This document shows, in pieces, positions 1-64,000 of a DNA stretch of 64,000 nt. The DNA comes from an uncultured Planctomycetales bacterium. GTDB lineage: Bacteria > Omnitrophota > Gorgyraeia > Zapsychrales > JANLHA01. Every line of letters starts with the position of its first letter. Within the stretch, counting starts at the first letter, position 1. The DNA lies in contig CAYYRJ010000010.1 of NCBI GenBank assembly GCA_964474085.1, forward strand, positions 12,606 to 76,605. Reading direction: 5' to 3'. The notes under the pieces were generated by a model. The model saw only the letters and a program-made list of their open reading frames with translations. It was not told where the DNA came from and searched no databases. The translations under genes were made by a program, and so were the position numbers.

Positions 1-3
1 ACG

Positions 4-363
4 ATGTCTTACACCTACGCCGCCACGATCGACCGCGTTGTTGACGGCGACACGCTCTTGGTTCTCATTGAGGCCGGTTTTGGAATCATCGTGCGTGACA
101 AACTCCGTCTGCGCGGAATCGACACGCCGGAATTAGGGACGGCTGAGGGCGAGCGAGCCAAAAAATTTGTCGAGAAGCTTCTTCCTGTCGGTTCTACCAT
201 CGTCATCAAATCGCACAAATGCAAGACCGATCTGCACGGCCGCTTCGTCGCGGACGTGTTCTATCGGCAAGACGTTACGGATGCCGATGAAATTCTCAAA
301 GACGCCGTGTACCTTAACCAACAGCTTCTTGATGAAGGCTACGCCGTTCGAATGGCAGAATAG
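4..363 (+). CDS. Staphylococcal nuclease (SNase/thermonuclease)-like protein
   Basis: 119-aa ORF carrying VVDGDT and RLRGIDTPE motifs typical of the SNase fold. Its ATG is at pos 4, so the true 5' end could lie upstream of the window. Confidence 0.6.
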   Translation: MSYTYAATIDRVVDGDTLLVLIEAGFGIIVRDKLRLRGIDTPELGTAEGERAKKFVEKLLPVGSTIVIKSHKCKTDLHGRFVADVFYRQDVTDADEILKDAVYLNQQLLDEGYAVRMAE

Positions 364-370
364 CAATGAA

Positions 371-997
371 ATGATGAACATCGAAAAAGCCCAGATCCGG
401 CAGATCACTTCCCGCTTTGAGCTCAAAGCCGACATTGTTATCAAACCTGGTTCTTGGCAGGGGCAGACCTTGGCCTTGCGCGGACTTGATTTTCCCGGCT
501 TTCGCTCGAAGAAAGGCCGGGCGCTGCGCGAACATTTGCTCAAGGTCATTGGCAGTGTTCCATTTTTGGCTGTAAAGAAATTCGGCAAGGACGCTTTCGT
601 GCGCCACAGCGTCGAGGTTTTTTATTGTCCCGGCGAAAATGATCCGGCCAAAGTGGTTAGAAACGGCCGCTGTCTAAACCAAGAACTTCTGGATCTTAAG
701 CTCGCCAAACTTTATGATGAAAATAAACGTAAAATTGATTTTTCAAAAAGGAGTTTTAAAATGTACGACGAACAGATCGATCTGGTGACCGGCAATTTCA
801 AGGCTGAGGTGTGCATGTACATCAACGACTGCAAACAGTACCTACGTGCGGCCAGCGAAGGCAAACCGGTCAATATGGAAAAGGGAGAATTCGATCCCAC
901 GGATGAAGAATTTCTGATCATCTACGGCTTAAAGCAACTCAAAGACATGTGCATGCGGCAGGCCCGCCGGGCCAGATTGGATTGGCAGGGCAATTAA
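371..997 (+). CDS. hypothetical protein, N-terminal SNase-like region (ALRGLDFPG)
   Basis: Same frame as ORF-track entry 167..997, but the first in-frame ATGs (371/374) follow the stop of the upstream gene (tagcaatgaaATGATG); the longer ORF overlaps gene 1 in another frame. Contains an internal AAGGAG-ATG at 746-765. Weak similarity to the SNase motif of gene 1. Confidence 0.45.
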   Translation: MMNIEKAQIRQITSRFELKADIVIKPGSWQGQTLALRGLDFPGFRSKKGRALREHLLKVIGSVPFLAVKKFGKDAFVRHSVEVFYCPGENDPAKVVRNGRCLNQELLDLKLAKLYDENKRKIDFSKRSFKMYDEQIDLVTGNFKAEVCMYINDCKQYLRAASEGKPVNMEKGEFDPTDEEFLIIYGLKQLKDMCMRQARRARLDWQGN

Positions 998-1051
998 AAG
1001 ATAAGCAATGGCAGCGTAAGTAAGGGGGACGCTGATGTGTCCCTGGGAATA

Positions 1052-1084
1052 CCTATACAATTCCCTATACAATACCTATACGAT
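1052..1084. repeat. three direct 10-bp repeats cctataca(a/g)t spaced 11-12 bp apart (iteron-like)
   Basis: Read directly: units start at 1052, 1064 and 1075. Helical-turn periodicity in a 270-bp non-coding gap. Confidence 0.5.
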
Positions 1085-1088
1085 ATTC

Positions 1089-1247
1089 TAGGGACCGTTT
1101 CTTTTGGGCTCATTGCAGAGCTAAAGTTTATGGCTGAAGTGTCCCGGGTAGTTACGTTATTTAAAAATGAATTGATATTTGTAAATAGTGGGGGCACTTT
1201 AGTAGTAACTCAATGTCAGTGTTCGGGATATTGGAAAACGGTCCCTA
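1089..1247. repeat. 12-bp perfect inverted repeat tagggaccgttt / aaacggtcccta flanking ~135 bp
   Basis: Left arm at 1089-1100, right arm at 1236-1247, read directly. Lies between the SNase-like pair and the AT-rich esterase gene. Confidence 0.5.
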
Positions 1248-1266
1248 AAATTATTGGAGTGTTTGC

Positions 1267-2157
1267 TTGGTGATTTTTAAAAAATTTTTTATAAAATGGC
1301 TTTTCATTATTTCTCTGGGGATAAATTTAATTTTATGGATTCTCATTGGGCTGAGGTTAACTACGCTCGAGTGCATACGGGATGCATTTACGGGCCCAAA
1401 TGTTGAAGAAAAAAGAGTTATCTTGCATAAAGTCACCAGTGAGTTTCAAAACATTCCGACGGACATTCGAGTGCTCGTTCCAAAAAATATTCAAAAAGAG
1501 AAACAATATAAGGTTCTTTACATCCTGCCAACGGTTCCTCAGCGATGGGATTTTTGGTGGAATAACGGACTTCACGAGGCTGTGAAGTATGATTTGTGTA
1601 ATAAATATGATTTAATTTGTGTTTGTCTTTCGCTTGAGAAAATGCCTTGGTTTGGGGATCATCCGAGCAATCAAAAAGTCCGACAAGAAAGTTATATTGT
1701 TCGTTTTGTCGTTCCATTTATCGATGAGCATTACCCAACTTTACAAAAACCTCAAGGACGCTTGCTCTTAGGAATCAGTAAGGCGGGGTGTGGGGCGTTT
1801 ACGTTGCTGCTTAGATATCCTGAAATCTTTGGCAAGGCGGTGGCTTGGGATGCTCCTTTAATGTATAGAAACATTAAACAATTGCCCGAGTCGGGTCTGG
1901 CGGATGTTTTTGGGACGGAAGAAAATTTTAATCAATACTATTTTCCTGATTTATTAAAAAAACAAGCCAAGGCGTTAAGTGGTCAACCGGCCCGATTGAT
2001 TTTGATGGGTTATGGGGAAATCAAAGACCAAGTCGAGCAGGCACACTCGCTGATGGAATCTTTACATGTTCCGCATATTTATGATAACCGTATTGAGCGA
2101 GAGCATAAATGGCAGAGCGGGTGGATGCCTGACGCTGTTAAATATTTGATGCAGTAG
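1267..2157 (+). CDS. putative esterase (alpha/beta-hydrolase, esterase D / enterochelin-esterase-like family)
   Basis: 296-aa ORF with a GISKAGCGAF nucleophile-elbow-like motif and an N-terminal hydrophobic segment. Markedly AT-richer than its neighbours. Start uses GTG/ATG at 1267. Confidence 0.55.
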   Translation: MVIFKKFFIKWLFIISLGINLILWILIGLRLTTLECIRDAFTGPNVEEKRVILHKVTSEFQNIPTDIRVLVPKNIQKEKQYKVLYILPTVPQRWDFWWNNGLHEAVKYDLCNKYDLICVCLSLEKMPWFGDHPSNQKVRQESYIVRFVVPFIDEHYPTLQKPQGRLLLGISKAGCGAFTLLLRYPEIFGKAVAWDAPLMYRNIKQLPESGLADVFGTEENFNQYYFPDLLKKQAKALSGQPARLILMGYGEIKDQVEQAHSLMESLHVPHIYDNRIEREHKWQSGWMPDAVKYLMQ

Positions 2158-2364
2158 ATGTTATTAAATGGGTTTTATAACTTTAGGTAATGGGACGCAA
2201 GCCTATAAATTATTCAAAAAGTTTTTATTCTAGACAAATTGCCTCCATAAAATAATTAGGCAGCCTTTCTATTTCGGATTTATGATGAACTAACTTTAAT
2301 TTAACGATTTTTGGGGTGTTGCTGTTTTAACTGGCTTTAGTATAAATTAATAAAGGAGAAAAAA

Positions 2365-3453
2365 TTGAGTATACACGCACACGGCTATGCCAATCATTCT
2401 GCAGCAGACAAACTCGCCCCATTCATGTTTGAACGCCGTGATCCACGAGGGCAAGATGTGGTTATCGAGATCAAATTTTGCGGGGTCTGTCATTCTGATA
2501 TTCACTCTGCCCGCAATGAATGGGGATGGACAACCTATCCGTTTGTTCCGGGCCACGAAATTATCGGGCACGTGAAAGCTGTTGGAAATAAGGTGTCCAA
2601 ATTTAAGGTGGGTGATTTAGTCGGTGTCGGCTGTCTGGTTGACAGCTGCCGACATTGTGAATCATGCGAGGATGGGCTGGAGCAATATTGTGAAAACGGA
2701 TTTACAGGCACTTATGGCAACGAAGATAAAATCGGCGGCACCAAACATCCCAAAACTTTCGGCGGCTACTCTGACATCATTACCGTCGACGAGCGCTTTG
2801 TCTTGAGTGTTCCAAAGAATCTCGATCCAGCTGCGGCCGCGCCTTTATTATGTGCCGGGATTACGACCTATTCGCCTTTGAACCATTGGAAAGTAGGCGT
2901 AGGGCAAAAGGTTGGCATTATCGGCTTAGGCGGGCTTGGACATATGGGGGTCAAATTTGCCCATGCGATGGGGGCACGTGTAGTGATCATCACCACTTCC
3001 CCTGAAAAAGCAGCTGATGCAAAAAAACTTGGTGCGGATGAAGTTTTGATTTCCAAAGACAGCAAAGCCATGGAGGATGCGCAAAACAGTTTTGATTTTT
3101 TGCTTAATACCATTCCCGTCGGGCATGATGTGGATCCATATATGCTGTTATTAAAACGTGATGCCGTTATGGTAGTTGTAGGATCTGTGGAGCCTTTAAA
3201 AAAAGCTAACGGCATTAATTTTATTTTTAAACGACGCTCCATGGCAGGGTCATTGATCGGCGGTATTCCCGAAACACAACAGATGCTGGATTTTTGTGGT
3301 AAGCATAACATTACATGCGATATTGAAAAAATCACCATCCAAGATATTAACGCGGCCTATGATCGCACGGTCAAGGGGGATGTGAAATATCGTTTTGTTA
3401 TCGACATGGCGTCCCTCTCCAAGGACGGAGATAAAAATAAAAATGTAAAATAA
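2365..3453 (+). CDS. NAD(P)-dependent Zn alcohol dehydrogenase (cinnamyl-alcohol dehydrogenase / YahK-like)
   Basis: 362 aa with GVCHSDIH and GHEIIG zinc-ligand motifs and a GLGGLGHMGVKFA Rossmann motif. TTG start 7 nt after an AAAGGAG RBS. Confidence 0.85.
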   Translation: MSIHAHGYANHSAADKLAPFMFERRDPRGQDVVIEIKFCGVCHSDIHSARNEWGWTTYPFVPGHEIIGHVKAVGNKVSKFKVGDLVGVGCLVDSCRHCESCEDGLEQYCENGFTGTYGNEDKIGGTKHPKTFGGYSDIITVDERFVLSVPKNLDPAAAAPLLCAGITTYSPLNHWKVGVGQKVGIIGLGGLGHMGVKFAHAMGARVVIITTSPEKAADAKKLGADEVLISKDSKAMEDAQNSFDFLLNTIPVGHDVDPYMLLLKRDAVMVVVGSVEPLKKANGINFIFKRRSMAGSLIGGIPETQQMLDFCGKHNITCDIEKITIQDINAAYDRTVKGDVKYRFVIDMASLSKDGDKNKNVK

Positions 3454-3456
3454 CAT

Positions 3457-4003
3457 TGGAATTATTGTCGTTATCGGGGCGGGATCAATTGGTCAGGCTA
3501 TTGCTCGTCGGGTAAGCGTTGGCAAGCATCACGTGCTTGCAGATTTGCGTCAAGAAAATGCCGATGCAGCGGCAAAAATTTTAAAGGATGCCTGTTTTAG
3601 CGTTAGCACGCAAAAGTGGATGTTTCCGCGCGCGCGTCTGTTCAAGCTTTGGTTAAAACAGCGACCTCTTTTGGAGAAATTTACGGCGTCATCCATGCGG
3701 CTGGCGTTTCTCCGAGTTAAGGATCGCCAGAGACGATTTTGAAGATTGATCTTTACGGAACAGCACTTCTGCTCGAGGAGTTTGGCAATGTTATCGCAAT
3801 CGGGGGTTCGTGTGTCGTTATTTCTTTATCGGCGCATGATCGAGTTATACCCGGCACGACGAGCTGGAACTCCCGACGAGGTTGGCGTGGTTGGTACGCT
3901 TCTTATGGGGCGTGACGGCACATTTATAACAGGCAGTGATTTTTTGATGGACGGGGGTGTGACAGCGTCTTATTGGTACGGAGAACTTGCTTCTAAGCCA
4001 TAG
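3457..4003 (+). pseudogene. short-chain dehydrogenase/reductase (SDR) remnant with at least 3 frameshifts and an internal deletion
   Basis: The SDR sequence is spread over three or more frames: IGIIVVIGAGSIGQAIARR in frame 1, VDVSARASVQALVKTATSFGEIYGVIHAAGVSPS in frame 3, PETILKIDLYGTALLLEEFGNVIAIGGSCVVISLS in a further frame, and the SDR tail RAGTPDEVG...FITGSDFLMDGGVT in ORF 3746-4003. The YxxxK segment is missing and there is no start codon. Confidence 0.65.
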
Positions 4004-4228
4004 AAAGGATATGGAATATCGAAATGAAAAGAAACGGTACACAAGTATCTTCGAAAGCTCTGCCGAATATTTCATAGGAGCAGAGGTATGGGTGCCAGTT
4101 CGTTTCGGAGACACCGTGTATCTTATGTCCCTGGTTTGTCAGGCATCAAATCCGGCATTGACAAAGATTGCTCAATCAGTATACTGCAAGTAAGTAAATG
4201 CTTACGTACAGTTGTTTTTAAGGAGACA

Positions 4229-4813
4229 ATGGTGATAAAAAAATCAACGCCGCGCCAGCAGGAAATTGTCGAAGCTGCGCGGGCGATTATTTTTAGCGAA
4301 GGGATTGAAAGTTTGACGGTCCGAAAGATTGCCGATGAGCTTAAAATTACGGACGGCGCTTTATACCGCCATTTTAAAAGCAAAGACGAAATATTAAGTT
4401 TGCTGATCGATGACATTGAGATGACCTTATTGTTTACAATTACCGAAGCCTCTCAAAAGGCAGAGGATTTCTTAAAGAAATTGGAAAACATTTTCTCGGC
4501 ACATCTTCATTATGCAGAAAAACGCAAAGGAGTTACTTTTATTATAATCGCCGGTTTAAAAGACAAAAAATTACAAAAGAAAATGTCCGCAGTTATCAGT
4601 AAATATTTAAAAGTGATCGAGAGTATTTTGAAACAAGGATCCAAAGAAGGTCGATGTCGGGTGGATATAAATTTTGAATCAGCAAGTATTGCGTTTTTGG
4701 GGATAATTCAGGGATTGGTAACGATTTGGAGACTTGGAGGGTACCACGATGCAATTCGCAAAGACCAAATTAACTCTATGTTTGATCTCTATAAGAGGGG
4801 CATTATGAAATAA
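4229..4813 (+). CDS. TetR/AcrR family transcriptional regulator
   Basis: N-terminal HTH LTVRKIADELKITDGALYRHFKSKDEIL. AGGAG RBS at 4221-4225 places the start at 4229, not at the ORF-track 4088. Confidence 0.8.
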   Translation: MVIKKSTPRQQEIVEAARAIIFSEGIESLTVRKIADELKITDGALYRHFKSKDEILSLLIDDIEMTLLFTITEASQKAEDFLKKLENIFSAHLHYAEKRKGVTFIIIAGLKDKKLQKKMSAVISKYLKVIESILKQGSKEGRCRVDINFESASIAFLGIIQGLVTIWRLGGYHDAIRKDQINSMFDLYKRGIMK

Positions 4814-4887
4814 AAAATTATTCAAAAAATTATTAAGGGGTTCAGGTAAATTGTAATCCTGAAGAGGTTTTTTTGAGATGGTCGGGC

Positions 4888-4928
4888 CGCCATCTGATTT
4901 TAGTGATCAGATGGCGTTTATTTTTTTA
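4888..4928 (+). terminator. rho-independent terminator
   Basis: 11-bp perfect stem cgccatctgat / atcagatggcg with a 7-nt loop, followed by tttattttttt. Confidence 0.6.
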
Positions 4929-4944
4929 CGATAGGAGCAGACCA

Positions 4945-7206
4945 ATGAAAGTAACGTTAAGACTTATTCTTTCTTTAATCTCGATTGTGGCCGTTGTGGC
5001 TTTTTCATTTTCATTTTGGCAGGCCCGACAAGAAGAAGATAGGCTCAAGACGGAATTAGAAAAAAGAGCGAGTTTTGTCGCGGATAGTTTGCGGATTTCT
5101 GTCGAGCCGATGCTGGCAACCGACGGGAACAGTCAATATTTACAGCGGCTCGTGGACCGATTTTCTAATCGTGAAAAACTTGTGGGGATTGATATTCACG
5201 ATGTCAGAGAGAACTTGATCGTTAATTCAAAAGGGATCAAGCCCCAGCTGGAAGCAGACCCCCGAGTTTTATCGCAGGCGATTGAGGAAGTTGAGCGGAC
5301 AGGCAATGAGCACGGCAGCTCTGTTACTTTAGAGGGCACAAATTTATATGCTTATACTGTTCCGATCGTGACTGGAGAAAAGACATCACATGTTTTGACG
5401 CTCTTTTATGATGTGGATTATATCCGCGATCGTGTTAAGAGGCTTTTGATCAATAATTTCTGGAGAGCATTGACTCAGGCTCTTTTGATCGCTTTGACGA
5501 CGTTTATTATTATTTTTTATAACGTCATGGCTCCGATCAGAAAAACGACAATGTGGATCAAAAAGATCCGTAAAGGCGAGCCATCGCGTCCTCTGGATGC
5601 CAGAGAACAGCTTTTATTGGGCCCTTTGGCCTTGGAAATCACTCGAATGGCCAAGAGTTTGGACGTGGCCAGAGCCGCAGCAGATGAGGAAGCTCGTTTA
5701 CGATATTCATCGGAATCCCGCTGGACGCCGCAGCGTTTGAAAGAATTTATCCGTTTAAAATTGGAAGACCGGCCGCTTTTTGTGGTTTCAAATCGTGAAC
5801 CATATATGCATATCAAAAATGGCAAAGACATCGAATGTATTGTTCCAGCCAGCGGTTTAGTTACCGCCCTTGAACCGGTGCTCAATGCGTGCGGCGGGAC
5901 ATGGATCGCACAAGGAAGCGGCAATGCTGATCGTGAAACGGTCGATAAAAATGACAGGATCATGGTCCCTCCGGAAGAACCCAAATACACTTTACGTCGT
6001 GTCTGGGTTGAGAAGGATTTGGAAGAAGGTTTTTATTCCGGATTTTCTAATGAGGGATTGTGGCCTTTGTGCCATATCGCGCATACACGGCCGATCTTCA
6101 GGGCCAAGGATTGGGAGGATTATAAAACGGTAAATCAAAAATTTGCCCATGCTGTTTCCCAAGAGCTCGAAGGTGTTTCAAATCCTTTTGTTCTGATTCA
6201 GGACTATCATTTTGCATTACTCCCGCGTTTGATCAAGCAGTTAAAACCTGATGCAAAGATTGCAATATTTTGGCACATCCCGTGGCCCAATCCCGAATCT
6301 TTTGGGATTTGTCCGTGGAGAAAAGAGCTATTAGACGGAATGTTAGGTGCAGATATCATAGGTTTTCACACGCAATTTCATTGCAATAATTTTATTGAAT
6401 CCGTTGACCGATTTTTGGAGTCGCGGATTGATTATGAACATTTTTCTATATATCGTGAAGGCCATACCAGCCTGGTCAAACCTTTTCCGATCAGTATCAA
6501 TTTTGATTCTGCGAATGGAGATTCAGCGAAGGAAGCGGTGAACAAAGCAGAGCTTTTGAAAAAGTACGGAATTCAAGCTCAATATCTGGGGGTTGGAGTT
6601 GACCGTTTGGATTACACGAAAGGTATTTTGGAAAGGTTCCGGGCCATCGAGAATCTTCTTGACAATCATTCGTCTTTCCGGGGGAAATTTACTTTCGTTG
6701 AACTGGGAGCGCCCAGCCGGACCATGATCCCGAAGTATAAAGAGTTCATCGATGAAATTACCAAAGAGGTCGAGCGGATCAACGCGAAGTTTAAGAAAAA
6801 CAACTGGCAACCGATTCTTTTTTTGATGAAACATCATAGCCATAAAGAGATCCTCCCCTTTTATCAGGCCGCGGATGTTTGCCTGGTGACCTCTTTGCAT
6901 GACGGGATGAACTTGGTCGCCAAGGAATTCATTTCGTCGCGGGCTGATGAACGTGGGGTTTTGGTTTTAAGCCAATTTACGGGGGCGGCAAGAGAGTTGC
7001 AGGACGCTTTGATCATTAATCCCTATGATGTCGTCGAAACCGCGCGCGCAATCAAGTCGGCTTTGGATATGAAGCCGGAAGAACAAAAAGATCGTATGAA
7101 ACGGATGCGCGAAACGGTCCAAAGCAATAACATTTACCGCTGGGCTGGAGAATTAGTCGAGCAATTGACCCATCTGAGGACTGAAAGCGCTGAGAGGGGA
7201 GTTTAA
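4945..7206 (+). CDS. otsA: membrane-anchored sensor-HAMP-trehalose-6-phosphate synthase fusion (GT20 OtsA catalytic domain)
   Basis: C-terminal ~470 aa is a clear GT20 domain (LWPLCHI..., [16 protein letters not shown]). The N-terminus has TM1 (res 5-28), a ~150-aa extracytoplasmic region, TM2 and an amphipathic HAMP-like linker. AGGAG RBS at 4933 precedes the ATG at 4945. Confidence 0.8.
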
Positions 7207-7210
7207 TAAA

Positions 7211-8308
7211 ATGTCGAATTACCTTGATTCATTCTTAAGCTTCACTATTTTTCAAAATAAGGTGCAGGATTACATTGTTTCAATATTGATATTTTTAATA
7301 TCAATTATTGGCTTATCAATCGTTAAAAGGTTTGTCATAAAACATTTGAAAGTGCGGGCAGAAAAAACAGTTTCTGACTTTGATGATTTGATCGTCAGGT
7401 TGATTTCACAAATTGGCTGGCCTGTGTTCGTGGTCCTTTCCGTGTATATGGCGGGCACTTCGTTAATTCTCTTGGAATCCATCAGGCCTTTCATCAAATA
7501 TGCGCTTGTTTTTGTTGTGACAATCCGGACGATATTACTTCTGCAGGAAATTATTCAATACGCGGTGAATAAAACTTTGATTCAGCGGATCGGCGGAGAA
7601 AATCAATCATCAAAAGCGATGATCAATAGTGTGGTATGGATTGTCAAGTGGGGGATGTGGTTATTGGGAGGGATTTTTATCCTCGATAATTTAGGGGTTA
7701 ATATTACGTCTTTAGTCGCGGGTATCGGGATAGGAGGGATCGCAGTTGCTATGGCGTCACAGGCGATACTAGGGGATGCGTTTAGTGCTTTGTCGATTTA
7801 TCTGGATAAGCCTTTTGAGATCGGAGATTTTATTATCGTCGATGATTGTATGGGGACGGTTGAGTACATTGGGGTCAAAACAACACGCTTACGCAGTCTC
7901 TCCGGGGAACAATTAGTTTTCTCAAATTCAGACCTAACGAAGAGCCGTGTCAAGAATTATAAGCGCATGGAAACGCGTCGCATCGCTTTTAAGGTCGGGA
8001 TTATTTACCAGACACCATTAGAAAAAGTTGAAAGAATCCCGCAAATCATCCGTGATATTTTAGAAAATGCCGGAGTAAGAACTGACCGTGTCCACTTCCA
8101 GAGTTTTGGCGATTCATCTTTGATCTATGAAGCTGTCTATTACGTTTTAAGCGCAGATTATAATGTCTATATGGATAAACAGCAGGACATCAATTTTGCG
8201 ATCATGCGGCAATTCGAGAAAGAAGGGATCGAGTTTGCCTACCCGACTCAAACGCTTTATCTAAAAAGTACCTCTTTAGTGAAGGAAGAAAATGTCCGGT
8301 ATTCATAA
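7211..8308 (+). CDS. MscS-family small-conductance mechanosensitive channel
   Basis: Three N-terminal TM helices plus a conserved MscS core (ITSLVAGIGIGGIAVAMASQAILGDAFSALSIYLDKPFEIGDFI). RBS gagggga. Start lies 5 nt after the otsA stop. Confidence 0.85.
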   Translation: MSNYLDSFLSFTIFQNKVQDYIVSILIFLISIIGLSIVKRFVIKHLKVRAEKTVSDFDDLIVRLISQIGWPVFVVLSVYMAGTSLILLESIRPFIKYALVFVVTIRTILLLQEIIQYAVNKTLIQRIGGENQSSKAMINSVVWIVKWGMWLLGGIFILDNLGVNITSLVAGIGIGGIAVAMASQAILGDAFSALSIYLDKPFEIGDFIIVDDCMGTVEYIGVKTTRLRSLSGEQLVFSNSDLTKSRVKNYKRMETRRIAFKVGIIYQTPLEKVERIPQIIRDILENAGVRTDRVHFQSFGDSSLIYEAVYYVLSADYNVYMDKQQDINFAIMRQFEKEGIEFAYPTQTLYLKSTSLVKEENVRYS

Positions 8309-9113
8309 AAGAAAAGTAAATTTCTTCAAGAACGAAGCTGCGTATAAAACCATTTTTCGGCAGAAAGGTATCATGCTTTTTCTTGATTTCGACGGGACAC
8401 TTGCCGATATTGTCGATCATTATAAAAACGCGACTATTCTAAAAGAGAGCAAAGTTTTATTAAGAAAGATCACTAAGATAAGGGATTGTTCGATCGCGAT
8501 CGTCAGCGGCCGGGCTTTGGATGATGTAAAAAAACGGGTTGGTCTGAAAAATATTACCTATGCGGGAAACCATGGACTCCAGATTGAAGGTCCCGGAGTT
8601 AAATCAACAATTTTTGTAAAAATGGGCGATAGAATACGTTTGAAGCTTATCAAGTATGACCTCATGACTCATATCGGGCAGATCAAAGGTATTGTATTAG
8701 AAGATAAAGGCCTTTCAATCACTGCCCATTATCGGCTGGTTAACGGGAGGGATCTGCGTGTATTTAAGAGAAAGTTTTTAGAGTGCCTTGAGCCTTATTT
8801 GCAAAAGAATGAAGTCAGTTTAAACGAAGGAAAGAAAGTTTTTGAGATCAATCCGAAGGTCAGGTGGGATAAAGGAAAAGCGATTTTATGGCTGATCGAC
8901 AATTTTCGAGAAAAAGGTTTTGGCAAAAAAGCATTCCCGATTTTTATCGGTGATGATGTGACCGATGAAACGGCATTCAAAGCGTTAAAAAGAAAAGGCC
9001 TTTGTATCCGTGTGGGAGAAAGTAAATCGTCAGCGGCCCCTTATTTTTTAAAAGATATTAAAGAAGTAGCGTGTTTTTTAAAGACAATCTTAGATTCCAA
9101 AATAAAGTCGTAA
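8292..9113 (+). CDS. otsB: trehalose-6-phosphate phosphatase (HAD family)
   Basis: HAD motif I LFLDFDGTLADI and FIGDDVTDE. Overlaps the MscS gene by 17 nt. RBS gaaggaag. Confidence 0.85.
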   Translation: MSGIHKRKVNFFKNEAAYKTIFRQKGIMLFLDFDGTLADIVDHYKNATILKESKVLLRKITKIRDCSIAIVSGRALDDVKKRVGLKNITYAGNHGLQIEGPGVKSTIFVKMGDRIRLKLIKYDLMTHIGQIKGIVLEDKGLSITAHYRLVNGRDLRVFKRKFLECLEPYLQKNEVSLNEGKKVFEINPKVRWDKGKAILWLIDNFREKGFGKKAFPIFIGDDVTDETAFKALKRKGLCIRVGESKSSAAPYFLKDIKEVACFLKTILDSKIKS

Positions 9114-9124
9114 GGAGAATCAAT

Positions 9125-10918
9125 ATGGATAAAGCTATTGTTGGGAATTGCACGAGTGCCGCTTTGATCAGCCCTGAATGCGCAATCGATTGGTTATGTT
9201 TACCTTTTTTTGATTCCCCGTCGGTATTTGGCCGTATTCTTGATGAGCAAAAAGGCGGGTATTTTCGTATCTGGGCTGAGGATATTATTGAAGTAAAACA
9301 AGAATATGTGCATCACACGCCTATTCTTAAGACGCGATTTAAGACAAAGGACGGTATTTTTGAAGTGATGGACTATATGCCGCGTTTTTTAGCGCATGAT
9401 GGGGAGGTGATCTGCCCGCCGGAAATTCATCGCAATATTTATTTGATCGTCGGCAAGCCGCGGATGATCGTTGAATTTAAGCCTTGTCCCAATTATGGAT
9501 TGGCCCCGGGGAGTTTATCGGTATCGTCCGATTATTTAAAAGTCAATTCCACCCAAGGGGAATACAACAGTTTCTATTTATACTCAAATTTAGATTTTAA
9601 CGCAGTATTGCAAGGTCAGCCGATTGAACTTAACACGTCGAGTTATTTTGTGCTTTCTTATCACGAAAAATTGAGTCTTGTTAAACAAGAGAGAATTTAT
9701 TTGGAGTACGAAAGGACAAAAAGTTACTGGATGGATTGGGTTTATCGGGTCAAAGCTCCTGAAAAATACCGCGAGATCGTCTTGCGGTCTATTATCACTC
9801 TTAAACTGCTGATGTTTCAAAGAAGTGGAGCATTCGTTGCCGCCCCGACGACATCATTGCCTGAAATTGCTGGAAAAGAACGTAATTGGGATTACCGTTT
9901 TTGCTGGGTCCGGGATGCGAGCATGATCATCGATCTTTTTGCGCGCATCGGACACGTCATTGCGTCAGAGAATTTTATGAAATTTATTCTCGGGAGAATG
10001 CTTTTGAAGAATGAAAATATTTCCGTTATGTATGGCATTAACGGTGAGCGTGATATTGAAGAACATGTTCTTAGTCATCTAAGCGGGTATCAAGGTTCCA
10101 AACCGGTACGCATCGGGAATGCGGCATATCGGCAACAGCAAAACGATGTATATGGAGAATTGATCGAGGCGATTTATTCCTATTTTATTATTAATGCCCG
10201 GAGTCAAAGTAATTTTGATGAAGAGCTCTGGACGGTTGTCCGGTCACTTGCTAATCGCGCGATAGAAGTGTGGAAAGAACCGGATTGCGGGATCTGGGAG
10301 CGTCGTGGCCCGATGCAGCATTTTGTGCATTCTAAGATGATGAGTTGGGTGGCCTTGGACCGGGCCGTTAAGATCAGTAAATATATCGGGAAAGAAAAAC
10401 ATGTTAAGCGATATTTAGAAGTTGCCGACGAGATCAAGAAGGATGTATTGAAAAACGGCTGGGACCCGGACCTGAATAGTTTTGTGATGGCGTATGGGTC
10501 AAAAGATCTTGATGCCTCAAACCTTTTGATGCTGCATTACGGATTTTTAGATGTTGCTGATCCAAAAATCGTAGCAACGGTCGAGGCCGCTTACAAGAAA
10601 CTTTTGCGCGATGGTTTTGTGATGCGTTATACCGCGCAAGATGAATTCGGTCTACCGCAAAACGCGTTTATCGTTTGCACGTTTTGGCTTATTGACGCGC
10701 TTTATCTGATCGGACGAAAAGAAGAAGCGCGGGAGATGTTCCATCGGGTCATTGGGTATACGAACAAGTTCGGGCTCTTATCGGAAGGGATAGAACCAAA
10801 AACTGGAGTCTTGGCCGGGAATTTTCCTCAAGGGTACTCGCATTTAGCTCTTGTCCAGACAGCATTTTTGCTGGAAACAGATTATCAATGGCGGGACAGC
10901 GTTTGTTCTTCGTCTTAA
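9125..10918 (+). CDS. glycoside hydrolase family 15 (glucoamylase/trehalase family)
   Basis: GH15 signature RNWDYRFCWVRDASMII and six-hairpin organisation. AAGGAG RBS. Its operon context suggests a trehalase. Confidence 0.75.
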   Translation: MDKAIVGNCTSAALISPECAIDWLCLPFFDSPSVFGRILDEQKGGYFRIWAEDIIEVKQEYVHHTPILKTRFKTKDGIFEVMDYMPRFLAHDGEVICPPEIHRNIYLIVGKPRMIVEFKPCPNYGLAPGSLSVSSDYLKVNSTQGEYNSFYLYSNLDFNAVLQGQPIELNTSSYFVLSYHEKLSLVKQERIYLEYERTKSYWMDWVYRVKAPEKYREIVLRSIITLKLLMFQRSGAFVAAPTTSLPEIAGKERNWDYRFCWVRDASMIIDLFARIGHVIASENFMKFILGRMLLKNENISVMYGINGERDIEEHVLSHLSGYQGSKPVRIGNAAYRQQQNDVYGELIEAIYSYFIINARSQSNFDEELWTVVRSLANRAIEVWKEPDCGIWERRGPMQHFVHSKMMSWVALDRAVKISKYIGKEKHVKRYLEVADEIKKDVLKNGWDPDLNSFVMAYGSKDLDASNLLMLHYGFLDVADPKIVATVEAAYKKLLRDGFVMRYTAQDEFGLPQNAFIVCTFWLIDALYLIGRKEEAREMFHRVIGYTNKFGLLSEGIEPKTGVLAGNFPQGYSHLALVQTAFLLETDYQWRDSVCSSS

Positions 10919-11092
10919 TAGATATCGACGGCAAATAATCAAAATATACTTTTAAAAAGAGTTAGGGTATTATGTTGGGGCAATGTTCTGACGTCCAATG
11001 TCCCGACACCTTTGAGATGTGCTTGGAGTCAAGACACATTTCTGTAGTCGATAGGATTTAATTCTGTTTTTAAAAAATATTGTTAAATAATT

Positions 11093-12172
11093 ATGGTTAT
11101 TATTTTTTGTCTGCTTTTAATTGGTGGAATTATTGCCGGACAGATGTTGGATTTTTCTCGGATGCATGAGATTTTGTCGCTGATGACTTCCATGTGTTTG
11201 GCTTACATTATGATTGAAGTTGGGTTGGAGTTTTCTGTCGATAAAAGAAAAATAAGAAGTTATGGATGGGATTCGATGGTGGCTGTCATTGCTGCCGTGC
11301 TGCCGGCCCTTTTATGGTTTGGTTATTTTGTCTTCTTTATCCACAGTCCCTGGAAGCCTGCAATATTATCTGGACTTTCTTCTGCGCCTACATCTGCAGG
11401 TGTTCTTTTTTCAATGATGATGGCGGCCGGATTAAGTGCAACGTGGGTATTTAAAAAGGCGCGGGTGCTGGCTGTGCTCGATGATTTGGCGACGATTTTA
11501 CTTTTAACACCACTTCAAATTCTCATTGCCGGTTTTGAGTGGGGATCAATAGCGACACTTATTTTAATTTCACTTTTTTTGTTTGCTTCTTTTCGCTGGC
11601 AGAACACCATTGATTGGCCAGTCTCAGAAAATTGGCTTTTAGGGTACGCTGTTGTTTTAACAGCAACATTATTTTTTGTTAAGCACACTACACATATTCA
11701 CTTGGAGGTCCTTGTTCCGGCTTTCATGTGGGGATGTCTGGTGCATATGCCGCAGCAGCACCAAAATCCTGTAGCGAGAAAAATGGTTGGATTAGATACG
11801 ATTGTTAAGGGGCTGTTTATGTTTTTAGTTGGTTTGTCTTTGCCAAAGATTGATCTGGGGTCTATTTCTATAGGATCAACCATTGGACATGTTGTGGTAT
11901 TGACGATATTAGCCAACGTTGGAAAATCCTTTTCTTTGTTATGTTACAGAAAAGAAGCTACATTAAGAGAACGCTTAGCTTTGAGTATTGCGATGTTTCC
12001 CAGAGGAGAAGTTGGGGCTGCTGTTTTAATCATTGGCCTTGGATATGGTTTTAGCGGATTTGAAAATACATTGGCCGTCTTAAGTCTGGCGTTTAATTTA
12101 GTTTTAACAGGAATATTCATTGGAATTGTGATGCGGCTATTGAAAAATAAGGGCGCAGCTGGGCAATTTTAG
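11093..12172 (+). CDS. cation:proton antiporter (CPA superfamily)-like membrane protein
   Basis: 10-12 predicted TM segments with GLEFS and FPRGEVGAAVL motifs resembling the Na/H-exchanger family. Confidence 0.5.
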   Translation: MVIIFCLLLIGGIIAGQMLDFSRMHEILSLMTSMCLAYIMIEVGLEFSVDKRKIRSYGWDSMVAVIAAVLPALLWFGYFVFFIHSPWKPAILSGLSSAPTSAGVLFSMMMAAGLSATWVFKKARVLAVLDDLATILLLTPLQILIAGFEWGSIATLILISLFLFASFRWQNTIDWPVSENWLLGYAVVLTATLFFVKHTTHIHLEVLVPAFMWGCLVHMPQQHQNPVARKMVGLDTIVKGLFMFLVGLSLPKIDLGSISIGSTIGHVVVLTILANVGKSFSLLCYRKEATLRERLALSIAMFPRGEVGAAVLIIGLGYGFSGFENTLAVLSLAFNLVLTGIFIGIVMRLLKNKGAAGQF

Positions 12173-12198
12173 GGCAACCAAACGGAGTCGCTACTGTA

Positions 12199-12227
12199 TT
12201 GACAGAATTGATTTTAGGAAATATAAC
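12199..12227 (+). promoter_or_regulatory. sigma70-like promoter TTGACA-17-TATAAC upstream of the PEPC gene
   Basis: -35 at 12199-12204, -10 at 12222-12227, about 65 nt upstream of the ATG. Confidence 0.4.
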
Positions 12228-12294
12228 CTTTGCAGTTAAATTGATTGAGTAGACTGCCTGCATAATTTTAAGGCTATAAAATATAGGAGAAAAT

Positions 12295-13782
12295 ATGGGA
12301 TCCCTCAAAATACCACGCACGCTTTCAACCCAGCACCCGGACAATGTGACAATCCCTTTTTTTGCTAATCATTCTGTTCTTCGTGGGGACGATGAGATCA
12401 AGGAAGCTTTTTATGCTTTTTCCAATCTCGGTGTCGAGGAGATTATGTGGGACGCCGAAGGCAAGGAAGCCGATGATTTTGTTATTCGAAAATTGATCAC
12501 CGAATATAAAAGTTTTTTTGAAAAGAACCGGATCGGGAAAGATGTTTTTATCAATATCCGTGTTCCTAACCCGCAATACGAAAAAGCAGAGGCCAAAATT
12601 CTTCTTGAAACCTTAGAAAGTATTCCGCGTTCCTATGATACGGCAGAGCTTTTTTATGGCGATGGCGCTTATCCTCCGATTTTTGAAGTTGTTGTGCCTA
12701 TGGCCGACGGAGAAATTATTAAAAAGATTCGTGATTATTATAAGAATGTTGTCATTGGCAAGGAAAAGTCGCGTTTTGTCGAGGGAGAAGCTCTGACGGT
12801 GGGTGACTGGATCGGCCGGTTTGAACCTAAAAATATCAATGTGATCCCATTATTCGAAGATCTTTATTCGATGCTCAATGCGGATGAGACGCTAAGAACT
12901 TTTCTTAAAAACAGAAAAGTAAAATATCAGCGCGTTTTTTTGGCTCGCTCTGATCCGGCGATGAATTATTCGTCCGTGGCAGTGATTCTGGCTTTGCACA
13001 TTGCGCTGGATAAATTATATAAACTTCAAAATGAGATCAATGTCCCGATTTATCCGATTTTAGGGTCGGGAAGTGCGCCCTTTCGCGGGCATTTAACGCC
13101 GCACACGGTAGATTATATTTTAAGTAAATATCCGAGTGTGGCGACGTTTACCATACAGTCGGCATTCAAATATGATTTTCCGGTCAAAGATGTTCAAGGC
13201 GCCATTGAGTTGATTAACAAGACCCAGATAAAGCCGCCGGCGGTTGTTGAAAATCAAAAAGAAGTCTTAAAGATTATCAAAAAAGTTTCTCATGAGTATC
13301 AACGGCAAATTCAGATTTTGGCCCCACTGGTCAATGAAGTCGCAAAATTTGTTCCTAGCCGTCGGATGCGCAAGTTGCACACCGGACTTTTTGGATATTC
13401 CCGTGAGTTAAAAGAAGGGGTTTCCTTGCCTCGCGTTATTTCGTTTTGCGCGGTTTTATATTCTCTGGGGTTGCCGCCGGATATTATTGGTTTAAATGTT
13501 TTGACGGAGAATGAAAAAGATGTTGTTCGCAGTATTTATCCGCGGTTTGACGGGGGGTTAAGAGATATTCTTGAACTGTGGAACCCGGATGTTCTCAAAA
13601 TTATTCCTGCCAGTATTCGCCAGAATATCAAAGATGTTGTTAAGCAATATGATTTTAAGACTAACCCAAAACATCTGGAAATCACCGATGAAATTATCCG
13701 AAACATTCAAAAACGAAATTTTGGCGTTCATTTGACCGATCTGATCACCCGGGCCGGATCAGTTAGAGGGTTTTTGGGCTAG
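12295..13782 (+). CDS. ppcA: archaeal-type phosphoenolpyruvate carboxylase
   Basis: 495 aa with the N-terminal IPRTLSTQHPDN motif characteristic of archaeal-type PEPC (~55 kDa). AGGAG RBS. Confidence 0.75.
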   Translation: MGSLKIPRTLSTQHPDNVTIPFFANHSVLRGDDEIKEAFYAFSNLGVEEIMWDAEGKEADDFVIRKLITEYKSFFEKNRIGKDVFINIRVPNPQYEKAEAKILLETLESIPRSYDTAELFYGDGAYPPIFEVVVPMADGEIIKKIRDYYKNVVIGKEKSRFVEGEALTVGDWIGRFEPKNINVIPLFEDLYSMLNADETLRTFLKNRKVKYQRVFLARSDPAMNYSSVAVILALHIALDKLYKLQNEINVPIYPILGSGSAPFRGHLTPHTVDYILSKYPSVATFTIQSAFKYDFPVKDVQGAIELINKTQIKPPAVVENQKEVLKIIKKVSHEYQRQIQILAPLVNEVAKFVPSRRMRKLHTGLFGYSRELKEGVSLPRVISFCAVLYSLGLPPDIIGLNVLTENEKDVVRSIYPRFDGGLRDILELWNPDVLKIIPASIRQNIKDVVKQYDFKTNPKHLEITDEIIRNIQKRNFGVHLTDLITRAGSVRGFLG

Positions 13783-13834
13783 GAAAATGTTCCAAGCCCT
13801 GTGAGCTGATTTGCAGATCTTTTGTGGAGGCAGG

Positions 13835-14731
13835 ATGAGATTAGGACTTTGTTGTTTATTTGCCCAGGAGCCCATCAAGTTTCGCACGACTAACGCATCA
13901 TCATTAATGAAGTTAAATAAAAAAGATGCGTTAACTAAACTTTCTGCTATTTGTTTGCATAATGCGCGTTCGCTCGTTGAGGCATTGGGTTATTGCGCAA
14001 AGCATGATATCGGCTCATTTCGTGTCAGCAGCCAGATTCTTCCAGTTAAAACCCATCCGCATGTCGGGTACGATGTTTTGGATTTGCCCGACGGTAAAGA
14101 AATTATTAAAGTTTTTGAGAGTTGCAAAGATATTTCGAAGCGATATGACTTGCGGACGGTCTTTCATCCGGACCAGTTTATTGTTTTAAGCTCATCAAAT
14201 CAGGATGTCACCCAGAGGTCTATTGCGGATTTGAATTATCAGGCCGAAGTCAGCGACTGGATTGGGGCGGATGTGATCAATGTCCATGGGGGAGGCGCGT
14301 ATGGGAACAAACAAGAGGCTTTGAGCCGTGTGGCCCGCAATTTAAAGCGCTTATCGAAAGCGGTCCGTAGTCGTTTAACTTTTGAAAATGATGATAAAAC
14401 ATATACACCCCACGACTTATTACCTTTATGTCAAAAAGCCAAAGTCCCTTTTGTTTATGATGTGCATCATCATCGTTGCAATCCGGATACGATGAGTATT
14501 CAAGACGTGACACGTTTAGCTTTGTCGACGTGGAATCGGCAGCCGCTTTTTCATTTGTCGAGCCCTAAAGAAGGTTGGCGTGGCCCCAATCCATCGAGGC
14601 ATCATGATTATATCGATATCCAAGATTTTCCAGAGTGTTGGCGTGGGCTTGATATTACCGTTGAGATCGAGGCCAAGGCCAAAGAGCTTGCTGTTAAAAA
14701 ATTTCATGATTCTTTGTCGCGGATAAATTAA
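13835..14731 (+). CDS. uvsE: UV DNA damage endonuclease
   Basis: MRLGLCC N-terminus, TFENDD and YDVHHH motifs of the UvdE family. GGAGG RBS at 13826. Confidence 0.8.
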   Translation: MRLGLCCLFAQEPIKFRTTNASSLMKLNKKDALTKLSAICLHNARSLVEALGYCAKHDIGSFRVSSQILPVKTHPHVGYDVLDLPDGKEIIKVFESCKDISKRYDLRTVFHPDQFIVLSSSNQDVTQRSIADLNYQAEVSDWIGADVINVHGGGAYGNKQEALSRVARNLKRLSKAVRSRLTFENDDKTYTPHDLLPLCQKAKVPFVYDVHHHRCNPDTMSIQDVTRLALSTWNRQPLFHLSSPKEGWRGPNPSRHHDYIDIQDFPECWRGLDITVEIEAKAKELAVKKFHDSLSRIN

Positions 14732-14790
14732 AACAGGTTATTGTGGTATGTCAGATATTCAAAATTTTATCTAACCCCAAGGGGGAATCG

Positions 14791-15243
14791 ATGAGCCAAA
14801 TACATTTCAAAGCCAAAGATTTTTTTATTTCTTTAAATAAAGATACGATGGGTCTGGTCGATGAATTTTATGATGAGAATATTGTTTTTCGTGATCCATT
14901 AGTCGAGATTAACAACAGAAAACAAATGAAAAATTACTATGCGAATATGTATAAAAATGTAGAGTCGGTCGCGTGGAGTTTTTCAGACGAGATTAGCGAT
15001 AAGGACAACTGTGTTCTTGCATGGAAAATGACCCTGCTAGCCAAAAATTTTAATGGCAACAAGCCTCTGGTTGTTGACGGAGTTTCAGTGATCAAGTTTG
15101 GCGGTAAAGAAGGCAAAGCCATTTATCATCGGGACTATTTTGATTTGGGCGCTTTTGTTTATGAAGGGTTGCCGGTTTTAGGATCCATGGTCCGATTTGT
15201 TAAAAAGAAAATGGCCAGTCATCAGAACGAGTGCTGTGCTTAA
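14791..15243 (+). CDS. SnoaL/NTF2-like domain protein
   Basis: ~150 aa with the fold pattern of the SnoaL-like polyketide cyclase/NTF2 superfamily. RBS aaggggg. Confidence 0.45.
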   Translation: MSQIHFKAKDFFISLNKDTMGLVDEFYDENIVFRDPLVEINNRKQMKNYYANMYKNVESVAWSFSDEISDKDNCVLAWKMTLLAKNFNGNKPLVVDGVSVIKFGGKEGKAIYHRDYFDLGAFVYEGLPVLGSMVRFVKKKMASHQNECCA

Positions 15244-15278
15244 TTTTCTTGAGATTAAAAAATTAAAAAGGGGTGGAT

Positions 15279-15815
15279 ATGAACATCAGCAAATTCTTTG
15301 TTATCGGGATGGTTTTTTTGCTCGCCGGCTGCAGCAGTTCATTGCCTAAACTCAAAACAGTTGATAATATCGACCTTAAACGTTATATGGGGCCTTGGTA
15401 TGTTATCGCGTGTATTCCGACTTTTATTGAAACAAAAGCTTATAATGCCGTTGAAGAATATCGTCTGCTTGATGACGGAAGCATCGACACGGTTTTTACT
15501 TTTAATAGCGGCCGTTTTGACGGGCCTAAGAAGCGATACAATCCCCGCGGTTTTGTCGTCGACAAGGTGAATAACTCAACCTGGGGGATGCGTTTTATCT
15601 GGCCGTTTAAGGCAGAATTTCTGATTACTTATCTAAGCCCCGACTACAGCCAAACGATCATTGGCCGCAACAAGCGTGATTATTTTTGGATTCAGGCGCG
15701 TACCCCGCAAATTCCCGAAGAGGATTATCAACAGTTGCTGGGTATTTTGGCATCGCAAGGTTACGATATAAGCAAAGTTCGCAAGGTTCCGCAAAGTTGG
15801 CCGGACAAGCAATAG
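15279..15815 (+). CDS. blc: bacterial lipocalin (Blc) outer-membrane lipoprotein
   Basis: Lipobox LLAGC, followed by YMGPWYVIA and other Blc motifs. Confidence 0.8.
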   Translation: MNISKFFVIGMVFLLAGCSSSLPKLKTVDNIDLKRYMGPWYVIACIPTFIETKAYNAVEEYRLLDDGSIDTVFTFNSGRFDGPKKRYNPRGFVVDKVNNSTWGMRFIWPFKAEFLITYLSPDYSQTIIGRNKRDYFWIQARTPQIPEEDYQQLLGILASQGYDISKVRKVPQSWPDKQ

Positions 15816-15867
15816 CAGCAGAATAAGTTTTTAAAAATATTTTTTACAGACTTGCGAAAAATGTTTC

Positions 15868-15906
15868 TTGACGCGTGTACCGTATCATCGTAATATTGCG
15901 ATATTA
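15868..15906 (+). promoter_or_regulatory. promoter TTGACG-17-TAATAT with overlapping 16-bp palindrome TAATATTGCGATATTA (putative ArsR operator)
   Basis: Read directly. The palindrome overlaps the -10 element, consistent with autoregulation. Confidence 0.45.
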
Positions 15907-15928
15907 TGATTTATATGAGGAGAGCCGG

Positions 15929-16195
15929 ATGGATTATAAAAAAGGCGCAGCAATTCTTGGGGCTTTAGGGCATCCTGCCCGTTTGCAAATAATAACAGCA
16001 ATAACAAAATATGGTTGTCACGTCTCTAAAATTGTCGAAAAATTGGGTTTGCCACAATCGACGGTCTCTCAGCATCTGGCGGTATTAAGGTCGGCAGGGA
16101 TTGTCACTTATGAAAAAGAAGGGCTCAAGGCATGTTATCGTTTGGCGGATAAGAAATTTAATAAACTTTTAAAAGCGTTGGGAGAAATCGTTTGA
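15929..16195 (+). CDS. ArsR/SmtB family metalloregulator
   Basis: HTH HVSKIVEKLGLPQSTVSQHLAVLRSAGIV. RBS gaggag. Confidence 0.8.
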   Translation: MDYKKGAAILGALGHPARLQIITAITKYGCHVSKIVEKLGLPQSTVSQHLAVLRSAGIVTYEKEGLKACYRLADKKFNKLLKALGEIV

Positions 16196-17562
16196 GATTT
16201 TTGCCTTGGCTGTTAATAAGTTTTATTTTTGTTTCTTCTCCGAGCTATGTTTTAGCGCAAGATGTGGTTTTGCCGTCTAACGTTACGTATAAAGAATATC
16301 TCGCCGAAGTTATAGCTTACTATCCTTTATTAAAAAGAGAGCATGCCTCTATTGAAAAAGCTATCGCTCAAAAAGCTTTAGCAGCTTCCGGTAGAGTTCC
16401 TGCGTTTTGGGCTTCTGTTAAAGCAGAGTATGGCGATGATCCGGTCTATGTTTTTGGTGCTTTATTGCGTCAAAATCGTTTTACCAGCGATGATTTTGCT
16501 TTAGGAAGGCTCAATACCCCTTCTGCAACAGCGGATTATTCGGCTGGAGTTGCGGGGCAATGGTTACTATTTGATTTTTCGCAAACGACTTCACGTATTA
16601 AGTCAGCCGACCTTTTAGCGCAGTCAGCAGAGTTTCAGTCTCAGGCAACGCGCATGGAAGCGATCTTGGCGGCATCTGAAATTTATAGTCGTTTAGCATT
16701 GGCGGATAGTCTGCTTGGAGTTCTTAGTGAAGTTGTTTTGAGCTCTAGCGAAGACATTGCTATGGCCGAATCGTTAAGTCAGAAAGGTTTGGTTTTAGGT
16801 GCGGACTTTTACCTTTCGCGAGTAACTTATGGTCAACTTTTGCAGATGAAAAATGAAATGCAAGCTCAGCGTGCGGCGTTGGCTATGGTTTTTAATGTAT
16901 TGCGCGGGACGGATCCGACGATGGAAGTTCAAGTGCAGGTGGATTTTGGGAAGGCTTTACCATTGGAGGCAACAGCGCAAGAGTGGGTCGCCAGGGCTGT
17001 TTCGGGCCGGTTAGATATCAAAGCAATGGAAAAGAAATTAGAATCACAGGGATTTGTGCTCAAGGAACATAAGGCGAGTTTTTTGCCCGAAGTTTTAGCT
17101 TACGGGAATGCAGATGAGAATGTTGATCGTATAGGACATACGGGCGCAGAGAATTATATCGTTGGTATTAAGGCCAAGATGAATATTTTTGATCCCGGGT
17201 ATGGTGCCCGAGTCAAGTTAGCCAAAGAAGAAGTCAATGCACTCGCTGCCAGTTTACAGCAAGCCAAAGACCAGGCGACCGAAGATGCGGCGTCGGTGTA
17301 TTATCGTTTAAAAGCGCTTGAGTCCAACGCTAAGCTGGCCTCACAAATTCTGGATGATTCAACTTATGCGGTAAAATTAACGACACCATTATACGCACAA
17401 AGACGCAGGTCTGTTGAACAGATGCTTTCGTTGAGGGCCGCATTTGTCCAAGCTCACGAGCATTGGCTTAAAATGGAATTTGCCCGTCGTCAAAACTTTT
17501 TGATATTAAACTACTACACGGGACAATTGACGTGCGCTTTTGCGGAAAACATTTATGAATAA
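16192..17562 (+). CDS. TolC-like outer membrane efflux protein (OEP)
   Basis: Signal peptide, then OEP-type repeats. Its start overlaps the ArsR gene stop. Confidence 0.7.
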   Translation: MRFLPWLLISFIFVSSPSYVLAQDVVLPSNVTYKEYLAEVIAYYPLLKREHASIEKAIAQKALAASGRVPAFWASVKAEYGDDPVYVFGALLRQNRFTSDDFALGRLNTPSATADYSAGVAGQWLLFDFSQTTSRIKSADLLAQSAEFQSQATRMEAILAASEIYSRLALADSLLGVLSEVVLSSSEDIAMAESLSQKGLVLGADFYLSRVTYGQLLQMKNEMQAQRAALAMVFNVLRGTDPTMEVQVQVDFGKALPLEATAQEWVARAVSGRLDIKAMEKKLESQGFVLKEHKASFLPEVLAYGNADENVDRIGHTGAENYIVGIKAKMNIFDPGYGARVKLAKEEVNALAASLQQAKDQATEDAASVYYRLKALESNAKLASQILDDSTYAVKLTTPLYAQRRRSVEQMLSLRAAFVQAHEHWLKMEFARRQNFLILNYYTGQLTCAFAENIYE

Positions 17563-20500
17563 TAGCTCCAATTGGATTGGCAAAATAGTCGCTTTTTTTA
17601 TTCGGTCAAAGGTGACGCCTTTGATTTTGGGCTTTGCGTTATTCCTAGGGATCATGGCTGTTGTAAATTTGCCAAGAGAGGAAGAACCACAAATTTCTGT
17701 GCCCATGTTTGATATTTTTGTTCATTATCCTGCGGCAAGTTCACAGGAGGTGGAAGAAAGAATTATTAATGTCGCTGAGCGTAAACTTTGGGAAATCCCG
17801 GGCGTTGAGTATATTTATTCGACGGCACAAACACACGATGCTTTGATTGTCGTCCGTTTTAAGGTCGGGGAAGATGTCGAAAAATCTTTGATTAAGTTGT
17901 ACACGAAAGTTTTTGCAAATTTAGATTTTTTACCCCAGGGTGCTTCGCAGCCGCTGATTAAGGTCCGTTCTATTGATGATGTCCCTATTTTGGCGTTAAC
18001 TTTTTATTCCAAGACAAAAGATGAAATAGCCTTGCGCCGGGTTGCCGCATCTGTACAAGAAGAAGTCAATGCCATCGAGAATATATCGCAAACCCAGATT
18101 ATCGGAGGGCATAAACGTGTTTTTAACGTGTTGCCGGACCTTATCAAACTTCAAGAACATTTGATTGATTTTTCTGCCATTGAGCAGGCGATCGTTTCTT
18201 GTAATGTTAAATTTTCTGCCGGTCATTTGCAAACAGATCCCAAAACGATGCTTGTAGAAGCAGACGGGTTTTTTAGGTCCAAGGAAGATTTGGAAAATCT
18301 TGTTGTAAGTTCTTCGTCAGGAAAAGTGGTTTATCTTAAAGATATTGCACAAATTATTGATAGCCCTGATACGCAAGAACATCAGGTCAATATTCGTTTC
18401 GGGGCACGAGAAGATCAGGCCGATTTGCAGCCGTTAAAAGCTGTGACTTTGGCCATATCCAAACGTAAAGGATCGAATGCCGCGTGGTTATCCCAGCAAG
18501 TTCTTAAAAAGGTCGATATTGTCAAAGGAGATTTAATCCCTGCAGACGTAAAATTTGAAGTGACTCGTAATTATGGAGAAACCGCCACAGAAAAATCCAA
18601 TGAGCTTCTTGTGCACATGGCTATTGCGGTTATTGGTGTTGCTTTGCTGATTGCCTTTGTTTTAGGCTGGAAAGAGGCTGGTATTGTCGCGGTCGCTATT
18701 CCGGTCACGTTGGCTTTGACGCTCGCTTCTTTTTATTGGCTTGGATTTACTTTAAATCGTATTACACTTTTTGCCCTTATTTTTTCGATAGGTATTTTGG
18801 TTGATGATCCGATTGTGAATGTTGAAAATATTGTCCGGCATTTGCGTTTGGCAGAAAATCGTGGGCGTAAATTTTTTGATATCGTTGTCGGCGCTGTGAT
18901 TGAAGTTCAAAGTCCTTTGATTTTGGCTACCTTAACGGTTATTTCTGCGGTTTTACCTATGGCTTTTGTCGGCGGACTGATGGGGCCATATATGCGGCCT
19001 ATTCCCATCGGTTCGAGTTTGGCAATGGTCTTTTCGATGATAGTGGCTTTTGTTGCAACACCTTGGGCGGCGACGGTTATTCTAAAACGCAGTTTTGAAA
19101 AAAACACTCTTGTGGATCACAATACTCAAGAAGATTTCTTAACAGGTGTTTACCGTTCATATATGAAGCCGCTGATTTATGATATGAAAGTTCGGAAGAT
19201 TTTTTTAATTGTTCTCGGTGTCCTTTTGGGATTTTCAATTTTGTTGGTCCCTTTGAAAGCTGTTAAGGTCAAAATGCTTCCTTTTGATAACAAAAATGAG
19301 TTTCAGGTCGTGCTTGATATGCCCTCGGATACATCATTGGCCAAAACCACAGAAGTCATTGAAGAAATTGCACAATATTTACAGACTATTCCTGAAGTTG
19401 ATAATATTCAGGCGTATGTGGGAACAAGCGCTCCGTATAATTTCAATGGGCTGGTGCGTCATTATTATTTGAGGACAGGGCTTTATCAGGCGGATTTACA
19501 GGTTAATCTAGTATCAAAAGATAAACGTCACCGTCAAAGTCATGCCATTGCCAAAGCCGTTCGTGGCAAAATCCATGAAATTGTTTCAAGAAATGGCGGG
19601 CATGTTCAGGTTGCTGAAGTCCCACCTGGCCCGCCGGTATTGTCGACATTGGTTATGGAACTTTATGGCCCTGATCGTCAGAAAGCAGATAATTTAGCCA
19701 AACAGATACAGGATATGATGGCGTCAAATCCTAACGTTGTGGACATCACAACACCCGGGCCATTGGAACAGAAATTATTGCATTTAGCCATTGACCATCA
19801 AAAGGCAAGCCTCAATGGGATTTCTTCATCGCTTATTGCACGGACGATATCAACGGCAATGGCAGGCAAAAGTGTTGATTTAGCCCATTTGTCAAATGAG
19901 TATGAACCGCTGGAAATCGTTTTACGATTACCCGAAGATAAACGTAGAGATTTAGATTCTCTGCTTGGGATTACTCTTTTGTCTGCTTCTGGGGTGCCAA
20001 TACCCCTTAAAGATTTAGTCACTGTTGAAAATACTTTCAAAGAAAAACCGATTTTTCATAAGAATCTCATGAGGGTCAATTATGTTTTTGGGGACATTGC
20101 CGGCCCATTTGAAAGTCCGGTGTATATCATTTTTGATTTGGATAAAAGTTTTAAAAAACTCGTTCTTCCATCATATCCTGAAGGCCAAAAATCATTGAAG
20201 ACCCTTTGGACGAGTCTTCCGGCAAGCGAGAATCAATGGTCTCTAAAGTTTGATGGGGAATGGCACATTACCTATGAGGTTTTCCGAGACTTGGGGATTG
20301 CTTTTGCGGTCGTGCTTGTTTTGATTTATGTTTTGGTCGTCGGGTGGTTTCAATCCTTTAAGGTCCCGCTTATCATTATGATGCCTATTCCTTTGACGCT
20401 CGTGGGGATTTTACCTGCGCATTGGTTGTCGGGGACGTTTTTTACAGCAACGTCAATGATAGGAATGATTGCCGGAGCCGGTATTGTGGTTCGCAACTCG

Positions 20501-20773
20501 ATTATTTTAGTGGACTTTATTCAATTGCGTTTAAAAGAAGGAATGTCTTTGGAAGAAGCTGTTGTTGATGCCGGTGCGGTACGTTTTCGACCGATGTTAT
20601 TAACGGCGATGGCAGTTGTTGTTGGCGCCTGTGTGATTCTTTTTGACCCAATATTTCAGGGTTTAGCTGTTTCTTTGATGGCTGGCGAGTTGGCCTCCAC
20701 ATTGCTGTCTCGCACGGCGATTCCTGTTATTTATTACATTGTTATGAAACGTTCCCCCAAAATGGAGGTTTAA
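17555..20773 (+). CDS. RND efflux transporter permease (AcrB/CzcA family)
   Basis: ~1070 aa with 12 TM helices and two large periplasmic loops. Overlaps the OEP gene by 8 nt. No adaptor gene is present between them. Confidence 0.85.
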   Translation: MNNSSNWIGKIVAFFIRSKVTPLILGFALFLGIMAVVNLPREEEPQISVPMFDIFVHYPAASSQEVEERIINVAERKLWEIPGVEYIYSTAQTHDALIVVRFKVGEDVEKSLIKLYTKVFANLDFLPQGASQPLIKVRSIDDVPILALTFYSKTKDEIALRRVAASVQEEVNAIENISQTQIIGGHKRVFNVLPDLIKLQEHLIDFSAIEQAIVSCNVKFSAGHLQTDPKTMLVEADGFFRSKEDLENLVVSSSSGKVVYLKDIAQIIDSPDTQEHQVNIRFGAREDQADLQPLKAVTLAISKRKGSNAAWLSQQVLKKVDIVKGDLIPADVKFEVTRNYGETATEKSNELLVHMAIAVIGVALLIAFVLGWKEAGIVAVAIPVTLALTLASFYWLGFTLNRITLFALIFSIGILVDDPIVNVENIVRHLRLAENRGRKFFDIVVGAVIEVQSPLILATLTVISAVLPMAFVGGLMGPYMRPIPIGSSLAMVFSMIVAFVATPWAATVILKRSFEKNTLVDHNTQEDFLTGVYRSYMKPLIYDMKVRKIFLIVLGVLLGFSILLVPLKAVKVKMLPFDNKNEFQVVLDMPSDTSLAKTTEVIEEIAQYLQTIPEVDNIQAYVGTSAPYNFNGLVRHYYLRTGLYQADLQVNLVSKDKRHRQSHAIAKAVRGKIHEIVSRNGGHVQVAEVPPGPPVLSTLVMELYGPDRQKADNLAKQIQDMMASNPNVVDITTPGPLEQKLLHLAIDHQKASLNGISSSLIARTISTAMAGKSVDLAHLSNEYEPLEIVLRLPEDKRRDLDSLLGITLLSASGVPIPLKDLVTVENTFKEKPIFHKNLMRVNYVFGDIAGPFESPVYIIFDLDKSFKKLVLPSYPEGQKSLKTLWTSLPASENQWSLKFDGEWHITYEVFRDLGIAFAVVLVLIYVLVVGWFQSFKVPLIIMMPIPLTLVGILPAHWLSGTFFTATSMIGMIAGAGIVVRNSIILVDFIQLRLKEGMSLEEAVVDAGAVRFRPMLLTAMAVVVGACVILFDPIFQGLAVSLMAGELASTLLSRTAIPVIYYIVMKRSPKMEV

Positions 20774-20913
20774 TATGTTAGAAAGATTTTTACGTGGGAT
20801 AGCGGGATGTTTTATTTACAAATTGGTGTCCAATGATGTGGATGTTGAAACGATGCGGGGTTAAGTAAACATAATGATCCGGAGTTCGCTAACCAATGAG
20901 GAGAAGAGCAATT

Positions 20914-22704
20914 ATGACCGATGACCGTATCGCTAGATTGATCGAAACTGCAGAGGCTATCAAACGTGGAAATTTTTGTGTTCAACTTTCTGCCGAGGGC
21001 AATGATGAAATTGCGCATCTTGGCAGGCAACTGATCGACTTGGCGAGTTTTGTTGAAAAAAAGTTTGAAGAAATGCGCATCATGTCGGTTATTACCCAAA
21101 AAATCAATACGGGTATCGTTTTAGATGAAGTTCTTAATTATGCGTTTGATCATTTTAATGAGTTTATTCCTTATGACCGCATTGGGTTTTCGCTGATTGA
21201 ACAAAATGGAAAAAAGGTCCGCTCTCGCTGGGCCAAGTCAAGGGCGTCCGAGATGGTTTTAGGAAAAGGCTATAGTGCATTATTAGAAAACAGCAGTTTG
21301 CAAAAAATTATAGAGACAGGAAATCCCCGGATTCTCAATGACTTGGAAGAATATCTTAACGAACATCCGCAGTCGGATTCCACTCGAAAGGTTCTCTCCG
21401 AAGGGATTCGCTCGAGCTTGACTTGCCCTCTAATCGTTTTAGGCAAACCGATTGGGTTTATGTTTTTTTCGAGCATGCAAAAAAACACTTATCAAAATGT
21501 CCATTTGGATCTTTTTTTGCAGATTGCCGGTCAGTTTTCGATGATTGTTGAAAAAAGCAGGCTTTATGATGAGCTATTGCAAAAAAATGAAGACTTGCGT
21601 AAGCTCGACGAGCTTAAAAGTAATTTTGTGTCGACGATTTCTCATGAATTGCGGACACCTTTGACGATTATCAAAGAGTCAATCAGCCAGATTATAGACG
21701 GGATTTTGGGGCCTGTTCCCGAAAAGCAACAGAAATCCTTAAGTATTGCGCATAGATCTTGCAATCGTTTGATGAATATTATCAATGACCTTCTGGATAT
21801 GTCAAAACTCGAGGCAAAGAAAGTGCGGCTTCACAAAGAATATGTGGATGTTGCGGACCTGATCCATGATGTCGTTTTGTCTTTTGAGCCGCAAGCGGCG
21901 CAAAAAGGTTTGGAAATCAAACTCGATTGTCCTACCCAGCCGGTAAAAATTGAAATGGATCATGCCCGGATGGTACAAGTTTTTACAAATTTCGTCGGAA
22001 ACTCTTTGAAATTTACAAAGCAGGGAAGTATCACACTGGGATTTACTGAAAATATCGATGAAATTCACTGTTGGATTAAAGATACGGGTTGTGGCATTGC
22101 CGAGGAAGATTTAAAAAAAGTTTTTAACCGTTTTGAGCAATTTAACCGTCAACCGGGCTCTGGGCCTCGGGGAACAGGGTTGGGGCTGTCGATTTGTAAG
22201 GAAATTATTCAGTTGCATGGCGGGAATGTTTGGGTGGAAAGTAAATTAGATCAGGGCACCACAATTAATTTCGCTCTGCCAAAATTTTCAAGTCAAAAAT
22301 ATGCTCTTGCCGCGGTTCATGAAGCGTTTGCAAAAGCGGTTGATCAGTCGCTGCCTTTGTCGTTGGTAACCATTAGTATCAATAACAAAGAAGCTGCCTC
22401 TGGCAAGCATGATCAGCAGCAAATGGTTTCATTCCTGCATCGTTTTGAAGGTTGGATTTGGAAGTCATTGCGTCAAGATTCGGATCGGGTTGTCCGCAGT
22501 GAGTATTCTTTTTATGTGGTTTTGTTTTTGGACAAAAAAGATTCTTTTTCCGTCGCTGAACGTATTTCGCATACGATTAATGAACATCTTCTCAAGGAAG
22601 AGTTTTTTAAAGAACAGTTAAAAATCAGCTGGCAGGTGGTCAGTTATCCTTATGACGTTGTTAGTATTGATCAGTTGATTTCTAATCTTGGTTTGAACAA
22701 GTAA
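20914..22704 (+). CDS. sensor histidine kinase with GAF domain and a C-terminal degenerate GGDEF-like region
   Basis: H-box SHELRTPL and an HATPase_c domain (GLGLSICKEIIQLHGG). The last ~150 aa contain RSEYSFYVVLFLD...VAERISHTIN, reminiscent of an RxGGDEF...AERIR pattern. Alternative start at 20896. Confidence 0.7.
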   Translation: MTDDRIARLIETAEAIKRGNFCVQLSAEGNDEIAHLGRQLIDLASFVEKKFEEMRIMSVITQKINTGIVLDEVLNYAFDHFNEFIPYDRIGFSLIEQNGKKVRSRWAKSRASEMVLGKGYSALLENSSLQKIIETGNPRILNDLEEYLNEHPQSDSTRKVLSEGIRSSLTCPLIVLGKPIGFMFFSSMQKNTYQNVHLDLFLQIAGQFSMIVEKSRLYDELLQKNEDLRKLDELKSNFVSTISHELRTPLTIIKESISQIIDGILGPVPEKQQKSLSIAHRSCNRLMNIINDLLDMSKLEAKKVRLHKEYVDVADLIHDVVLSFEPQAAQKGLEIKLDCPTQPVKIEMDHARMVQVFTNFVGNSLKFTKQGSITLGFTENIDEIHCWIKDTGCGIAEEDLKKVFNRFEQFNRQPGSGPRGTGLGLSICKEIIQLHGGNVWVESKLDQGTTINFALPKFSSQKYALAAVHEAFAKAVDQSLPLSLVTISINNKEAASGKHDQQQMVSFLHRFEGWIWKSLRQDSDRVVRSEYSFYVVLFLDKKDSFSVAERISHTINEHLLKEEFFKEQLKISWQVVSYPYDVVSIDQLISNLGLNK

Positions 22705-22728
22705 ACGGGTTTAAGAAAGCAGGATACT

Positions 22729-24111
22729 GTGGTTGAAAAATCAAAAAGTTTTAAAAGTGTCGGATTAAGCCAGCCGATGCTTGATAATTTAAAATCTTTG
22801 GGTTATTTGGAAATGACGCCGATCCAAGAAAAGGGCTTGCCGTTTATTTTAAGCGATCGCGACTTTATCGGGCAGGCTAATACCGGTAGCGGAAAAACCG
22901 CCGCTTTTGCTTTAGGGATTTTGACCAAGTTGGATTTGACCAATCGTCTTCCGCAGGCTTTGGTGCTTGTCCCGACGAGAGAATTATCTGAACAGGTGGC
23001 CAACGAGATCCGCAGGCTGGCTCGTTTTGCGAGCAATATTAAAGTATTGACACTTTCAGGGGGCAGTGAAGAACGCCATAAAGTCAAGTCGCTAAATCAC
23101 GGCGCGCATATTATCGTCGGAACGCCGGGGCGTATTACAAAATTGTTGGAAAAAGGCACGCTTGTAGCGTCGGACATCAAAGTTTTGGTTTTGGATGAAG
23201 CTGATCGTTTGCTTGAGATGGGAACGATTCAAGAGATCAATCATATTGCCAGTTTTACGCCCGTTAATCGTCAGACGATGCTTTTTTCGGCGACGTTTCC
23301 CAACGGAATCAAGACTTTAAGTGCGAGTTTACAGGAAAACGCTGCGGCTGTGACAATCGATTCGCAGCATCAGATGAGCACGACAGAGCAATTGTTTTTT
23401 AAGGTCGAAGAAAATAAGGACGATGCGCTTTTGCGTCTCTTGGCACATTATCGTCCTCAATCGTGTATTATTTTTTGCAATAGCCGAGAAACTTGCAATC
23501 ACGTTGCCGGAATGCTTCGGACAAAAAAAATCGAATCGCTGCAACTGCATTCGGATTTGGATCAACCAGAGCGGACGCTGATTCTCATTAAATTTGACAA
23601 TAAAAGTACACGTATTCTTGTGGCCACCGACTTGGCTTCCCGTGGACTTGACATTAAGGATGTCAGTGTCGTGCTTAATTACGATTTGCCTTCGGACCAC
23701 GAACTTTATATTCACCGTATCGGTCGCAGCGGACGTGCGGGGCAAAAGGGTTTGAGCTTAAGCTTATACACGCCTAAAGAAAAAAAATTGCTCGAGACGA
23801 TCAGTGATTATTTGAAAACCAGTTGTCGAACAATGGAATTGACGGATTTGGCAAAGCTTAAATTCGTGACTTTTGCATCCGGGATGACAACGCTGTATAT
23901 TAGTGCAGGGCGAAAAGATAATATTCGTCCCGGGGATATTTTAGGCGTGCTCACCAAACAAGCCGGACTTGCAAAAGAGGATGTCGGCAAAATTCATATT
24001 TTGGAAGTCAATAGTTATGTAGCTGTTCTGCATGAAAAAGTCGCGCAAGCGATTAAAATTTTGAATGTGTCAAAAATCAAGGGAAAAAAGTTTAAGGTAG
24101 GAAAAGCTTAA
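22729..24111 (+). CDS. dbpA: DEAD-box ATP-dependent RNA helicase, DbpA-like
   Basis: Q-motif, GSGKT, DEAD, SAT and HRIGRSGR motifs plus a DbpA-type C-terminal RNA-binding domain. GTG start. Confidence 0.85.
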   Translation: MVEKSKSFKSVGLSQPMLDNLKSLGYLEMTPIQEKGLPFILSDRDFIGQANTGSGKTAAFALGILTKLDLTNRLPQALVLVPTRELSEQVANEIRRLARFASNIKVLTLSGGSEERHKVKSLNHGAHIIVGTPGRITKLLEKGTLVASDIKVLVLDEADRLLEMGTIQEINHIASFTPVNRQTMLFSATFPNGIKTLSASLQENAAAVTIDSQHQMSTTEQLFFKVEENKDDALLRLLAHYRPQSCIIFCNSRETCNHVAGMLRTKKIESLQLHSDLDQPERTLILIKFDNKSTRILVATDLASRGLDIKDVSVVLNYDLPSDHELYIHRIGRSGRAGQKGLSLSLYTPKEKKLLETISDYLKTSCRTMELTDLAKLKFVTFASGMTTLYISAGRKDNIRPGDILGVLTKQAGLAKEDVGKIHILEVNSYVAVLHEKVAQAIKILNVSKIKGKKFKVGKA

Positions 24112-24126
24112 AGGAGTTTATTTAAC

Positions 24127-26820
24127 ATGGATACGAAAAGATTTTATAGCATGACCACAGAAGCGGTGGCTGGGGATTTGGGCAGTGATTTAAAAAATGG
24201 TTTAAGCCACGAGTTGGCTCAAAAAGTTTTTTCTGAAATTGGGGCCAATCAACTGACAGAGCAAAAAGGCACCAGCCCTTTTGTTCTTTTTCTCGGACAG
24301 TTTAAAGATTTCATTGTTTGGGTTTTAATCGGTGCAGCGTGCGTTTCAGGCTTTTTGCAGGAATGGATCGATGCATTGGCCATTGTCGCTATTGTAATTA
24401 TCAACGCGATTTTAGGATTCATTCAGGAATACCGTGCCGAGAAGTCGCTGGCTGCGCTTCGAAAATTATCTAATCCGACGGCCAAAGTCATTCGTGACGG
24501 TCAGCGCCAGATCATCGGCTCTTGTCATTTGGTTCCAGGAGATCTGATAGAAGTTGAGGCTGGCGACAGTATTCCCGCCGACAGCCGCTTGGTGTGGGTC
24601 AGTTCTAATTTTGGCGTGCAAGAAGCGAGTCTTACGGGTGAATCAACGCCGGTAACCAAGACGATACAAGCATTAGAGGAAAAAGATATCCCTTTGGCGG
24701 ATCGGGCGAACATGGTTTATATGGGCACGTCGGTTTCTTTTGGTAAAGCCCGGGCGATGGTTGTTTTTACAGGGATGCAAACTGAACTTGGAAAAATTGC
24801 AGGTTTAGTCCAGGCTGTCGGACATGAGACGACACCTTTGCAGAAAAAACTCGAAGAGTTCGGCAAGTGGATTGTGTATTTGTGTTTTGTGATGGTGGGA
24901 ATTGTTTTTCTTTTAGGCTGGCTGCGCGGCGGAAAAATTGTGGATGTCTTTTTAACGTCGGTGAGTTTGGCAGTTGCAGCAATCCCTGAGGGGTTGCCGG
25001 CCGTTGTCACGATTGCTTTAGCACTAGGCGTGCACCGGATGGTCAAGCGTCATGCGCTTATTCGTAAATTGCCGTCGGTCGAAACTTTGGGTTGTGCGAC
25101 GGTTATCTGTTCGGATAAGACAGGAACGCTGACAAAAAATGAAATGACCGTTCAGAGAGTTTTTGTGGGGCATAAAGTTTTTACGGTCACAGGTATCGGC
25201 TATGCCCCGACGGGTGAGTTTTTGGTGGATGGAAATCTCCAGAATGATAAGCAACCGGATTTGCAAAACATCCTTCTTGCGAGTGTTTTGTGCAACGGGG
25301 CGCAATTGGTCAACAATGCCGGTGTTTATAAAATTGTCGGCGACCCGACGGAAGGGGCGCTGTTGACTCTTGCGGCGAAGGCGGGCATTTTAAAGGAAAA
25401 AGCTGAAAGCGAATTTTTGTTTGTCGATGAAATTCCCTTTGATTCTGAACGCAAAAAAATGACGGTGATTCGCAAGCACAAAGATCATATTTTGGCCTTT
25501 GTCAAAGGGGCCCCGGATATTTTGATTGCTGATTGCGTCAATATTTATCACGATGGGACGGTCAGAAAGTTGACCGACGCGGACAAAGAAGCGATTGCAC
25601 GAGTCAACGATCAACTTGCTAACCAAGCGATGCGTGTTTTAGCTGTCGCAACTCGAGAGTTAGACAAGAATTTAGAAAAGTTTGATGCCAAGTTGACAGA
25701 AACTCAATTGACCTTTGTCGGTTTGGTGGCAATGATTGATCCGCCTCGTCCAGAAGTCAAAGAAGCCATCACGCACTGTAAAGCCGCCGGGATTAAGACA
25801 GTCATGATCACAGGTGATCACAAAAACACAGCTGTCGCTATTGCCAAGGCCCTGGGATTTTTTAATGAAAACTCTTTAGCCTTAAGTGGGGAAGAGCTCG
25901 ACCGTTTAAATGATGAAGAGCTTTTTAAGCAGGTTAAAAATATTTCTGTGTATGCGCGTGTGTCGCCGGAGCATAAGCTTAGGGTTGTGCGTGCGTGGCG
26001 CAAACATGGGGATATTGTGGCCATGACCGGCGATGGGGTCAACGATGCGCCGGCCGTTAAGGAAGCGGATATTGGGGTGGCCATGGGCATTACGGGGACC
26101 GATGTGACCAAGGAAGTTGCGGACATGATTGTTACGGACGACAATTTTGCATCCATTGTTTCAGCCGTTGAAGAAGGCAGAGGCATTTATGACAATATCA
26201 AAAAATTTATACAGTATTTGCTCTCTTGTAATGCCGGGGAAATTTTGGTCATGTTTGTTGCGACCCTAGTCGGATTGCCCGCACCGCTTTTGCCGATTCA
26301 TATTTTATGGGTCAATCTTGTTACCGACGGATTGCCCGCGCTGGCTTTGGGGGTGGATCCCATTGACCCGCATATTATGAAACGTTCTCCGCGGCCTGCG
26401 GATGAAAAGGTGGTCAGCAAGGCCCGTGCGATTGCGATTCTTGCGCAGGGGTCTTTTATTGCGTTTTGTACCCTTTTGGCGTTTGTGTTTGTTCTCTATA
26501 TAGAAAAGGAAGGTTTGGCCCGGGCGCGGACGGCCGCCTTTATTGTATTGGCTTGTTCGCAGTTATTTCACGCGTTTAATTGCCGCAGTACAACCGAGTC
26601 TTTATTTAGGCTTGGAATTTTGACGAACAAAAAATTAATTCTGGCGACGGGGATTTCTTTTATCCTTCAGATGGCGGTCGTTTATTTGCCGTTTTGTCAG
26701 AAAATATTTAAAACAGAAGCCCTTGGGCTATTCGACTGGATTTTGGTGCTTGTTATTTCTTCGTTCCCGCTGTGGGCTGTTGAGATACAGAAGGCTCTTA
26801 AGAGAAAAAATGCTGTTTAA
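24127..26820 (+). CDS. P2-type cation-transporting ATPase (Ca2+-ATPase family)
   Basis: [18 protein letters not shown] and GDGVNDAP motifs, ~10 TM helices. Confidence 0.85.
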
Positions 26821-26838
26821 AGAATCGGGAATGCCGCA

Positions 26839-27210
26839 ATGAAACAGATTAAAAAGTTTGTGTTGATGGGGGCAGGGTTTTTGTTTGTAGCCTTGGGTGT
26901 TATCGGCTTCTTTTTGCCGGTTATGCCTAGCGTTCCTTTTTTTATTCTTGCGTCGATTTGTTTTTCGAAAAGTTCTGAAAAGTTTCATGATATGTTGATG
27001 AATAATAAATGGGTTGGGCCCCAAATTAGAGACTATCATCAGAATAATGGAATTAAGATGAGCACAAAGATTTTTTTGATTGTTTTGCAATGGTCGGGGA
27101 TATTATTTACGTCGATATTCTTTGTTCATAACCTGTTTGGAAGAGTCCTTATGCTTTGTATTGCCGTGGGCGTGACCGTTTACATAGTCTCGTTAAAAAC
27201 TGCCAAATGA
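26839..27210 (+). CDS. DUF454/YbaN-family inner membrane protein
   Basis: GFFLPVMPSVPFFILASICFSKSSEKFH, then a xGPxIRDY motif. Confidence 0.75.
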   Translation: MKQIKKFVLMGAGFLFVALGVIGFFLPVMPSVPFFILASICFSKSSEKFHDMLMNNKWVGPQIRDYHQNNGIKMSTKIFLIVLQWSGILFTSIFFVHNLFGRVLMLCIAVGVTVYIVSLKTAK

Positions 27211-28076
27211 CAAAAAAACCTAAAACCAAGACAGCTATCAGCAGAGGCCGCCGGGGTCTTTCAAAAAAGAAACCACACGAAACCCGCAAGGCTGAGCGCG
27301 TGCGGTTGCAGGGGCGGGTTAATTTTTTAAGTGATTCGCGAGATCAGTTGGATTTGGAACTCAAAGAACAGCGCGAAGAGCTTTTGCATGTAACACGCGT
27401 TGGCAAAATGGCAGAATTTGTTTCATCTTTAGCGCATGAAATTAGCCAGCCGCTGACGGCTATTCTTTCCTATGCTCAAGGTGCCAAGCGCATGCTGGGT
27501 AATCGGGAACCAGAGATACAAGAAATTTTGCAGTACATAATTAATGATGACCAGCGGGCGGCTGAGGTTATAAGGCAGTTGCGTTCGCTGCTTAAGAAAA
27601 GTGAGCCGCAGATAACGCTTTTAGATATCAATGCGCTTATCAGCGAAACGGTTTTGCTGCTCTCTGCGGATGCGACAGCCAAAAAAAATATTCTTAAGCT
27701 AGAGCTTAGTGCAAATATCCCGATGATAAAAGGCGATCGGATACAGCTGCAGCAGGTGCTTATAAATCTTATTAGCAATAGTTTTGACGCCATGCACGGC
27801 AGTAAACAGTCACATCAGATGGTGATTCGCACTTTACGTAAAGATCCAGAAACAATTTTAGTCGGAGTGCAGGACACAGGCTGCGGTATTGCGCCAGAGA
27901 ACATGACTAAAATTTTTTCGCATTTTTTTACCAGTAAGCCCGACGGGTTGGGCATGGGCCTGTCAATCAGCCGTTCGATCATTGCTGAGCATGGCGGAAT
28001 TTTGGAAGCAAAGAATAATCCTGATTGCGGCGCGACTTTTTATTTTACTTTGCCGATTGTTAGCAAACAGCTATGA
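27207..28076 (+). CDS. soluble sensor histidine kinase (no TM or sensor domain)
   Basis: HisKA LAHEISQPL plus HATPase_c. Start overlaps the YbaN stop (ATGA). Confidence 0.75.
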   Translation: MTKKPKTKTAISRGRRGLSKKKPHETRKAERVRLQGRVNFLSDSRDQLDLELKEQREELLHVTRVGKMAEFVSSLAHEISQPLTAILSYAQGAKRMLGNREPEIQEILQYIINDDQRAAEVIRQLRSLLKKSEPQITLLDINALISETVLLLSADATAKKNILKLELSANIPMIKGDRIQLQQVLINLISNSFDAMHGSKQSHQMVIRTLRKDPETILVGVQDTGCGIAPENMTKIFSHFFTSKPDGLGMGLSISRSIIAEHGGILEAKNNPDCGATFYFTLPIVSKQL

Positions 28077-28699
28077 AGAGTACAAAACCTATCGTTTATG
28101 TCGTTGATGATGATCTTTCTGTTTGCCGCGCTTTATCTGTTTTGTTAACTGCCAACGGGTTTTGGGTTGAAACTTTTAATCGGCCAGAGGATTTTTTGGC
28201 TTTCAAGCATCCGCATTTGACCGCTTGCCTTGTTTTGGATATTCGTATGCCTAAATTCAGCGGCTTTGAGCTTAGCGAAATAATGGCTCAACGCAAAATT
28301 GAAGTGCCTGTCATTTTCATAACCGGTCACGGCGATATCCCGATGAGCGTCAAGGCGATGAAGGCTGGTGCTATTGATTTTTTGCCTAAGCCGTTTACCC
28401 AAAAACAATTGCTGGCCGCTATTACTTTGGCTTTGATTAGAAGTAAAAAACAAAATTTAGAAAAATCGCAAATTGCGAGGATCAAAGGCCGCATCAAAAC
28501 TTTGTCGGTCCGCGAATTGGAGGTTTTTCGTTTTGTTGCTTTAGGGATGTTAAGCAAGCAGATTGCCTTCAAGCGTGGAACGTCCCTGCAAACGATCAAA
28601 GTCCACCGCTCCCGCGTCATGCAAAAGATGGACGCAAAAACCGTCACCGAGCTTATTGCCTTTGCGCAAAAAGCCGGCATAGTCTCTCTGCCACAATAA
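28073..28699 (+). CDS. FixJ/LuxR-family response regulator (REC + HTH)
   Basis: VVDDD REC domain and a LuxR-type HTH. ATGA overlap with the HK gene. Confidence 0.8.
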   Translation: MKSTKPIVYVVDDDLSVCRALSVLLTANGFWVETFNRPEDFLAFKHPHLTACLVLDIRMPKFSGFELSEIMAQRKIEVPVIFITGHGDIPMSVKAMKAGAIDFLPKPFTQKQLLAAITLALIRSKKQNLEKSQIARIKGRIKTLSVRELEVFRFVALGMLSKQIAFKRGTSLQTIKVHRSRVMQKMDAKTVTELIAFAQKAGIVSLPQ

Positions 28700-28832
28700 T
28701 CTTTCAATAATAAAATTCATTCTCTCGTCGGGAAAGTCCGCTATTATACCTCGGTACAATTGCATCGCTTCGCCTCTTGCCTAAAATACAATCATGAATT
28801 TAGAAAACACACCATCTAAGGAGAAAAGCCCG

Positions 28833-29219
28833 ATGCTCTCAGATAAAAGAAAAGTCTTTATTGTTGACGATGACATTTCGGTTCGACGTGCCCTGGGGAT
28901 TCTTTTAAAGACTTATGAGTTTATTGTCGAAGCTTTTTCATCCGCTGAAGAGTTTTTTAGTGCTGTGCCCAACAGCGTTGCAGGCTGTTTACTCTTGGAT
29001 ATCCATATGCCCGGCCTAGACGGCTGGGGTACCCTTTCGCGGCTGCAAGCGTCAGGGTCAAAACGTTCGGTGATTATGATTACCGCCGAAAAGAATAATG
29101 GGGTAAGGGCCCGGGCGATGAGTGCAGGCGCCACGGGATTTTTACAAAAACCATTTAACGACCAAGAGTTGGTTGCTTTGATCAACCAGTCGTTTTTGGA
29201 AAGGAGGTCACCATGTTAA
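28833..29219 (+). CDS. single-domain response regulator (REC only)
   Basis: FIVDDD...[11 protein letters not shown]...FLQKPF. AAGGAG RBS places the start at 28833. Confidence 0.7.
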
Positions 29220-29377
29220 ATTGGGCAGTGACATTTTTTGTTATTGCTATTATCGCCGCGGTTTTGGGATTCGGCGGTATTGCAGGCTCGGCTATTGACA
29301 TTGCCAAGATTTTATTCTTTGTATTCTTGGTTTTGGCAGTGCTTTCATTCCTTTTAGGGAGAACAAGAACGTTGTAA
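29213..29377 (+). CDS. UPF0391 (DUF1328, YtjA-like) small membrane protein, 54 aa; not in ORF track
   Basis: [64 protein letters not shown] at 29201. Overlaps the REC gene stop. Confidence 0.7.
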
Positions 29378-29406
29378 TTCAAAAACAGGTTAACGAAAGG
29401 GATTAT

Positions 29407-30183
29407 ATGAATATGGATCATGTGAAAGTTTTGGTTGCATCTTTAGGGGTGGTTTTAATGATGGGTTCATCCGCGGGTGCTTCGCAAACGGATGAACGGA
29501 TTGAAGCCTCTGCCAAGAAGTCGTATGTTTTTAAGACGTATCTTAAAGACGACAGTATTAACACCCAGTCAAAAGATGGCGTGGTTACTTTGACGGGCAC
29601 GGTCGCCGAAGAATCACACAGATCATTGGCCCAGGAAACAGTGGCCAATTTACCCGGAGTTGTCAACGTCGATAACCAGTTAAAACTACAAGGGCAAGTG
29701 CCCGTTGAGAATTCGGATAATTGGATCGGGATGCAGGTTAAGTATTCGCTACTTTACAATCGCAATGTCAGCGGCATTAATACAAAAGTTGCTGTTGTTG
29801 ATGGCATTGTTACGTTAAAAGGCGAAGCCGAGAATCAAGCGCAGATTGACTTGGCTGGTGAATATGCCAAGGACATCAAAGGGGTCAAGGACGTCAAGAA
29901 TGAAATGACGATTGCTAAAGTTATCAGTGTCCCTAAGCAAACTTTAGCCGAAAAGATCGATGATGCTTCGATTACCGCGCAAATAAAGATGGCGCTTTTA
30001 TCGCATCGCTCGACGAGTGCTTTTAAAACCGGCGTGGCGACTTTAAACGGGGAAGTTACTTTGACCGGCAAAGCCGACAATGCCGCTGGAAAAGATATCG
30101 CCAGCAAACTTGCCAATGATGTTTATGGCGTGACAAAAGTGGTCAATAACATGACTATTGAAGATGTTTTGTCAAAAAAATAG
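29407..30183 (+). CDS. periplasmic BON-domain protein (OsmY-like, three BON repeats)
   Basis: Signal peptide plus three repeats of GVVTLTG...A...PGV..V.N.L. Confidence 0.8.
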   Translation: MNMDHVKVLVASLGVVLMMGSSAGASQTDERIEASAKKSYVFKTYLKDDSINTQSKDGVVTLTGTVAEESHRSLAQETVANLPGVVNVDNQLKLQGQVPVENSDNWIGMQVKYSLLYNRNVSGINTKVAVVDGIVTLKGEAENQAQIDLAGEYAKDIKGVKDVKNEMTIAKVISVPKQTLAEKIDDASITAQIKMALLSHRSTSAFKTGVATLNGEVTLTGKADNAAGKDIASKLANDVYGVTKVVNNMTIEDVLSKK

Positions 30184-30195
30184 GTGTTTAGAAAA

Positions 30196-30240
30196 GGCCG
30201 GTTGGTGCTTTAAGTTAAACGCACCAGCCGGTGTTTCTTG
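30196..30240 (+). terminator. rho-independent terminator
   Basis: Stem ccggttggtgc / gcaccagccgg (one G-U pair), followed by tgtttctt. Confidence 0.4.
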
Positions 30241-30276
30241 AGGATAATTCTAAAATTACGATAAAAGGGGGAAGAT

Positions 30277-30417
30277 ATGAAAAAGAATTTAATGTTGATT
30301 TTTACCGCTGTGTTTTTAACAACGATGATCGCAGGTTGCAATATGTTTAAAGGCGCTGGAAAAGACATGGAAAACGCCGGCAAAGGGATTCAAAAAACAG
30401 TGGACCGTAATGATTAA
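30277..30417 (+). CDS. entericidin-like small lipoprotein, 46 aa; not in ORF track
   Basis: MKKNLMLIFTAVFLTTMIAGCNMFKGAGKDMENAGKGIQKTVDRND, with a lipobox and a glycine-rich amphipathic tail. RBS aaaggggg. Confidence 0.65.
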   Translation: MKKNLMLIFTAVFLTTMIAGCNMFKGAGKDMENAGKGIQKTVDRND

Positions 30418-30420
30418 ACG

Positions 30421-30609
30421 TTGTTTTTGGCATTTGCGCAAGCAGGAGGCATTATTAAAAAATTGGTCGTTTCTCTAAAGGGAAGAAAATGTAAATATCC
30501 AAGATGCAAGCACATCTTAAGTATTTATAACCATGAAATTTATTGTCACGTTCATGCCGCCAGTCTGGAGGACCGAAAAGGGGGGCAAGGGGTATGCGCG
30601 GGGATTTAA
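30421..30609 (+). CDS. putative small zinc-ribbon protein (start uncertain)
   Basis: C-KYPR-C ... C-HVH spacing suggests a metal ligand set. Overlaps the GtrA start. No clean RBS. Confidence 0.25.
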   Translation: MFLAFAQAGGIIKKLVVSLKGRKCKYPRCKHILSIYNHEIYCHVHAASLEDRKGGQGVCAGI

Positions 30610-30977
30610 AAGAAATCTTGCGTTTTTCAATGGCCGGCGCTTTAGCCGGTTGTGTCGACTTAAGCGTTTATTTTCTTTTGATCCCTTTCGTATCTTTTAA
30701 CATTTCTAAAGCGATTTCTTTTACCTGCGCCGGAATTATCGCGTATTTGCTAAATAAGTTTTGGATATTTAAAAGTAAGATGTCTGTTTCCTATCAAGAA
30801 ATTGGGCGCTATATTCTCGTCAATCTTTTAGCTTTGGTGATTAATATTTTGACTAATCAGGGCATTTTAAAACTCTGGCCTTCGTCTTTTCTTTTAGCTT
30901 GGAGCATCGCTTCAATAGCTACCGGTTTGGTGACTTTTTTGGGCTTTAAATGGTGGGTTTTTCGTTATCCGAAGTAA
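30594..30977 (+). CDS. GtrA-family membrane protein
   Basis: 127 aa with 4 TM helices and the GtrA-like pattern FxxxGxxxxxxNxxLxxxxxF...KWWVFR. Confidence 0.7.
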   Translation: MRGDLKEILRFSMAGALAGCVDLSVYFLLIPFVSFNISKAISFTCAGIIAYLLNKFWIFKSKMSVSYQEIGRYILVNLLALVINILTNQGILKLWPSSFLLAWSIASIATGLVTFLGFKWWVFRYPK

Positions 30978-31044
30978 TGCGTATAGAAAGCCTCTGGTCA
31001 GGGAAGTATAATAAACTCAGATAAAAACAAAATTGAGGTTTGCC

Positions 31045-33315
31045 ATGTGGTGGAAATGGTTGCCGTGGAAATTTCTTGTTCGTCAGGCAGCGCGCCGGCA
31101 GGGGTTTTTAGACCCGATTAAACTGCTTTCGCAATTGCAGAATTTTGCCCAGCCCTCTGAAGTTGCCGCCCCGACGGAGTTATTGCGTTCCGGCGTTGTT
31201 CTTCACGCGCGGGGCTTGATGAACAGTTTGGCGATTCAGCATAATTTAGACTGGGTTTGGCCGTATTGGGTCGAATGCCAATATGATCCGCTTAACAGAG
31301 CGTTTATTCCCAGATCGTTTTCTTTAACACAAATTAATCTTACACATCGAAATTGGACGGCTTTAGGCGTTCCTGACGGTGTCGAGTTTCCGCTGGTTGA
31401 CCCCCGAGGGCTTTTGACGCCGTTTTATGATAGCTGGTCGATCGATGTTTGGATTATCCCCCAAACTGGGCAGCCGCTTTTTCCTTCGCGCTGTCCGACG
31501 GTATCCCAAAAATTGATCATAAAAGACAATCTTTGCGTCACAACAGAATCAAGTCTTGATTCTCTAAAATTGCAATTAAAGGCCAAGGTCATTGGCAGCG
31601 CGCAAACGCCGGTCTGCCAGCTAAAAATTTCAGCATCATCGTCGGTCAAAGCGCGGCTGGTTGTTTCTCTAAGACCGTATAATCCAGAAGGGGTCAGCTT
31701 TATCAATACGATAGCGATGATGGAAGATTCTTTGGGATGGAAAGTTAACGGCGAGCATTCGATCTATTTTGATAAAAAGCCGCACCAATGTATTTTTTGT
31801 AATTATCAACAGGGGGATGTTTATAGCCGTTTGTCTTTCCCTGAGCCTGAACATGAAATTTCCTGTCACGTCGGCATGGCCACTGCGGCGGCGACTTACA
31901 CATTATCTGAGGGAGAGATGCAAGAAATTACGGTTTTAATCCCATTGTCAAAACACCCTTTTAAAAAAGAAAATTCCAGTCACGATGAAAAAACAGCCGA
32001 TTCTTTATGGGAAAAAAGTTTAGAAGGCGCCTGCCGTTTGCAAATTCCCGACGAGCATTTTATGTTCCTTTATCAGGCGGCGCTTAAGACGATGGTTTTG
32101 CATTCCCCTCGCGAAGTTTATCCGGGGCCGTTTATTTATCGGCGGTTTTGGTTTCGTGACGCCGCTTTTATTTTGCACGCGCTTCTGGCGGTCGGATTAA
32201 AAGACCGCGTCAAACGCGCCTTGGATTGTTTTCGCGCACGCCAGACGAATCAAGGGTATTTTCTTTCGCAAGAAGGCGAATGGGATTCCAACGGTCAAGC
32301 GCTTTGGATTATCGAGCAGTATTGCCGGATGAGTGGAAATCCGCCGGCAGAACAATGGGAAAACTCGATTAAAAAGGCAGGCGAATGGATTTGCAAAAAG
32401 TGTTTGCCTGAGGATTTGCCTTCTGCGCACGCCGGTCTTTTGCCGTCGGGCTTTAGCGCTGAACATTTGGGACCCAACGATTTTTATTATTGGGATGATT
32501 TTTGGGGTGTCTCGGGGTTAAAGGCTGCAGCTTTTTTGTGTGAAAAAAACAAGAGCGCAAAATTGTCGATCAAGTTTGAAAAAAAAGCATTCGCTTTATT
32601 AGAAAGCATTATGGAAAGTTTAAAAAAAGTCCAAGCGCGTTTGCACCGACCGGCAATCCCGGCTTCGCCGTATCGACGTCTTGATACAGGCGCTATCGGC
32701 TCTTTGGTGGCGGGGTATCCGCTTCGAATTTTTAAACCCGATGATCAAAGGCTTTTAGACACGGCAGATTTTTTAATGAAAAACTGTTTGGTCGCTGGCG
32801 GATTTTTTCATGACATGACCCACTCTGGGATCAATCCTTATCTGACGCTGCATTTGGCCCAAGTGCTTTTGCGCGCCGGTGATGAACGTTATTTTCCGCT
32901 GATGACGGCGGTCGCAAATCTTGCTTCCCCGACGGGACAATGGCCCGAGTCAGTGCATCCGCAAACCTTAGGCGGCTGCATGGGAGACGGGCAGCATGTT
33001 TGGGCAGCGGCTGAATGGGTGCTTATGGTCCGCAACTGTTTTGTCCGTGAAGAAGAGCAAAGTCTTATTTTGTGCAGCGGGATCTCTAAAGAGTGGCTTT
33101 TACAAAAACAAACAATGAGCTTTGGCCCGGCCCCGACGAGTTTTGGCGACATTCAAGTTTTTATAAAAGTTAATGAAGAAAATATTGTTGTTGAGTGGAA
33201 AGGCCAATGGTTTGGCCAAGCGCCGTCGATTGAAATTCGTTTGCCGGGGTTTGCGCCAGAGCGTGTTTTGCCGGGAGTCGATCAGCTGGTTTTAAAACTT
33301 GAGGCAAAGTCATGA
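31045..33315 (+). CDS. large six-hairpin (alpha/alpha)6 glycosidase-like protein (GDE_C / GH63 / GH116-like; family unresolved)
   Basis: 756 aa with an N-terminal beta-rich region, then FIYRRFWFRDAAFILHALLAVG and QGYFLSQEGEWDSNGQALWI resembling the W-x-RD...Q..G motifs of amylo-alpha-1,6-glucosidase-type barrels. ATG at 31045 after GAGG. Confidence 0.45.
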   Translation: MWWKWLPWKFLVRQAARRQGFLDPIKLLSQLQNFAQPSEVAAPTELLRSGVVLHARGLMNSLAIQHNLDWVWPYWVECQYDPLNRAFIPRSFSLTQINLTHRNWTALGVPDGVEFPLVDPRGLLTPFYDSWSIDVWIIPQTGQPLFPSRCPTVSQKLIIKDNLCVTTESSLDSLKLQLKAKVIGSAQTPVCQLKISASSSVKARLVVSLRPYNPEGVSFINTIAMMEDSLGWKVNGEHSIYFDKKPHQCIFCNYQQGDVYSRLSFPEPEHEISCHVGMATAAATYTLSEGEMQEITVLIPLSKHPFKKENSSHDEKTADSLWEKSLEGACRLQIPDEHFMFLYQAALKTMVLHSPREVYPGPFIYRRFWFRDAAFILHALLAVGLKDRVKRALDCFRARQTNQGYFLSQEGEWDSNGQALWIIEQYCRMSGNPPAEQWENSIKKAGEWICKKCLPEDLPSAHAGLLPSGFSAEHLGPNDFYYWDDFWGVSGLKAAAFLCEKNKSAKLSIKFEKKAFALLESIMESLKKVQARLHRPAIPASPYRRLDTGAIGSLVAGYPLRIFKPDDQRLLDTADFLMKNCLVAGGFFHDMTHSGINPYLTLHLAQVLLRAGDERYFPLMTAVANLASPTGQWPESVHPQTLGGCMGDGQHVWAAAEWVLMVRNCFVREEEQSLILCSGISKEWLLQKQTMSFGPAPTSFGDIQVFIKVNEENIVVEWKGQWFGQAPSIEIRLPGFAPERVLPGVDQLVLKLEAKS

Positions 33316-34778
33316 CCCAAAGTCTTCTTACAGGATTTAGAAATTTCTTGGTACTAAGCACTGGTCAATTTATTGATCCGCACGAGATTGAAGCGCTTTA
33401 TACCCAATCGGCTCCTGTCAAAGAAATGTGTGTTTTTGCGATTTTAGGGATGAAAGGTCATAAGAAATCAAAAGTGCTCTGGGCGGTCATTGTGCCGGAT
33501 TTAGAGCAGTTTAGAGAATTTGATGAAGTTAATTTGCGTGCTGTGATTGGAGAGCGTTTTGATAATGCGGCGCAGGCACTGCCGGTTTACAAAAGGCTTA
33601 AAGGTTTTACCCTGACCCTCAAAGATTTGCCGCATACGTATTTGGGAGCTGTGGACACAAGTCAGGTCAAAAAAATATTTGAACCTCGTGTGTTGGCCGG
33701 ACTAGAAGGAAGTATTTCTGGTGGTGGCAAGATTTCACCAGAGGATTTGCTTTTACGTGAATCATCGACGGGAAAGAAAGTCCTGGAATGTTTAATGCTG
33801 CAGAGCAAAGCAAATCAGCCGATCACTCTTGAAGATTCTCTGGAGTTGGATTTAGGGATTGATTCCTTAGGGCGTATTGAGCTTGCTTCGCGTTTAGCAC
33901 TTGGGTTTAGCGCTGATATTAAGCCGGAGGTTATTTCAAAATCGTTTAGGATCAAGGCGCTTATTGTAAGTATTAACGAAGCCTTAAAAGATGCAAAAGC
34001 TATTCTTCCGTCAGATGAAGGCTTGACTTTGGGAGCGGATTATTGGGAAGAACATCTAAATGTCCTGCCTAAAAAAGAAACGCTGGATATGCTCGAGCTG
34101 GGAACAGGCTATTTTGCGTGGCTGTTTCGGTTTGTCATAACAGCTATTAATTTTGTGATTTTTAAATTATTTTTTCAGATTAAAGGGCAAGGTGCTGAGT
34201 ATGTACCGAAAGAAGGCGCTTTTATTCTTTACGGCAATCATACAAGTTTTTTGGACGGTTCGGCGATTGCCGCTTGCCTGCCACGTCGACGCGTGTTTCA
34301 ACTCTTTTATTTTGTTTTTGGCCCGTATTTTTTTAGACCTTTCGAAAAATCCAGTGTTTTGCGCAACTTAGTCAAGATGGGACGCTTTATTCCGTTTGAT
34401 TATTCAACGCATTTTTTGGAGGCTTTGCGCAGTAGTTATTATGTTTTACAGCAGGGAAAGGGCTTATGTTTTTTCCCGGAAGGCTTGCGAAGTACGACGG
34501 GAGAAATCGGTGAATTTAGAAAGGGTTTTGGCGTTTTGGCCAAAGAAACGGGTGCTAAACTTGTTCCGGTCGCGATAGACGGAGCGCACGAGGCTTGGAG
34601 CAGCACGGCCAAGTTCCCGCGCTGTTATCCTATTCGTGTGCGTTTTGGAAAACCCCTTTTACCGGCGGATTTAGAAAAGCAAGGGTTTGCGATGGGTGCC
34701 AAAAACAGTTATGAGGCTATTTGTATTGCCGCGCGTGCGGCGCTTATCGAATTAAAAAACGATAAAGGTAAGATATGA
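33312..34778 (+). CDS. tri-partite protein: C-terminal remnant of an acyl-CoA/ACP synthetase, an acyl-carrier domain and an LPLAT (PlsC-like) acyltransferase
   Basis: Residues 1-120 match a FACL-type C-terminus (EMCVFAI, KVLWAVIVPDLEQ, LPVYKRLKGFTLT). The DLGIDSLGRIELA phosphopantetheine site is at ~180. NHTSFLD (HxxxxD) and FPEGLRS acyltransferase motifs follow. ATGA overlap with the upstream gene. Confidence 0.65.
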   Translation: MTQSLLTGFRNFLVLSTGQFIDPHEIEALYTQSAPVKEMCVFAILGMKGHKKSKVLWAVIVPDLEQFREFDEVNLRAVIGERFDNAAQALPVYKRLKGFTLTLKDLPHTYLGAVDTSQVKKIFEPRVLAGLEGSISGGGKISPEDLLLRESSTGKKVLECLMLQSKANQPITLEDSLELDLGIDSLGRIELASRLALGFSADIKPEVISKSFRIKALIVSINEALKDAKAILPSDEGLTLGADYWEEHLNVLPKKETLDMLELGTGYFAWLFRFVITAINFVIFKLFFQIKGQGAEYVPKEGAFILYGNHTSFLDGSAIAACLPRRRVFQLFYFVFGPYFFRPFEKSSVLRNLVKMGRFIPFDYSTHFLEALRSSYYVLQQGKGLCFFPEGLRSTTGEIGEFRKGFGVLAKETGAKLVPVAIDGAHEAWSSTAKFPRCYPIRVRFGKPLLPADLEKQGFAMGAKNSYEAICIAARAALIELKNDKGKI

Positions 34779-37700
34779 AAATTCTTATGATGACAAATTC
34801 CTATGCGCCTATGGTCGGCGGCATCGAGGAGTCGATACGCTCGTTTAGTGCCGAGTTTGAAAAATTAGGGCATGAGGTTATGATCGTGGCCCCCGAGTGT
34901 GAGGGAGCGCCGTTAGACGAGGTAGGCGTTATCCGTCTTCGGGCGATACAAAATTTTAATAATTCGGATTTTTCTATCGCACTGCCTATGTCGAGTCTTT
35001 TGCCAGAACTGATCAAAACTTTTAAGCCGGACATTATTCATAGTCATTATCCCTTTTGGATGGGCAGCATTGCGCTTCGTTTAAGCGGACAGTTTAAGAT
35101 TCCGCTGGTCTTTACGTATCACACGATGTTTGAACAGCACATGCATTATTTACCGGTTCAAAATGAGGGCGTGCAGAGGTTTATCGTCGAGATTTTTGCC
35201 GGTTACGCAAACTTGGCAAACCAAGTCGTGGTTCCCAGTGAAAGTGTCCGCGTTATTCTTTTAGAGCGCGGGGTAAAGACCCCCATCGCTGTTGTGCCAA
35301 CGGGAGTTGATTTACAGAGGTTTTCGCGCGGGGACGGCAAGGTGGTCCGTCACCGGCTGGGGATTGCGCAGGATGCGCCTTTGATCGGTTATGTCGGTCG
35401 TCTGGCCTTGGAAAAAAATCTTGAATTTTTAAGCTCTGCTGTGGCCGCGTATTTAAAACAAGAAACGAGTGCGCATTTTGTCGTCGGTGGCGATGGCCCG
35501 CTCAAAGAACTTATCCAAAAGATTTTTGACGAGCAAGGAGTCGGTAAGCGTCTGCATTTTGCCGGTGTGCTTAAAGGCCAAGATTTAGTTGACTGTTATC
35601 AGGCGATGAATGTGTTTGCCTTTGCTTCATTAAGCGAAACGCAGGGCATTGTTTTGGTCGAAGCAATGGCCGCCGGCGCTGCGGTTGTGGCTTTGGATGC
35701 GCCCGGCGTGCGTGAAGTGCTCAAAGATGGTTACAATGGCCGTCTTGTTTTTGGCGAAAATAAAAATAATTTTGTTGAGGCGCTTTCGTGGTGTTTGAAG
35801 TTGCCGGCCAATGAGTTTGTGCGTATTAAAGAAAACGCAAAAACAACGAGCAAAGAATTTTCAGTCAACAGTTGCGCACTGCGTATGCTTAAAACTTACG
35901 ACGAGGTTTTGGTCAAAGAGTATTCGTCGCCCGATTATAAGAATAGTCCGTGGGATGCTTTGGCCGGCCGGCTTAAAAACGAGTGGGACATGTTTAAAAA
36001 TGTGTTGGAATCCGGTACGAGTGCTATTGTCGACACAAGCAGTTTGCCAAAGCCGCTTGTCAAAAAAGCCAGGGGATTGTTTCTTCGTCTGCCGAGGCTT
36101 TTGTCGTTAAGCGAATGGTCCGCTAAATTGTTGCGTTTGCCCCGCACGCAAGATACGCAAACGGATCCCGGCCTTGTGCTTATTCAGATTGACGGGTTTT
36201 CGGGCGGTCAGTTTAAGAAAGCTATTGAACAGGGAAAAATGCCTTTTCTCAAAGGTCTGCTGCAAAAACAATACTACACGCTTTATCCGCAGTATCCGGG
36301 TTTGCCGTCGAGCACGCCGTCAGTGCAGGGGGAATTGTTTTATGGGGTCAAACAAATTGTCCCTGCTTTTGCTTTTTGGGACCGCGAAACGCAAAAAATT
36401 TTTCGTATGTATGACGGCCCGGCGGTTTTGGAAATTGAGCGGCGTCTGGCCGCTCAAGGCCAAGGTCTTTTGGCAGAAGGGAGCTCTTACTCTAATATAT
36501 ATTCAGGCGGCGCTATGCAATCGCATTTTTGTGCCACATCTTTGGGGTGGAGCAAAATTTGGAAAGAAATTAACCCACTGAACTTTTTTATTCTGATCTT
36601 GACGCATTTTCCTTCTTTTGTCCGCATGATGGCCTTAACGGCATGGGAAATGATTTTAGGCGCTGTTGATTTTGGCTGGGGGATACTAAGGGGTGAGAAT
36701 TTTAAAAATGAATTTAAATTTATTTACCTGCGAGCGTTAATTTGTGTTCTTTTGCGTGAGCTTGTGACCTTAGGCGTCAAAATCGATATCGTGCGCGGCT
36801 TGCCGATTATTCATGTCAACCTTTTAGGCTACGATGAATTAGCCCACCATAGCGGTCCGTCTTCCACGTCGGCACATTGGTCTTTAAAAGGGATTGACCG
36901 CGCTATCGAAAAAATTTATGGCAAAGCTCTTCATTCTTCGGCGCGCAGTTACGATGTTTGGATTTATTCGGATCATGGGCAAGAGGACACCGTTTCATAC
37001 GCGGCTAAGTACAAGCGCAGTATCGAAGAAGCGGTTGCCGAAGTTTATAAAGAATTTGACGCAACGGCCCAATTTTCGGTTGTTGATAAAACCAGCGAAC
37101 AGTTGCAGCGTGCGCGTTTTTTAGGATTTTCATTTTTGGAAAAGTTTTTTAGCGGTGTTTCTTTTCCTAAAGAAAATCTTTTAGAAAACAAGCTGATTGT
37201 CACGGCCATTGGCCCGACGGGAAATATTTATTTGCCCCGACAGATGAGCTTGGAGGAAAAGTGCCGTTTTGCGCAATGCTTGGTCGCAAAGGCTTATATT
37301 CCTGTGGTCATGTTTGTAGACGAACAAGGAAAAGTCCGCGTGTGGACTGACCAAGGCGAATTTTGTTTGCCGCAAGATGCCAAAACAATTCTGGGTGCGG
37401 ACCATCCCTATTTGGCCGCGGTTACTGAGGATATTATTGCCCTTTGTCAGCACAAGAATGCAGGAGACTTTACGTTGATGGGATATCAGCCGAACAAAAA
37501 ACCGATGAGCTTTCCGCTTGAAAACGGTTCGCACGCCGGACCGGCCCCAAAGGAAACAGATGGCTTTGCACTTTTGCCCAAGGACATTATTCCCCGACAA
37601 AGAACCCGGGAGTATATTACCCCGATGGATTTGCGTTTTGCCGCTTTACGGTTCTTGAAGCGTTCTGTCCCGAAAGAAAACAAGTCCTATCCAGAAATTA

Positions 37701-38467
37701 TATTTCCTCAAAAGAGTGCTGTGGACAAAGAAACTATTCGCGTGATGACTTATAATGTCCACTCCTGTATCGGCATGGACGGCAAAATTTCGCCAGAGCG
37801 CATTGCGCGTGTCATCGGACGCCATCAGCCGGATATTGTAGCGCTCCAAGAGTTGGACTTAGGCCGCAAGCGCACTGGGCAAATCGATCAGCCGCAGCTT
37901 ATTGCCAAGGAATTAGAAATGCATTATCACTTTCATCCGTCAGTCATTGTCGACGAAGAACATTACGGCAATGCGATTCTTAGCCGATATCCGCTGGATC
38001 TTGTCCGTGGTGGACATTTGCCGGAAATTGCCCGGCATCGGATGGTCGAACGCCGCGGCGCGATTTGGGCAACAGTCAATATCGGTAAAACAAGGATTAA
38101 TTTCTTTAATACGCATTTTGGTCTTCTGCCGCGTGAGGCGATTTTGCAGGCGCAGGCACTGCTGGGGGCAGAGTGGATTTCTCATTTCGTCTGTCAGGGG
38201 CCGGTTATTTTGTGCGGAGACTTTAATTCTTTACCTAATTCGCAGGTCTGCCGCGATATTAAAAAAGTCTTGCGCGATGCCCAAGGAGAATTGGACAATC
38301 ATCGTCCTAAATCGACGTGGTTTAGCCATTATCCGATCGGCCGGATTGATCATGTCTTTGTCAGTCCGGATATTGAAGTGACTCATGTTGAAGTTTCCCG
38401 CAGCGATTTAGACAAGCTCGCTTCAGATCACCTGCCGCTTATTGTGGACATTAAATTAAAGAAATAG
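34775..38467 (+). CDS. 1230-aa fusion: GT4 glycosyltransferase + AlkP-superfamily phosphodiesterase (NPP/PglZ-like) + endonuclease/exonuclease/phosphatase (EEP) domain
   Basis: GT4 region: ETQGIVLVEAMAAGAAVVALDAPG. Middle region: IQIDGFSGGQF...MPFLKGL...PSSTPS...YSDHG. C-terminal region: MTYNVHS...ALQELD...GDFNS...IDHVFVS. ATGA overlap with the upstream gene. Confidence 0.7.
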   Translation: MKILMMTNSYAPMVGGIEESIRSFSAEFEKLGHEVMIVAPECEGAPLDEVGVIRLRAIQNFNNSDFSIALPMSSLLPELIKTFKPDIIHSHYPFWMGSIALRLSGQFKIPLVFTYHTMFEQHMHYLPVQNEGVQRFIVEIFAGYANLANQVVVPSESVRVILLERGVKTPIAVVPTGVDLQRFSRGDGKVVRHRLGIAQDAPLIGYVGRLALEKNLEFLSSAVAAYLKQETSAHFVVGGDGPLKELIQKIFDEQGVGKRLHFAGVLKGQDLVDCYQAMNVFAFASLSETQGIVLVEAMAAGAAVVALDAPGVREVLKDGYNGRLVFGENKNNFVEALSWCLKLPANEFVRIKENAKTTSKEFSVNSCALRMLKTYDEVLVKEYSSPDYKNSPWDALAGRLKNEWDMFKNVLESGTSAIVDTSSLPKPLVKKARGLFLRLPRLLSLSEWSAKLLRLPRTQDTQTDPGLVLIQIDGFSGGQFKKAIEQGKMPFLKGLLQKQYYTLYPQYPGLPSSTPSVQGELFYGVKQIVPAFAFWDRETQKIFRMYDGPAVLEIERRLAAQGQGLLAEGSSYSNIYSGGAMQSHFCATSLGWSKIWKEINPLNFFILILTHFPSFVRMMALTAWEMILGAVDFGWGILRGENFKNEFKFIYLRALICVLLRELVTLGVKIDIVRGLPIIHVNLLGYDELAHHSGPSSTSAHWSLKGIDRAIEKIYGKALHSSARSYDVWIYSDHGQEDTVSYAAKYKRSIEEAVAEVYKEFDATAQFSVVDKTSEQLQRARFLGFSFLEKFFSGVSFPKENLLENKLIVTAIGPTGNIYLPRQMSLEEKCRFAQCLVAKAYIPVVMFVDEQGKVRVWTDQGEFCLPQDAKTILGADHPYLAAVTEDIIALCQHKNAGDFTLMGYQPNKKPMSFPLENGSHAGPAPKETDGFALLPKDIIPRQRTREYITPMDLRFAALRFLKRSVPKENKSYPEIIFPQKSAVDKETIRVMTYNVHSCIGMDGKISPERIARVIGRHQPDIVALQELDLGRKRTGQIDQPQLIAKELEMHYHFHPSVIVDEEHYGNAILSRYPLDLVRGGHLPEIARHRMVERRGAIWATVNIGKTRINFFNTHFGLLPREAILQAQALLGAEWISHFVCQGPVILCGDFNSLPNSQVCRDIKKVLRDAQGELDNHRPKSTWFSHYPIGRIDHVFVSPDIEVTHVEVSRSDLDKLASDHLPLIVDIKLKK

Positions 38468-38540
38468 TTCTTTTAAAGGAATATTGTGATGTAAAATTCT
38501 TTTCGTATTCTAAACTTTCATAAATCGTAGTGAGGTTTTT

Positions 38541-40184
38541 ATGCGTATTTTGATTGTAGGCGGTGTTGCCGGCGGAGCTTCTGCAGCGGCGCGGGCGCGC
38601 AGGTTGTCGGAGGATGCAGAGATCATTATTTTTGAACGCACCGAGCATGTGTCTTTTGCTAACTGCGGCTTGCCGTATCATGTCGGTGGGGTCATTAAGG
38701 AAAGGGCAAAGCTTTTGGTCCAAACTCCCGAGTCATTGTATCGGCGCTTTCGTATCACAACAAAAGTTAAGACGGAAGTTTTGTCGATTGACCGTTCGCA
38801 AAAAAATATTACCGTCAAAAATTTGGTCACAGGACAAGAGTCCAAAGAGGCGTATGATTTTTTGATTTTAAGTCCCGGCGCGGATCCGATCAAGCCGCCT
38901 ATGCCTGGCTTAGGTTTACCGCAGGTTTTGACTTTGCGCAATTTAGCGGACATGGATAAGATTATCGCGAAGATTGCGCAGGGTAAGGCCCAAAAAGCGC
39001 TGGTCGTTGGCGGAGGATACATTGGTTTGGAAATGACTGAGGCTTTGTGCGAACGTGGACTTCGGGTGACGATCGTTGAGCTTTCGTCGCAGGTGATGGG
39101 GCCCTGCGATCCTGAGATGGCGTACTATTTACATCAAGAGCTGACTAAACATGGGGTTGAATTAAAATTTGGTGTTTCGGTCAAAAGTTTTTCTCAGGCT
39201 TCTGATGGTGTTTTGGCAGAATTAAGCGATGGGCAGTCGATCACATGTGATTTTGTTATTTTAGCTATTGGCGTTAAGCCCGACGTAAGTCTAGCCAAAA
39301 ACGCAGGGTTAACAATCGGTGAGCGCGGCGGCATTGTTGTCAATGACAAGATGCAGACAAATGACCCGAGCATTTTTGCCGTCGGGGATGCGATTGAAGT
39401 TGAGGAATTTGTGACTGGCACAAAAGCTTTGATCCCTTTGGCGGGGCCGGCTAACCGGCAAGGTCGTATTGCGTCAGATAATATTTTTGGCCGCAACGTG
39501 ATTTACAAAAAGACTCAAGGCACAGCAATTTGCAAATTGTTTGATCTGACGATCGGCATGACGGGAGTTAATGAAAAGATTTTAAAACGGATGAATATGC
39601 TTTACGAAAAAGTTTATATTCACCCTAATCATCATGCCAGCTATTATCCGGGCGCTGTGCCAATGAGCATGAAGTTACTTTTTGATCCTAAGAGCGGAAA
39701 AATTTTAGGAGCTCAAGCTGTCGCAAGCCAAGGCGTCGATAAGCGCATTGATGTTTTGGCGGTGGCTCTGCGGGCGGGGATGACGGTTTATGATTTAGAA
39801 AATTTAGAGCTCTGTTATGCTCCGCCGTATGGCGCGGCCAAAGATCCGGTTAACTTTTTGGGATTTGTTGCGGCCAATTTGCTTAAAGGCGATTTTAAAC
39901 AGTGTCACAGCGACGATATAAAATCATTAAAGCCGGACCAAATTATTTTAGATGTCAGGTCAGCCAAAGAAGCGCAAGCCGGCATGATTGCAGGGGCCGT
40001 GAATATTCCCGTCGATGATTTGAGGGACAAGTTGCGAGAGCTTTCAAAGGACATAGAATATTTAACGTATTGTCAGGTGGGTTTGCGCGGCTATCTGGCG
40101 TGCCGGATACTGATGCAAAACGGCTTTAAATGCCGAAACCTCTCCGGCGGGTATCAAACGTATAAATCGACTTTAGGTGATTGA
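38541..40184 (+). CDS. CoA-disulfide reductase / NADH-dependent persulfide reductase with C-terminal rhodanese domain
   Basis: FAD-binding VGGVAGGASAA, redox-active SFANCGLPY, and a rhodanese active site YCQVGLRG. Confidence 0.85.
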   Translation: MRILIVGGVAGGASAAARARRLSEDAEIIIFERTEHVSFANCGLPYHVGGVIKERAKLLVQTPESLYRRFRITTKVKTEVLSIDRSQKNITVKNLVTGQESKEAYDFLILSPGADPIKPPMPGLGLPQVLTLRNLADMDKIIAKIAQGKAQKALVVGGGYIGLEMTEALCERGLRVTIVELSSQVMGPCDPEMAYYLHQELTKHGVELKFGVSVKSFSQASDGVLAELSDGQSITCDFVILAIGVKPDVSLAKNAGLTIGERGGIVVNDKMQTNDPSIFAVGDAIEVEEFVTGTKALIPLAGPANRQGRIASDNIFGRNVIYKKTQGTAICKLFDLTIGMTGVNEKILKRMNMLYEKVYIHPNHHASYYPGAVPMSMKLLFDPKSGKILGAQAVASQGVDKRIDVLAVALRAGMTVYDLENLELCYAPPYGAAKDPVNFLGFVAANLLKGDFKQCHSDDIKSLKPDQIILDVRSAKEAQAGMIAGAVNIPVDDLRDKLRELSKDIEYLTYCQVGLRGYLACRILMQNGFKCRNLSGGYQTYKSTLGD

Positions 40185-40185
40185 T

Positions 40186-40599
40186 ATGAATAGCGTTTAT
40201 TTGTGCGGATTTTTAGGCGGGATGCTCATTGGCGCTGCTGCTGTTTTGTTGTTTTGGTTTAACGGCCGGATTATGGGAGTCAGCGCTATCAGCTCAAAAC
40301 TATTGGGTAAGCCGGACAAAGATTTTTTGTGGCGTTTGGCTTTTGTCTTGGGGCTTGTCGTGGGGGGATTTTTATATCAGCTTAAATTTCCGGTTGTTGC
40401 CGTTATCAAAGCCGATGTTGGGACTTTGATCATCGCTGGATTGCTTGTGGGATTTGGAACCGTGTTGGGCAACGGCTGCACGAGCGGGCATGGGATTTGT
40501 GGCATGGCAAGGTTCTCTAAGCGTTCAATCGCCGCAACCCTTAGCTTTATGGCAGCCGGGATTTTGACAGTGGCCATTAAGAATATGTTGGGAGGTTAA
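40186..40599 (+). CDS. YeeE/YedE sulfur-transport family protein, half-size (part 1)
   Basis: GNGCTSGHG motif. Alternative GTG start at 40177. Confidence 0.75.
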   Translation: MNSVYLCGFLGGMLIGAAAVLLFWFNGRIMGVSAISSKLLGKPDKDFLWRLAFVLGLVVGGFLYQLKFPVVAVIKADVGTLIIAGLLVGFGTVLGNGCTSGHGICGMARFSKRSIAATLSFMAAGILTVAIKNMLGG

Positions 40600-41004
40600 A
40601 TGACAAGTATCGTTGCTTTTTTTTGCGGGCTTATCATGTCTTTGGGCTTGATTATTTCTGGCATGGTCAATCCGCAAAAGGTGATTGGGTTTTTGGATAT
40701 GTTTAGACATTTTGACCCGACCCTGGCCTTTGTTATGGCGGGCGCTTTGCTGGTTGCGGCCGTCGGGTTTCGTCTCGTCGGATGCGGTAAGCCGTTATTG
40801 TGTGAGTGTTTTGATTTACCTAAAAAAAATAAAATTGATGCCCCGCTGATTATAGGCGCCGTAATTTTTGGTGTTGGCTGGGGCTTGGCCGGGTTTTGTC
40901 CGGGGCCGGCGATTGTTGGCGTAGGGTTAGGGTTACCTTACGCTGGTGTTTTTGTGCTGGCTATGCTTTTGGGGATGTTTTTTGCCAGAAAGGTTTTAAA
41001 ATGA
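40600..41004 (+). CDS. YeeE/YedE sulfur-transport family protein, half-size (part 2)
   Basis: Homologous half encoded as a separate gene. GGAGG RBS. Confidence 0.75.
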   Translation: MTSIVAFFCGLIMSLGLIISGMVNPQKVIGFLDMFRHFDPTLAFVMAGALLVAAVGFRLVGCGKPLLCECFDLPKKNKIDAPLIIGAVIFGVGWGLAGFCPGPAIVGVGLGLPYAGVFVLAMLLGMFFARKVLK

Positions 41005-42872
41005 TGAGTTCCATATTTAAAAAATTACTCAAATATGACAAAGAAATTTATATTGCCGCTCTGGCTGTCATTGGCATCAGCGCGTATCTTGTTTTGCATT
41101 TTGCTCTCAAAGTTTCTGCCCCGCTTGTTCATTGGCCGCTGTGGATTGTTCTTGTCGTCGGCGGTGCGCCTTTAGTATGGGATCTTTTTCTTAAACTGCT
41201 TAAACGTCAATTTGGTTCTGATCTTTTAGCGGGTATTTCTATCGTAGCTTCTGTTTGTTTAGGCGAATATTTGGCAGGGAGCCTGGTCGTTCTTATGCTC
41301 TCCGGCGGAGCGGCTTTGGAAAGTTTTGCCGTGGCCCGCGCTTCATCGGTACTCGCGGCCTTAGCCAAGCGCATGCCGAATAAGGCGCACCGCAAAAGCA
41401 CTCAAGGTGTCGTCGATATCACCATTGACCAGATTTCTATTGGCGATGAACTTGTTATTTTTCCCCACGAAATTTGTCCGGTCGACGGCAAGGTCAGCGA
41501 AGGCCATGGCACGATGGACGAATCCTACTTGACGGGTGAGCCGTTTATTATTTCAAAGGTCGTTGGATCCGATGTTTTATCCGGCGCAATTAATGGGGAA
41601 GCGTCCTTGACAATTAAGGCGACCAAACGTGCGGTCGATTCGCGGTATGCCAAGATCATGGAAGTCATGCGTGCCGCCGAGGAGAAACGTCCCAGTATTC
41701 AGCGGCTGGGCGATCAGCTGGGAGCTGTTTACACGCCGTTGGCTTTGGTTTTGGCAGCTGGCGCTTGGGGCTTAAGCCATGACCCGATGCGATTTTTGTC
41801 GGTTTTGGTCATTGCAACTCCTTGCCCGCTTCTTATTGCGATTCCGGTTGCTGTCATCGGGTCTATTTCCTTGAGTGCTCGACGAGGAATTATTATTAAA
41901 AACCCTGCGGTCTTAGAGCAGATTGACAATTGCCGTACTGTTATTCTGGATAAAACAGGCACATTGACCTACGGTCGGCCGACGGTAACAGAGGTCAATT
42001 GCTTTAATGGTTTTCAAAAGGACGAAGTTTTAAGATATGCCGCAAGTCTTGAACAGTATTCGAAACATCCTTTAGCTCACGCGATTGTTGATGCCGGGCA
42101 AAAATCCGGTTGCGGTCTGGTTGATGTTAACCAAATTAGTGAAGCCGCTGGAGAAGGTTTGCGCGGTATTGTCGACGGGCATAGCGCTTTGATTACCAGC
42201 CGCGCGAAATTGATCGCCCAAGGCAAACAAGAGTGGTTTAAAGATATAGTGCAAACCAGCGGTTTGGAATGTGTGCTGGTTATCGACGAAAAATTTGCAG
42301 CCCATTTTCGTTTCCATGATGAGCCGCGTATTGAGGGAAAATCATTTATCGATCACTTAAGCCCGCAACATAAAATCAATCGCGTTATGATCGTCTCCGG
42401 GGACCGCGAAAGCGAAGTTAAATATTTGGCCGAAAAAGTTGGGATTGATATTATCCATGCCGGTAAAAGTCCTGAGGAAAAAATCGAAATTGTCCGTCAG
42501 GAAACAAAGCTAGGGCCCACGATGTATTTAGGCGACGGTATTAATGATGCGCCGGCGTTGACAGCTGCGACGGTGGGGATTGCTTTTGGCCAAAATAGCG
42601 ACATTACCTCTGAGGCGGCTGGTGCGGTTATTATGGAAAGCTCGCTGACCAAAGTCGATGAGCTTATGCATATCAGCCGGCGGATGCGAAAAATTGCCTT
42701 GCAAAGCGCTGTCGGAGGTATGGCCTTGTCCGTCGTGGGGATGCTTTTAGCCGCTTTCGGGCATTTGACGCCGGTGGCTGGGGCTATTTCTCAAGAGATT
42801 ATCGACGTTTTTGCTGTGCTTAATGCTTTGCGCGCGGCTTTTCCGCCTAAAGACCTGACAGATTTTGCATAA
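41001..42872 (+). CDS. P1B-type metal-translocating ATPase with PCP transmembrane motif and no N-terminal HMA domain
   Basis: DKTGTLT and GDGINDAP motifs, IATPCPLLIA in TM6. ATGA overlap with the YeeE gene. Confidence 0.8.
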   Translation: MMSSIFKKLLKYDKEIYIAALAVIGISAYLVLHFALKVSAPLVHWPLWIVLVVGGAPLVWDLFLKLLKRQFGSDLLAGISIVASVCLGEYLAGSLVVLMLSGGAALESFAVARASSVLAALAKRMPNKAHRKSTQGVVDITIDQISIGDELVIFPHEICPVDGKVSEGHGTMDESYLTGEPFIISKVVGSDVLSGAINGEASLTIKATKRAVDSRYAKIMEVMRAAEEKRPSIQRLGDQLGAVYTPLALVLAAGAWGLSHDPMRFLSVLVIATPCPLLIAIPVAVIGSISLSARRGIIIKNPAVLEQIDNCRTVILDKTGTLTYGRPTVTEVNCFNGFQKDEVLRYAASLEQYSKHPLAHAIVDAGQKSGCGLVDVNQISEAAGEGLRGIVDGHSALITSRAKLIAQGKQEWFKDIVQTSGLECVLVIDEKFAAHFRFHDEPRIEGKSFIDHLSPQHKINRVMIVSGDRESEVKYLAEKVGIDIIHAGKSPEEKIEIVRQETKLGPTMYLGDGINDAPALTAATVGIAFGQNSDITSEAAGAVIMESSLTKVDELMHISRRMRKIALQSAVGGMALSVVGMLLAAFGHLTPVAGAISQEIIDVFAVLNALRAAFPPKDLTDFA

Positions 42873-42874
42873 AG

Positions 42875-43363
42875 ATGATGGAACAAATTCAATATCAGAT
42901 AAAATCAAAAGTCGGGCCGCTGTATCTGGTCGCTTCAAGACAAGGTTTGCGTGGGGTATTTTTTTGCAAGCAGAACGTCAAGGCAGTCCAACAACTTAAT
43001 CTCTTAAATCCCGTCGAGAAAGTCTTAGCGCAGGCTTCTGAGCAACTCGAAGAATATTTTGCAGGCAAGCGTCAGCAATTTGAACTCAACATTGATTTTG
43101 CAGGAACAGCTTTTCAAAAAAAAGTATGGCAAGCTTTGTCAAAAATTCCTTTTGGCCAAACTGTGTCTTATCGGGATATCGCCCAAAAAATTAAAAATCC
43201 TAAAGCGGTTCGTGCCGTAGGATCCGCCAATGGCAAAAATCCATTTTGCATTATCATTCCCTGTCACCGCGTCATTGCCGCCAACGGGACGCTTGGCGGT
43301 TATTCCGGTGGCCTTGCGATCAAGCGAAAGCTTCTAAAGCTCGAAGGCGGTCAATTTAAATAA
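42875..43363 (+). CDS. ogt: methylated-DNA--protein-cysteine methyltransferase
   Basis: IPCHRVI active site, 162 aa. Confidence 0.85.
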   Translation: MMEQIQYQIKSKVGPLYLVASRQGLRGVFFCKQNVKAVQQLNLLNPVEKVLAQASEQLEEYFAGKRQQFELNIDFAGTAFQKKVWQALSKIPFGQTVSYRDIAQKIKNPKAVRAVGSANGKNPFCIIIPCHRVIAANGTLGGYSGGLAIKRKLLKLEGGQFK

Positions 43364-43373
43364 GATGATGTTT

Positions 43374-43461
43374 GAGTTTAGCTGATTTGGAAATCCTTTT
43401 TAGGCGAATTGCGCCATAGAGGCGCGAAACAATTGAGCCTAAAAGGATTTTCAAATCGGCA
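43374..43461. repeat. ~90-bp palindromic repeat element, copy A
   Basis: gtttagctgatttgg...aggcgaattgcgccatagaggcgcgaaacaattgagcc...tcaaatcggc. The outer stem is ~22 bp. The whole element is approximately the reverse complement of copy B. Confidence 0.6.
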
Positions 43462-43498
43462 CAGATACAAATTTCTATATGGCATTAATTAAAAAGTT

Positions 43499-44866
43499 AT
43501 GTCGACTAAAATAAACAAGCCCGGCGGTATTTGGGAAATGGTTTTGATTGCGCTTCCTATGGTCGTTTCCTTTGCGTGCGACACGGTCATGACCTTTACC
43601 GACAGGTTGTTTCTTTCGCGCGTTGGGCCGCTTCATATGAACGCGGCGATGGCAGGCGGGATTTCGTATTTTTTTATGATGTCATTTTTTTTAGGGTTGA
43701 TCGGTTACGTTACGGCATTGACCGCACAATATCTTGGCGCCGGCCAAAAATCAAAGTGCAGCAAAGTTGTGACACAGGCTTTTTTTATTATTCTTATCGC
43801 GTATCCATTTTTGCTTTTAATTCGGTACCCTGCACTTAAGATTATTTCGGGGCTGGGCGTTTCCCCTGAGCAGTTTGCTTTGCAAAAAGAATATTTTGAC
43901 CTTTTGATGTTAGGGACGGTTTTTAGTTTGGGCCGGCACGCCTTAAGCAGTTTTTTCTCAGGCATCGGGCGCACTCGGCAAGTGATGACAGCGTCGCTTC
44001 TTGCGATGGTTGTGAATTGTTTTTTAAATTATTGTCTTATTTTTGGAAATTTGGGGTTTCCAAAGCTTGGCATCAAAGGCGCGGCTTTGGGGACGATACT
44101 CGCGTCAGCGAGCGCGTTTGTGTTTTTGTTGGTCGCTTATTTTAGGAAAGAGAATAGAAAAGAATTTGCGCTGACCGACTCGTTTGGGTTTGACCGCATC
44201 CTCATGAAAAAGTTGCTTGTCTTTGGTTACCCGGCGGGCGTGGAATTTGCCCTTAATATTTTGGCTTTTTCGGGAATTATTTTTCTTTTTCACGCCCAAG
44301 GAGCTGTCACAGCGACGGCTCTGACCATTGTTTTTAATTGGGACATGGTGACTTTTGTTCCTTTGATTGGCATTGAGGTCGGCGTCACAAGTCTCGTTGG
44401 CCGTTACAAAGGTGCAGGCGAGCTTAAAATTGCCCGACGTGCCGTACGCTCAGGCGTGACTTTAGGGTTGTTTTATTCGTGCGTGATGCTTGTGATTTTT
44501 ATTCTTTTTCCCGACGGGCTTGTTAACTTTTTTAGGCCGGATATCGCAAATGATATTTTTAGCGCGGCCTATCCGTTGGCTGTCTCAATGATAAAACTGG
44601 TGGCGGTTTATGTCATGGCCGAAGTGCTTTTGATTGTTTTTACCGGCGCTTTGCGCGGGGCAGGCGATACGTTTTGGGCGATGGTCATCTCCGTGAGCAT
44701 TCACTGGACGATACTTATTGTTTTGTATTTTGCTTTAAACTTTTTGCACGTTAGCGCCTATCAGGGGTGGGTGATTTTAGTCGTTATTTTTACGGCGATG
44801 GCGTTTTTGCCGTATGCACGCTACCGGACCGGCGCGTGGAAGAATATTAAAGTTATTGAAACTTAA
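43499..44866 (+). CDS. MATE-family multidrug efflux transporter
   Basis: 12 TM helices with a typical MATE N-terminus. Confidence 0.85.
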   Translation: MSTKINKPGGIWEMVLIALPMVVSFACDTVMTFTDRLFLSRVGPLHMNAAMAGGISYFFMMSFFLGLIGYVTALTAQYLGAGQKSKCSKVVTQAFFIILIAYPFLLLIRYPALKIISGLGVSPEQFALQKEYFDLLMLGTVFSLGRHALSSFFSGIGRTRQVMTASLLAMVVNCFLNYCLIFGNLGFPKLGIKGAALGTILASASAFVFLLVAYFRKENRKEFALTDSFGFDRILMKKLLVFGYPAGVEFALNILAFSGIIFLFHAQGAVTATALTIVFNWDMVTFVPLIGIEVGVTSLVGRYKGAGELKIARRAVRSGVTLGLFYSCVMLVIFILFPDGLVNFFRPDIANDIFSAAYPLAVSMIKLVAVYVMAEVLLIVFTGALRGAGDTFWAMVISVSIHWTILIVLYFALNFLHVSAYQGWVILVVIFTAMAFLPYARYRTGAWKNIKVIET

Positions 44867-46170
44867 ACGTTTTTGGCGACGAAGGCTTCGCTGATTTTGT
44901 TGCGGCGCAACTTGCGAACCGTGACCTGCAGACCATGGGTGTTGATGGTTTCTCCGGCTTTAAGCGGGGTAGGGCTTTGCCGTTCAAACCAGTCAGCCAA
45001 TTTTAAATTTGGCTCATCCGGCCAATTGACGCCTAAGGTTTTGGCAAGCGTGGACATGGCCACAGCGCCGCCGACTAGCCATTGATTGCCGTAAGCTAAA
45101 ATATGATGCGGCAGGCGGTCAAATTCATCTTCAATATCTCCGACGAGCTCTTCAATGATATCCTCTTGGGTCACCATCCCGATGATGTTGCTTTCGGCAT
45201 TTTCAACCAGACCAATATGCAGTTTTTCCTGGATCATCCGTTCCAAAACTTTTGAAATCGGGGTATTGTCGTTAAATTTAGGCAGGGGCCGGATAATACC
45301 TTTGATTGTGGGATCTTCCGGATTGATCCTAAGAGCGACAATAATGTCCTTAAAGTTGATGTAGCCTTGCACGGTTTGTAAGTCATTTCCGACGGCGCAC
45401 ACCGGAAAACGGGTATGCATATCCATATGCGCGCGCAAAAGGGCGTCCGAAAGCGTGCTGTTTTGCGGAATAATGCAGATGTCTGTCGAAGGGATCATGA
45501 TGTCTTTAATCGGCCGCAGGGAAAGTTGCGCGGCGGACAAAACGATTTTTTCCTGCTGTGCATCGATAAGCCGTGTCGTGCGTGCGACTGAAAGTGCGGC
45601 GGTTAATTCATGCAAACTACTTTCTGTATCAGAAGATGACGCCGGTGTCCGGGTTTTTCGGCTGATAAAGCGCATTGAGGCTTTGACAATATTTTCGATC
45701 GTTGAAATGATGGGATAAGCGATCAGTGTAAAATATTTCATGATCGTCGATAATTTGAGGATGACCCATTCGTTGTGTTTGAGAGCAAAGGTTTTGGGAA
45801 TAAGTTCGGCAAAAATGATCGTAAAAATACTCAAAGGAATAATCAGGACAACCAGACTTGCAACTTCGGAAAGCTGTGCCGACAAATTGAAATATTTTTG
45901 AAAATACGGATTAAGAAGTGTCGTGATGCCGGCTCCGCCTATCGCTGCAGCAATAGCCCCCACAAGCGTGATTCCAAGCTGCACGACGGCTAAGCTGGCT
46001 TCCATGCGGTCTTTCATAAATAACGCTTCAGCGGCGCCTGGTTTTTTGATTTGGACCAGATAGGTCAGTTTTGTCCGGGTGATGGAGGCTAAAGCCATTT
46101 CATAAGCGGCAAAAACGGCATTGAGGATAATCATCGTAAAAATAATAATGATTTCGGCTGTAAATTCCAT
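44863..46170 (-). CDS. CNNM/CorC/TlyC-family transporter (DUF21 + CBS pair + CorC_HlyC)
   Basis: 435 aa with 4 TM helices, a CBS pair and a C-terminal CorC domain. Confidence 0.85.
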   Translation of the reverse strand: MEFTAEIIIIFTMIILNAVFAAYEMALASITRTKLTYLVQIKKPGAAEALFMKDRMEASLAVVQLGITLVGAIAAAIGGAGITTLLNPYFQKYFNLSAQLSEVASLVVLIIPLSIFTIIFAELIPKTFALKHNEWVILKLSTIMKYFTLIAYPIISTIENIVKASMRFISRKTRTPASSSDTESSLHELTAALSVARTTRLIDAQQEKIVLSAAQLSLRPIKDIMIPSTDICIIPQNSTLSDALLRAHMDMHTRFPVCAVGNDLQTVQGYINFKDIIVALRINPEDPTIKGIIRPLPKFNDNTPISKVLERMIQEKLHIGLVENAESNIIGMVTQEDIIEELVGDIEDEFDRLPHHILAYGNQWLVGGAVAMSTLAKTLGVNWPDEPNLKLADWFERQSPTPLKAGETINTHGLQVTVRKLRRNKISEAFVAKNV

Positions 46171-46195
46171 TTAACGCTCCTGTTGAAAAACACGA

Positions 46196-46291
46196 GTGAA
46201 GTTTAGCTGATTTAGTTGAGCCCTTTTTCGGCTCAATTGTTTGGCGCCTCTATGGCGCTATTCGCCTTAAAAAGGTCTCAACTAAATCAGC
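46196..46291. repeat. ~95-bp palindromic repeat element, copy B
   Basis: gtgaagtttagctgatttagttgag...cggctcaattgtttggcgcctctatggcgctattcgcc...ctcaactaaatcagc. 16-bp perfect outer stem. Confidence 0.6.
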
Positions 46292-46388
46292 AGGTAATAA
46301 GACGAATTACACATGAAATTCTAAATGTTGGTTCATTGTATCAAAACAACTCGCGCAAGTTAGAAGTTTTTTGTGCTAAAATGCGCCA

Positions 46389-47324
46389 ATGTTAACTGTC
46401 CTTCCACAGATATTTTTAGAACGCCTTGTAAAAATTGTCCCCGAAGAAAATTTTTCCGGCGTGGTGTCTTCTTTTTCGGCGCAGGGGCTAGTAAGTGTGC
46501 GGATTAACACGCTTAAAGTTACGTTAGAGGATATTGTTAGTGAACTTAACACGTTGAAAATTTCTTTTACACAAATCCCGTGGTACAAAGACGCTCTGGT
46601 TCTGCAGGGCTTAGGTGCCAAAGAATACGGTGAATTGGAGTTGGTTAAGAGGGCGTGCGTTTATCGCCAAAGTCTTTCGAGCATGCTGCCGGTTTTGGTC
46701 TTAGATCCAAAGCCAGGTGAGCGGATTTTGGATTTTTGCGCAGCGCCGGGAAGTAAGACGACCCAGATGGCGTCATTAATGAATAATCAAGGCGAGATTG
46801 TGGCTGTTGAGGCGATACGGCCACGTTTTTATAAGCTTAAAAGCGTTTGTGAGCTTTTGGGGGCGCACAATGTTTCGTTTAAATTAACCGATGCCCGGCG
46901 TTTTCGCAGTGAAGAATTGTTTGATAAAATTCTCGTCGATGCGCCTTGCAGCAGTGAAAGCCGTTTTAAGGCGGATGACCCAAAGTCGGTTGGTTATTGG
47001 AGTCTTCGCAAGATTAAGGAAATGGCGCACAAACAAAAGGGACTGCTTTTGTCGGCGAGTCGTTTTTTAAAGCCGGGCGGTGTTTTGGTGTATTCGACCT
47101 GCACGTTTGCGCCCGAGGAAAATGAAAGTGTCGTCGATTGGGTTTTGAGAAAGACACAAGGGATGTTGCAGGTGTCACCCGCGCAAGTGACCGGCGTTAA
47201 GTCTTATCCGGCTTTGGCCAGTTGGGAGCAAAGAGAATTTAGCGTGCAGGGTGAAAATCTTTTGCGCGTTTTGCCGGATGGGATGATGGAAGGTTTTTTT
47301 GTGGCTAAGTTTGTCAAACAATAA
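46389..47324 (+). CDS. RsmB/RsmF (NOL1/NOP2/Sun) family rRNA m5C methyltransferase
   Basis: AAPGSKT SAM motif and DAPCSSE catalytic motif. Confidence 0.8.
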   Translation: MLTVLPQIFLERLVKIVPEENFSGVVSSFSAQGLVSVRINTLKVTLEDIVSELNTLKISFTQIPWYKDALVLQGLGAKEYGELELVKRACVYRQSLSSMLPVLVLDPKPGERILDFCAAPGSKTTQMASLMNNQGEIVAVEAIRPRFYKLKSVCELLGAHNVSFKLTDARRFRSEELFDKILVDAPCSSESRFKADDPKSVGYWSLRKIKEMAHKQKGLLLSASRFLKPGGVLVYSTCTFAPEENESVVDWVLRKTQGMLQVSPAQVTGVKSYPALASWEQREFSVQGENLLRVLPDGMMEGFFVAKFVKQ

Positions 47325-47340
47325 TAGGCTGGAGCAAACG

Positions 47341-47712
47341 ATGATAAGAAAAAATAAAATTCTTTTAGGCTCGTTTATTTTTTTCGCGGTTTTGACTTCT
47401 GTGTTGCATGCCGCACAAGCCCCCGAAAACGGAACAATCAAAGAACTCGACGGGCAGGGACGGCTCAAGGCGATTTTAAAATACAAGAATGGCCGACTGG
47501 TCCGCAAAAGAATTTATCACGAGAATGGAAAATTGATTTTGGATACGGTTTATAAAAAAGCAACACCGATTGCGATGAAAACCTATTATCTAAACGGCGT
47601 GCTTAAAAGTGTATGGACGCAAAAAAGCGGCGAGGCGCGGTTTTATTTCCCGACGGGTCAGCATAACATGACGATTCCTGTCAAAAATTCGGAGCAGTTG
47701 CAGCAAGAATAA
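47341..47712 (+). CDS. secreted MORN-repeat (YwqK-like) protein
   Basis: Signal peptide plus YKNGRLVRKRIYHENGKL-type repeats. Confidence 0.55.
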   Translation: MIRKNKILLGSFIFFAVLTSVLHAAQAPENGTIKELDGQGRLKAILKYKNGRLVRKRIYHENGKLILDTVYKKATPIAMKTYYLNGVLKSVWTQKSGEARFYFPTGQHNMTIPVKNSEQLQQE

Positions 47713-47723
47713 TTTATCCCAAA

Positions 47724-47781
47724 TTTTGCATTACAACACAGTGCGCGACGATCCGTCGCGCACAAAAAAGTGAATGCAAAA
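47724..47781. other. 58-bp nested palindrome (inner stem gtgcgcgacg/cgtcgcgcac, outer ttttgcatt/aatgcaaaa)
   Basis: Read directly in the 92-bp gap before the CPBP gene. No clear U-tract on either strand. Confidence 0.4.
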
Positions 47782-47804
47782 TTCGGGTTTATGAGAATAT
47801 TTTT

Positions 47805-49169
47805 ATGGAATTACTTTCTTTTCTGATCGTTTATTTGTTTTTTAAATTTGATATCGCGCTTTTAAAGAAGCGCGCGTTACCGATTTTTGAAAGCGTCTTT
47901 CATTTTTCGTCGTGGCAAACACTGGGCATGGCGTTGCTGCTTATTTTAGCGCTTTTAAAAATGGGCGAGAGCGGTTTTGCGATGGTTCAGATTCTTTTTG
48001 TTCTTCTTTTGACGATTTATCTTCTGCGGCGTGTTGTATTTTTGAAATTAGTAAAGGCTTCCTCTGAATATGCCTTAGTCCAAGATGAAAATTTGCAATT
48101 AGCACTTTCGACGCTGTCGATTGTCGGATTTTGGGTTTTGGGGATGGTTGTCATGAGCCTTTGCATCGAGATTATAGAAAATATTTTACATCGAACGCTG
48201 GATCAGTTGGCGAGTTTGCTTATTTTTTCTGAAATATCCGTCGTGTTGTTCGTTGTTCTGATTTATCGGGCCGTGCGGTTTTGTAAAGGGGTAAAACTTT
48301 TTGAAGTTTTAGGTTTGGAAACCAAAGGCCTAGGCTGGGTCAAGATTTGGGTTTTGCCATCGGTTTTTGCGTTAGCCTATGCGATTTTGACTTCGCATTT
48401 TTTAGATGCCCGCCCGATACAACCCTTGACGCCGTTGCAAGATATTCTAAACTCGACGAATTCTGCGGTCCTTTTGCTTTTTTTTGCGGCCAGCGCGATT
48501 TTGACAGCGCCGTTTTTTGAGGAAATTATTTTTCGCGGTTTCTTTTTTACGCTATTGCAGCGGTTTAAGGGAAGTTTTTTTGCCGTACTTTTTGTCGCGC
48601 TTGTTTTTGGCGCTTTGCATATTGAGCAGTATTGGGGAGATTGGGATGCTATCGTGGTCGTTGGGCTTTTTGGTTTGTCGTTGACGATTCTGCGTTTGTG
48701 GAGCGGTTCAGCGGTGCCGGGGATGATTGCCCATTATATTTATAATTCGTGCCTGATCGTTGTGCCGGTTTTGACGGTTATTTTTTCTAACCCCGTTTAT
48801 TTGGACTATCAGCTTAATATGTATCGGTTGACTTATGTCCAAAAAGAGCAACGCTTGCTTAAAAGTATTGAGCAATATCCTCAGTTTAGCGAAGCTTACA
48901 ATGATTTGGCGTGGATTTATAGCGAGCAAGGTGTTCATTTGGATCGCGCTTTGGAATTTATTGATAAAGCTTTGAGTCTTGAGCCGCAAAATTATGCGTT
49001 TTTGGATACAAAAGCAGAAGTCCTCTTTAAAATGGGCCGCAAACAAGAGGCGATTGCTATTGAAGAGGATTTGATGAAAAAATATCCGCATGACCCGCAA
49101 TTGCGTCAGCAGCTTGAGAAATTTCGAGGCGGTAAATTATTTAAAGACAAAAGCAAAGTCTCTCTATGA
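47805..49169 (+). CDS. CPBP (CAAX/Abi) intramembrane metalloprotease with C-terminal TPR domain
   Basis: EEIIFRG, FGALH and HYIYN motifs, followed by TPR repeats. Confidence 0.7.
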   Translation: MELLSFLIVYLFFKFDIALLKKRALPIFESVFHFSSWQTLGMALLLILALLKMGESGFAMVQILFVLLLTIYLLRRVVFLKLVKASSEYALVQDENLQLALSTLSIVGFWVLGMVVMSLCIEIIENILHRTLDQLASLLIFSEISVVLFVVLIYRAVRFCKGVKLFEVLGLETKGLGWVKIWVLPSVFALAYAILTSHFLDARPIQPLTPLQDILNSTNSAVLLLFFAASAILTAPFFEEIIFRGFFFTLLQRFKGSFFAVLFVALVFGALHIEQYWGDWDAIVVVGLFGLSLTILRLWSGSAVPGMIAHYIYNSCLIVVPVLTVIFSNPVYLDYQLNMYRLTYVQKEQRLLKSIEQYPQFSEAYNDLAWIYSEQGVHLDRALEFIDKALSLEPQNYAFLDTKAEVLFKMGRKQEAIAIEEDLMKKYPHDPQLRQQLEKFRGGKLFKDKSKVSL

Positions 49170-49207
49170 ATTTGCTATAATACGGCGTGTTTCTTAAAGG
49201 AATCCAT

Positions 49208-50197
49208 ATGAAAAGAATTTATATTTTTACTTTCGGGTGTTTTCTATTCTGCGCAATTTCGTTTTGTTCGGCAGAGCAGGCGAGTGTTTTGGCGGCAAAT
49301 TCTGAAAACAGCGTGGTTGTTTCAACTAATGCTTTAGATTCAAGTACGGCCCCAGAGATCGCCACTAGCCTTAAGCTGGAAACAAAAATTTTTCAGATCA
49401 CCTATGTCCCTTTGCAAAGTGCTGCGAAAGAAGTGCGCGAATTTATGGGTTCTTCGCAGGGACAAGTCATCGTCAATGAAGAATCTCGCCAACTGGAAGT
49501 CTCTGCTCCCCCAGAGTTGCTTTTGAAAATTCAGGATTTACTTTCTAGCCTTGACAAACCGCACGATATTCTCGTTGACGTAAAAGTTTTGCAAATAGAT
49601 CTTAATGAAGAACATTTGCCCGGAATTAATTGGTCTGCGATTGTTTCGGATTACAAAAGTTTTACCGTTCAAGAAGACAAAAGAACATTTAGCGTCGGGA
49701 CTGTTTCAGGCGAGGATTTGGCTGTTTTGCTCGAAGCGCTTTCAACTGTCGGAGAAACAAAAGTGTTTCCAGTCAAAACAGTCAAGATCAACAGCGGATC
49801 GGATGCCGATGTTCGCCTAAAAGCTTTCGATCGTAATGTTTCTGTGACCATCGACTCGTTTAAACCTTCCGAAGAGTCGCAACAAAAGCAGGATCGCTAT
49901 ACGGCACGGCTTTTAGTCAGCCCCATAGTGACCAGCCAAAATGCGGTTGATTTGCGTATTCCTTCGGGGTTGGGTGATGTGATCAGTGTTCATGTCAAAA
50001 GCGACTGTGTTGCCGTTATCGGGGGAATATTTACACAAACCAAATCGCAATCGACAAAGAAATTTCCGTTTTTAGGTGATTTGCCGCTTGTGGGGGCTGT
50101 TTTTCGTGATCAAAGCACAGTCGTCCATCGGTTGGAAAATATTATTTTTTTAACGCCCCATATTAGTACGCCTTCGGTCGATGCCGCATCAAAATAA
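49208..50197 (+). CDS. short secretin-family protein
   Basis: Signal peptide, a secretin-N-like region, and a C-terminal FPFLGDLPLVGAVF...IIFLTPHI secretin signature. Only ~330 aa. Confidence 0.6.
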   Translation: MKRIYIFTFGCFLFCAISFCSAEQASVLAANSENSVVVSTNALDSSTAPEIATSLKLETKIFQITYVPLQSAAKEVREFMGSSQGQVIVNEESRQLEVSAPPELLLKIQDLLSSLDKPHDILVDVKVLQIDLNEEHLPGINWSAIVSDYKSFTVQEDKRTFSVGTVSGEDLAVLLEALSTVGETKVFPVKTVKINSGSDADVRLKAFDRNVSVTIDSFKPSEESQQKQDRYTARLLVSPIVTSQNAVDLRIPSGLGDVISVHVKSDCVAVIGGIFTQTKSQSTKKFPFLGDLPLVGAVFRDQSTVVHRLENIIFLTPHISTPSVDAASK

Positions 50198-50233
50198 GAT
50201 AGTGTTGTTTGGATTGGTTCAGGAGTTTTTTTT

Positions 50234-50905
50234 ATGAGGGATCATCCGCCGAAGGTTAACCGTCCCAAGCGTGATCCTGTTGATCCTGCGGCGCGGGCGT
50301 GGTTTATGATTTTTGTTCTTCTTGTCTGCGTGGGGATGATGATTTTTATCGATTTTAACCGTCGGTTATGGAATGCGCCAGCGCCAAAGCCGATTGCCGG
50401 CCGCGATTGGGGAAACCCGGATGCAGAGTTAAAAATTATTCAATTTTTGGATTTTGAATCGCCTGAGATTGTGCGTGGCGCAGAAATTATTTCTCAATTT
50501 ATGCGAAAGCATCCTCAAACGGTATTTTTGCAAACGCGGTATTTTCCGCAAGAGGACAAATCAATATTGATTACACGCTACGAAGAGTGTGCGAATCAAC
50601 AAAAGAAATTCCGCACGTTTACCACACTTCTTTTTGAGAGATATTATCAGTGGGCTGGTTTGCCGGGATTAGCACCTATTCTAAATACGATAGCTTCGGA
50701 TGCTGGTCTTGATAAAGATCAATTAAAGGGGTGTTTGGCCAGCGAGCAAACAACCGCTGTTATTGCCGTTGACCGGATTTACGGCGAGTCGATGGCTGTC
50801 AGGTCAAGCCCGACGTATTTTTTAAATGGAAAAATGGCCGTCGGTGTCGAGGCTTTAGAAAAAGCGCTTAAAGCCTGGGACGAACCATTATCGCAAGAAG
50901 AATAA
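50234..50905 (+). CDS. DsbA-like thioredoxin-fold protein lacking the CxxC active site
   Basis: GNPDAELKIIQFLDFESPEI aligns with the G..A.V.I.EF.D..CP.C region of DsbA, with ESPE replacing CPxC. TM anchor present. Confidence 0.55.
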   Translation: MRDHPPKVNRPKRDPVDPAARAWFMIFVLLVCVGMMIFIDFNRRLWNAPAPKPIAGRDWGNPDAELKIIQFLDFESPEIVRGAEIISQFMRKHPQTVFLQTRYFPQEDKSILITRYEECANQQKKFRTFTTLLFERYYQWAGLPGLAPILNTIASDAGLDKDQLKGCLASEQTTAVIAVDRIYGESMAVRSSPTYFLNGKMAVGVEALEKALKAWDEPLSQEE

Positions 50906-50907
50906 GC

Positions 50908-52206
50908 GTGAAAAATTTGCCCTTTGATATGGATGAGAAAGAAAGAAAATCTTTAACCGTTTATTTGATTGCCGCAACGGTTATTTTGTCGAATCTCGTC
51001 GTTCTGTGTGTTATTTATCAAGTCCCGTTTTTGTCGGCGCTGCCTCTGATACGCAAAGCGCTTCCCTTGATTTCGCTGGCTGGCGTTTATCCGCAGGATT
51101 TATTCCAAAATTATTTTAGAGAAGATTTGGGGATCCATTTTTTTTGGATCATGTCTGTGATTCTTTCCGGATTCGGATTGCTTGTATTTAATAAATTTGC
51201 CCGCATTGTGTTGATTGTTTTTAGCATTATTCATTTTGTTGTTTTGGGTATTATTTCTGCATTTTATTTTGGGCAAACGATGTTTTGGGGGTATTTTTTT
51301 AAATGTTATTTTAACTTGGTTGCATTTTTGTTTTATGTCGGATATTTGACTCTGCCTGAGGTTCGTCAGCAATTTGAGGGTCAAAAGAAGGACAAACGCA
51401 ATAATTTTTGGTTTTTAAAGCTGCGGCGCAAAACGCTTTTGCCCAAAGATGCGCAAGGATACTTTAATCTGGCTTTAGCGTATCAGCGTTTGGCGCGCGT
51501 CGATGAAGCGCTGGATTTTTTAAATCGTGCGGTTGCTATTGTTCCGAAAAAAGCAGAATATCATTTTGCGATCGGACAAATTCATTTCGATCGTCAGGAT
51601 TATACAGCGGCTATCAGGGCGTTGAATCAGACAATTGTCCTTGATCCGATTCATGTCAAGGGGCGCTATCTTCTGGGATTAGCGTATCAAAAAACAGGTT
51701 GTTTCAAAGAGGCGGTCGAAACTTTTCGTCGGTGCAGCTATTTAGAACCGCAAAACGGTCAAGTTTTTCGCGAGTTGGGAATGGCCTGTTATTATGCAGG
51801 GTATTTGGAAGAAGCAGAGCAAGCTTTGCACAAAGCCTTGAAGTTAGACCCGCAGGATTATCTTGCGCCGTTTTATTTGGGACTGATTATGGCCAAGGAG
51901 CCGGCGCTTATGAAAAACGCTGAGGAGTTTTTTAAAAAAGCGCTGCGATTAAAGCCGGATTTTATCGACGGATATCGTGAGCTTGGCAACTTGTCGGTTG
52001 GGTTAGGTGATTATAAAGCGGCGGTGCGCGCGTTTCGGGATGTTTTGCGGTTGGACGAAAATTTAGTCGTGGCTCATTATCACTTGGGATTCGCTTATGC
52101 GATGCTCAAAGATATGGAATCCGCTCGTCGAGAATATAAGTATTTGAAAGATGTTGATCCGGACTTGGCCCAGACTTTGGCGCTACTTTTATCCAGGGCG
52201 GGGTAA
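50908..52206 (+). CDS. membrane-anchored TPR-repeat protein
   Basis: 4-5 N-terminal TM helices then about 8 TPR repeats. GTG start; alternative ATG at 50929. Confidence 0.6.
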   Translation: MKNLPFDMDEKERKSLTVYLIAATVILSNLVVLCVIYQVPFLSALPLIRKALPLISLAGVYPQDLFQNYFREDLGIHFFWIMSVILSGFGLLVFNKFARIVLIVFSIIHFVVLGIISAFYFGQTMFWGYFFKCYFNLVAFLFYVGYLTLPEVRQQFEGQKKDKRNNFWFLKLRRKTLLPKDAQGYFNLALAYQRLARVDEALDFLNRAVAIVPKKAEYHFAIGQIHFDRQDYTAAIRALNQTIVLDPIHVKGRYLLGLAYQKTGCFKEAVETFRRCSYLEPQNGQVFRELGMACYYAGYLEEAEQALHKALKLDPQDYLAPFYLGLIMAKEPALMKNAEEFFKKALRLKPDFIDGYRELGNLSVGLGDYKAAVRAFRDVLRLDENLVVAHYHLGFAYAMLKDMESARREYKYLKDVDPDLAQTLALLLSRAG

Positions 52207-52246
52207 TTTTATGGTTAATAATCAATAGGGTCTTGGGAGTTAACGG

Positions 52247-53143
52247 ATGTCAAAAAGAACGCAGGTGGTTAAGTTATTTTTTGCGTTTTGGGGTGTTTTT
52301 TTAGTCGTGGCTTCAGCAAATGCGCAGACGAAAGACACAGTGTTTTTTGAAAAACTGGTCCCGCTTTATGAAGTCAAAAAAGATCCCGGCCCCACGGATT
52401 GGCTTGCGACACAACAGGAGAGCGGTCAAACATTTTCTGACTATACGGCTTTAAAGCCGATTATGCCAAGCGTCGATAAACCCTTTATTTATATCGCGCT
52501 TTTAGGCGATTTTAGCGCAGAACAGAAAAAAGTTTTGCAAATGACAAGCCGGTATATTGAAATTTATTTTCAGACGCCGGTCAAGTTTAGCGAGCCGCTT
52601 GAATTGTCGGTTGTCCCCCCGTCGGCTAAGCGCAAGCATCCTCAAACCGCTGATGTTCAAATTTTGACCAGTGAAGTGATCGAAAATATTTTAAAGCCGC
52701 GTATGCCAAAGGATGCGTTTTGTTTTATTGCGTTTACCTCGTCGGACCTTTGGCCGGGGGAGGGATGGAATTTTGTTTTTGGCCAAGCGTCTTTGGAAGA
52801 TCGCATCGGCGTTTGGTCGATTTATCGCAATGGCGATTTAGCCAAGGACTTTCAATTGTTTTTGCGGCGGACAATTCAAACAGGGACGCATGAAATTGGC
52901 CATTTGTTTGGATTGCATCACTGCATTTATTATGAATGTAATCTTAACGGAAGCAATTCCCGTCACGAGAGCGATTTGCGTCCTTTGTGGGAGTGCCCGG
53001 TGTGTCTGCGCAAATTAGCCTGGGGCAAAAACATGGATATTGCCAAACGTTATCGAGAGCTTGCCGAGATCAGTAGAGAATTTGGCTTTCAGCGGGAAGC
53101 AAAATTTTTTGAAGAAAACCTGCAGGTGATACAAAAGAAATAG
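52247..53143 (+). CDS. archaemetzincin-like zinc metallopeptidase (M54), secreted
   Basis: HEIGHLFGLHHC...C...CPVC matches the archaemetzincin HExxHxxGxxHC + CxxC pattern. Signal peptide present. Confidence 0.7.
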   Translation: MSKRTQVVKLFFAFWGVFLVVASANAQTKDTVFFEKLVPLYEVKKDPGPTDWLATQQESGQTFSDYTALKPIMPSVDKPFIYIALLGDFSAEQKKVLQMTSRYIEIYFQTPVKFSEPLELSVVPPSAKRKHPQTADVQILTSEVIENILKPRMPKDAFCFIAFTSSDLWPGEGWNFVFGQASLEDRIGVWSIYRNGDLAKDFQLFLRRTIQTGTHEIGHLFGLHHCIYYECNLNGSNSRHESDLRPLWECPVCLRKLAWGKNMDIAKRYRELAEISREFGFQREAKFFEENLQVIQKK

Positions 53144-53210
53144 GGAACGAGAAGAAGTTTTTTCTATTAAAGCAACTGCTTTGTTGCTGATTCCAGCATC
53201 CCTTTATATT

Positions 53211-56200
53211 ATGCCCATGACAAAAGAATTAAACGAGATTTTTACTTTACCGCAAGTCCGTGTTGTTGAAGCCTCCGCAGGCTCCGGCAAAACCTATTGC
53301 CTGGCGCGCCGTTATGTGCAGCTGTTGCTCCATCCGCGTTTCTCCGGCGACAAAATCCTTTTGCGCAACATTCTTGCGATCACTTTTACGAATAAAGCCT
53401 CTTATGCGATGAAGGGCCGGATTTTGGAATTTTTAAAAAAAATCGCTTTGGGCGTTATGCCTCCGACGGAGGTTAAGGAAATATTAACGCCGATTGATTT
53501 GTCGCTGGAGGATGCTAAGCCTGTCGCGGGCCGTATTATGGACGAACTGATTTGCCGGTATAATTTTTTTCAGGTACAAACGATCGATAGTTTTATTAAT
53601 GCACTTTTGTCCGGGTGTGCGTTTAAAATTGGACTTTCAGCAGGATTTAAAATCAAACGCAATTATCTCGAATATTTAGAACACAGTTTTGACCGCATGA
53701 TCGACCAATCTGCCGACGATAAAGCAATTTTTGAGATTTTGTCGCGGTTTTTGTACCAGTATCTTTTTCTTGAAAACAAGACCGGTTGGTTTCCCAAAAA
53801 AGACATGTTGGGCCTTCTTTCCGCACTTTATAGCCAGAGCAATACGTATGGGCGCGATTTTTTGCCTTTTGGAAAAGGTGGGGATGATCTTTATCAGCGC
53901 AAAAAAGAAATTCTTTCTCTGTTGCGGGACTTGCAGACGTCTTTGCCGCAAGGGACACACAAGAGGTTTGCCGAAAGTTTAAAGGATTTTTTGGCCCAAT
54001 ATCAGGACGGATTTGATTTTGACAGAATTTCTGAATATTTGAGCTGGGAAAATGTTCCGGTCACCAAAGGCGTTATTGTTTCTCAAGAGCTGGACCGTCT
54101 TTGGAAAAAAATCCAAAAGCAGCTTATCTTTTTAAGTGAACGCGAAGCGTACAGTTTGTTTGATCCCTACATTGACGTGTTTAATCAGGTTAATGATGAT
54201 TTTCATCTTCAGGCTGCGAAAGACGATGTGCTGTTTTTGCCGGAACTTAACCGGCGGGCGCGTGAACTTTTTGACGAAGGCAAAGTTACTGTGGAGGAAT
54301 TGTATTATCGGCTGGCGAATCGTTTTCAGCATTATTTGCTCGATGAATTTCAAGACACGAGTCGTTTGCAGTGGCAAAATTTGGAAATGATGATTGAAGA
54401 GGCGCTTTCGGTGGGCGGCACTTTATTTTATGTCGGCGATAAAAAGCAGGCGATTTATGGGTTTCGCGGCGGGGAGGTCAAACTTTTTGATGAGATTAAA
54501 CAGCGCTTTGGCGCGTTTAATGTCAGGGTTGAGGCGCTTTCAACCAATTATCGCAGCCAAAAAGCGATCGTTGATCTTAATAATCAGGTTTTTTCGCCGG
54601 AAAATCTGCGGCGTTTTATTGCGCAATTGCAAGAAGAAAAAAGTGAAGCCGCCCCATTGGGCGCCATGGACATCAGGGAAGTTGAAAGTATTTTTCATGG
54701 CGCAGAGCAAAAAGTTTCCGACGGCCATGACGGCGGGTATGTCCAAATCGAGTACGTAGAGCCGACGGGAAAAGGCGAAATCAATGAACAAATCCGTCTG
54801 CGGCTGTTGGCTGTGATTGCGGACTTAAAAAAGCGTTTTAGCTTAAGCGAGATTGCGATTTTGACACGAAGTAATTTGGAAGTTGAACAAATTACCAGCT
54901 GGCTGATGCAAAATGGGATTTTTGTTGAGTCGGAGCGGACCCTTAATATCAAAGAAAATCCGCTTATTGTGGAGCTGATCGCGTATTTGAAATTTTTGGA
55001 TTCCCCGATTGATAATTTGAGTTTTGCAAAATTTTTAAGCGGAGAAATTTTTCATAAAGTTTCCGGTTTGCCGCAACAGGAGATACATAGTTTTTTATTC
55101 AGTCATCGGCCTGCGCTGGATGCCAAAAAAGATTTTTATCTCTATCGGGCCTTTCGGCAGCAGTATCCTTTTCTCTGGGACAAAATCTTTGATGAATTCT
55201 TCAAAAATGTCGGACTGTTTGCGCTTTATGAGTTAAGTACCAGCCTTTTTCGACGGCTTGAGGTTTATGCTAATTTTCCCGACGAGCATGGATTTTTTAT
55301 GCGTTTTTTAGAACTTGTTAAAGAAAAGGAAGAGGAATTTAGCGATTTGAATTCTTTTTTGGAGCATTTTGAATTTCTCGAAAATGATGAGCTTTTTGTC
55401 AATGTCGTCAATAGCGATGCGATCAAGATTTTGACGACGCACAAATCCAAGGGATTGGAATTTCCGGTTGTTATCATCCCGTTTTTGGCAATGAAAGTGC
55501 ACGCGGCAAGTTCTGGCGGTTTAGGACAGCAAAGTTATATTGTTGATGCCAGTGAAGATCATTTGAAACTGCTGCGGATCAAAAAGAAATATTTGAGTTT
55601 TTCTGAGAAGTTGGCGCAAGTCGAGCGCGTCCAAAAAGTGCAGTCGTTTATTTCGGAACTTAACAATATTTATGTTGCACTAACGCGTGCCGAACATGAG
55701 CTGTATGCTTTTATTCCGCAAAAAATCGGGTCCAGCACAAATATTCTTAAGTTTTTGATTCCTCCGCAGTGTCTTAAAATAAATCATCCGCAAGAGCATG
55801 TGCAGGCAAAAGAGCGCATCCGAGAAAACCGTCTAAGCTTGCCGGTTTTAGGAGATCATAACTGGATTGATTTTTTGAAAGAAGAATTTGTTGACGCTGC
55901 GAGTGTTTTTCGTCGCAAAGAGCTTCAGCGCGGCGTTGTCCTGCACGATTTTTTATCACGGATCAAAAATTTATATAAAGTTGATAAAGCTCAGGCGATT
56001 AATTCTGCTTTGCAGCAATGCAAGCTTCAATATCCGCAGCAGGCCGATTGGCATTCTTTTGAGAGCGATATCAAGCGTATTTTTGAGTCTCGTGATTTAG
56101 AGCCTTTTTTTGTGATTTCTGATGGGGAAGTTTTTGTTGAAAAAAATTTGGTCAATTCTGCCGGTTTTACGCGGCGTATTGACCGGCTTATTGTTAAGCC

Positions 56201-56366
56201 ACATGAAATCTGGATTGTCGATTACAAGAGTTCGCGCGAAGGTCATGAAAAATTTGTTGAACAAATCCGGGAATATATTCAGATCGTTGGCGAAATCCAT
56301 GCTCATAAAAAGGTCAGGGGATTTTTGATTTATCTGGATGAAGTGCTCGTCGAGGAAGTCATGTAA
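53211..56366 (+). CDS. AddA/RecB-like UvrD-family helicase with C-terminal PD-(D/E)xK nuclease
   Basis: ASAGSGKT, DEFQDT and VGDKKQAIYGFRGG helicase motifs. C-terminal IDRLIV...IWIVDYKSS nuclease motif. Confidence 0.8.
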   Translation: MPMTKELNEIFTLPQVRVVEASAGSGKTYCLARRYVQLLLHPRFSGDKILLRNILAITFTNKASYAMKGRILEFLKKIALGVMPPTEVKEILTPIDLSLEDAKPVAGRIMDELICRYNFFQVQTIDSFINALLSGCAFKIGLSAGFKIKRNYLEYLEHSFDRMIDQSADDKAIFEILSRFLYQYLFLENKTGWFPKKDMLGLLSALYSQSNTYGRDFLPFGKGGDDLYQRKKEILSLLRDLQTSLPQGTHKRFAESLKDFLAQYQDGFDFDRISEYLSWENVPVTKGVIVSQELDRLWKKIQKQLIFLSEREAYSLFDPYIDVFNQVNDDFHLQAAKDDVLFLPELNRRARELFDEGKVTVEELYYRLANRFQHYLLDEFQDTSRLQWQNLEMMIEEALSVGGTLFYVGDKKQAIYGFRGGEVKLFDEIKQRFGAFNVRVEALSTNYRSQKAIVDLNNQVFSPENLRRFIAQLQEEKSEAAPLGAMDIREVESIFHGAEQKVSDGHDGGYVQIEYVEPTGKGEINEQIRLRLLAVIADLKKRFSLSEIAILTRSNLEVEQITSWLMQNGIFVESERTLNIKENPLIVELIAYLKFLDSPIDNLSFAKFLSGEIFHKVSGLPQQEIHSFLFSHRPALDAKKDFYLYRAFRQQYPFLWDKIFDEFFKNVGLFALYELSTSLFRRLEVYANFPDEHGFFMRFLELVKEKEEEFSDLNSFLEHFEFLENDELFVNVVNSDAIKILTTHKSKGLEFPVVIIPFLAMKVHAASSGGLGQQSYIVDASEDHLKLLRIKKKYLSFSEKLAQVERVQKVQSFISELNNIYVALTRAEHELYAFIPQKIGSSTNILKFLIPPQCLKINHPQEHVQAKERIRENRLSLPVLGDHNWIDFLKEEFVDAASVFRRKELQRGVVLHDFLSRIKNLYKVDKAQAINSALQQCKLQYPQQADWHSFESDIKRIFESRDLEPFFVISDGEVFVEKNLVNSAGFTRRIDRLIVKPHEIWIVDYKSSREGHEKFVEQIREYIQIVGEIHAHKKVRGFLIYLDEVLVEEVM

Positions 56367-59144
56367 ATGGGAAAAATCAAGACGCTGGATTTTGGCGAAA
56401 ATTTTATTAAAGAACTTGTCGATTACCTTGGCGCGAATTATTCGTCGCTGGGCAGGGACTTGAGTCGTTTGGCGGTTGTTTTTGGCGGAAAGCGCCCGAG
56501 CCTTTTTGTCAAACGGGAACTTCAAGAGAAATTAGGGGCAAGTTTTTATCCGCCGCAATTTTTTTCGATGGATGAGCTCGTCAGCTATTTGGCCTGCAAA
56601 CAAGAAATTTTTCACTCCGGGCAGGATTTGGAACAGCATTATTCCTTATACCAGTTAACAAAAACTCATGCGCCCAAAATTTTAAAAGGCCGGGAGGCTT
56701 TTGCGCAGTTTTTGCCGTGGGCCCGCGAAATTTTAAGTTTTATCGACCATGTTGACTTGGAAGATGTTCCCGACGATAAACTGCGCAATATTCAGGCCAA
56801 CGCGCAAATCGGTTATCCGGTGCCGGACGATGTGAACGAACTTTTAGAAAGCATTGTTCTTTTGCGTGGTGCGTATCATAAGCTTATGCACAAGACAAAA
56901 AATTTTTCGCGCGGGTTTCTTTACCGAATTGCCTCGCAGTCTGCCGCAGAGAGTGACCTTTCAGAATTTGATCAGATTATTTTTTGCAATTTCTTCCATT
57001 TTCACCACTGCGAAGCGAAGTTGGTCAAAAGTCTTTATGGCCGCGGTTTGGCGTCTTTTATTTTTCAGGGAGAACAAGAGCTTTGGCCAACTCTCAAACG
57101 GGCCGCAAATCTTTTAGGCGAGCCGATCAGCGAAAAGAAAACTGCGACAACGCCGAAGTTCGAACTTAAGCTTTACTCTGCCTTCGACGGGCATTCGCAA
57201 GTAGCTTGTGTCCGTGAAATTTTAAAGAAAATACCGCATCTTGACCAAACGGTCATTGTCTTGCCGGATCCTAATCATATTATTCCGCTGTTGTCTGAAA
57301 TCAATCCCTTGGTCAAAGAATTTAACATCTCGATGGGGTATCCCTTAAAGCGCAGCTCATTGTATTCGCTGTTGGATTTTATTTTTAAAGCGCAACTTTC
57401 GCGGGACCAGAATGGTTATTATACGCGTGATTTTTTGCGCGTTTTGCGCCATCCCTTGATGAAAAATCTGGATTTTGGAGACGGGGCCGTTGTCTGCAGG
57501 GTTTTGATTCACAAGATCGAAGAAATGTTGACCGGACTGACGCCCGGGGCGCTGACGGGTCATCTTTTTCTTGAGCCTTTAGAATTGTTAGATTTGGAAG
57601 AAATTTATTTGCAAACAGAGCAAACGCTTCTGGGGATGGATATTAAGTTAGAACGCAGCCGCCTGCGTGATATTTTGTCGGTGATGATGCAAACCGCTTT
57701 CGGTCAATGGGAAAGTTTTAATAATTTTGCGCAGTTTTCCGTATGTCTTGACGGTTTGTTGACGTTAATGCTTGAGAAAAGTTTTTTGCGCGCCTATCCG
57801 CTTAATTTAAAGATCGCCGAAAAAATGATTGTCCTTAAGGAAACGATGGAAAGTGTCGGGTTTTGTCGCGAGGTTTTTTCGAAAGAGGATATTTTTAGGA
57901 TTTTTGCCTCTCAAATGGACCGCGAGATTGTTGCCTTTATCGGTTCGCCTCTGAAGGGTCTGCAAATTTTAGGTCTGTTTGAAACGCGGGCGTTGTGTTT
58001 TGAAAACGTGATTGTTTTAGACGCCAATGAAGGCGTTTTGCCCAAACTCAATGTGTACGAGCCTTTGATTCCCCGTGAGGTGATGTTAAGTTTAGGGCTT
58101 GACCGTTTAGAGCAGGAGGAGGAAATTCAGCGTTACCAATTTATGCGGCTTATTTCGTCGGCGAAAGAAGTGCACTTAGTTTACGAGGAGAATGCCAAAA
58201 AAGAAAGAAGTCGTTTTGTTGAAGAGCTTGTCTGGGAAAAGCAAAGGAATAAGGGTGCGCTCGATGCCGTTGCGGTCATTTCTCCAAGCTTTAGCGCCAA
58301 GGTTCTGCCGCGCAAGAATGAAGTTGTCAAGACGCAGGAGATGATTAATTTCTTGAGAAGTTACCGGTATTCGGCATCGAGTCTTAATACATATCTTCGA
58401 AGCCCGCTTGAATTTTATTACAGCCATGTTCTGGGTTTGCGCGAAAAGGAAGATTTGCTCGACGAGCCGGAAAACCGGCAAGTCGGTGTTTTTGTCCATG
58501 GTTTGCTCGAGGAAACGTTTAAGAATTTTATTGGTAAAAAGCCGATTATCGATGAAAAGTTCAAAATGTATTTTCGCAAAGCGTTAGATGAGCGGTTTAA
58601 CAAAAGTTTTGGCAAAGGGCATCAGTCAGACGCTTTTTTGCTGCGAAAAGTCCTCGATGCGCGGCTTGATCGTTTTCTCGACGCGCAAGTCGAAGATTTT
58701 GCCCACGTTAAACAGATTCTTTATATAGAGAAGAAGTTTGAAGATCAGATTGCTTTATCCTGCGGGGTGATGAATTTTGTTTATCGGGTTGACCGGGTCG
58801 ATGAGTTGGAAGATGGGACGGTGATGATTTTAGATTATAAGACTGGCAGTGTCGACCCGATGCCTAAGGCTATCGAAAAGATTGAGGCACTTGAGCTTTC
58901 GCGCGAGAACATTCGCGATGAGGTTGTCTCGTTTCAGATTCCGTTGTACTTTCATTATCTAGATCAAGCTTTTAAGGGAAAAAATATTAATGCGGCGTAC
59001 TATAATTTGCGTACGCTGCAGATAAGCAAGTTTATTGATACCAAAATGACCTTTGACTATGAGCGGATCAACGCTGCTTTTTTGCGTCCCTTAGATTTTA
59101 TTATGACGGAGATTTTGGATATTCAAACTCCATTTCAAGAATAA
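56367..59144 (+). CDS. AddB-like PD-(D/E)xK nuclease subunit (no Walker A, no Cys cluster)
   Basis: Start abuts the AddA-like stop (taaATG). C-terminal VMILDYKTGS motif. Confidence 0.65.
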   Translation: MGKIKTLDFGENFIKELVDYLGANYSSLGRDLSRLAVVFGGKRPSLFVKRELQEKLGASFYPPQFFSMDELVSYLACKQEIFHSGQDLEQHYSLYQLTKTHAPKILKGREAFAQFLPWAREILSFIDHVDLEDVPDDKLRNIQANAQIGYPVPDDVNELLESIVLLRGAYHKLMHKTKNFSRGFLYRIASQSAAESDLSEFDQIIFCNFFHFHHCEAKLVKSLYGRGLASFIFQGEQELWPTLKRAANLLGEPISEKKTATTPKFELKLYSAFDGHSQVACVREILKKIPHLDQTVIVLPDPNHIIPLLSEINPLVKEFNISMGYPLKRSSLYSLLDFIFKAQLSRDQNGYYTRDFLRVLRHPLMKNLDFGDGAVVCRVLIHKIEEMLTGLTPGALTGHLFLEPLELLDLEEIYLQTEQTLLGMDIKLERSRLRDILSVMMQTAFGQWESFNNFAQFSVCLDGLLTLMLEKSFLRAYPLNLKIAEKMIVLKETMESVGFCREVFSKEDIFRIFASQMDREIVAFIGSPLKGLQILGLFETRALCFENVIVLDANEGVLPKLNVYEPLIPREVMLSLGLDRLEQEEEIQRYQFMRLISSAKEVHLVYEENAKKERSRFVEELVWEKQRNKGALDAVAVISPSFSAKVLPRKNEVVKTQEMINFLRSYRYSASSLNTYLRSPLEFYYSHVLGLREKEDLLDEPENRQVGVFVHGLLEETFKNFIGKKPIIDEKFKMYFRKALDERFNKSFGKGHQSDAFLLRKVLDARLDRFLDAQVEDFAHVKQILYIEKKFEDQIALSCGVMNFVYRVDRVDELEDGTVMILDYKTGSVDPMPKAIEKIEALELSRENIRDEVVSFQIPLYFHYLDQAFKGKNINAAYYNLRTLQISKFIDTKMTFDYERINAAFLRPLDFIMTEILDIQTPFQE

Positions 59145-59169
59145 GCAGGGTGCAGGCAAGAAAATAATG

Positions 59170-59197
59170 TTGACAAAGGAAAAGTTAGTCGTATAGT
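59170..59197 (+). promoter_or_regulatory. sigma70-like promoter TTGACA-16-TATAGT
   Basis: Read directly. Drives a ~120-nt non-coding stretch that ends at the 59285-59325 terminator. Confidence 0.4.
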
Positions 59198-59284
59198 TAG
59201 AAACGTTATTAGTTTTTGTTTTATAAAAACATTGAAGTTTTTATAGAAACACATTAGAGCATCGTAGCTTTTTTGGGCATTGTC

Positions 59285-59325
59285 GCCCTCGATCGGGATT
59301 ATTCCTAGTCGAGGGCTTTTTTATT
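59285..59325 (+). terminator. rho-independent terminator
   Basis: Stem gccctcga / tcgagggc followed by ttttttatt. Confidence 0.6.
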
Positions 59326-59404
59326 GACTCGTAAAGAAAGGACGCCTATGAAACAAACTTGTTCTGCGAGAGATATCAACATTCAAATTAAAGGAGGAAC
59401 ATCA

Positions 59405-60208
59405 ATGTTAAAAGTTAAATTTACACAACTGGCAAGTTTAATCGTATTTGCATTCGCAATAATTGTCCTAACCACGACAAAGGTTTTGGCAGAGGATACG
59501 GATGCGCCTAAAACGCTTTTGGGCGATTATCTTAAAGAAAAGGGGATTGAGATCACCTCCGGCGCGACCCTTGATTTTTATGATAAGTATGTTTGGCGCG
59601 GACAGTATTTGGACACTGATCCGGTTGTCCAGCCGGGGATTAGCTTTTCTTCTTACGGAGTTACGCTTGGGTATTGGGGAAGCTTGCCTATGGGTTCGAC
59701 TTCGGACACTTTAAATTCGAGCGAAAGCGATTATTATCTTTCATATTCGCATACTTTTGACCCAGTTACGATTAGCGCCGGTCATACCTGGTATGAGTTT
59801 TCCGGGACGAGTACTTCGTCTAAAGAATTTTATTTTACGCTTGCTGCGGCAACATTATTGTCTCCGACGTTTTCTTTTTATCATGATTATGAAGACGGAA
59901 AGACGCTCAACACCGATAAAAGTGGAAATTATTACTCATTGGCGATTTCGCATAGCGTCCCTTTGATTAAGGAATATAACGTGAGTCTTGAATTAGGTGC
60001 AACCTATGGGTATATCGACGGGCAATGGCTCAGTGGAGAAGGTTCGCATTTGACTCCTACCGTCGGATTAAAGTTGCCGTTAACAGCCAACTTAAGTGTT
60101 ATTCCGACGGTTGGTTATAATTGGACTATGGGTGATTTGGAAGATGAAAATATTGCTAATCAGGAATCCAAGTTTTTTGGCGGCGTCAAAAGTTCATTTA
60201 CTTTCTAA
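59405..60208 (+). CDS. putative outer-membrane beta-barrel protein
   Basis: AAGGAGG RBS at 59390-59397, a signal peptide, alternating amphipathic strands and a C-terminal F. The in-frame ATG at 59348 is less likely. Confidence 0.5.
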   Translation: MLKVKFTQLASLIVFAFAIIVLTTTKVLAEDTDAPKTLLGDYLKEKGIEITSGATLDFYDKYVWRGQYLDTDPVVQPGISFSSYGVTLGYWGSLPMGSTSDTLNSSESDYYLSYSHTFDPVTISAGHTWYEFSGTSTSSKEFYFTLAAATLLSPTFSFYHDYEDGKTLNTDKSGNYYSLAISHSVPLIKEYNVSLELGATYGYIDGQWLSGEGSHLTPTVGLKLPLTANLSVIPTVGYNWTMGDLEDENIANQESKFFGGVKSSFTF

Positions 60209-60228
60209 GCCGATCAAAGAATAGCTTT

Positions 60229-60271
60229 AGGTAAAAAAGCCCTTTATTCTCAAAAGAGTAAAGGGCTTTTT
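60229..60271. terminator. bidirectional rho-independent terminator between convergent genes
   Basis: aaaaaa-agccctttat...gagtaaagggc-ttttt, with A- and T-runs on both sides. Confidence 0.5.
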
Positions 60272-60272
60272 G

Positions 60273-60965
60273 TTAAACGAAAGTGCGGTATCTTATCAAA
60301 GCCCAATACATTTGCAGTGCTTTAGGCCAATCCATCTTTTTGCCATGTTTTTTGTCGCGGGCTTCGTAGCTGATGGGGACTTCGAGGATTTTAAATTTCT
60401 TCTGCAGTAATTTTACGGTCAATTCCGTTTCAAATTCAAACCCGCGCGACTCAATATGAATGTCCTGCAAAACTTCCTTTCGCATGACTTTAAAGCACGT
60501 ATTGACGTCAGTGATGTGGCTGCCGTAAAGTACGTTTAAAGTCCAGCTGCAAAACAGATTCGCCCAACGGTTTAGGAAAGACATGTTTTTAATTTGCCCT
60601 TTGAAGCGTGAGCCGTAAACAATGCTGGTTTTGTTTTGCAGAATAGGTTCAAGCAACGCGCGATAATTGCCCGGATCATATTCAAGATCCGCATCCTGAA
60701 TCAAAATAATATCTCCGCTGGCTTTGCTGATTCCTTTGATAAGTGCAGCCCCCTTGCCTTCATTGAGTTCTTGGAACAAAACGACAAAGGCCGTGGTGCT
60801 TATGAAATTTTGCAATTTGCGCCGGGTCGTATCTGTCGAACCATCGTCGACAACGATGATTTCCCGTGTCAGCCCATCGGCCAGAGGGGCAGCGACAATT
60901 TTTTCAAGAATCGGAATAATCGTGATTTGTTCATTATAAACGGGAACGATGATAGAAATTTTCAT
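60273..60965 (-). CDS. GT2 family glycosyltransferase (polyprenyl-phosphate sugar transferase, DPM1-like)
   Basis: IIVPVYNE...VVDDGSTD...DADLEY motifs. 230 aa with no TM extension. Confidence 0.8.
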   Translation of the reverse strand: MKISIIVPVYNEQITIIPILEKIVAAPLADGLTREIIVVDDGSTDTTRRKLQNFISTTAFVVLFQELNEGKGAALIKGISKASGDIILIQDADLEYDPGNYRALLEPILQNKTSIVYGSRFKGQIKNMSFLNRWANLFCSWTLNVLYGSHITDVNTCFKVMRKEVLQDIHIESRGFEFETELTVKLLQKKFKILEVPISYEARDKKHGKKMDWPKALQMYWALIRYRTFV

Positions 60966-61056
60966 GTGGCCTCAAAAATATACCCTAAAGATTGAAACTC
61001 AGGCAATATAACAAAAATATTTTGTTTTATCGAGTGAGATTTGGCTTTTGTCGGCA

Positions 61057-61084
61057 TTGACTTCTTAGGGTCGTTTTGTATAAT
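61057..61084 (+). promoter_or_regulatory. sigma70-like promoter TTGACT-16-TATAAT
   Basis: Read directly, ~60 nt upstream of the GH5 gene ATG. Confidence 0.45.
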
Positions 61085-61146
61085 GAGGCAGCATTAGACA
61101 AGCCTTCCCTAAATAATATGATCTTACTTGCTAAGGTGCGCATATC

Positions 61147-64000
61147 ATGAACAAGAAATCTTTATTTCTATCCGCTGTTATTTTTTTATCGCTTTCAATT
61201 TCTTCGTTGGTTTCGGCCGGAACAATTTATCAAAATTTTGAACCAGACAATGGGATTCCAATTAATATTTGGAGCCGGACTCTCGAAGGCCGCGCATCGG
61301 TTGTCGATCGCCACGACGGCGTTTACTTAGGACAAAATGCGGCACGATATGAAAGCGGTTGGAACTGGAACGGGTTGGGCATTAACACAACGCCTCAACT
61401 TGTTGATTTTAAACAAGTTAATAATGACCGCTTCACGTTTTGGACGCTGGCGTTTCCTCATGTAACGTGCCAAGTTTGGGGTTGTGATACGGCGGTGGAT
61501 AATAATATCGGGATCAGTTTTCATGACGCTTCTAAATATGCCAATGGCGGGTTTGACGTCTGGACCGTCAAAAAAGCCAAATATAAGCAATGGACTAAAC
61601 TCGATGTTCTCTTTAGCCAATTGCCGCCGGATTTTGATTTGAAGCATATTTCACAAATACAATTTATCAATTATTGGCCGGGAAAATATTATTTAGATGA
61701 TTTTCATGCGGTACGCGAGGATCGTGTTTATCAATCGTTTAATCAGGGCAATCGCAGCGGCACGACCGACAGTGATTACGGCTGGCGATGGAATGACGCT
61801 GACATAGTCGGGTTATCCAAAGACGGTGAGCCGGTCTATGAAGGCAGCCACTCGTGGAAAATGGTTTTAAATGGCAAGTGGGGCGGCGGCGGAATTGCTT
61901 CAGAGCAGCAGAATTATTTTTTTAATAAAGAGACTAAAAGTGCTGAGCAAAGTTTTTGGCACAACAATTTTTTGCCACAAAACAATGACCGGTTGTCTTT
62001 GTGGGTTTATGCCTTGCCCGAAAACGGGATGGATAACAATATCAATATTCAGATTTATGACCACGGGGCTCACTCGACGGATGAAACCAAAGCGCAGGTT
62101 TGGACCAAATTAGCCGCACGCTATGGGCAGTGGACGCAGTTGGAAGTATTGTTTAAAGACCTTCCTGTGGATTTGAATTTAGAGGATATCGACAAAATTC
62201 AGATCCAGGATTATTGGGCGGGGACGTTTTATATTGACGATATTCGCGCAACTGGCCCGCGCTTAAAGATCAGCGAGGCCGCTCTTAAGTCGCTGGCCAA
62301 GGCCATGTGGGACTATGTCCCGGGTACGGATCTTAATGCAAACTTTCGCCTGCAGGAAAGTGTCGACGGCCCCGACGGCCCGTGGGTGACAATTTACAGC
62401 GGAGCTCAATATGAATTTCAGTTAAGCGCTTTGACACCCCGCTGGCTTAGAGTCCGTTGGGAAGAAAATTTTAAAGGAAAAAATTCATTGCCGTATGCTT
62501 CGCCGTGGTCTTTGCCGATCGAGTATAAGCCGCGGCCTGTTTTTTTAAATTATCAGGCACTTACAAACGGTTTTTTGATGTGGGAAAATATATCGCAAAC
62601 AAATTCCCATGAATTGCAACAAGCGTTTTCTCCCGCTGGTCCTTGGACGACGACGTTTAAAGGTCCCCACCAGCCGACGGACCGGTCCAATGCGTTTGTC
62701 GGGTATTGGTATCGTCTGCGTGCGATTAAGGAAACCAACAATCAGATTTCTGATTTTACGCCTTGGAGCCGACCGCAAAAATATGATCCGGGCAAAGGCT
62801 TTGTGAAGGCGGTGGGTACCGCTTTGCGAGGGCAAGACGGTTTGGGCGATGAACTTGTTCTTTCGGGTGTTAATCTGGGCAATGCGTTTTTGATCGAAGA
62901 CTGGATGACCGGTTATGGCCAGGCAGATTCGCCGCCTATCCCCGACGATTGGACATTGCGTCAGGTATTGACCGATCGCTTTGATGCAAACCATGCCGAA
63001 CTTTTGTATCGTCAGCATCAAAATGCGTATCTAAACGATTGGGATTATGATTTTTTGGTAGAAAGTCCATTTACGATGGTGCGCCTGCCAATTTATTATC
63101 GAAATCTGATGGATGACAACGGTAATTTTTTGCTCGACCCGTCTGACCCGAATCTTTTTTATCAAATTGATCGTGTGGTCAATGCGTTTTCTGATCGCGG
63201 GATTTATGTCTTGATCGATTTGCACGGCGCGCCGGGAAGTCAAAACGCCGAATTCCACAGTGGCCGCAAAGATTTTAATAAGCTTTTTGAGCCCAGCCCT
63301 GCCGGAGAAACGTATCGCAACCGCACTGAGAATTTGTGGCGGGAAATAGCCAAACATTATCAAAATAATCCATGGGTGCTAGGCTATGATCTTCTTAATG
63401 AACCAACTGGAGCCCCTACACCGACGGTGCTTGCTGATTTTTATGACCGGTTATACCGTGCGATCCGAGAGGTGGACACCAATCATTTGATTGTGATGGA
63501 AGGGATTTGGGATTGGGATACTTTACCTAACCCGACGGATTATGGTTGGCAAAATGTGAGTTATCAGTTTCATTATTATTGCCCGATGATTGCAGAGCCG
63601 CAAAAGCCGGCAGATCCTCTGCCTGTTATGGGTAAGAGTTGCGCGAATTATGGTTCTATGGCGTCGCGCTTAGAATACCAAAAAGCTTTTATTGATGCGA
63701 AGGTTGCGCAGTCGCGTCAGAATCTTTACAAGGTTCCGGTAATGGTCGGTGAATTTAATGCGTTTGATCAGAAAGAAGTCTGGGAATATTATTTGCAAAC
63801 ATTTAATGCGCAAAAGTGGAGTTGGGCGGTTTGGTCACTCAAAGACCATGCGAGCCCGTCGAATTGGGGTTTATTTAACCATGCGCATTACGATTTGCCA
63901 TTGCCAAGATTCCGCGCTATTGAGGCGGATGGTTCCGCCGGAGATTCGTTTTCAACACTTCTTGCGAAAGTTCAGCGATATGCTACCGGCGAGTATCATG
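61147..64000 (+). CDS. secreted GH5 glycoside hydrolase with two N-terminal CBM-like beta-sandwich modules; 3' end beyond window
   Basis: Translated by hand; the frame stays open to the window end (not in the ORF track). Signal peptide MNKKSLFLSAVIFLSLSISSLVSA. Two repeats end in Y..DDF/YIDDI. GH5 core has LIDLHGAPGSQN, LLNEP (acid/base) and VGEFN (nucleophile). Confidence 0.75.
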   Translation, partial: MNKKSLFLSAVIFLSLSISSLVSAGTIYQNFEPDNGIPINIWSRTLEGRASVVDRHDGVYLGQNAARYESGWNWNGLGINTTPQLVDFKQVNNDRFTFWTLAFPHVTCQVWGCDTAVDNNIGISFHDASKYANGGFDVWTVKKAKYKQWTKLDVLFSQLPPDFDLKHISQIQFINYWPGKYYLDDFHAVREDRVYQSFNQGNRSGTTDSDYGWRWNDADIVGLSKDGEPVYEGSHSWKMVLNGKWGGGGIASEQQNYFFNKETKSAEQSFWHNNFLPQNNDRLSLWVYALPENGMDNNINIQIYDHGAHSTDETKAQVWTKLAARYGQWTQLEVLFKDLPVDLNLEDIDKIQIQDYWAGTFYIDDIRATGPRLKISEAALKSLAKAMWDYVPGTDLNANFRLQESVDGPDGPWVTIYSGAQYEFQLSALTPRWLRVRWEENFKGKNSLPYASPWSLPIEYKPRPVFLNYQALTNGFLMWENISQTNSHELQQAFSPAGPWTTTFKGPHQPTDRSNAFVGYWYRLRAIKETNNQISDFTPWSRPQKYDPGKGFVKAVGTALRGQDGLGDELVLSGVNLGNAFLIEDWMTGYGQADSPPIPDDWTLRQVLTDRFDANHAELLYRQHQNAYLNDWDYDFLVESPFTMVRLPIYYRNLMDDNGNFLLDPSDPNLFYQIDRVVNAFSDRGIYVLIDLHGAPGSQNAEFHSGRKDFNKLFEPSPAGETYRNRTENLWREIAKHYQNNPWVLGYDLLNEPTGAPTPTVLADFYDRLYRAIREVDTNHLIVMEGIWDWDTLPNPTDYGWQNVSYQFHYYCPMIAEPQKPADPLPVMGKSCANYGSMASRLEYQKAFIDAKVAQSRQNLYKVPVMVGEFNAFDQKEVWEYYLQTFNAQKWSWAVWSLKDHASPSNWGLFNHAHYDLPLPRFRAIEADGSAGDSFSTLLAKVQRYATGEYH

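Follow-up and report, generated by a model that had tools for sequence, protein, structure and literature searches.

Omnitrophota retain an orphan ANL lid in a coreless acyl-carrier and acyltransferase protein

In ANL enzymes, the small C-terminal subdomain, or lid, switches between two poses by swinging over the core, and we know of no ANL lid with a life of its own. What, then, is such a lid doing at the start of an acyltransferase gene that has no adenylation core ahead of it? The question is raised by a gene for a protein of 488 aa, called T here, at 33312..34778 of the 64-kb stretch of Omnitrophota DNA that was analysed (the window); T and all other features described below lie on the plus strand. 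T consists of an ANL-type lid, an acyl carrier domain and a PlsC-type acyltransferase domain without an adenylation core. Its ATG, with GAGG 7 nt to the 5' side, shares 4 nt (ATGA) with the stop end of the upstream ORF (31033..33315), just as a preliminary description of this DNA had it, and a second ATGA overlap joins the T stop to the start of the next gene. Since an in-frame TGA stands at 33300-33302, four codons 5' of the ATG, a hidden N-terminal extension of T is not possible.

Is the N-terminal part of T (residues 1-130; 33312..33701) really a lid? On the single sequence the evidence is weak, as Pfam AMP-binding_C matches residues 25-109 at E 0.0042 and its score of 18.4 bits falls short of the gathering cut-off of 24.5 bits. 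Family-level profile evidence is decisive: a profile of residues 1-132 matches 87 ANL enzymes in the PDB, always over their last ~110 residues, for example 404-514 of the 517 residues of FadD13. When an AlphaFold model of the same residues (pLDDT 79.6), whose underlying alignment took in lid regions of full-length relatives, was submitted to Foldseek, the top 50 PDB matches were all ANL enzymes (best E 2e-7, query-normalised TM 0.55-0.70), the best being the CAR A and A-PCP structures 5mss, 5mst and 6oz1. The predicted fold is that of the small alpha+beta C-terminal subdomain of ANL enzymes, and no other kind of protein is among those 50 matches. By type, it is a FACL (long-chain acyl-CoA synthetase) lid with an extra helical insert as in ElbD-like proteins. 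The preliminary description had taken the first ~120 residues for an AMP-binding_C fold of FACL type, kept without its adenylation core; the alignment to the 87 PDB enzymes confirms the fold, the type is likewise correct, and the family profile, hhalign and the lid model agree on a lid kept without its core.

Behind the lid follows an acyl carrier (phosphopantetheine-binding) domain at residues ~147-223 (33750..33980), a region matched by many ACP structures; Pfam PP-binding (PF00550) covers residues 166-208 with 22.4 bits and passes its cut-off of 20.8. The attachment serine, Ser185 of the motif DSL, is encoded at 33864-33866, and neither D184 nor S185 varies in any of 119 sequences. A hydrophobic segment, TGYFAWLFRFVITAINFVIFKLFFQI (residues 265-290; 34104..34181), stands directly ahead of the acyltransferase domain. 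Judged from its composition it is probably a membrane-associated helix, and the structure model predicts a helix at residues 267-288. The PlsC/LPLAT-type acyltransferase domain at residues 290-422 (34179..34577) passes PF01553 with E 1.2e-14 and 54.7 bits against a cut-off of 23, and matches 5kym, a PlsC, in the PDB (E 5.6e-13). It carries HX4D as HTSFLD (34239-34256) as well as FPEGLR (34473-34490), with H310, D315 and FPEGxR conserved at 99-100%, and the best NCBIfam matches of T are the acyltransferase parts of acyl-ACP--phospholipid O-acyltransferases. The carrier domain is conserved to the same degree as the catalytic domain, and this conservation suggests that both are fully functional.

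From what kind of protein could T be derived? More than 120 Omnitrophota homologues of 484-492 aa (64-72% identity) start at the position where T starts, and PF00501, the core, is missing in T and in all the truncated homologues listed. In hmmsearch, a profile of 40 T homologues matches ~100 proteins of 870-940 aa in one stretch, query 5-484 falling on ~430-905 (E 1e-127 to 1e-51). In these ~900-aa relatives PF00501 AMP-binding comes first, at ~8-407, and AMP-binding_C, PP-binding and Acyltransferase come after it. Comparison of the truncated and the full-length family by hhalign gives a probability of 100% and E 6e-121, with columns 7-490 against 439-912 (474 columns, 39% identity) colinear from the hinge to the end; the lid of T starts ~10 residues ahead of the hinge position in the full-length relatives. 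A FAR1-like reductase domain is not present in T, and among the relatives only P0264-type proteins (1449 aa) have it. By these alignments, the closest relatives outside T's own family are the ~900-aa ElbD-like proteins, and T appears to be an Omnitrophota-specific derivative of these widespread synthetase/carrier/acyltransferase proteins that lost the ~430-aa core. Of 267 Omnitrophota MAGs, 93 are reported to contain homologues of ElbD (PMC11868695), and ElbD-like homologues outside myxobacteria are mostly without the FAR1 domain (PMC9131029). In vitro, ElbD was shown to have ACS and ACP activities (Lorenzen 2014, cited in PMC9131029), and acyltransferase activity of purified ElbD could not be demonstrated (PMC9131029). 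Where elbD is split, the published break separates the reductase from the adenylation domain and does not fall at the adenylation hinge (bioRxiv 10.64898/2026.06.23.733905).

Has the lid kept its chemistry? Conservation was compared between 94 full-length relatives and 119 truncated proteins. In the former, 22 columns reach at least 95%, 14 of them in carrier and acyltransferase and 8 in the lid; all 14 remain at 99% or higher in the truncated proteins, whereas half of the eight lid columns (G7, R8, T109 and K113) are clearly relaxed. By column counts, two of these belong to the remnant of ANL motif A8, LLTGFRNFLVLSTGQFIDPHEIE (residues 5-27; 33324..33392), where the hinge TGR of the full-length relatives is TGF in this window's T: G7 stands at 96% in full-length proteins versus 29% (as Ser) in the truncated family, and R8 at 100% versus 50%. 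This window's T still has the hairpin residues G18, P23 and E27, of which P23 and E27 are at least 99% conserved in the truncated family. The other two belong to the remnant of motif A10, LPHTYLGAVDT (residues 106-116; 33627..33659), where T109 stands at 100% versus 52% and K113 at 99% versus 73%. Against the motif PxTxxGKxxR, the catalytic Lys of this window's T is Ala and the next conserved Arg is Thr; this Arg, R116, is lost in two of the 119 truncated sequences, one of which is the present one. Nine lid residues that vary in full-length relatives (W57, L64, F67, R68, N74, L75, E81, D84 and N85) are newly invariant in the truncated family. An independent truncated lineage, P0225, has likewise lost GR and the A10 Lys while retaining DSL. 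Because conservation is relaxed at Gly-Arg of the hinge and at Thr and Lys of A10, the lid of T is probably non-catalytic, and since nearly three quarters of the family keep the A10 Lys, some residual lid chemistry may still be conceivable in those members.

The neighbourhood of T is a lipid-related one. The first cassette gene (30543..30977) encodes a GtrA-family membrane protein (Pfam GtrA_DPMS_TM, E 2.3e-19), which is fused to the next gene in most Omnitrophota, so that ~890-aa fusions dominate the homologue list. Protein X (760 aa, 31033..33315), whose homologues are 69-75% identical across Omnitrophota, adjoins T upstream. Its preliminary description as glycosidase-like finds a trace of support in a weak partial match to TIGR01577 (GH15-like; residues 369-614, E 3.5e-6) and none in Pfam or in a PDB sequence search, both of which came back empty. 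Nor do the data support a replacement of the adenylation core by X, as had been considered: its hhalign probability against the core is 0.1%, and the full-length relatives stand in unrelated gene contexts. The downstream gene (34775..38467, 1230 aa) combines, according to Pfam and NCBIfam, a GT4 glycosyltransferase resembling monoglucosyl-diacylglycerol synthase with a type I phosphodiesterase and an EEP phosphatase/nuclease-fold part, and the GT4 part follows directly 3' of T in nearly all loci. The whole cassette of GtrA, protein X, T and GT4 is found again in nearly all of ~40 further loci. Around it are found, besides the monoglucosyl-DAG-synthase-like GT4, Mla transporter genes, PAP2, DAG kinase, patatin, and alpha/beta hydrolase or phosphodiesterase/EEP fusions.

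Without a core, T would be unable to activate fatty acids, and its carrier would probably depend on acylation in trans. Where might an activating core be found? In the 64-kb window, neither tblastn in all frames (best E 0.053) nor Pfam scans of all 23 ORFs of at least 330 aa and 13 shorter ones detected an adenylation core, and the flanks of the loci L001-L004 contain no core sequence. In L010-L044, core matches belong only to three full-length paralogues of 906-928 aa, in which AMP-binding, AMP-binding_C, PP-binding and Acyltransferase are all intact. The paralogue lies on T's strand; in L025 and L037 it directly follows the GT4 gene, and in L044 it comes four genes later. It is adjacent in only these three of ~25 loci with enough flank, and was not found within the window. 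T is 36-40% identical to the Omnitrophota paralogue and 39-41% identical to P0122, a full-length relative. It is thus no closer to the paralogue than to other full-length relatives, and nothing here points to a partnership that arose recently by duplication. Stand-alone fatty acid--CoA ligases of ~500-515 aa are also encoded in Omnitrophota. When the core of the closest full-length relative was used for a search, most of the 120 best matches had a lid (AMP-binding_C or _C_3) and many others were ~550-690 aa with PF00501 alone; the shortest, P0289 (428 aa, labelled partial) and P0395 (400 aa), come from contigs below 3 kb, and no evident core-only gene is among the 120 best core matches listed.

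We lean, at somewhat better than even confidence, to the reading that T is a working coreless protein with a trans-acylated carrier, a retained non-adenylating lid and acyl transfer to a lipid. The ~430-aa adenylation core would have been lost, so that the gene now starts a few residues ahead of the hinge. A complete adenylating enzyme, most likely the full-length ElbD-like paralogue that is also encoded by Omnitrophota, would acylate the carrier in trans. The acyl chain would then be carried on T's own phosphopantetheine arm at Ser185 and passed by the HX4D acyltransferase to a lipid of the membrane. This acceptor would probably be a lyso-glycerolipid or glycolipid that is produced or remodelled by the GtrA-X and GT4 proteins encoded next to T. 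As the hinge and A10 catalytic positions are relaxed, the lid would no longer take part in adenylation, and purifying selection would keep it for a structural or docking role. Loading in trans had already been proposed in the preliminary description; the proposal survives as a probable step that we infer, and the same-orientation paralogue downstream in three loci is in line with it.

It might also be that the lid-carrier part of T serves as a detachable second C-terminal half for the paralogue's core, an idea we regard as rather improbable. The core would form the acyl-adenylate with its own lid, and the lid-ACP of T would then dock in the thioester-forming pose, for which the A8 hairpin is needed and the A10 Lys is not, so that the carrier becomes loaded. 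If this were true, one core would feed two acyltransferases in a lipid-scavenging or glycolipid pathway, and nature would offer a trans-complementation between ANL subdomains. Still harder to accept, and very unlikely in our opinion, is that T is one half of a split ANL enzyme whose core-only gene lies elsewhere, the lid complementing both half-reactions. The almost exact start of T at the inter-domain hinge and the conservation of the A8 hairpin residues G18, P23, E25 and E27 would fit it, but this window's T has Ala in place of the A10 Lys, a residue that 27% of the family have lost, and conservation is relaxed at Gly-Arg of the hinge and at Thr of A10. In the searches described above, the only cores in L010-L044 were those of the three full-length paralogues, and no evident core-only gene was among the 120 best core matches listed.

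Does the carrier need an adenylating enzyme at all? It could be acylated by the fatty-acid synthesis or acyl-transfer machinery, or by acyl-phosphopantetheine transfer from acyl-CoA; or the acyltransferase could use free acyl-ACP or acyl-CoA, the lid-carrier being merely a structural or regulatory appendage. Such readings are possible, though we hold them to be less than probable. The acyltransferase of T is a standard PlsC-type module, normally fed with soluble acyl-ACP or acyl-CoA, and most loci, this window included, have no adenylating gene near T. The complete invariance of D184 and S185 is, however, hard to square with a mere appendage, and in the parent family the carrier would be the acyl donor, as its architecture and the ElbD ACS/ACP assays (PMC9131029) suggest. 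Finally, the sub-threshold lid of the single sequence and the degenerate A10 motif in this window could be taken as signs of a decaying pseudogene fragment or of an assembly artefact at 33.2-33.4 kb, both of which had been raised in advance. Comparative data refute this reading, to which we give a negligible probability: start, length and gene order are the same in more than 120 proteins and in ~40 independent assemblies, the mean column identity is 78%, no variation is seen in the carrier serine, HX4D or FPEGxR, and the ATGA overlaps couple T to both neighbours. The junction found in ~40 independent assemblies excludes misassembly, and with an architecture conserved across the phylum, T is a working variant and no broken gene.

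If T works as a coreless, trans-acylated protein, an uncultured and possibly host-dependent phylum retains lid, carrier and acyltransferase long after loss of the core. A lid under purifying selection with relaxed catalytic positions would be a natural experiment on non-catalytic roles of the lid, for which carrier positioning and partner docking are candidates. The conserved and uncharacterised four-gene lipid or glycolipid cassette of GtrA-X, T and GT4 may be a signature of Omnitrophota membranes. T genes are currently annotated as '1-acyl-sn-glycerol-3-phosphate acyltransferase' or 'long-chain acyl-CoA synthetase', and the latter label is wrong for T because there is no core. Surveys that look for 'ElbD homologues' in Omnitrophota by BLAST may take these truncated genes for ether-lipid potential.

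How does T compare with known systems? The lid, carrier and acyltransferase of ElbD from Myxococcus xanthus and of the FAR1-less ElbD-like proteins of other phyla, which join a synthetase, an ACP and an AGPAT-like acyltransferase in ~900 aa, are colinearly homologous to those of T, with the same carrier serine, HX4D and FPEGxR. T differs from them in lacking the ~430-aa AMP-binding core, in its relaxed hinge and A10 positions and, from ElbD proper, in having no FAR domain; it resides in a dedicated GtrA-X / GT4 cassette, while ElbD-like genes are found in the elb cluster or in a housekeeping context. Escherichia coli Aas and the MFS-fused acyl-[ACP]--phospholipid O-acyltransferases (NF005959, NF006386) resemble T in combining a PlsC-type acyltransferase with ANL-derived sequence, and the job of T is likely akin to that of Aas, namely reacylation of lyso-lipids with carrier-bound acyl groups. 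Its acyltransferase matches the Aas-type NCBIfam models at E 1.3e-22 and 8.9e-13, with scores far under the cut-offs (NF005959, 47.4 versus 886 bits; NF006386, 79.5 versus 1221 bits). E. coli Aas has its acyltransferase ahead of a complete synthetase and no built-in carrier, and uses free ACP; in T the domains come in the reverse order, a carrier is built in and the core is missing. To call T 'Aas-like', as was done at the outset, is thus imprecise, the parents being ElbD-like synthetase-carrier-acyltransferase proteins. In the adenylation-carrier didomains (Acore-Asub-PCP) of CAR and NRPS enzymes the carrier directly follows the lid as it does in T, and their lid lysine is essential for adenylation. 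To our knowledge these didomain enzymes always retain the core, whereas T has an orphan lid and, as its partner further downstream, an acyltransferase.

How can the lid of an acyl-activating enzyme persist in a protein that has lost the adenylation core? The gene concerned, T, lies at 33312..34778 on the plus strand and encodes 488 aa. T starts within the end of the upstream ORF (31033..33315), the ATG of the one and the TGA of the other sharing the bases ATGA; a GAGG stands 7 nt ahead of this ATG, and an in-frame TGA is found four codons 5′ of it (33300-33302). Because of this stop codon and the overlapping start, no longer N-terminus of T can be hidden. At its other end, T overlaps the following gene (34775..38467) likewise by ATGA. 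With the single sequence, Pfam detects an acyltransferase domain (PF01553) at residues 290-422 (E 1.2e-14) and a PP-binding carrier domain at residues 166-208, which passes with 22.4 bits against a cut-off of 20.8 bits; AMP-binding_C at residues 25-109 is sub-threshold (18.4 vs 24.5 bits, E 0.0042). In NCBIfam, the acyltransferase part has its matches among Aas-type acyl-ACP--phospholipid O-acyltransferases, and residues ~6-125 weakly match the far C-terminal ends of fatty acid--CoA ligases, of MenE and of carboxylic acid reductase.

The origin of the N-terminal part becomes clear with profiles. When a profile of 40 T homologues was run against 1.8 billion cluster representatives, in which T's own family is one representative, about 100 proteins of 870-940 aa were matched in one stretch (query 5-484 vs ~430-905, E 1e-127 to 1e-51). 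These full-length relatives carry AMP-binding (PF00501) at ~8-407, followed by AMP-binding_C or _C_3, PP-binding and Acyltransferase, and profile-profile comparison aligns the T family with them at a probability of 100% (E 6e-121) over 474 columns (7-490 vs 439-912). The start Met of T is four residues 5′ of the A8 motif, L/I-T-G-R, and about ten residues ahead of the inter-domain hinge. Against the PDB, a lid profile made from truncated sequences alone gave a single significant match to the ANL enzymes (E 1.6e-4), while several further matches in the correct register were marginal; as this was merely suggestive, lid regions of the full-length relatives were added. The profile of the first 132 residues of T matches 87 PDB chains at E <=0.01, all of them ANL enzymes and all within the final ~110 residues, as in FadD13 (404-514 of 517) and 4-chlorobenzoate ligase (394-500 of 504). 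A model of whole T by AlphaFold from the shallow 40-sequence alignment has a pLDDT of 59, with the lid below 50, and was left out of the fold search in favor of a lid-only model from the mixed alignment (pLDDT 79.6). The top 50 Foldseek matches of the latter are ANL enzymes only, at query-normalised TM 0.55-0.70, and include CAR A-PCP 5mss (E 2e-7), FadD10, Thermus LC-FACS, MatB and ACSM2A. The preliminary description had taken the N-terminal residues for an AMP-binding_C subdomain, and its observation of an ANL lid stands, since the opposite view, that the fold is a different one, fails on both the profile and the structure matches.

Has the core then decayed, been replaced, or been lost only in the assembly, as the preliminary description considered? 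No adenylation core was found in the window by a Pfam scan that covered the 23 ORFs of 330 aa or more and 13 shorter ones, and six-frame tblastn with six AMP-binding cores gave a best E of 0.053. This best match, a core fragment aligned to the 3′ part of X, the 760-aa protein encoded directly upstream of T, was considered as a hidden trace of the core; when X was compared with the full-length family by hhalign, the probability was 0.1%, and the match is therefore noise. The same comparison gives no support to the idea that a glycosidase-like gene has replaced the core; the ATGA overlap of X with T is correct, and the label "glycosidase-like" is weakly supported, coming from a weak partial GH15-like match. 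More than 120 homologues of T at 64-72% identity, nearly all of them 484-492 aa long and from Omnitrophota MAGs, have coinciding N-termini, and such uniformity of length and start speaks against a decayed gene. A scan of species-representative genomes yielded 35 loci, all from Omnitrophota; some TPA records among the Omnitrophota loci are titled "uncultured Planctomycetales". The order GtrA, X, T and GT4 (the glycosyltransferase gene downstream) is preserved in nearly all loci, the exceptions being L021, L033 and L047, which are without X, and L014, which is without GT4. Thus, the junction recurs in about 40 independent assemblies, and misassembly is excluded. The architecture of T is conserved across Omnitrophota.

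If the lid no longer serves a core, its conservation should be compared with that in the full-length relatives. In an alignment of 119 truncated and 94 full-length sequences, 22 columns are at least 95% conserved in the latter, and all 14 of those that fall in the carrier or the acyltransferase domain are still at 99-100% in T, namely D184 and S185 (DSL), N309, H310 and D315 (HX4D), F388-P-E-G-x-R393, F402, G405, P419 and G424. Among lid columns, P23, E27 and R116 are still conserved in T and G18 is slightly relaxed (87%). In the hinge Gly-Arg of T, Gly is down to 29% (as Ser) and Arg to 50%; in the A10 motif, Thr falls from 100% in the full-length proteins to 52% in T, and the catalytic Lys from 99% to 73%. 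The A10 region of T in the window reads LPHTYLGAVDT, with Ala in place of Lys and Thr in place of Arg. On the other side, W57, L64, F67, R68, N74, L75, E81, D84, N85, T100, R126 and G130 of the lid are invariant in T and variable in the full-length relatives. The lid is the better-conserved part of the full-length proteins (mean column entropy 1.90 vs 2.32 bits for the rest), whereas in T its entropy exceeds that of the rest (0.89 vs 0.67 bits), but remains low as an absolute value. This is a rate shift, in which the catalytic constraint of adenylation is released and a new one bears on a surface formed by helices (64-70 and 75-87 in the lid model). The lid of T makes an interesting evolutionary case of an orphaned and repurposed ANL lid.

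Such loss of the core may not be a single event. Matches of 500-690 aa to the 40-homologue profile were considered as further truncations, but most of them start inside the core at an internal Met or carry core fragments, and therefore are probably partial genes at contig edges. The only intermediate-length match internal to its contig (22.9 kb; ENA sample ERZ27297570) is P0225, a lid-ACP-acyltransferase protein of 469 aa in another gene context than T, with PilZ, FeeM-like and response-regulator genes behind it. It lacks the GR, has Thr for the A10 Lys and retains the DSL serine. P0225 is a second, independent truncation, which suggests that the same loss has occurred more than once.

What loads the carrier of T? 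Full-length relatives of other lineages lie in unrelated housekeeping gene contexts. Three Omnitrophota loci encode a complete paralogue on the same strand as T: in L025 (13366..16116, 916 aa) it directly follows the GT4-hydrolase gene and overlaps its end, in L037 (13482..16202, 906 aa) it directly follows that gene, and in L044 (17277..20063, 928 aa) it is four genes further on. AMP-binding, AMP-binding_C, PP-binding and Acyltransferase were confirmed by Pfam in the paralogue of L025, and a patatin-like phospholipase flanks those of L037 (17661..18911) and L044 (16118..17362). The three are 73-85% identical to one another and 36-40% identical to T; P0122, a full-length relative, is 39-41% identical to T. 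Since the paralogues are no closer to T than P0122 is, T is a long-standing lineage and does not stem from a recent duplication. It is possible to postulate instead a split enzyme, whose separately encoded core is completed by the lid of T. Among the matches listed for the P0122 core, most contain a lid domain themselves, many of ~550-690 aa are listed with PF00501 as their single domain, the shortest come from contigs below 3 kb (one labelled partial), and stand-alone fatty acid--CoA ligases labelled Omnitrophota (~500-515 aa) also occur; no evident core-only gene is among them. Because of this and of the lost A10 Lys, a split enzyme is unlikely. The best-supported reading is that a complete adenylating enzyme would load the carrier in trans, for which the operon-linked paralogue is the foremost candidate. 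Of the two readings in the preliminary description, a decayed or replaced core is not supported, and trans-loading is the one that survives. It is to be noted that, in a comparison of single loci, the paralogue adjoins T in only three of the roughly 25 whose flanks are long enough.

The neighbors of T point to lipids. The gene at 34775..38467 encodes a triple fusion of 1230 aa (GT4, type I phosphodiesterase and EEP-fold phosphatase-nuclease), whose GT4 domain has alpha-monoglucosyl-diacylglycerol synthase as its closest match (E 5e-44). At the same position, other Omnitrophota have GT4 alone (~440 aa) or GT4 with an alpha/beta hydrolase (~700 aa), and such variable lipase- or phosphodiesterase-like tails suggest remodelling of lipid head groups or acyl chains. 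MlaE/MlaF/MlaD phospholipid-transport genes with an auxiliary lipoprotein gene come directly after GT4 in L045 (13166..16431) and behind a 192-aa gene without Pfam match in L001-L003 (13483..16715). Upstream in L045 are a CDP-alcohol phosphatidyltransferase gene and a PDE/EEP gene, and PAP2 phosphatases and a DAG kinase are encoded nearby in L047. The domains closest to the acyltransferase of T are of the Aas type, which reacylates lysophospholipids. We infer a role of the cassette in making or remodelling a glycolipid or glycerolipid of the membrane, for which T would supply a carrier-tethered acyl group, and the T family may serve as a marker of this uncharacterised lipid cassette. As for X, it is 69-75% identical across Omnitrophota and its search returned more than 4900 matches, with no Pfam family and no PDB match by single sequence or profile. 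It is usually fused behind an N-terminal GtrA domain (~890 aa); in the window, GtrA (30543..30977) and X (31033..33315) are separate, 55 nt apart. X is not strictly obligatory for T, since a minority of loci miss it: GtrA is directly upstream of T in L021, L033 and L047, the last with a GH1 glycosidase immediately upstream of GtrA. In L004/L041, GH1 is followed by an X called as shortened (334 aa) in a DNA stretch long enough for the full-length gene. One MAG (PPR_0475) has two X-T-GT4 copies, on contigs JBFZAU010000130 (L019) and JBFZAU010000142 (L020), either by true duplication or by strain mixing in the bin.

The wider window also contains a trehalose gene cluster (4873..10918), composed of a GT20 trehalose-6-phosphate synthase with an N-terminal extension of ~300 aa (4873..7206), an MscS channel (7211..8308), a trehalose phosphatase (8292..9113) and a GH15/trehalase-like enzyme (9071..10918). 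Of the 43 ORFs that reach 150 aa, about 37 are read from the plus strand; among the six minus-strand ORFs, at least three overlap annotated plus-strand genes. GC skew is positive in all 2-kb bins of 1..64000 and its cumulative curve climbs steadily; skew and ORF strands are consistent with one replication arm with strong gene co-orientation.

Database labels of the T family conflict, being "long-chain acyl-CoA synthetase" at JGI and "1-acyl-sn-glycerol-3-phosphate acyltransferase" at NCBI. The former is misleading for a core-less protein and may lead to acyl-activating or ElbD-type genes being overcounted in Omnitrophota. In published work, proteins like the ~900-aa relatives go under the name of ElbD-like homologues without the FAR1 domain. 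According to PMC9131029, ElbD of M. xanthus has the order FAR / ACS / ACP / AGPAT-like acyltransferase; in vitro assays demonstrated ACS and ACP activity, and acyltransferase activity was not detected, as summarised there from Lorenzen et al. (2014). Exactly this architecture is found in P0264 (1449 aa), one of the profile matches. By BLAST, 93 of 267 Omnitrophota MAGs have ElbD homologues (PMC11868695), and a split of elbD is known between the reductase and adenylation domains (bioRxiv 10.64898/2026.06.23.733905). In the literature, we came across no case of a cut at the hinge of the adenylation domain that leaves lid-ACP-AT, and nothing specific on Omnitrophota acyltransferases. Aas of E. 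coli, with which the preliminary description compared T, has the acyltransferase and acyl-activating parts in the opposite order to T, and no carrier domain. T differs from it in this reversed order and in having its own carrier, and scores far under the Aas-type NCBIfam cut-offs. T is akin to the ElbD-like and Aas-like fusions of acyl-activating enzymes and acyltransferases, and is not a categorically new system.

Follow-up and report, generated by a model that had tools for sequence, protein, structure and literature searches.

A glycosyltransferase fused to two phosphoesterase domains is one form of a widespread bacterial gene cassette with a possible role in glycerolipid head-group exchange

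Introduction

Turning phospholipids into glycolipids is one of the major adaptations of bacteria and has so far been explained by one enzyme pair, PlcP and Agt. In this pathway, PlcP makes diacylglycerol, which a GT4 glycosyltransferase then glycosylates (PMC4796936, PMC8231724). A second point of reference is the Escherichia coli operon ybhP-clsB-ybhN, in which YbhP itself has no known function (bioRxiv 10.1101/2022.03.11.483950); a literature search on YbhP function found no characterised member.

Here, we consider a single gene that joins a GT4 glycosyltransferase to two different phosphoesterase folds, a nucleotide pyrophosphatase/phosphodiesterase (NPP)-type domain and an EEP domain. The gene lies in the window, which is the whole 64,000-nucleotide stretch of DNA analysed. 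A literature search found no characterised member of the GT4-NPP-EEP domain combination.

Results

The fusion gene (34775..38467, on the forward strand, as are all features below) begins with an ATG that overlaps the stop codon of the upstream gene (ATGA) and encodes 1230 residues. The GT4 module spans residues 1–382, the NPP-type domain residues ~462–960, and the EEP domain residues 988–1228. All four domain matches in a Pfam scan exceed their gathering cut-offs, and the three-domain fusion of the original prediction is a real reading frame. The motifs quoted in that prediction are likewise present, at residues 511–516 (PSSTPS), 731–735 (YSDHG), 1024–1028 (LQELD), 1148–1152 (GDFNS), and 1192–1195 (DHVF). 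More than 100 clusters of full-length homologs share the identical three-domain architecture at 40–75% identity, and the long frame is therefore no sequencing artefact. Conservation was computed over 62 full-length homologs, in which the catalytic residues of all three domains are invariant or nearly so. We therefore reject the idea that the GT4, NPP, or EEP domain is a pseudo-enzyme.

The GT4 module (34775..35920) matches Glyco_transf_4 over residues 14–182 (4e-36, 125 bits versus a cut-off of 28.5) and Glycos_transf_1 over residues 193–357 (2e-32, 112 bits versus 26.4). Glutamates E288 and E296 of the EX7E motif and the basic donor-phosphate-binding residues R209 and K214 are invariant in the 62 homologs. 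By these domains and residues, the fusion belongs to CAZy family GT4, with a predicted GT-B fold and retaining mechanism. A conserved W...EW helix (residues 390–412, 35942..36010) closes the module; W393, E403, and W404 are at least 90% conserved, and the C-termini of 24 split GT4 genes show that stand-alone versions end shortly past this helix.

In NCBIfam, alpha-monoglucosyl-diacylglycerol (MGlcDAG) synthase is the top family for 25 of 25 GT4 modules scanned, with GlcNAc-phosphatidylglycerol synthase next and MshA second or third best. The window module scores 151–155 bits against the MGlcDAG synthase model NF049988, for which the curated cut-off is 400, and so it is not an equivalog of that enzyme. 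The closest solved structures are MshA (2e-21), sucrose-phosphate synthase Tll1590 (4e-16), and GlgM; MshA and sucrose-phosphate synthase use sugar-phosphate acceptors, which counts against a lipid acceptor. Classical monotopic lipid glycosyltransferases have a cationic N-terminal domain. That of the GT4 modules is not cationic (mean net charge −2), which is mild evidence in the same direction. These structures, the high NCBIfam rank of MshA, and this charge would suit an enzyme that makes a soluble stress protectant. Such a GT4 would glycosylate a phosphorylated small acceptor, as do sucrose-phosphate synthase and MshA, the fused phosphoesterases would remove the phosphate by the logic of TPS-TPP and SPS-SPP, and neighbouring genes would supply a GH15-like enzyme that degrades the alpha-glucoside and a membrane protein that imports or exports it. 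We return to this proposal below with the gene neighbourhood.

The middle domain (36158..37654) matches Phosphodiest (PF01663) over residues 467–753 (6e-8, 33–36 bits versus a cut-off of 23), and PF01663 was matched in 39 of 39 family members scanned. Residues D473, T514, D687, H691, D733, H734, and H920 are invariant in the 62 homologs, so that the metal ligands on which the original prediction had asked for a check are in place. Thr514 is the nucleophile, the Asp/His ligands of a two-metal site are present, and the D/H motifs align to those of Xac NPP. The structural neighbours are ENPP7, Xac NPP, ENPP6, ENPP4, and PhnA, and the lipid phosphodiesterases ENPP7 and ENPP6 are among the top ones. 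The domain has an NPP-clade fold and is not a sulfatase, iPGM, or phosphopentomutase. It had been likened to NPP/PglZ-type members of the alkaline phosphatase superfamily, and the NPP half of that comparison holds. The PglZ half does not; PglZ and Metalloenzyme were matched in none of the 39 members scanned with Pfam, the window protein has no PglZ match at E up to 1, and PADLOC returned no families. We looked nearby for BREX genes (PglX methyltransferase, BrxC, BrxL) and other defence genes and found none, as had been said of BREX partners at the outset. An anti-phage component of the PglZ/BREX kind is accordingly rejected. Taken together with the related idea of a nucleotide-directed enzyme that removes the nucleotide by-products of the glycosyltransferase, we consider this interpretation highly improbable; the gene lies in an operon of housekeeping style that is conserved from phylum to phylum, and membrane features and lipid-enzyme partners would be left unexplained.

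Two of those membrane features belong to the NPP region. A cationic amphipathic helix, KPLVKKARGLFLRLPRLL (residues 426–443, 36050..36103), lies ahead of the domain and has a hydrophobic moment of 0.61 and a net charge of +6. In position, it matches the N-terminus of stand-alone NPP-EEP proteins. In 87 of these proteins, the first 45 residues have a mean net charge of +4.8 versus +0.3 for internal control windows and a mean maximum moment of 0.59 versus 0.42. We consider the helix a candidate in-plane membrane anchor. Within the domain, residues ~592–676 (36548..36802) form a family-specific, largely hydrophobic helical insertion.

The YbhP-like EEP domain (37736..38458) matches Exo_endo_phos (PF03372) over residues 991–1219 (1e-26, 94 bits versus a cut-off of 24.5). 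N994, D1149, N1151, D1218, and H1219 are invariant and E1026, H1114, and D1192 at least 90% conserved in the 62 homologs, which agrees with its earlier description as a classical EEP. The nearest solved structures (4ruw, 3teb, and 3g6s) are EEPs of unknown function, followed by nocturnin, TDP2, and sphingomyelinases. Against the YbhP equivalog model NF003842, the domain scores 38–39 bits and does not reach the cut-off of 144. It also matches a PGAP2IP/Cwh43-type EEP model (4e-10), and its stand-alone homologs (42–54% identity) adjoin a PLD/ClsB-like gene in 19 of 31 loci.

The last two observations bear on a different role for the NPP domain. PF01663 is also the catalytic domain of GPI ethanolamine-phosphate transferases, and the domain could be a phosphotransferase rather than a hydrolase, like EptA, LtaS, or PIG-N. 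It would then take a phosphatidyl, phosphoethanolamine, or glycerophosphate group off a phospholipid and transfer it to a sugar made by GT4, and the EEP domain would trim the product, a phosphatidyl-sugar or phospho-decorated glycolipid. The Cwh43-type match and the ClsB-like partners fit this scheme, as does the requirement for ClsB in making phosphatidyl-trehalose lipids in Salmonella (PMC6446866). Also in its favour, one locus (L054) carries GH760 (the GH15-like protein described below), VTT, GT4, GtrA, TreT, EEP, and PLD in one joint cluster, and another (L002) has a PLD-EEP pair ~3 kb past the downstream end of the fusion. Even so, we hold this build-and-edit scheme to be unlikely.

In the window, the neighbours of the fusion are genes for GtrA, the GH15-like protein, an acyltransferase, a CoA-disulfide reductase, and transporters. 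The GtrA-family protein (30543..30977; Pfam GtrA_DPMS_TM, 2e-19) is a small membrane protein of 144 residues and a translocator-like partner. GH760 (31033..33315), a GH15-like protein of 760 residues with a β-sandwich and a helical barrel, is the most conserved partner of the fusion; its family has about 5000 database matches and no Pfam model. The gene that follows (33312..34778, 488 residues) encodes an acyl-carrier domain, a PlsC-type acyltransferase, and a remnant AMP-binding C-terminal subdomain (Acyltransferase, 1e-14; PP-binding, 1.5e-4; AMP-binding_C, 4e-3). It matches the NCBIfam acyl-[ACP]--phospholipid O-acyltransferase model at 1e-22, under the cut-off of that model. Its start and stop codons overlap the neighbouring genes on both sides, and a gene with the same domains occupies the same position in loci L083 and L084; this ACP-PlsC protein is an Omnitrophota-specific addition. 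Further upstream, Pfam identifies a histidine kinase, a NarL-type response regulator, a single-domain response regulator, and a BON-domain protein (27156..30183). By their position, these are possible regulators of the cassette and a possible stress partner; the trio of kinase, GerE response regulator, and response regulator is also found ahead of the sister cassette in L083, and L054 has a kinase with a GerE regulator in this place. Rfam and tRNA scans of the window gave no match near the locus, and a promoter and terminator scan of 28600–40300 was uninformative, as the terminator count was at shuffle level.

The fused form is found in Omnitrophota and Planctomycetota, where it makes up the >100 clusters mentioned above. 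Proteobacteria, Verrucomicrobiota, Nitrospirota, and other groups encode the unit in two genes, one for GT4 and one for NPP-EEP, which in most phyla are adjacent, with the GH760 stop codon overlapping the GT4 start. The best 150 family representatives include 96 NPP-EEP proteins, 14 triple fusions, and 4 GT4-NPP proteins. To call the fusion unusual was therefore an overstatement, as the fused proteins form a conserved family and many phyla carry the split form. The functional unit, which had been missed, is a cassette that also includes the GH15-like protein and a membrane protein of the GtrA or VTT type, and the window fusion is one lineage's fused version of this widespread four-gene cassette. 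The simple ORF caller used for the loci also produced a 1432-residue frame in L051 with no Pfam match, which is probably spurious, and several antisense frames in high-GC loci that are likewise artefacts.

The membrane component varies. In most Omnitrophota homologs, GtrA and the GH15-like protein are a single polypeptide of ~890 residues with GtrA at the N-terminus, and a VTT/DedA protein takes its position in Proteobacteria; the small polytopic membrane proteins seen at this one position are VTT/DedA (19 loci), GtrA, DUF2062, and Sm_multidrug_ex. GtrA and DedA-family proteins have both been linked to translocation of undecaprenyl-phosphate or its sugar-linked forms (PMC10127716, PMC9876793), and the cassette could thus serve polyprenyl-phosphate-linked glycan metabolism, with undecaprenyl-(pyro)phosphate sugars as substrates and GtrA or DedA flipping the carrier lipid. 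Many GT4 enzymes act on lipid-linked oligosaccharides, and the NCBIfam matches include PglJ and TuaC. However, the cassette has no recurrent gene for an initiating phosphoglycosyl transferase, Wzx/Wzy, an ABC exporter, or a GT2 of the GtrB type, and its VTT protein has no assignment to the UptA subfamily. We view a role in polyprenyl-linked glycans as very unlikely.

Variation is also seen among the enzymes. In sister Omnitrophota cassettes, a GT4 with 53% identity carries an alpha/beta hydrolase in place of NPP-EEP, and PlsC and patatin are further members; the hydrolase, PlsC, and patatin are all lipid enzymes. Sporadic neighbours are general stress genes, namely HSP20 (L002, L009, L016, and L086), DnaJ, Usp, CBS, and BON, rather than phosphate-starvation genes. 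A search for a Pho box upstream of the VTT genes in 16 proteobacterial loci gave a best match of 11 of 14 positions, no better than expected by chance.

The recurrence of these stress genes fits a soluble stress protectant, and the TreT-like trehalose synthase of the L054 cassette and the membership of trehalases and glucoamylases in GH15 point the same way. However, a stress protectant leaves several features unaccounted for: the fusion of GtrA to the GH15-like protein, the recurrent VTT/DedA, PlsC, patatin, and alpha/beta-hydrolase partners, the amphipathic helix and hydrophobic insertion of the NPP module, and the PLD genes that accompany relatives of the EEP domain. A single dephosphorylation also needs no two different phosphoesterase folds, and the HAD-type phosphatase that is the usual partner is absent. 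On balance, we think a soluble product rather unlikely.

Discussion

The reading that we prefer, tentatively and with somewhat less than even confidence, is that the fusion is a phospholipid-to-glycolipid converter on the cytoplasmic face of the membrane, an analogue of PlcP-Agt built from unrelated phosphoesterases. The substrates, step order, and physiological trigger of this head-group exchange are predictions from sequence. The fusion would sit at the membrane periphery as a cytoplasmic three-enzyme protein and exchange the head groups of membrane glycerolipids. The NPP domain, with its Thr514 nucleophile and two-metal site, and the EEP domain would jointly strip a phospholipid of its phospho-head group. 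Diacylglycerol could result either from a phospholipase-C-type cut, with dephosphorylation of the released phospho-alcohol, or from a D-type cut, with dephosphorylation of phosphatidate. GT4 would then transfer a sugar from a nucleotide sugar onto diacylglycerol to give alpha-glycosyl-diacylglycerol. The co-transcribed GH15-like protein could trim or reverse this glycosylation, GtrA (VTT/DedA in other phyla) could redistribute the new lipid across the bilayer, and in Omnitrophota, the ACP-PlsC acyltransferase might re-tailor the acyl chains.

Several observations support conversion of phospholipid to glycolipid. All three active sites are conserved, and GT4 and NPP-EEP occur as adjacent genes or as one fused protein, a Rosetta-stone relationship. 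Different small membrane proteins have been recruited to the same cassette position, and the sister cassettes carry other lipid enzymes. Lipid glycosyltransferases (MGlcDAG, then GlcNAc-phosphatidylglycerol synthase) rank best for the GT4 modules, stand-alone EEP relatives pair with ClsB-like PLDs as in ybhP-clsB-ybhN, and ENPP7 and ENPP6 are structurally close to an NPP domain that is preceded by a cationic amphipathic helix and contains a hydrophobic insertion. The pathway of the non-homologous PlcP and GT4 has the same logic. As originally suggested, a lipid role fits the neighbouring genes better than a defence role, with phosphodiesterase function being predicted. Counting against lipid conversion, two phosphoesterase domains are not required by it, and we know of no precedent for a GH15-like glycosidase that acts on a glycolipid. 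Also against it are the Pho-box search of 16 proteobacterial loci, with no match above chance, the general stress neighbours, and the MGlcDAG score of 155 versus 400. A literature search on Omnitrophota glycolipids found no characterised cassette member.

It is also conceivable, although doubtful, that the cassette makes and turns over an undescribed phosphorylated or phosphatidylated alpha-glycosyl lipid, with NPP serving as a phosphotransferase for head groups and the product being flipped by the membrane protein, as part of a stress response in at least 10 phyla.

If our preferred reading is true, the cassette is a second, non-homologous solution to phospholipid-to-glycolipid conversion. 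Its range covers Omnitrophota, Planctomycetota, Verrucomicrobiota, and Nitrospirota as well as many Proteobacteria. It includes three families without assigned function (the NPP-EEP protein, the YbhP-like EEPs, and the GH15-like family) and gives a VTT/DedA-type membrane protein a concrete setting in which it can be tested. The cultured hosts Microbulbifer agarilyticus and Bowmanella dokdonensis make it directly testable.

The fusion can be compared with several known systems. As in SPS-SPP and TPS-TPP fusions, a glycosyltransferase is covalently joined to phosphate-removing domains, but those are HAD phosphatases with soluble substrates, whereas here NPP and EEP occur with membrane-associated partners. 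The GT4 module aligns end to end with the Acholeplasma alMGS type (NF049988; residues 1–381 to model positions 1–390 of 398), also a retaining GT4 with an EX7E motif, but it scores far under the cut-off and its N-terminal domain is not cationic. Compared with the ENPPs (Xac NPP, ENPP6, and ENPP7), the NPP domain is only ~12–17% identical, belongs to a cytoplasmic protein without a signal peptide, has the N-terminal amphipathic helix and an insertion of ~85 residues, and is always or nearly always fused to EEP. The EEP domain falls in the same subgroup as E. coli YbhP by NCBIfam (PRK05421 models), shares with it the pairing with PLD (through its stand-alone relatives) and a link to a putative lipid translocase, but remains under the equivalog cut-off (39 versus 144 bits). 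PlcP, a calcineurin-type metallophosphoesterase, has no relation to NPP or EEP, and the fusion protein has no Metallophos (PlcP-type) Pfam match. The cassette further differs from PlcP-Agt of marine and soil bacteria in its general stress neighbours, with no Pho box found upstream in 16 proteobacterial loci, and in its two phosphoesterase folds, its GH15-like partner, and its translocator-like membrane protein. What it has in common with PlcP-Agt (PMC4796936, PMC8231724) is the genetic coupling of a head-group phosphoesterase, here of predicted function, to a GT4 glycosyltransferase, a coupling that in the window protein has become a covalent fusion.

Results

The ORF at 34775-38467 on the forward strand comprises 1230 codons, starts with ATG and shares the bases ATGA with the stop codon of the upstream gene. 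Pfam models score above their gathering thresholds for Glyco_transf_4 (residues 14-182), Glycos_transf_1 (193-357), Phosphodiest (PF01663; 467-753) and Exo_endo_phos (991-1219), and the scan also returns a PGAP2IP-type EEP model. The original prediction of a triple-domain fusion is thus borne out, with every quoted motif located where it had been placed.

As judged from sequence and a predicted structure, the middle domain is NPP-type. A profile of 39 family members has a Xanthomonas NPP as its nearest solved sequence, with the DxxxHxxGP and SDHG motifs aligned, and all 39 members match PF01663. AlphaFold predicts residues 430-985 with confidence (pLDDT 86.8, pTM 0.88), and the best 50 Foldseek matches to this model in the whole PDB all belong to the NPP/PhnA/PhoK clade. 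PglZ and Metalloenzyme match none of the 39 members, a PADLOC search gave no match, and there are no BREX genes near the fusion gene in the window, as had been remarked at the outset. PglZ identity is therefore ruled out; of the proposed NPP/PglZ-type assignment, only the NPP half stands. A nucleotide or defense role for the cassette is, in our estimate, very improbable.

Conservation was judged on an alignment of 62 full-length fusion homologs (40-75% identity). Invariant residues are the EX7E glutamates Glu288 and Glu296 with Arg209 and Lys214 in GT4; the nucleophile Thr514 and the metal ligands Asp473, Asp687, His691, Asp733, His734 and His920 in NPP; and Asn994, Asp1149, Asn1151, Asp1218 and His1219 in EEP, where Glu1026, His1114 and Asp1192 are at least 90% conserved. 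Because the catalytic residues are kept in all three domains, the pseudo-enzyme reading, which the original prediction had named as an adverse outcome, is ruled out.

More than 100 clusters share this triple architecture; those with a named source are from Omnitrophota, Planctomycetota or Thermoguttaceae and are annotated merely as "glycosyltransferase." Species-representative genomes, when scanned, yielded relatives from Gammaproteobacteria (the cultured Microbulbifer agarilyticus and Bowmanella dokdonensis, and Ca. Methylobacter favarea) and from Alpha- and Deltaproteobacteria, Verrucomicrobiota, Nitrospirota, Sumerlaeota and others. By ORF analysis, nearly all such loci carry the split form, a GT4 gene of ~430 aa followed by an NPP-EEP gene of ~810 aa. 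An exhaustive NPP-domain search gave 499 representative clusters at E ≤1e-30, and the best 150 of these comprise 96 NPP-EEP proteins, 14 triple fusions, 4 GT4-NPP proteins and 36 shorter ones. On these counts NPP-EEP is the core protein, and its joining to GT4 happened in particular lineages, an argument for a joint function of the three activities. Unusual ORF lengths point to possible further fusion variants in four comparison loci (831 aa for GT4 in L017, 1090 aa for NPP-EEP in L019 and ~1020-1030 aa for the 760-aa partner in L048 and L050), but these lengths could be artifacts of the simple ORF caller.

Clustering of neighboring ORFs shows that the 760-aa GH15-like gene (31033-33315, forward strand) has an adjoining homolog in 33 of 52 loci, where the end of its reading frame and the GT4 start usually overlap; a ~240-aa membrane protein of VTT/DedA type adjoins in 19. 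The GH15-like family, which includes homologs P0121-P0240, is large (4967 hits at E ≤1e-5 among 8000 candidates) and lacks a Pfam model. Its N-terminal Trp/Arg-rich segment is invariant, and the conserved Glu416, Asp418, Glu477 and Glu639 could be catalytic. Since most Omnitrophota homologs bear an N-terminal GtrA domain, the separate GtrA gene of the window (30543-30977, forward strand) belongs to the cassette. In other triple-fusion loci (L001 and L085-L087) the GH15-like gene lies immediately upstream of the fusion, preceded in L086 and L087 by a different small membrane protein (DUF2062, Sm_multidrug_ex). The two-component system ahead of the window cassette is the same as that ahead of the L083 cassette. 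In sister Omnitrophota loci, a 53% identical GT4 is joined to an alpha/beta hydrolase in place of NPP-EEP; these cassettes carry the ACP-PlsC acyltransferase type of the window, and one also a patatin. The window acyltransferase gene (33312-34778, forward strand) begins with the C-terminal subdomain of an adenylate-forming enzyme, the adenylation core being absent, followed by carrier and PlsC domains; its L084 homolog has PP-binding and Acyltransferase domains.

As the triple fusion has neither a signal peptide nor a clear transmembrane span, the cassette enzymes are most likely cytoplasmic, and from this location and the GtrA fusions we infer that they act at the inner leaflet. Residues 426-443 of the fusion form a strongly cationic amphipathic helix; the equivalent N termini of 87 stand-alone NPP-EEP proteins have a mean net charge of +4.8 versus +0.3 for internal control windows. 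An NPP-domain insertion (residues 592-676) is helical, largely hydrophobic and confidently modeled.

Elsewhere in the window, a match to nhaA-I RNA, a sodium-responsive riboswitch class in Rfam (4838-4895, forward strand; 40.4 bits, gathering score 37), overlaps the start of a 777-aa ORF (4873-7206). Directly downstream of the fusion, 38541-41004 (forward strand) contains a gene for a rhodanese-domain flavoprotein resembling CoA-disulfide reductase, and two half-size YeeE/YedE-like sulfur-transport genes; all three appear unrelated to the cassette.

Discussion

The folds are all known already. The NPP-EEP protein, its GT4 fusion and the cassette are uncharacterized, and we found no description of them in the searchable literature. 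Their wide distribution and openness to direct testing make the finding of interest.

Several observations connect the cassette with phospholipid chemistry. In 19 of 31 loci (L052-L082; Caulobacteraceae, Methylobacterium, Rhizobiales), stand-alone EEP relatives (42-54% identity to the fusion EEP) adjoin a PLD/ClsB-like gene of ~520 aa, a pairing that parallels the E. coli operon ybhP-clsB-ybhN (bioRxiv 10.1101/2022.03.11.483950). A LemA gene recurs near such EEP genes in Brevundimonas. Genes for a histidine kinase and a GerE response regulator lie ahead of the Omnitrophota locus L054 (4647-13057), which clusters the GH15-like, VTT, GT4 and GtrA genes with those for a TreT-like transferase of trehalose-synthase type, a stand-alone EEP and a ClsB-like PLD. 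In L002, an 8.8-Mb planctomycete contig, a PLD-EEP pair lies downstream of the triple fusion. Phosphatidyl-trehalose lipids in Salmonella require ClsB (PMC6446866). These PLD and TreT links keep alive a model in which the cassette makes glyco-phospholipids, although we consider it improbable. Also in L002 (4072-15402), the fusion is flanked on either side by an array of three HSP20 genes, and genes for DnaJ and a trypsin/PDZ protease are close by, a setting suggestive of co-regulation by heat or stress.

A further link to phospholipid chemistry is that MGlcDAG synthase is the top-scoring family for every GT4 module, with GlcNAc-PG synthase next, both far below equivalog cut-offs. Polyprenyl-linked glycan metabolism seems to us less likely again than glyco-phospholipid synthesis. 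The most economical model, which we advance tentatively, is a phospholipid head-group exchanger. Four points count against it: a search upstream of 16 proteobacterial cassette loci gave no Pho box better than chance, flanking genes are of stress rather than phosphate-starvation type, the N-terminal domain of GT4 is not cationic, and sugar-phosphate acceptors are used by the closest GT4s of solved structure. Together they keep a role in compatible-solute synthesis in contention as an unlikely alternative to head-group exchange.

In the head-group exchanger, NPP and EEP would together strip a phospholipid of its phospho-head group to leave diacylglycerol, which GT4 would convert to alpha-glycosyl-diacylglycerol; the GH15-like enzyme would trim or reverse this glycosylation, and GtrA or VTT would redistribute the lipid. 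The PlcP-Agt system (PMC4796936, PMC8231724) follows the same logic, but with phosphoesterases unrelated to NPP and EEP.

Follow-up and report, generated by a model that had tools for sequence, protein, structure and literature searches.

Two structured elements around the MATE and CNNM genes

The window investigated, i.e., the whole 64-kb stretch of DNA that was analysed, contains a MATE transporter gene on the plus strand and a convergent CNNM/CBS/CorC gene on the minus strand, located between ogt and rsmB. These gene calls of the preliminary description are right, and the two structured hairpins that it reported on either side of the gene pair are real, as documented by repeat search, core matches and folding (Tab. 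1). The stop codon of ogt (43363) and the start of MATE (43499) are separated by 135 nt, 122 of which are occupied by copy A. The left terminal inverted repeat (TIR) of this copy overlaps the final two bases of the ogt stop codon. Copy B is located in the 218-nt spacer between the divergent genes CNNM and rsmB, and 7 nt separate its end from the ribosome-binding site of CNNM (CTCCT, 46177-46181).

The repeat search of the window revealed a 55-nt inverted match with 87% complementarity (43390-43444 versus 46225-46279) and a 14-nt direct match, AGTTTAGCTGATTT, which starts at 43375 and 46200. The 37-nt core GGCTCAATTGTTTSGCGCCTCTATGGCGCWATTCGCC is matched exactly twice within the window (minus strand, 43403-43439; plus strand, 46230-46266), where none are expected by chance (100 shuffles). 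Folding of the plus strand of copy A results in a hairpin of -43.9 kcal/mol (z -8.2); the respective values for copy B are -47.3 kcal/mol (z -7.1) on the plus and -44.5 kcal/mol (z -8.4) on the minus strand. A covariance model applied to all 64 kb with filters off retrieved copies A and B (89 and 88.5 bits) and no further copy inside the window; the best unrelated hairpin in the same scan scored 16.7 bits. Neither copy (124 and 131 bp) has any coding capacity, the six frames containing stops or open stretches of 12-41 codons, and no promoter or terminator consensus was found at either of them.

The end-to-end alignment of the window copies with canonical full-length references (L073, L010, L009; the L020 row was disregarded) allowed us to trace the elements to their outer ends. 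Their positions had been correctly recognized, but both are longer than proposed once the decayed TIRs are counted. The asymmetric outer parts of A and B point the same way along the plus strand, and the centre of B alone is inverted; the apparent combination of a shared left end with an inverted core is hence explained by an asymmetric centre that was flipped in situ. The description of A as the reverse complement of B is accordingly valid for the palindromic centre and wrong for the outer parts, and the shared core in opposite orientation stands with an exact length of 37 nt. The terminal repeats of both copies match the TIR consensus by only about 65-70%, and the differences in the right TIR of copy A are mostly transitions (C-to-T or G-to-A). 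No target-site duplication (TSD) is recognizable at A or B, as expected for old copies. With no recognizable TSD and with decayed TIRs, A and B are assigned to the family by their central module, by the alignment and by their orthologous copies.

Table 1. Location of the two elements, their parts and the enclosed genes in the window
Feature	Position	Strand	Characteristics and basis
Copy A, whole MITE	43362..43485	+	about 124 bp; canonical layout; alignment with L073, L010, L009; family architecture
Copy A, left TIR (decayed)	43362..43379	+	AAGATGATGTTTGAGTTT; 12/18 match to consensus AACGCGATGTGCAAGTTT
Copy A, left arm of central hairpin	43381..43402	+	repeat search, folding
Copy A, conserved core	43403..43439	+	37 nt; plus-strand reading GGCGAATTGCGCCATAGAGGCGCGAAACAATTGAGCC
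Copy A, right arm	43440..43460	+	paired with left arm; two G.U wobbles, plus strand
Copy A, right TIR (decayed)	43467..43485	+	ACAAATTTCTATATGGCAT; consensus AAAACTTGCACACGGCGT; alignment
MatE gene	43499-44866	+	gene call confirmed
CNNM/CBS/CorC gene	44863-46170	-	gene call confirmed
Copy B, whole MITE	46189..46319	+	about 131 bp; outer parts oriented as in copy A, centre inverted
Copy B, left TIR (decayed)	46189..46204	+	AACACGAGTGAAGTTT; alignment and direct reading
Copy B, left arm	46206..46228	+	inverted repeat, 23 nt, 96% complementary
Copy B, conserved core	46230..46266	-	37 nt; minus-strand reading GGCGAATAGCGCC...GAGCC; flipped relative to outer ends
Copy B, right arm	46269..46291	+	inverted-repeat partner of 46206..46228
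Copy B, right TIR (decayed)	46304..46319	+	GAATTACACATGAAAT; 12-nt spacer between arm and TIR

Distribution of the element in Omnitrophota genomes

Further copies were sought with a pattern that specifies 21 bases of the core as an exact match and leaves 16 positions unfixed. A total of 76 exact matches was recovered from 74 loci, which all belong to seven related Omnitrophota MAGs (CAZWOH, CAYNSM, CAZNNZ, JANPFV, JACKFI, JAYRHV and JADLGJ). Listed in descending order, the matches per genome number 33, 12, 12, 11, 5, 2 and 1 (5-33 in the well-sampled genomes). Six additional core matches were detected in metagenomes and none on viral contigs. Many of the 76 matches are located at contig ends, and the copies visibly break the assemblies of Omnitrophota MAGs; the consensus, the defined ends and the covariance model can now be used to mask or annotate the element in such genomes. 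Each genome has its own subfamily, and the core variant CAAATGAG is specific to JANPFV and JADLGJ.

Nearly all copies are intergenic and lie in short spacers, tight to the genes on both sides. Co-directional genes flank 52 copies, convergent genes four and divergent genes six, and the orientation of the core relative to the co-directional genes is 31:21. The downstream genes, among them those for RmuC, PNP, chorismate synthase, PPK2, PanB, SulP and PurU, are unrelated, and ten of them that were assigned to Pfam fall into ten unrelated families. Adjacent copies 1-3 kb apart in opposite orientation are not confined to the A/B pair of the window and recur at L007 and L010.

Terminal repeats, target-site duplications and mobility

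Young copies of the element measure 120-143 bp from TIR to TIR and exhibit a nested, non-coding organization, in which TIRs of about 17 bp (ACGCGATGTGCAAGTT...AACTTGCACACGGCGT) enclose inverted-repeat arms of 20-25 bp and an asymmetric, GC-rich apical core of 37 nt. The core itself is composed of GGC, internal-loop strands of 5 and 11 nt, a 5-bp GCGCC stem and a 5-nt loop. In copies from JANPFV, CAZWOH and the metagenomes, one end reads ACGCGATGTGCAAGTT and the opposite end the reverse complement of ACGCCGTGTGCAAGTT, with 14 of 16 positions identical. In the alignment of JANPFV and CAZWOH copies these ends are directly abutted by AT-rich TSDs of 5-7 bp (AAAATA, TAAATTA, TTATTA, TCATTA, TATTTT, AAACAA, TTAAAA, TAAAGT). 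At least a 5-mer is shared within 9 nt outside each end in 13 of the 21 TIR-bounded candidates, compared with 2.7 in shuffled pairings (2000 shuffles, maximum 9).

A direct comparison of orthologous sites documents a filled site at L024 (7391-7483) and its empty counterpart at L010 (about 7776-7787); other orthologous sites contain one truncated copy, one decayed copy and one copy that was replaced by another element. The copy of L025 lies opposite positions 53149-53254 of the window, and this relative also carries an extra gene there, so that the window does not provide a clean empty site for comparison at these positions. Old copies without TIRs are found as well, e.g., at L017/L079/L077 and L007/L047, where the intergenic room is barely enough for a TIR. 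Either the module of hairpin and core moves or survives alone, or it was captured by a cargo-carrying TIR scaffold. Short elements with the same TIRs and a different cargo are present at L010 (1975-2075) and L068 (1231-1341).

Prokaryotic MITEs are defined by a length below 500 bp, usually below 200 bp, and the lack of a transposase ORF (PMC10969869 section 2.1; PMC3184786), and their flanking direct repeats fade over time (PMC10969869). The length and the missing ORF, the TIRs, the TSDs of young copies and the dispersed intergenic copies that vary between genomes all agree with this definition. The family is a classical MITE with TIRs and TSDs and not a REP, which supports and sharpens the initial suggestion of a REP/MITE-like mobile repeat. 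It is very likely that A and B represent old, end-decayed copies of a previously undescribed MITE that is dispersed in few uncultured Omnitrophota genomes. We know of no MITEs described from this phylum, which is devoid of cultured members.

The TIRs and TSDs suggest that a DDE-type transposase would move the element in trans by cut-and-paste (or copy-paste), with cuts that are staggered by 5-7 bp in AT-rich intergenic targets. Neither the 560 kb of loci nor the window contains an autonomous IS with these TIRs, and we can thus only infer the transposase family and the trans-mobilization step. A search of the same sequences for inverted-repeat pairs found no lone TIR pair at a spacing of 600-3500 bp, and a 2.2-kb run of masked Ns in L058 produced spurious matches. 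After insertion, as seen in the aligned copies, the TIRs and duplications decay and the central hairpin and the core remain. The repeated inversion of the centre in place is likewise visible in the copies, and arm-arm exchange or template switching within the nested palindrome may have brought it about. In the window, copy A would add a hairpin of -44 kcal/mol to the ogt-MATE intercistronic transcript and copy B a hairpin to the CNNM leader. Their effects on the genes, if any, would be incidental and concern local RNA stability or processing, as for Correia and ERIC elements, and the two copies probably do not form a dedicated paired system of control or recombination.

Core conservation, compensatory arms and inversion of the centre

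The apical core hardly varies, even at the 16 positions left unfixed by the search pattern, although this invariance is partly an ascertainment effect, the copies having been found by an exact 21-base match. The alignment shows its persistence in copies with decaying TIRs, and intact cores are retained at orthologous loci despite a coding-flank identity of only 70-80%. Five comparisons are free of the ascertainment bias: one orthologue is intact and the others are decayed, truncated, replaced or empty. The arms (20-25 bp) diverge by compensatory changes, with double changes in all 19 of 19 arm pairs. Arm cells are paired in 97.9% of the cases versus 75.6% in shuffles, and the proportion drops to 33-53% if the 3' partners are slid by 1-3 columns.

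The G.T/G.U wobbles of the arms favour the GGCGAAT-reading strand by 100:28. This bias is found in 11 of 11 arm clusters (singletons 13:0) and is larger if the mRNA sense strand is also the one that reads GGCGAAT (52:10 versus 28:13). Strand-biased wobbles suggest a single-stranded phase, which is not predicted by plain cut-and-paste. Neither the survival of the core nor the 100:28 bias is explained by a simple selfish element with double-stranded cut-and-paste transposition.

The asymmetric centre is flipped in eight of 12 orthologous groups, and a flip is present in three of seven groups between genomes whose flanks are 83-94% identical. In-place inversion of the centre has been frequent enough to leave its orientation almost random between genomes that differ by about 10%. 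Both core orientations occur between orthologues at one and the same locus, and the flanking arms are locus-specific, which argues against a site-specific recombinase as the flipping enzyme. With a core that outlives its ends, compensatory arms and an inverting centre, the new MITE family provides a useful natural experiment.

The near-invariant core in copies with decaying TIRs, its retention at diverged orthologous loci, the compensatory arms and the wobble bias with its preference for the mRNA sense strand could all be accounted for if the central hairpin and the 37-nt core were a selected, single-stranded functional module. Such a module would most likely be an RNA, for instance a small RNA or a hairpin for protein binding or processing, with the MITE as its vehicle or origin. 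This explanation overlaps with that of a MITE rather than opposing it. We regard it as unlikely. It is opposed by the nearly random orientation relative to the genes (31:21) and the flipping between close relatives, neither of which would be compatible with an orientation-dependent RNA function in operon transcripts. The intact core in just one of the five unbiased orthologues also speaks against it. The paired arms could be maintained without selection by arm-to-arm correction within the palindrome, and the occurrence of the genome-specific variant CAAATGAG at orthologous sites agrees equally well with turnover, gene conversion or selection.

The missing promoter and terminator consensus and the results of the Rfam analyses count against the functional module, too. 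The scan of the window for a structured RNA identity (Rfam 15, gathering thresholds) matched nhaA-I elsewhere in the window as its sole family and none at the copies, and E-value scans of the element and three loci returned generic miRNA-precursor or leader hairpins far under the gathering scores. If the wobble bias did reflect an RNA function, the insertion of strong hairpins into numerous operons of a streamlined genome could influence how adjacent genes are expressed, possibly including the MATE and CNNM transporter genes of the window. A further, rather improbable scenario is that hairpin and core are an RNA or ssDNA site for a conserved trans-acting factor of Omnitrophota, which was selected locus by locus after the decay of the transposon ends and is toggled by arm-mediated inversion. 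A mobile element would then have seeded a genome-wide set of orientation-switchable, structured intergenic sites.

A strand-specific folding signature and intergenic palindromes near the 3' ends of genes would also be compatible with REP/REPIN-type palindromes that are moved as ssDNA by a RAYT or an IS200/IS605-like HUH (Y1) transposase. The small GC-rich hairpin of the core moreover resembles the hairpins that Y1 transposases bind. The TIRs and TSDs contradict this origin, since HUH elements make neither, and its probability is very low. Neighbouring copies 1-3 kb apart are oppositely oriented (window A/B, L007, L010), and because close copies lie in opposite orientations, orientation does not follow the direction of replication. 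REPs are GC-rich palindromes of 21-65 bp with hundreds of copies and without TIR or TSD (PMC3184786, PMC2817692), whereas the present element has 120-143 bp and tens of copies, with 1-33 exact cores per genome.

The least probable explanation, to which we assign next to no weight, is that A and B work together as a functional pair, be it as recombination sites for inversion or excision of the 2.8-kb MATE-CNNM segment or as twin riboswitch-like regulators in the 5' leaders. It was suggested by the mutually inverted cores, by the presence of just two copies in 64 kb and by the GGCGAAT-reading strand, which in both copies corresponds to the sense strand of the transporter gene next to it. However, A and B are two of dozens of copies per genome, and the same element is found beside dozens of unrelated genes in either orientation. 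L003 harbors both copies, yet a 3.9-kb gene separates MATE and CNNM, and L004 and L005 have MATE without any copy. In L002, whose contig stops before the CNNM side so that one of the two sites was examined, the core at the orthologous ogt-MATE site is opposite and the orientation relative to MATE hence not conserved. Order and orientation of the enclosed genes are unchanged in L003 and L072, and neither of these two relatives contains an inverted or precisely absent 2.8-kb segment. Differences in content among relatives, namely an additional giant ORF or a missing CNNM gene, have breakpoints that do not coincide with the elements, and the inverting unit is the 37-nt centre of each element rather than the intervening segment.

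The 2.8-kb recombination bracket of the preliminary description is thereby not supported. A twin riboswitch or leader regulator is rejected by the two orientations in the family, the unrelated neighbours and the opposite core at the same site in L002; instead of a fixed orientation and coherent downstream genes we found a ratio of 31:21, flips and ten unrelated Pfam families, and Rfam returned no match. The tempting reading of the two transporter genes as a regulated or recombining pair can thus be removed from the annotation.

Several other candidates were rejected. An insertion of the core into pre-existing palindromes or terminators does not agree with the empty site of L010, which has neither a palindrome nor a half-arm, and the window lacks a population of core-less long hairpins. 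An integron attC-like or HUH/REP-like site is contradicted by the TIRs and TSDs and by the apical instead of basal position of the conserved part. Neither copy matches the consensus of an intrinsic terminator or a sigma-70 promoter, and no U-tract follows the stems. A tRNA-derived core was dismissed with ARAGORN, which finds no tRNA in the window, and a K-turn or sarcin-ricin motif by eye, as the position of the key G.A pair is occupied by U.

Comparison with known elements

Correia elements of Neisseria (CREE/NEMIS) are characterized by a TA duplication, TIRs of 26 bp and a core with an IHF site, whereas the Omnitrophota element has an AT-rich duplication of 5-7 bp, TIRs of about 17 bp and a conserved, GC-rich apical stem-loop of 37 nt. 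It differs furthermore by the arms between TIR and core, which vary by compensatory change, and it belongs to another phylum and lacks sequence similarity. The two share the organization as non-coding MITEs of about 100-155 bp with TIRs around a conserved core and many gene-near intergenic copies, the presence of which differs between related genomes (PMC2649163, PMC10969869). Correia elements are co-transcribed as long hairpins that can be cleaved by RNase III (PMC2649163, PMC10969869). A comparable hairpin in transcripts is predicted from the sequence of the Omnitrophota element.

ERIC sequences are unrelated and conserved throughout, in contrast to the Omnitrophota element with its conservation of the core and the inner arm ends only, and to our knowledge an in-place inversion of the centre has not been reported for ERIC. 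These enterobacterial elements (ERIC/IRU, RU-1) are similar as imperfect palindromes of about 127 bp that are located in transcribed intergenic regions in either orientation (PMC10969869 section 4.1; PMC2759123). Their sequence is highly conserved across species and can change the stability of flanking mRNAs (PMC10969869 section 4.1; PMC2759123). Nezha and other IS-derived MITEs of cyanobacteria resemble our element in that TIRs and flanking direct repeats are present, hairpins of very high stability are predicted and mobility is deduced from filled versus empty orthologous sites (PMC3184786). The TIRs and direct repeats of Nezha are those of ISNpu3; no such parent IS was found for the Omnitrophota element.

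The likeness to REP/REPIN (RAYT) sequences consists in intergenic palindromes, often just past stop codons, that persist vertically over long times and preserve their structure as they evolve, but TIRs and TSDs contradict a defining feature of REPs. Invertons, finally, share the asymmetric segment between inverted repeats that is present in both orientations at the same locus. The inverted segment of the Omnitrophota element differs in its size of only about 40 bp, without a recognizable promoter or a linked recombinase, and its flanking repeats vary from locus to locus, so that a site-specific recombinase would probably not recognize them.

Distribution of the hairpin repeat

The search for further copies proposed in the preliminary description showed that the conserved 37-nt centre of the hairpin repeat, the core, is dispersed. 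A single exact-match scan of 185,579 species-representative genomes with TTGTTTNGCGCCTCTATGGCGC retrieved 76 matches on 74 loci, all confined to seven Omnitrophota MAGs, some of which are labelled 'uncultured Planctomycetales': CAZWOH (33 matches), CAYNSM (12), JANPFV (12), CAZNNZ (11), JACKFI (5), JAYRHV (2) and JADLGJ (1). Copies are frequently located at contig ends, as expected of a repeat at which assemblies break. With a degenerate core pattern, only six further copies, of identical architecture, emerged from JGI metagenome contigs and none from viral contigs; a covariance model of 54 diverse copies, run without filters, added no copy to the two in the window and only two diverged ones across 560 kb of locus sequence.

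According to a crude ORF caller, almost every copy lies in intergenic DNA, within tens of nucleotides of both neighbours and usually closer to the upstream stop codon. The neighbouring genes are co-directional at 52 copies, convergent at four and divergent at six. The GGCGAAT-reading strand of the core is sense in 31 and antisense in 21 of the co-directional copies, and the ten downstream genes examined represent ten unrelated Pfam families.

Architecture and identity of the element

Every copy comprises the core and, on either side, arms of 20-25 nt, whose sequences are strongly divergent among copies yet complementary within each copy. In a model-based alignment of 72 copies, which was structure-fitted and hence biases all of these figures towards structure, standard pairs occupy 97.9% of the arm cells (75.6% in shuffles; 33-53% after shifting the 3' partners by 1-3 columns), each of the 19 arm pairs has changed on both sides, and double-change cells number 421 versus 96 in shuffles. 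An unfitted, ungapped alignment displays compensatory changes in 18 of 27 pairs; the core-internal pairs are almost invariant and neither support nor contradict the structure.

Outward comparison in two genomes with young subfamilies revealed homology reaching ~20-45 nt past the arms, and the ends of the element are terminal inverted repeats (TIRs), ACGCGATGTGCAAGTT and, opposite it, AACTTGCACACGGCGT. The element is non-coding and 120-143 bp long; in the JANPFV copies one side has an additional bulge of 24 nt. The ends are abutted by AT-rich direct repeats of 5-7 bp (AAAATA, TAAATTA, TTATTA, TCATTA, TATTTT, AAACAA, TTAAAA, TAAAGT). In 13 of the 21 candidates bounded by TIRs, the two 9-nt outer flanks have a sequence of at least five nucleotides in common, versus 2.7 (maximum 9) in shuffled pairings. 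The filled site of locus L024 has an empty equivalent in L010 with neither palindrome nor half-arm, and truncated, decayed and replaced copies also occur at orthologous sites.

[quoted passage not shown] Judged from its sequence, the element is very probably a prokaryotic MITE, with all testable features. With TIRs and 5-7-bp duplications found, the MITE half of the originally suggested REP/MITE-like identity stands and the REP half falls: a REP/RAYT or other HUH element is contradicted by the duplications, which HUH elements do not make. No parent insertion sequence (IS) was found in the 560 kb of locus sequence examined or in the window; the IS982 family is listed with termini that begin with AC and with duplications of similar size, a possible lead to the parent. 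The closest counterparts of the element are the Correia and ERIC elements and MITEs derived from an IS, for example Nezha. We found no published description of MITEs or intergenic repeats in Omnitrophota, and MAGs of this sort were outside the scope of a large MITE census. The element represents a new family of a known class, with an unusually conserved and often inverted centre.

Two short elements with the same TIRs and 5-6-bp duplications have other interiors without the 37-nt core (L010, including a GTCATTGCGAG-type palindrome, and L068), indicating that the TIR scaffold holds several kinds of cargo. Another intergenic palindromic repeat family occurs in L047, L067 and L072 (arms, e.g., CTGAGATGTCATGGTGCCCCG...CCCGGGACACCATGACATCCCAG and GTCATTGCGAGGAGC...GCTCCTCGCAATGAC); at one of its sites, three other genomes have the element with the 37-nt core instead. 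On a CAZWOH contig (L058), a 2.2-kb run of masked N adjoining an element copy conceals the underlying sequence and was a source of spurious inverted-repeat matches.

The two copies in the window

Copies A and B lie where they had been described, and the gene calls beside both agree as well (see table). The core occurs exactly twice in the 64 kb, with a chance expectation of none, and a repeat search recovered the two copies as a 55-nt inverted match of 87% complementarity. The proposed hairpin folding was borne out by energies between -43.9 and -47.3 kcal/mol (z -7 to -8 versus shuffled controls). Copy A has decayed TIRs, the left AAGATGATGTTTGAGTTT (12 of 18 matching) and the right ACAAATTTCTATATGGCAT (differences mostly transitions), and remnants are visible in copy B (left AACACGAGTGAAGTTT, right GAATTACACATGAAAT). 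No target-site duplication is recognisable at either copy, as expected of old insertions. Copy A accounts for 122 nt of the 135-nt ogt-MATE spacer and copy B for 131 nt of the 218-nt CNNM-rsmB spacer.

Features of the window and of related loci
Sequence	Feature	Position	Strand	Basis or remark
Window	nhaA-I RNA	4838-4895	+	Rfam
Window	ogt	42875-43363	+
Window	Copy A, full element	~43362-43485		alignment with canonical full-length copies
Window	Copy A, palindrome arms	43381-43411/43430-43460		repeat search
Window	14-nt direct repeat AGTTTAGCTGATTT	43375, 46200		repeat search
Window	Inverted match, A/B	43390-43444/46225-46279		repeat search
Window	MatE	43499-44866	+
Window	CNNM/CBS/CorC	44863-46170	-
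Window	MATE-CNNM overlap	44863-44866
Window	Copy B, full element	~46189-46319		alignment with canonical full-length copies
Window	Copy B, palindrome arms	46206-46228/46269-46291		repeat search
Window	RsmB/F methyltransferase	46389-47324	+
Window	Nested hairpin	47718-47787
Window	End of relatives' alignments	~59114-59143
Window	17-bp hairpin	60234-60271
L002	Insertion in right arm	5656-5975
L002	Arm end CCAAATCAGCAGG	5979-5991
L002	1233-1303-aa ORF	7381-11082
L003	1233-1303-aa ORF	7336-11247
L005	1233-1303-aa ORF	1737-5636
L010	Same TIRs, other interior	1975-2075
L068	Same TIRs, other interior	1231-1341
L047	Other palindromic family	1418-1561
L067	Other palindromic family	4660-4850
L072	Other palindromic family	540-690
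L058	Masked N	2324-4524

In-place inversion of the centre

The 'left-type' end and the short spacer are on the same plus-strand side in A and B; the core is canonical in A and inverted in B. Canonical junctions read CCTTTTT-AA-GGCGAAT...GAGCC-G-AAAAAGG and those of copy B TTTTT-C-GGCTC...TTCGCC-TT-AAAAAGG, which is consistent with an inversion of the centre of B between break points in the inner-arm T/A runs. It accounts for the initial observation of a shared left end with the core in opposite orientation.

As read from consensus assemblies, the core has changed its orientation with respect to the flanks at least once in eight of 12 orthologous groups, and three of seven sites are flipped between CAYNSM and CAZWOH (flanks 83-94% identical), which is near random. 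Among the 12 JANPFV paralogues, four (L025, L037, L048, L063) differ from the other eight in the side of the core that bears the bulge; scored instead by the two slightly different TIRs, L037 and L048 are canonical, and this disagreement implies inversions at more than one nested level. The inverted part extends into the TIR region in some cases (L029/L058) and comprises only the core and inner arm ends in others (copy B). We infer that the centre is inverted by exchange, or by replication template switching, between the closely spaced inverted repeats of the element itself. A dedicated recombinase would be unnecessary, and the locus-specific arms speak against one.

Core persistence and strand bias

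Two observations are not explained by a plain selfish cut-and-paste element, namely the persistent core and strand-biased wobbles. At orthologous loci with no more than 70-80% identity in the coding flanks the core is still intact, in contrast to the decaying TIRs. Its apparent invariance is inflated by collecting copies through an exact 21-base match, and the orthologue is intact in only one of five comparisons free of this bias. Core variants that are specific to a genome occur at orthologous sites, and turnover or conversion would explain them no less well than selection.

Scored strand-symmetrically, transition mismatches of the arms appear as G.T/G.U wobbles 100 times on the GGCGAAT-reading strand and 28 times on the other. 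All 11 arm clusters exhibit this bias, as do copies with unique arms (13:0). The ratio is 52:10 where the GGCGAAT-reading strand is the mRNA sense and 28:13 where it is antisense; the polarity belongs to the element and not to its neighbouring genes. It points to a putative single-stranded phase, RNA or ssDNA. A functional, switchable role of the hairpin-core module itself seems improbable to us.

Relation to the neighbouring genes

MATE starts 135 nt downstream of ogt and is probably co-transcribed with the upstream genes, as suggested by the contiguous counterparts in the syntenic locus L004. Copy A would then form an intercistronic hairpin in the ogt-MATE transcript. Copy B, whose end is 7 nt from the CNNM ribosome-binding site, would lie within the CNNM leader, between this site and any upstream promoter. 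Correia and ERIC hairpins alter the stability of mRNAs by way of RNase III or RNase E (PMC10969869 section 4.1; PMC2649163), and by analogy an incidental effect on the genes adjacent to A and B is plausible.

Both window copies read GGCGAAT...AAACAATTGAGCC in the sense of the adjacent transporter gene. A shared 5'-leader element was an early lead and was dropped, with no Rfam match, no consistent orientation and unrelated neighbours. Scanning the whole window at gathering thresholds gave no Rfam match at either copy, permissive E-values yielded only generic hairpin matches far below threshold, and neither copy has a promoter-like or terminator-like consensus. A riboswitch-type regulon is excluded by the mixed orientation (31 versus 21) and the ten unrelated downstream families. 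The sole above-threshold Rfam family in the window is nhaA-I RNA, a Na+/Li+ riboswitch class (40.4 bits, gathering score 37, full model covered).

An identical MATE protein is encoded on a contig of GCA_020049755.1, and MATE homologues are mostly labelled Omnitrophota/Omnitrophica. The supposed bracket around the MATE-CNNM pair did not hold up as a conserved unit among the four syntenic loci fetched (L002 to L005). L003 (MATE 85% identical) has copies after ogt and upstream of CNNM with a 1303-aa gene between MATE and CNNM; in L002 (89%), the copy after ogt has an oppositely oriented core, so that the orientation of the core with respect to MATE varies; L004 and L005 (77%) have no copy. In its tested features the element fits neither a REP nor a riboswitch, nor a bracket or invertible segment. 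The right arm of the L002 copy is split by a ~320-bp insertion with its own inverted repeats (CCCCTCTTTTTTAAAGAGGGG...CCCCCTCTTTAAAAAAGAGGGGGG), beyond which the arm end CCAAATCAGCAGG resumes; the insertion resembles a further small mobile element sitting within the first.

The relatives differ in the genes that lie between ogt and rsmB, with TerC in L004 and CNNM missing from L004 and L005. An ORF of 1233-1303 aa, without Pfam match, lies between MATE and CNNM/rsmB in L002, L003 and L005; it is absent from the window, where the 3' ends of the MATE and CNNM genes share 4 nt. Further downstream, the alignments of four relatives (L007, L025, L026, L067) all end at a synteny break or deletion, past which the relatives have paralogous genes, each after an element copy, that the window lacks.

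Two other hairpins were observed in the window. The spacer before the Rce1-like/TPR gene (47805) contains a nested hairpin, CCCAAATTTTGCATT...GTGCGCGACGATCCGTCGCGCAC...AATGCAAAATTCGGG, with an outer stem around an inner GC hairpin as in the MITE centre and an unrelated sequence (14.7 bits with the MITE model). The other is a near-perfect 17-bp hairpin (AAAAAGCCCTTTATTCT / AGAGTAAAGGGCTTTTT) with an A-run on one flank and a T-run on the other; it resembles an intrinsic terminator acting in both directions.
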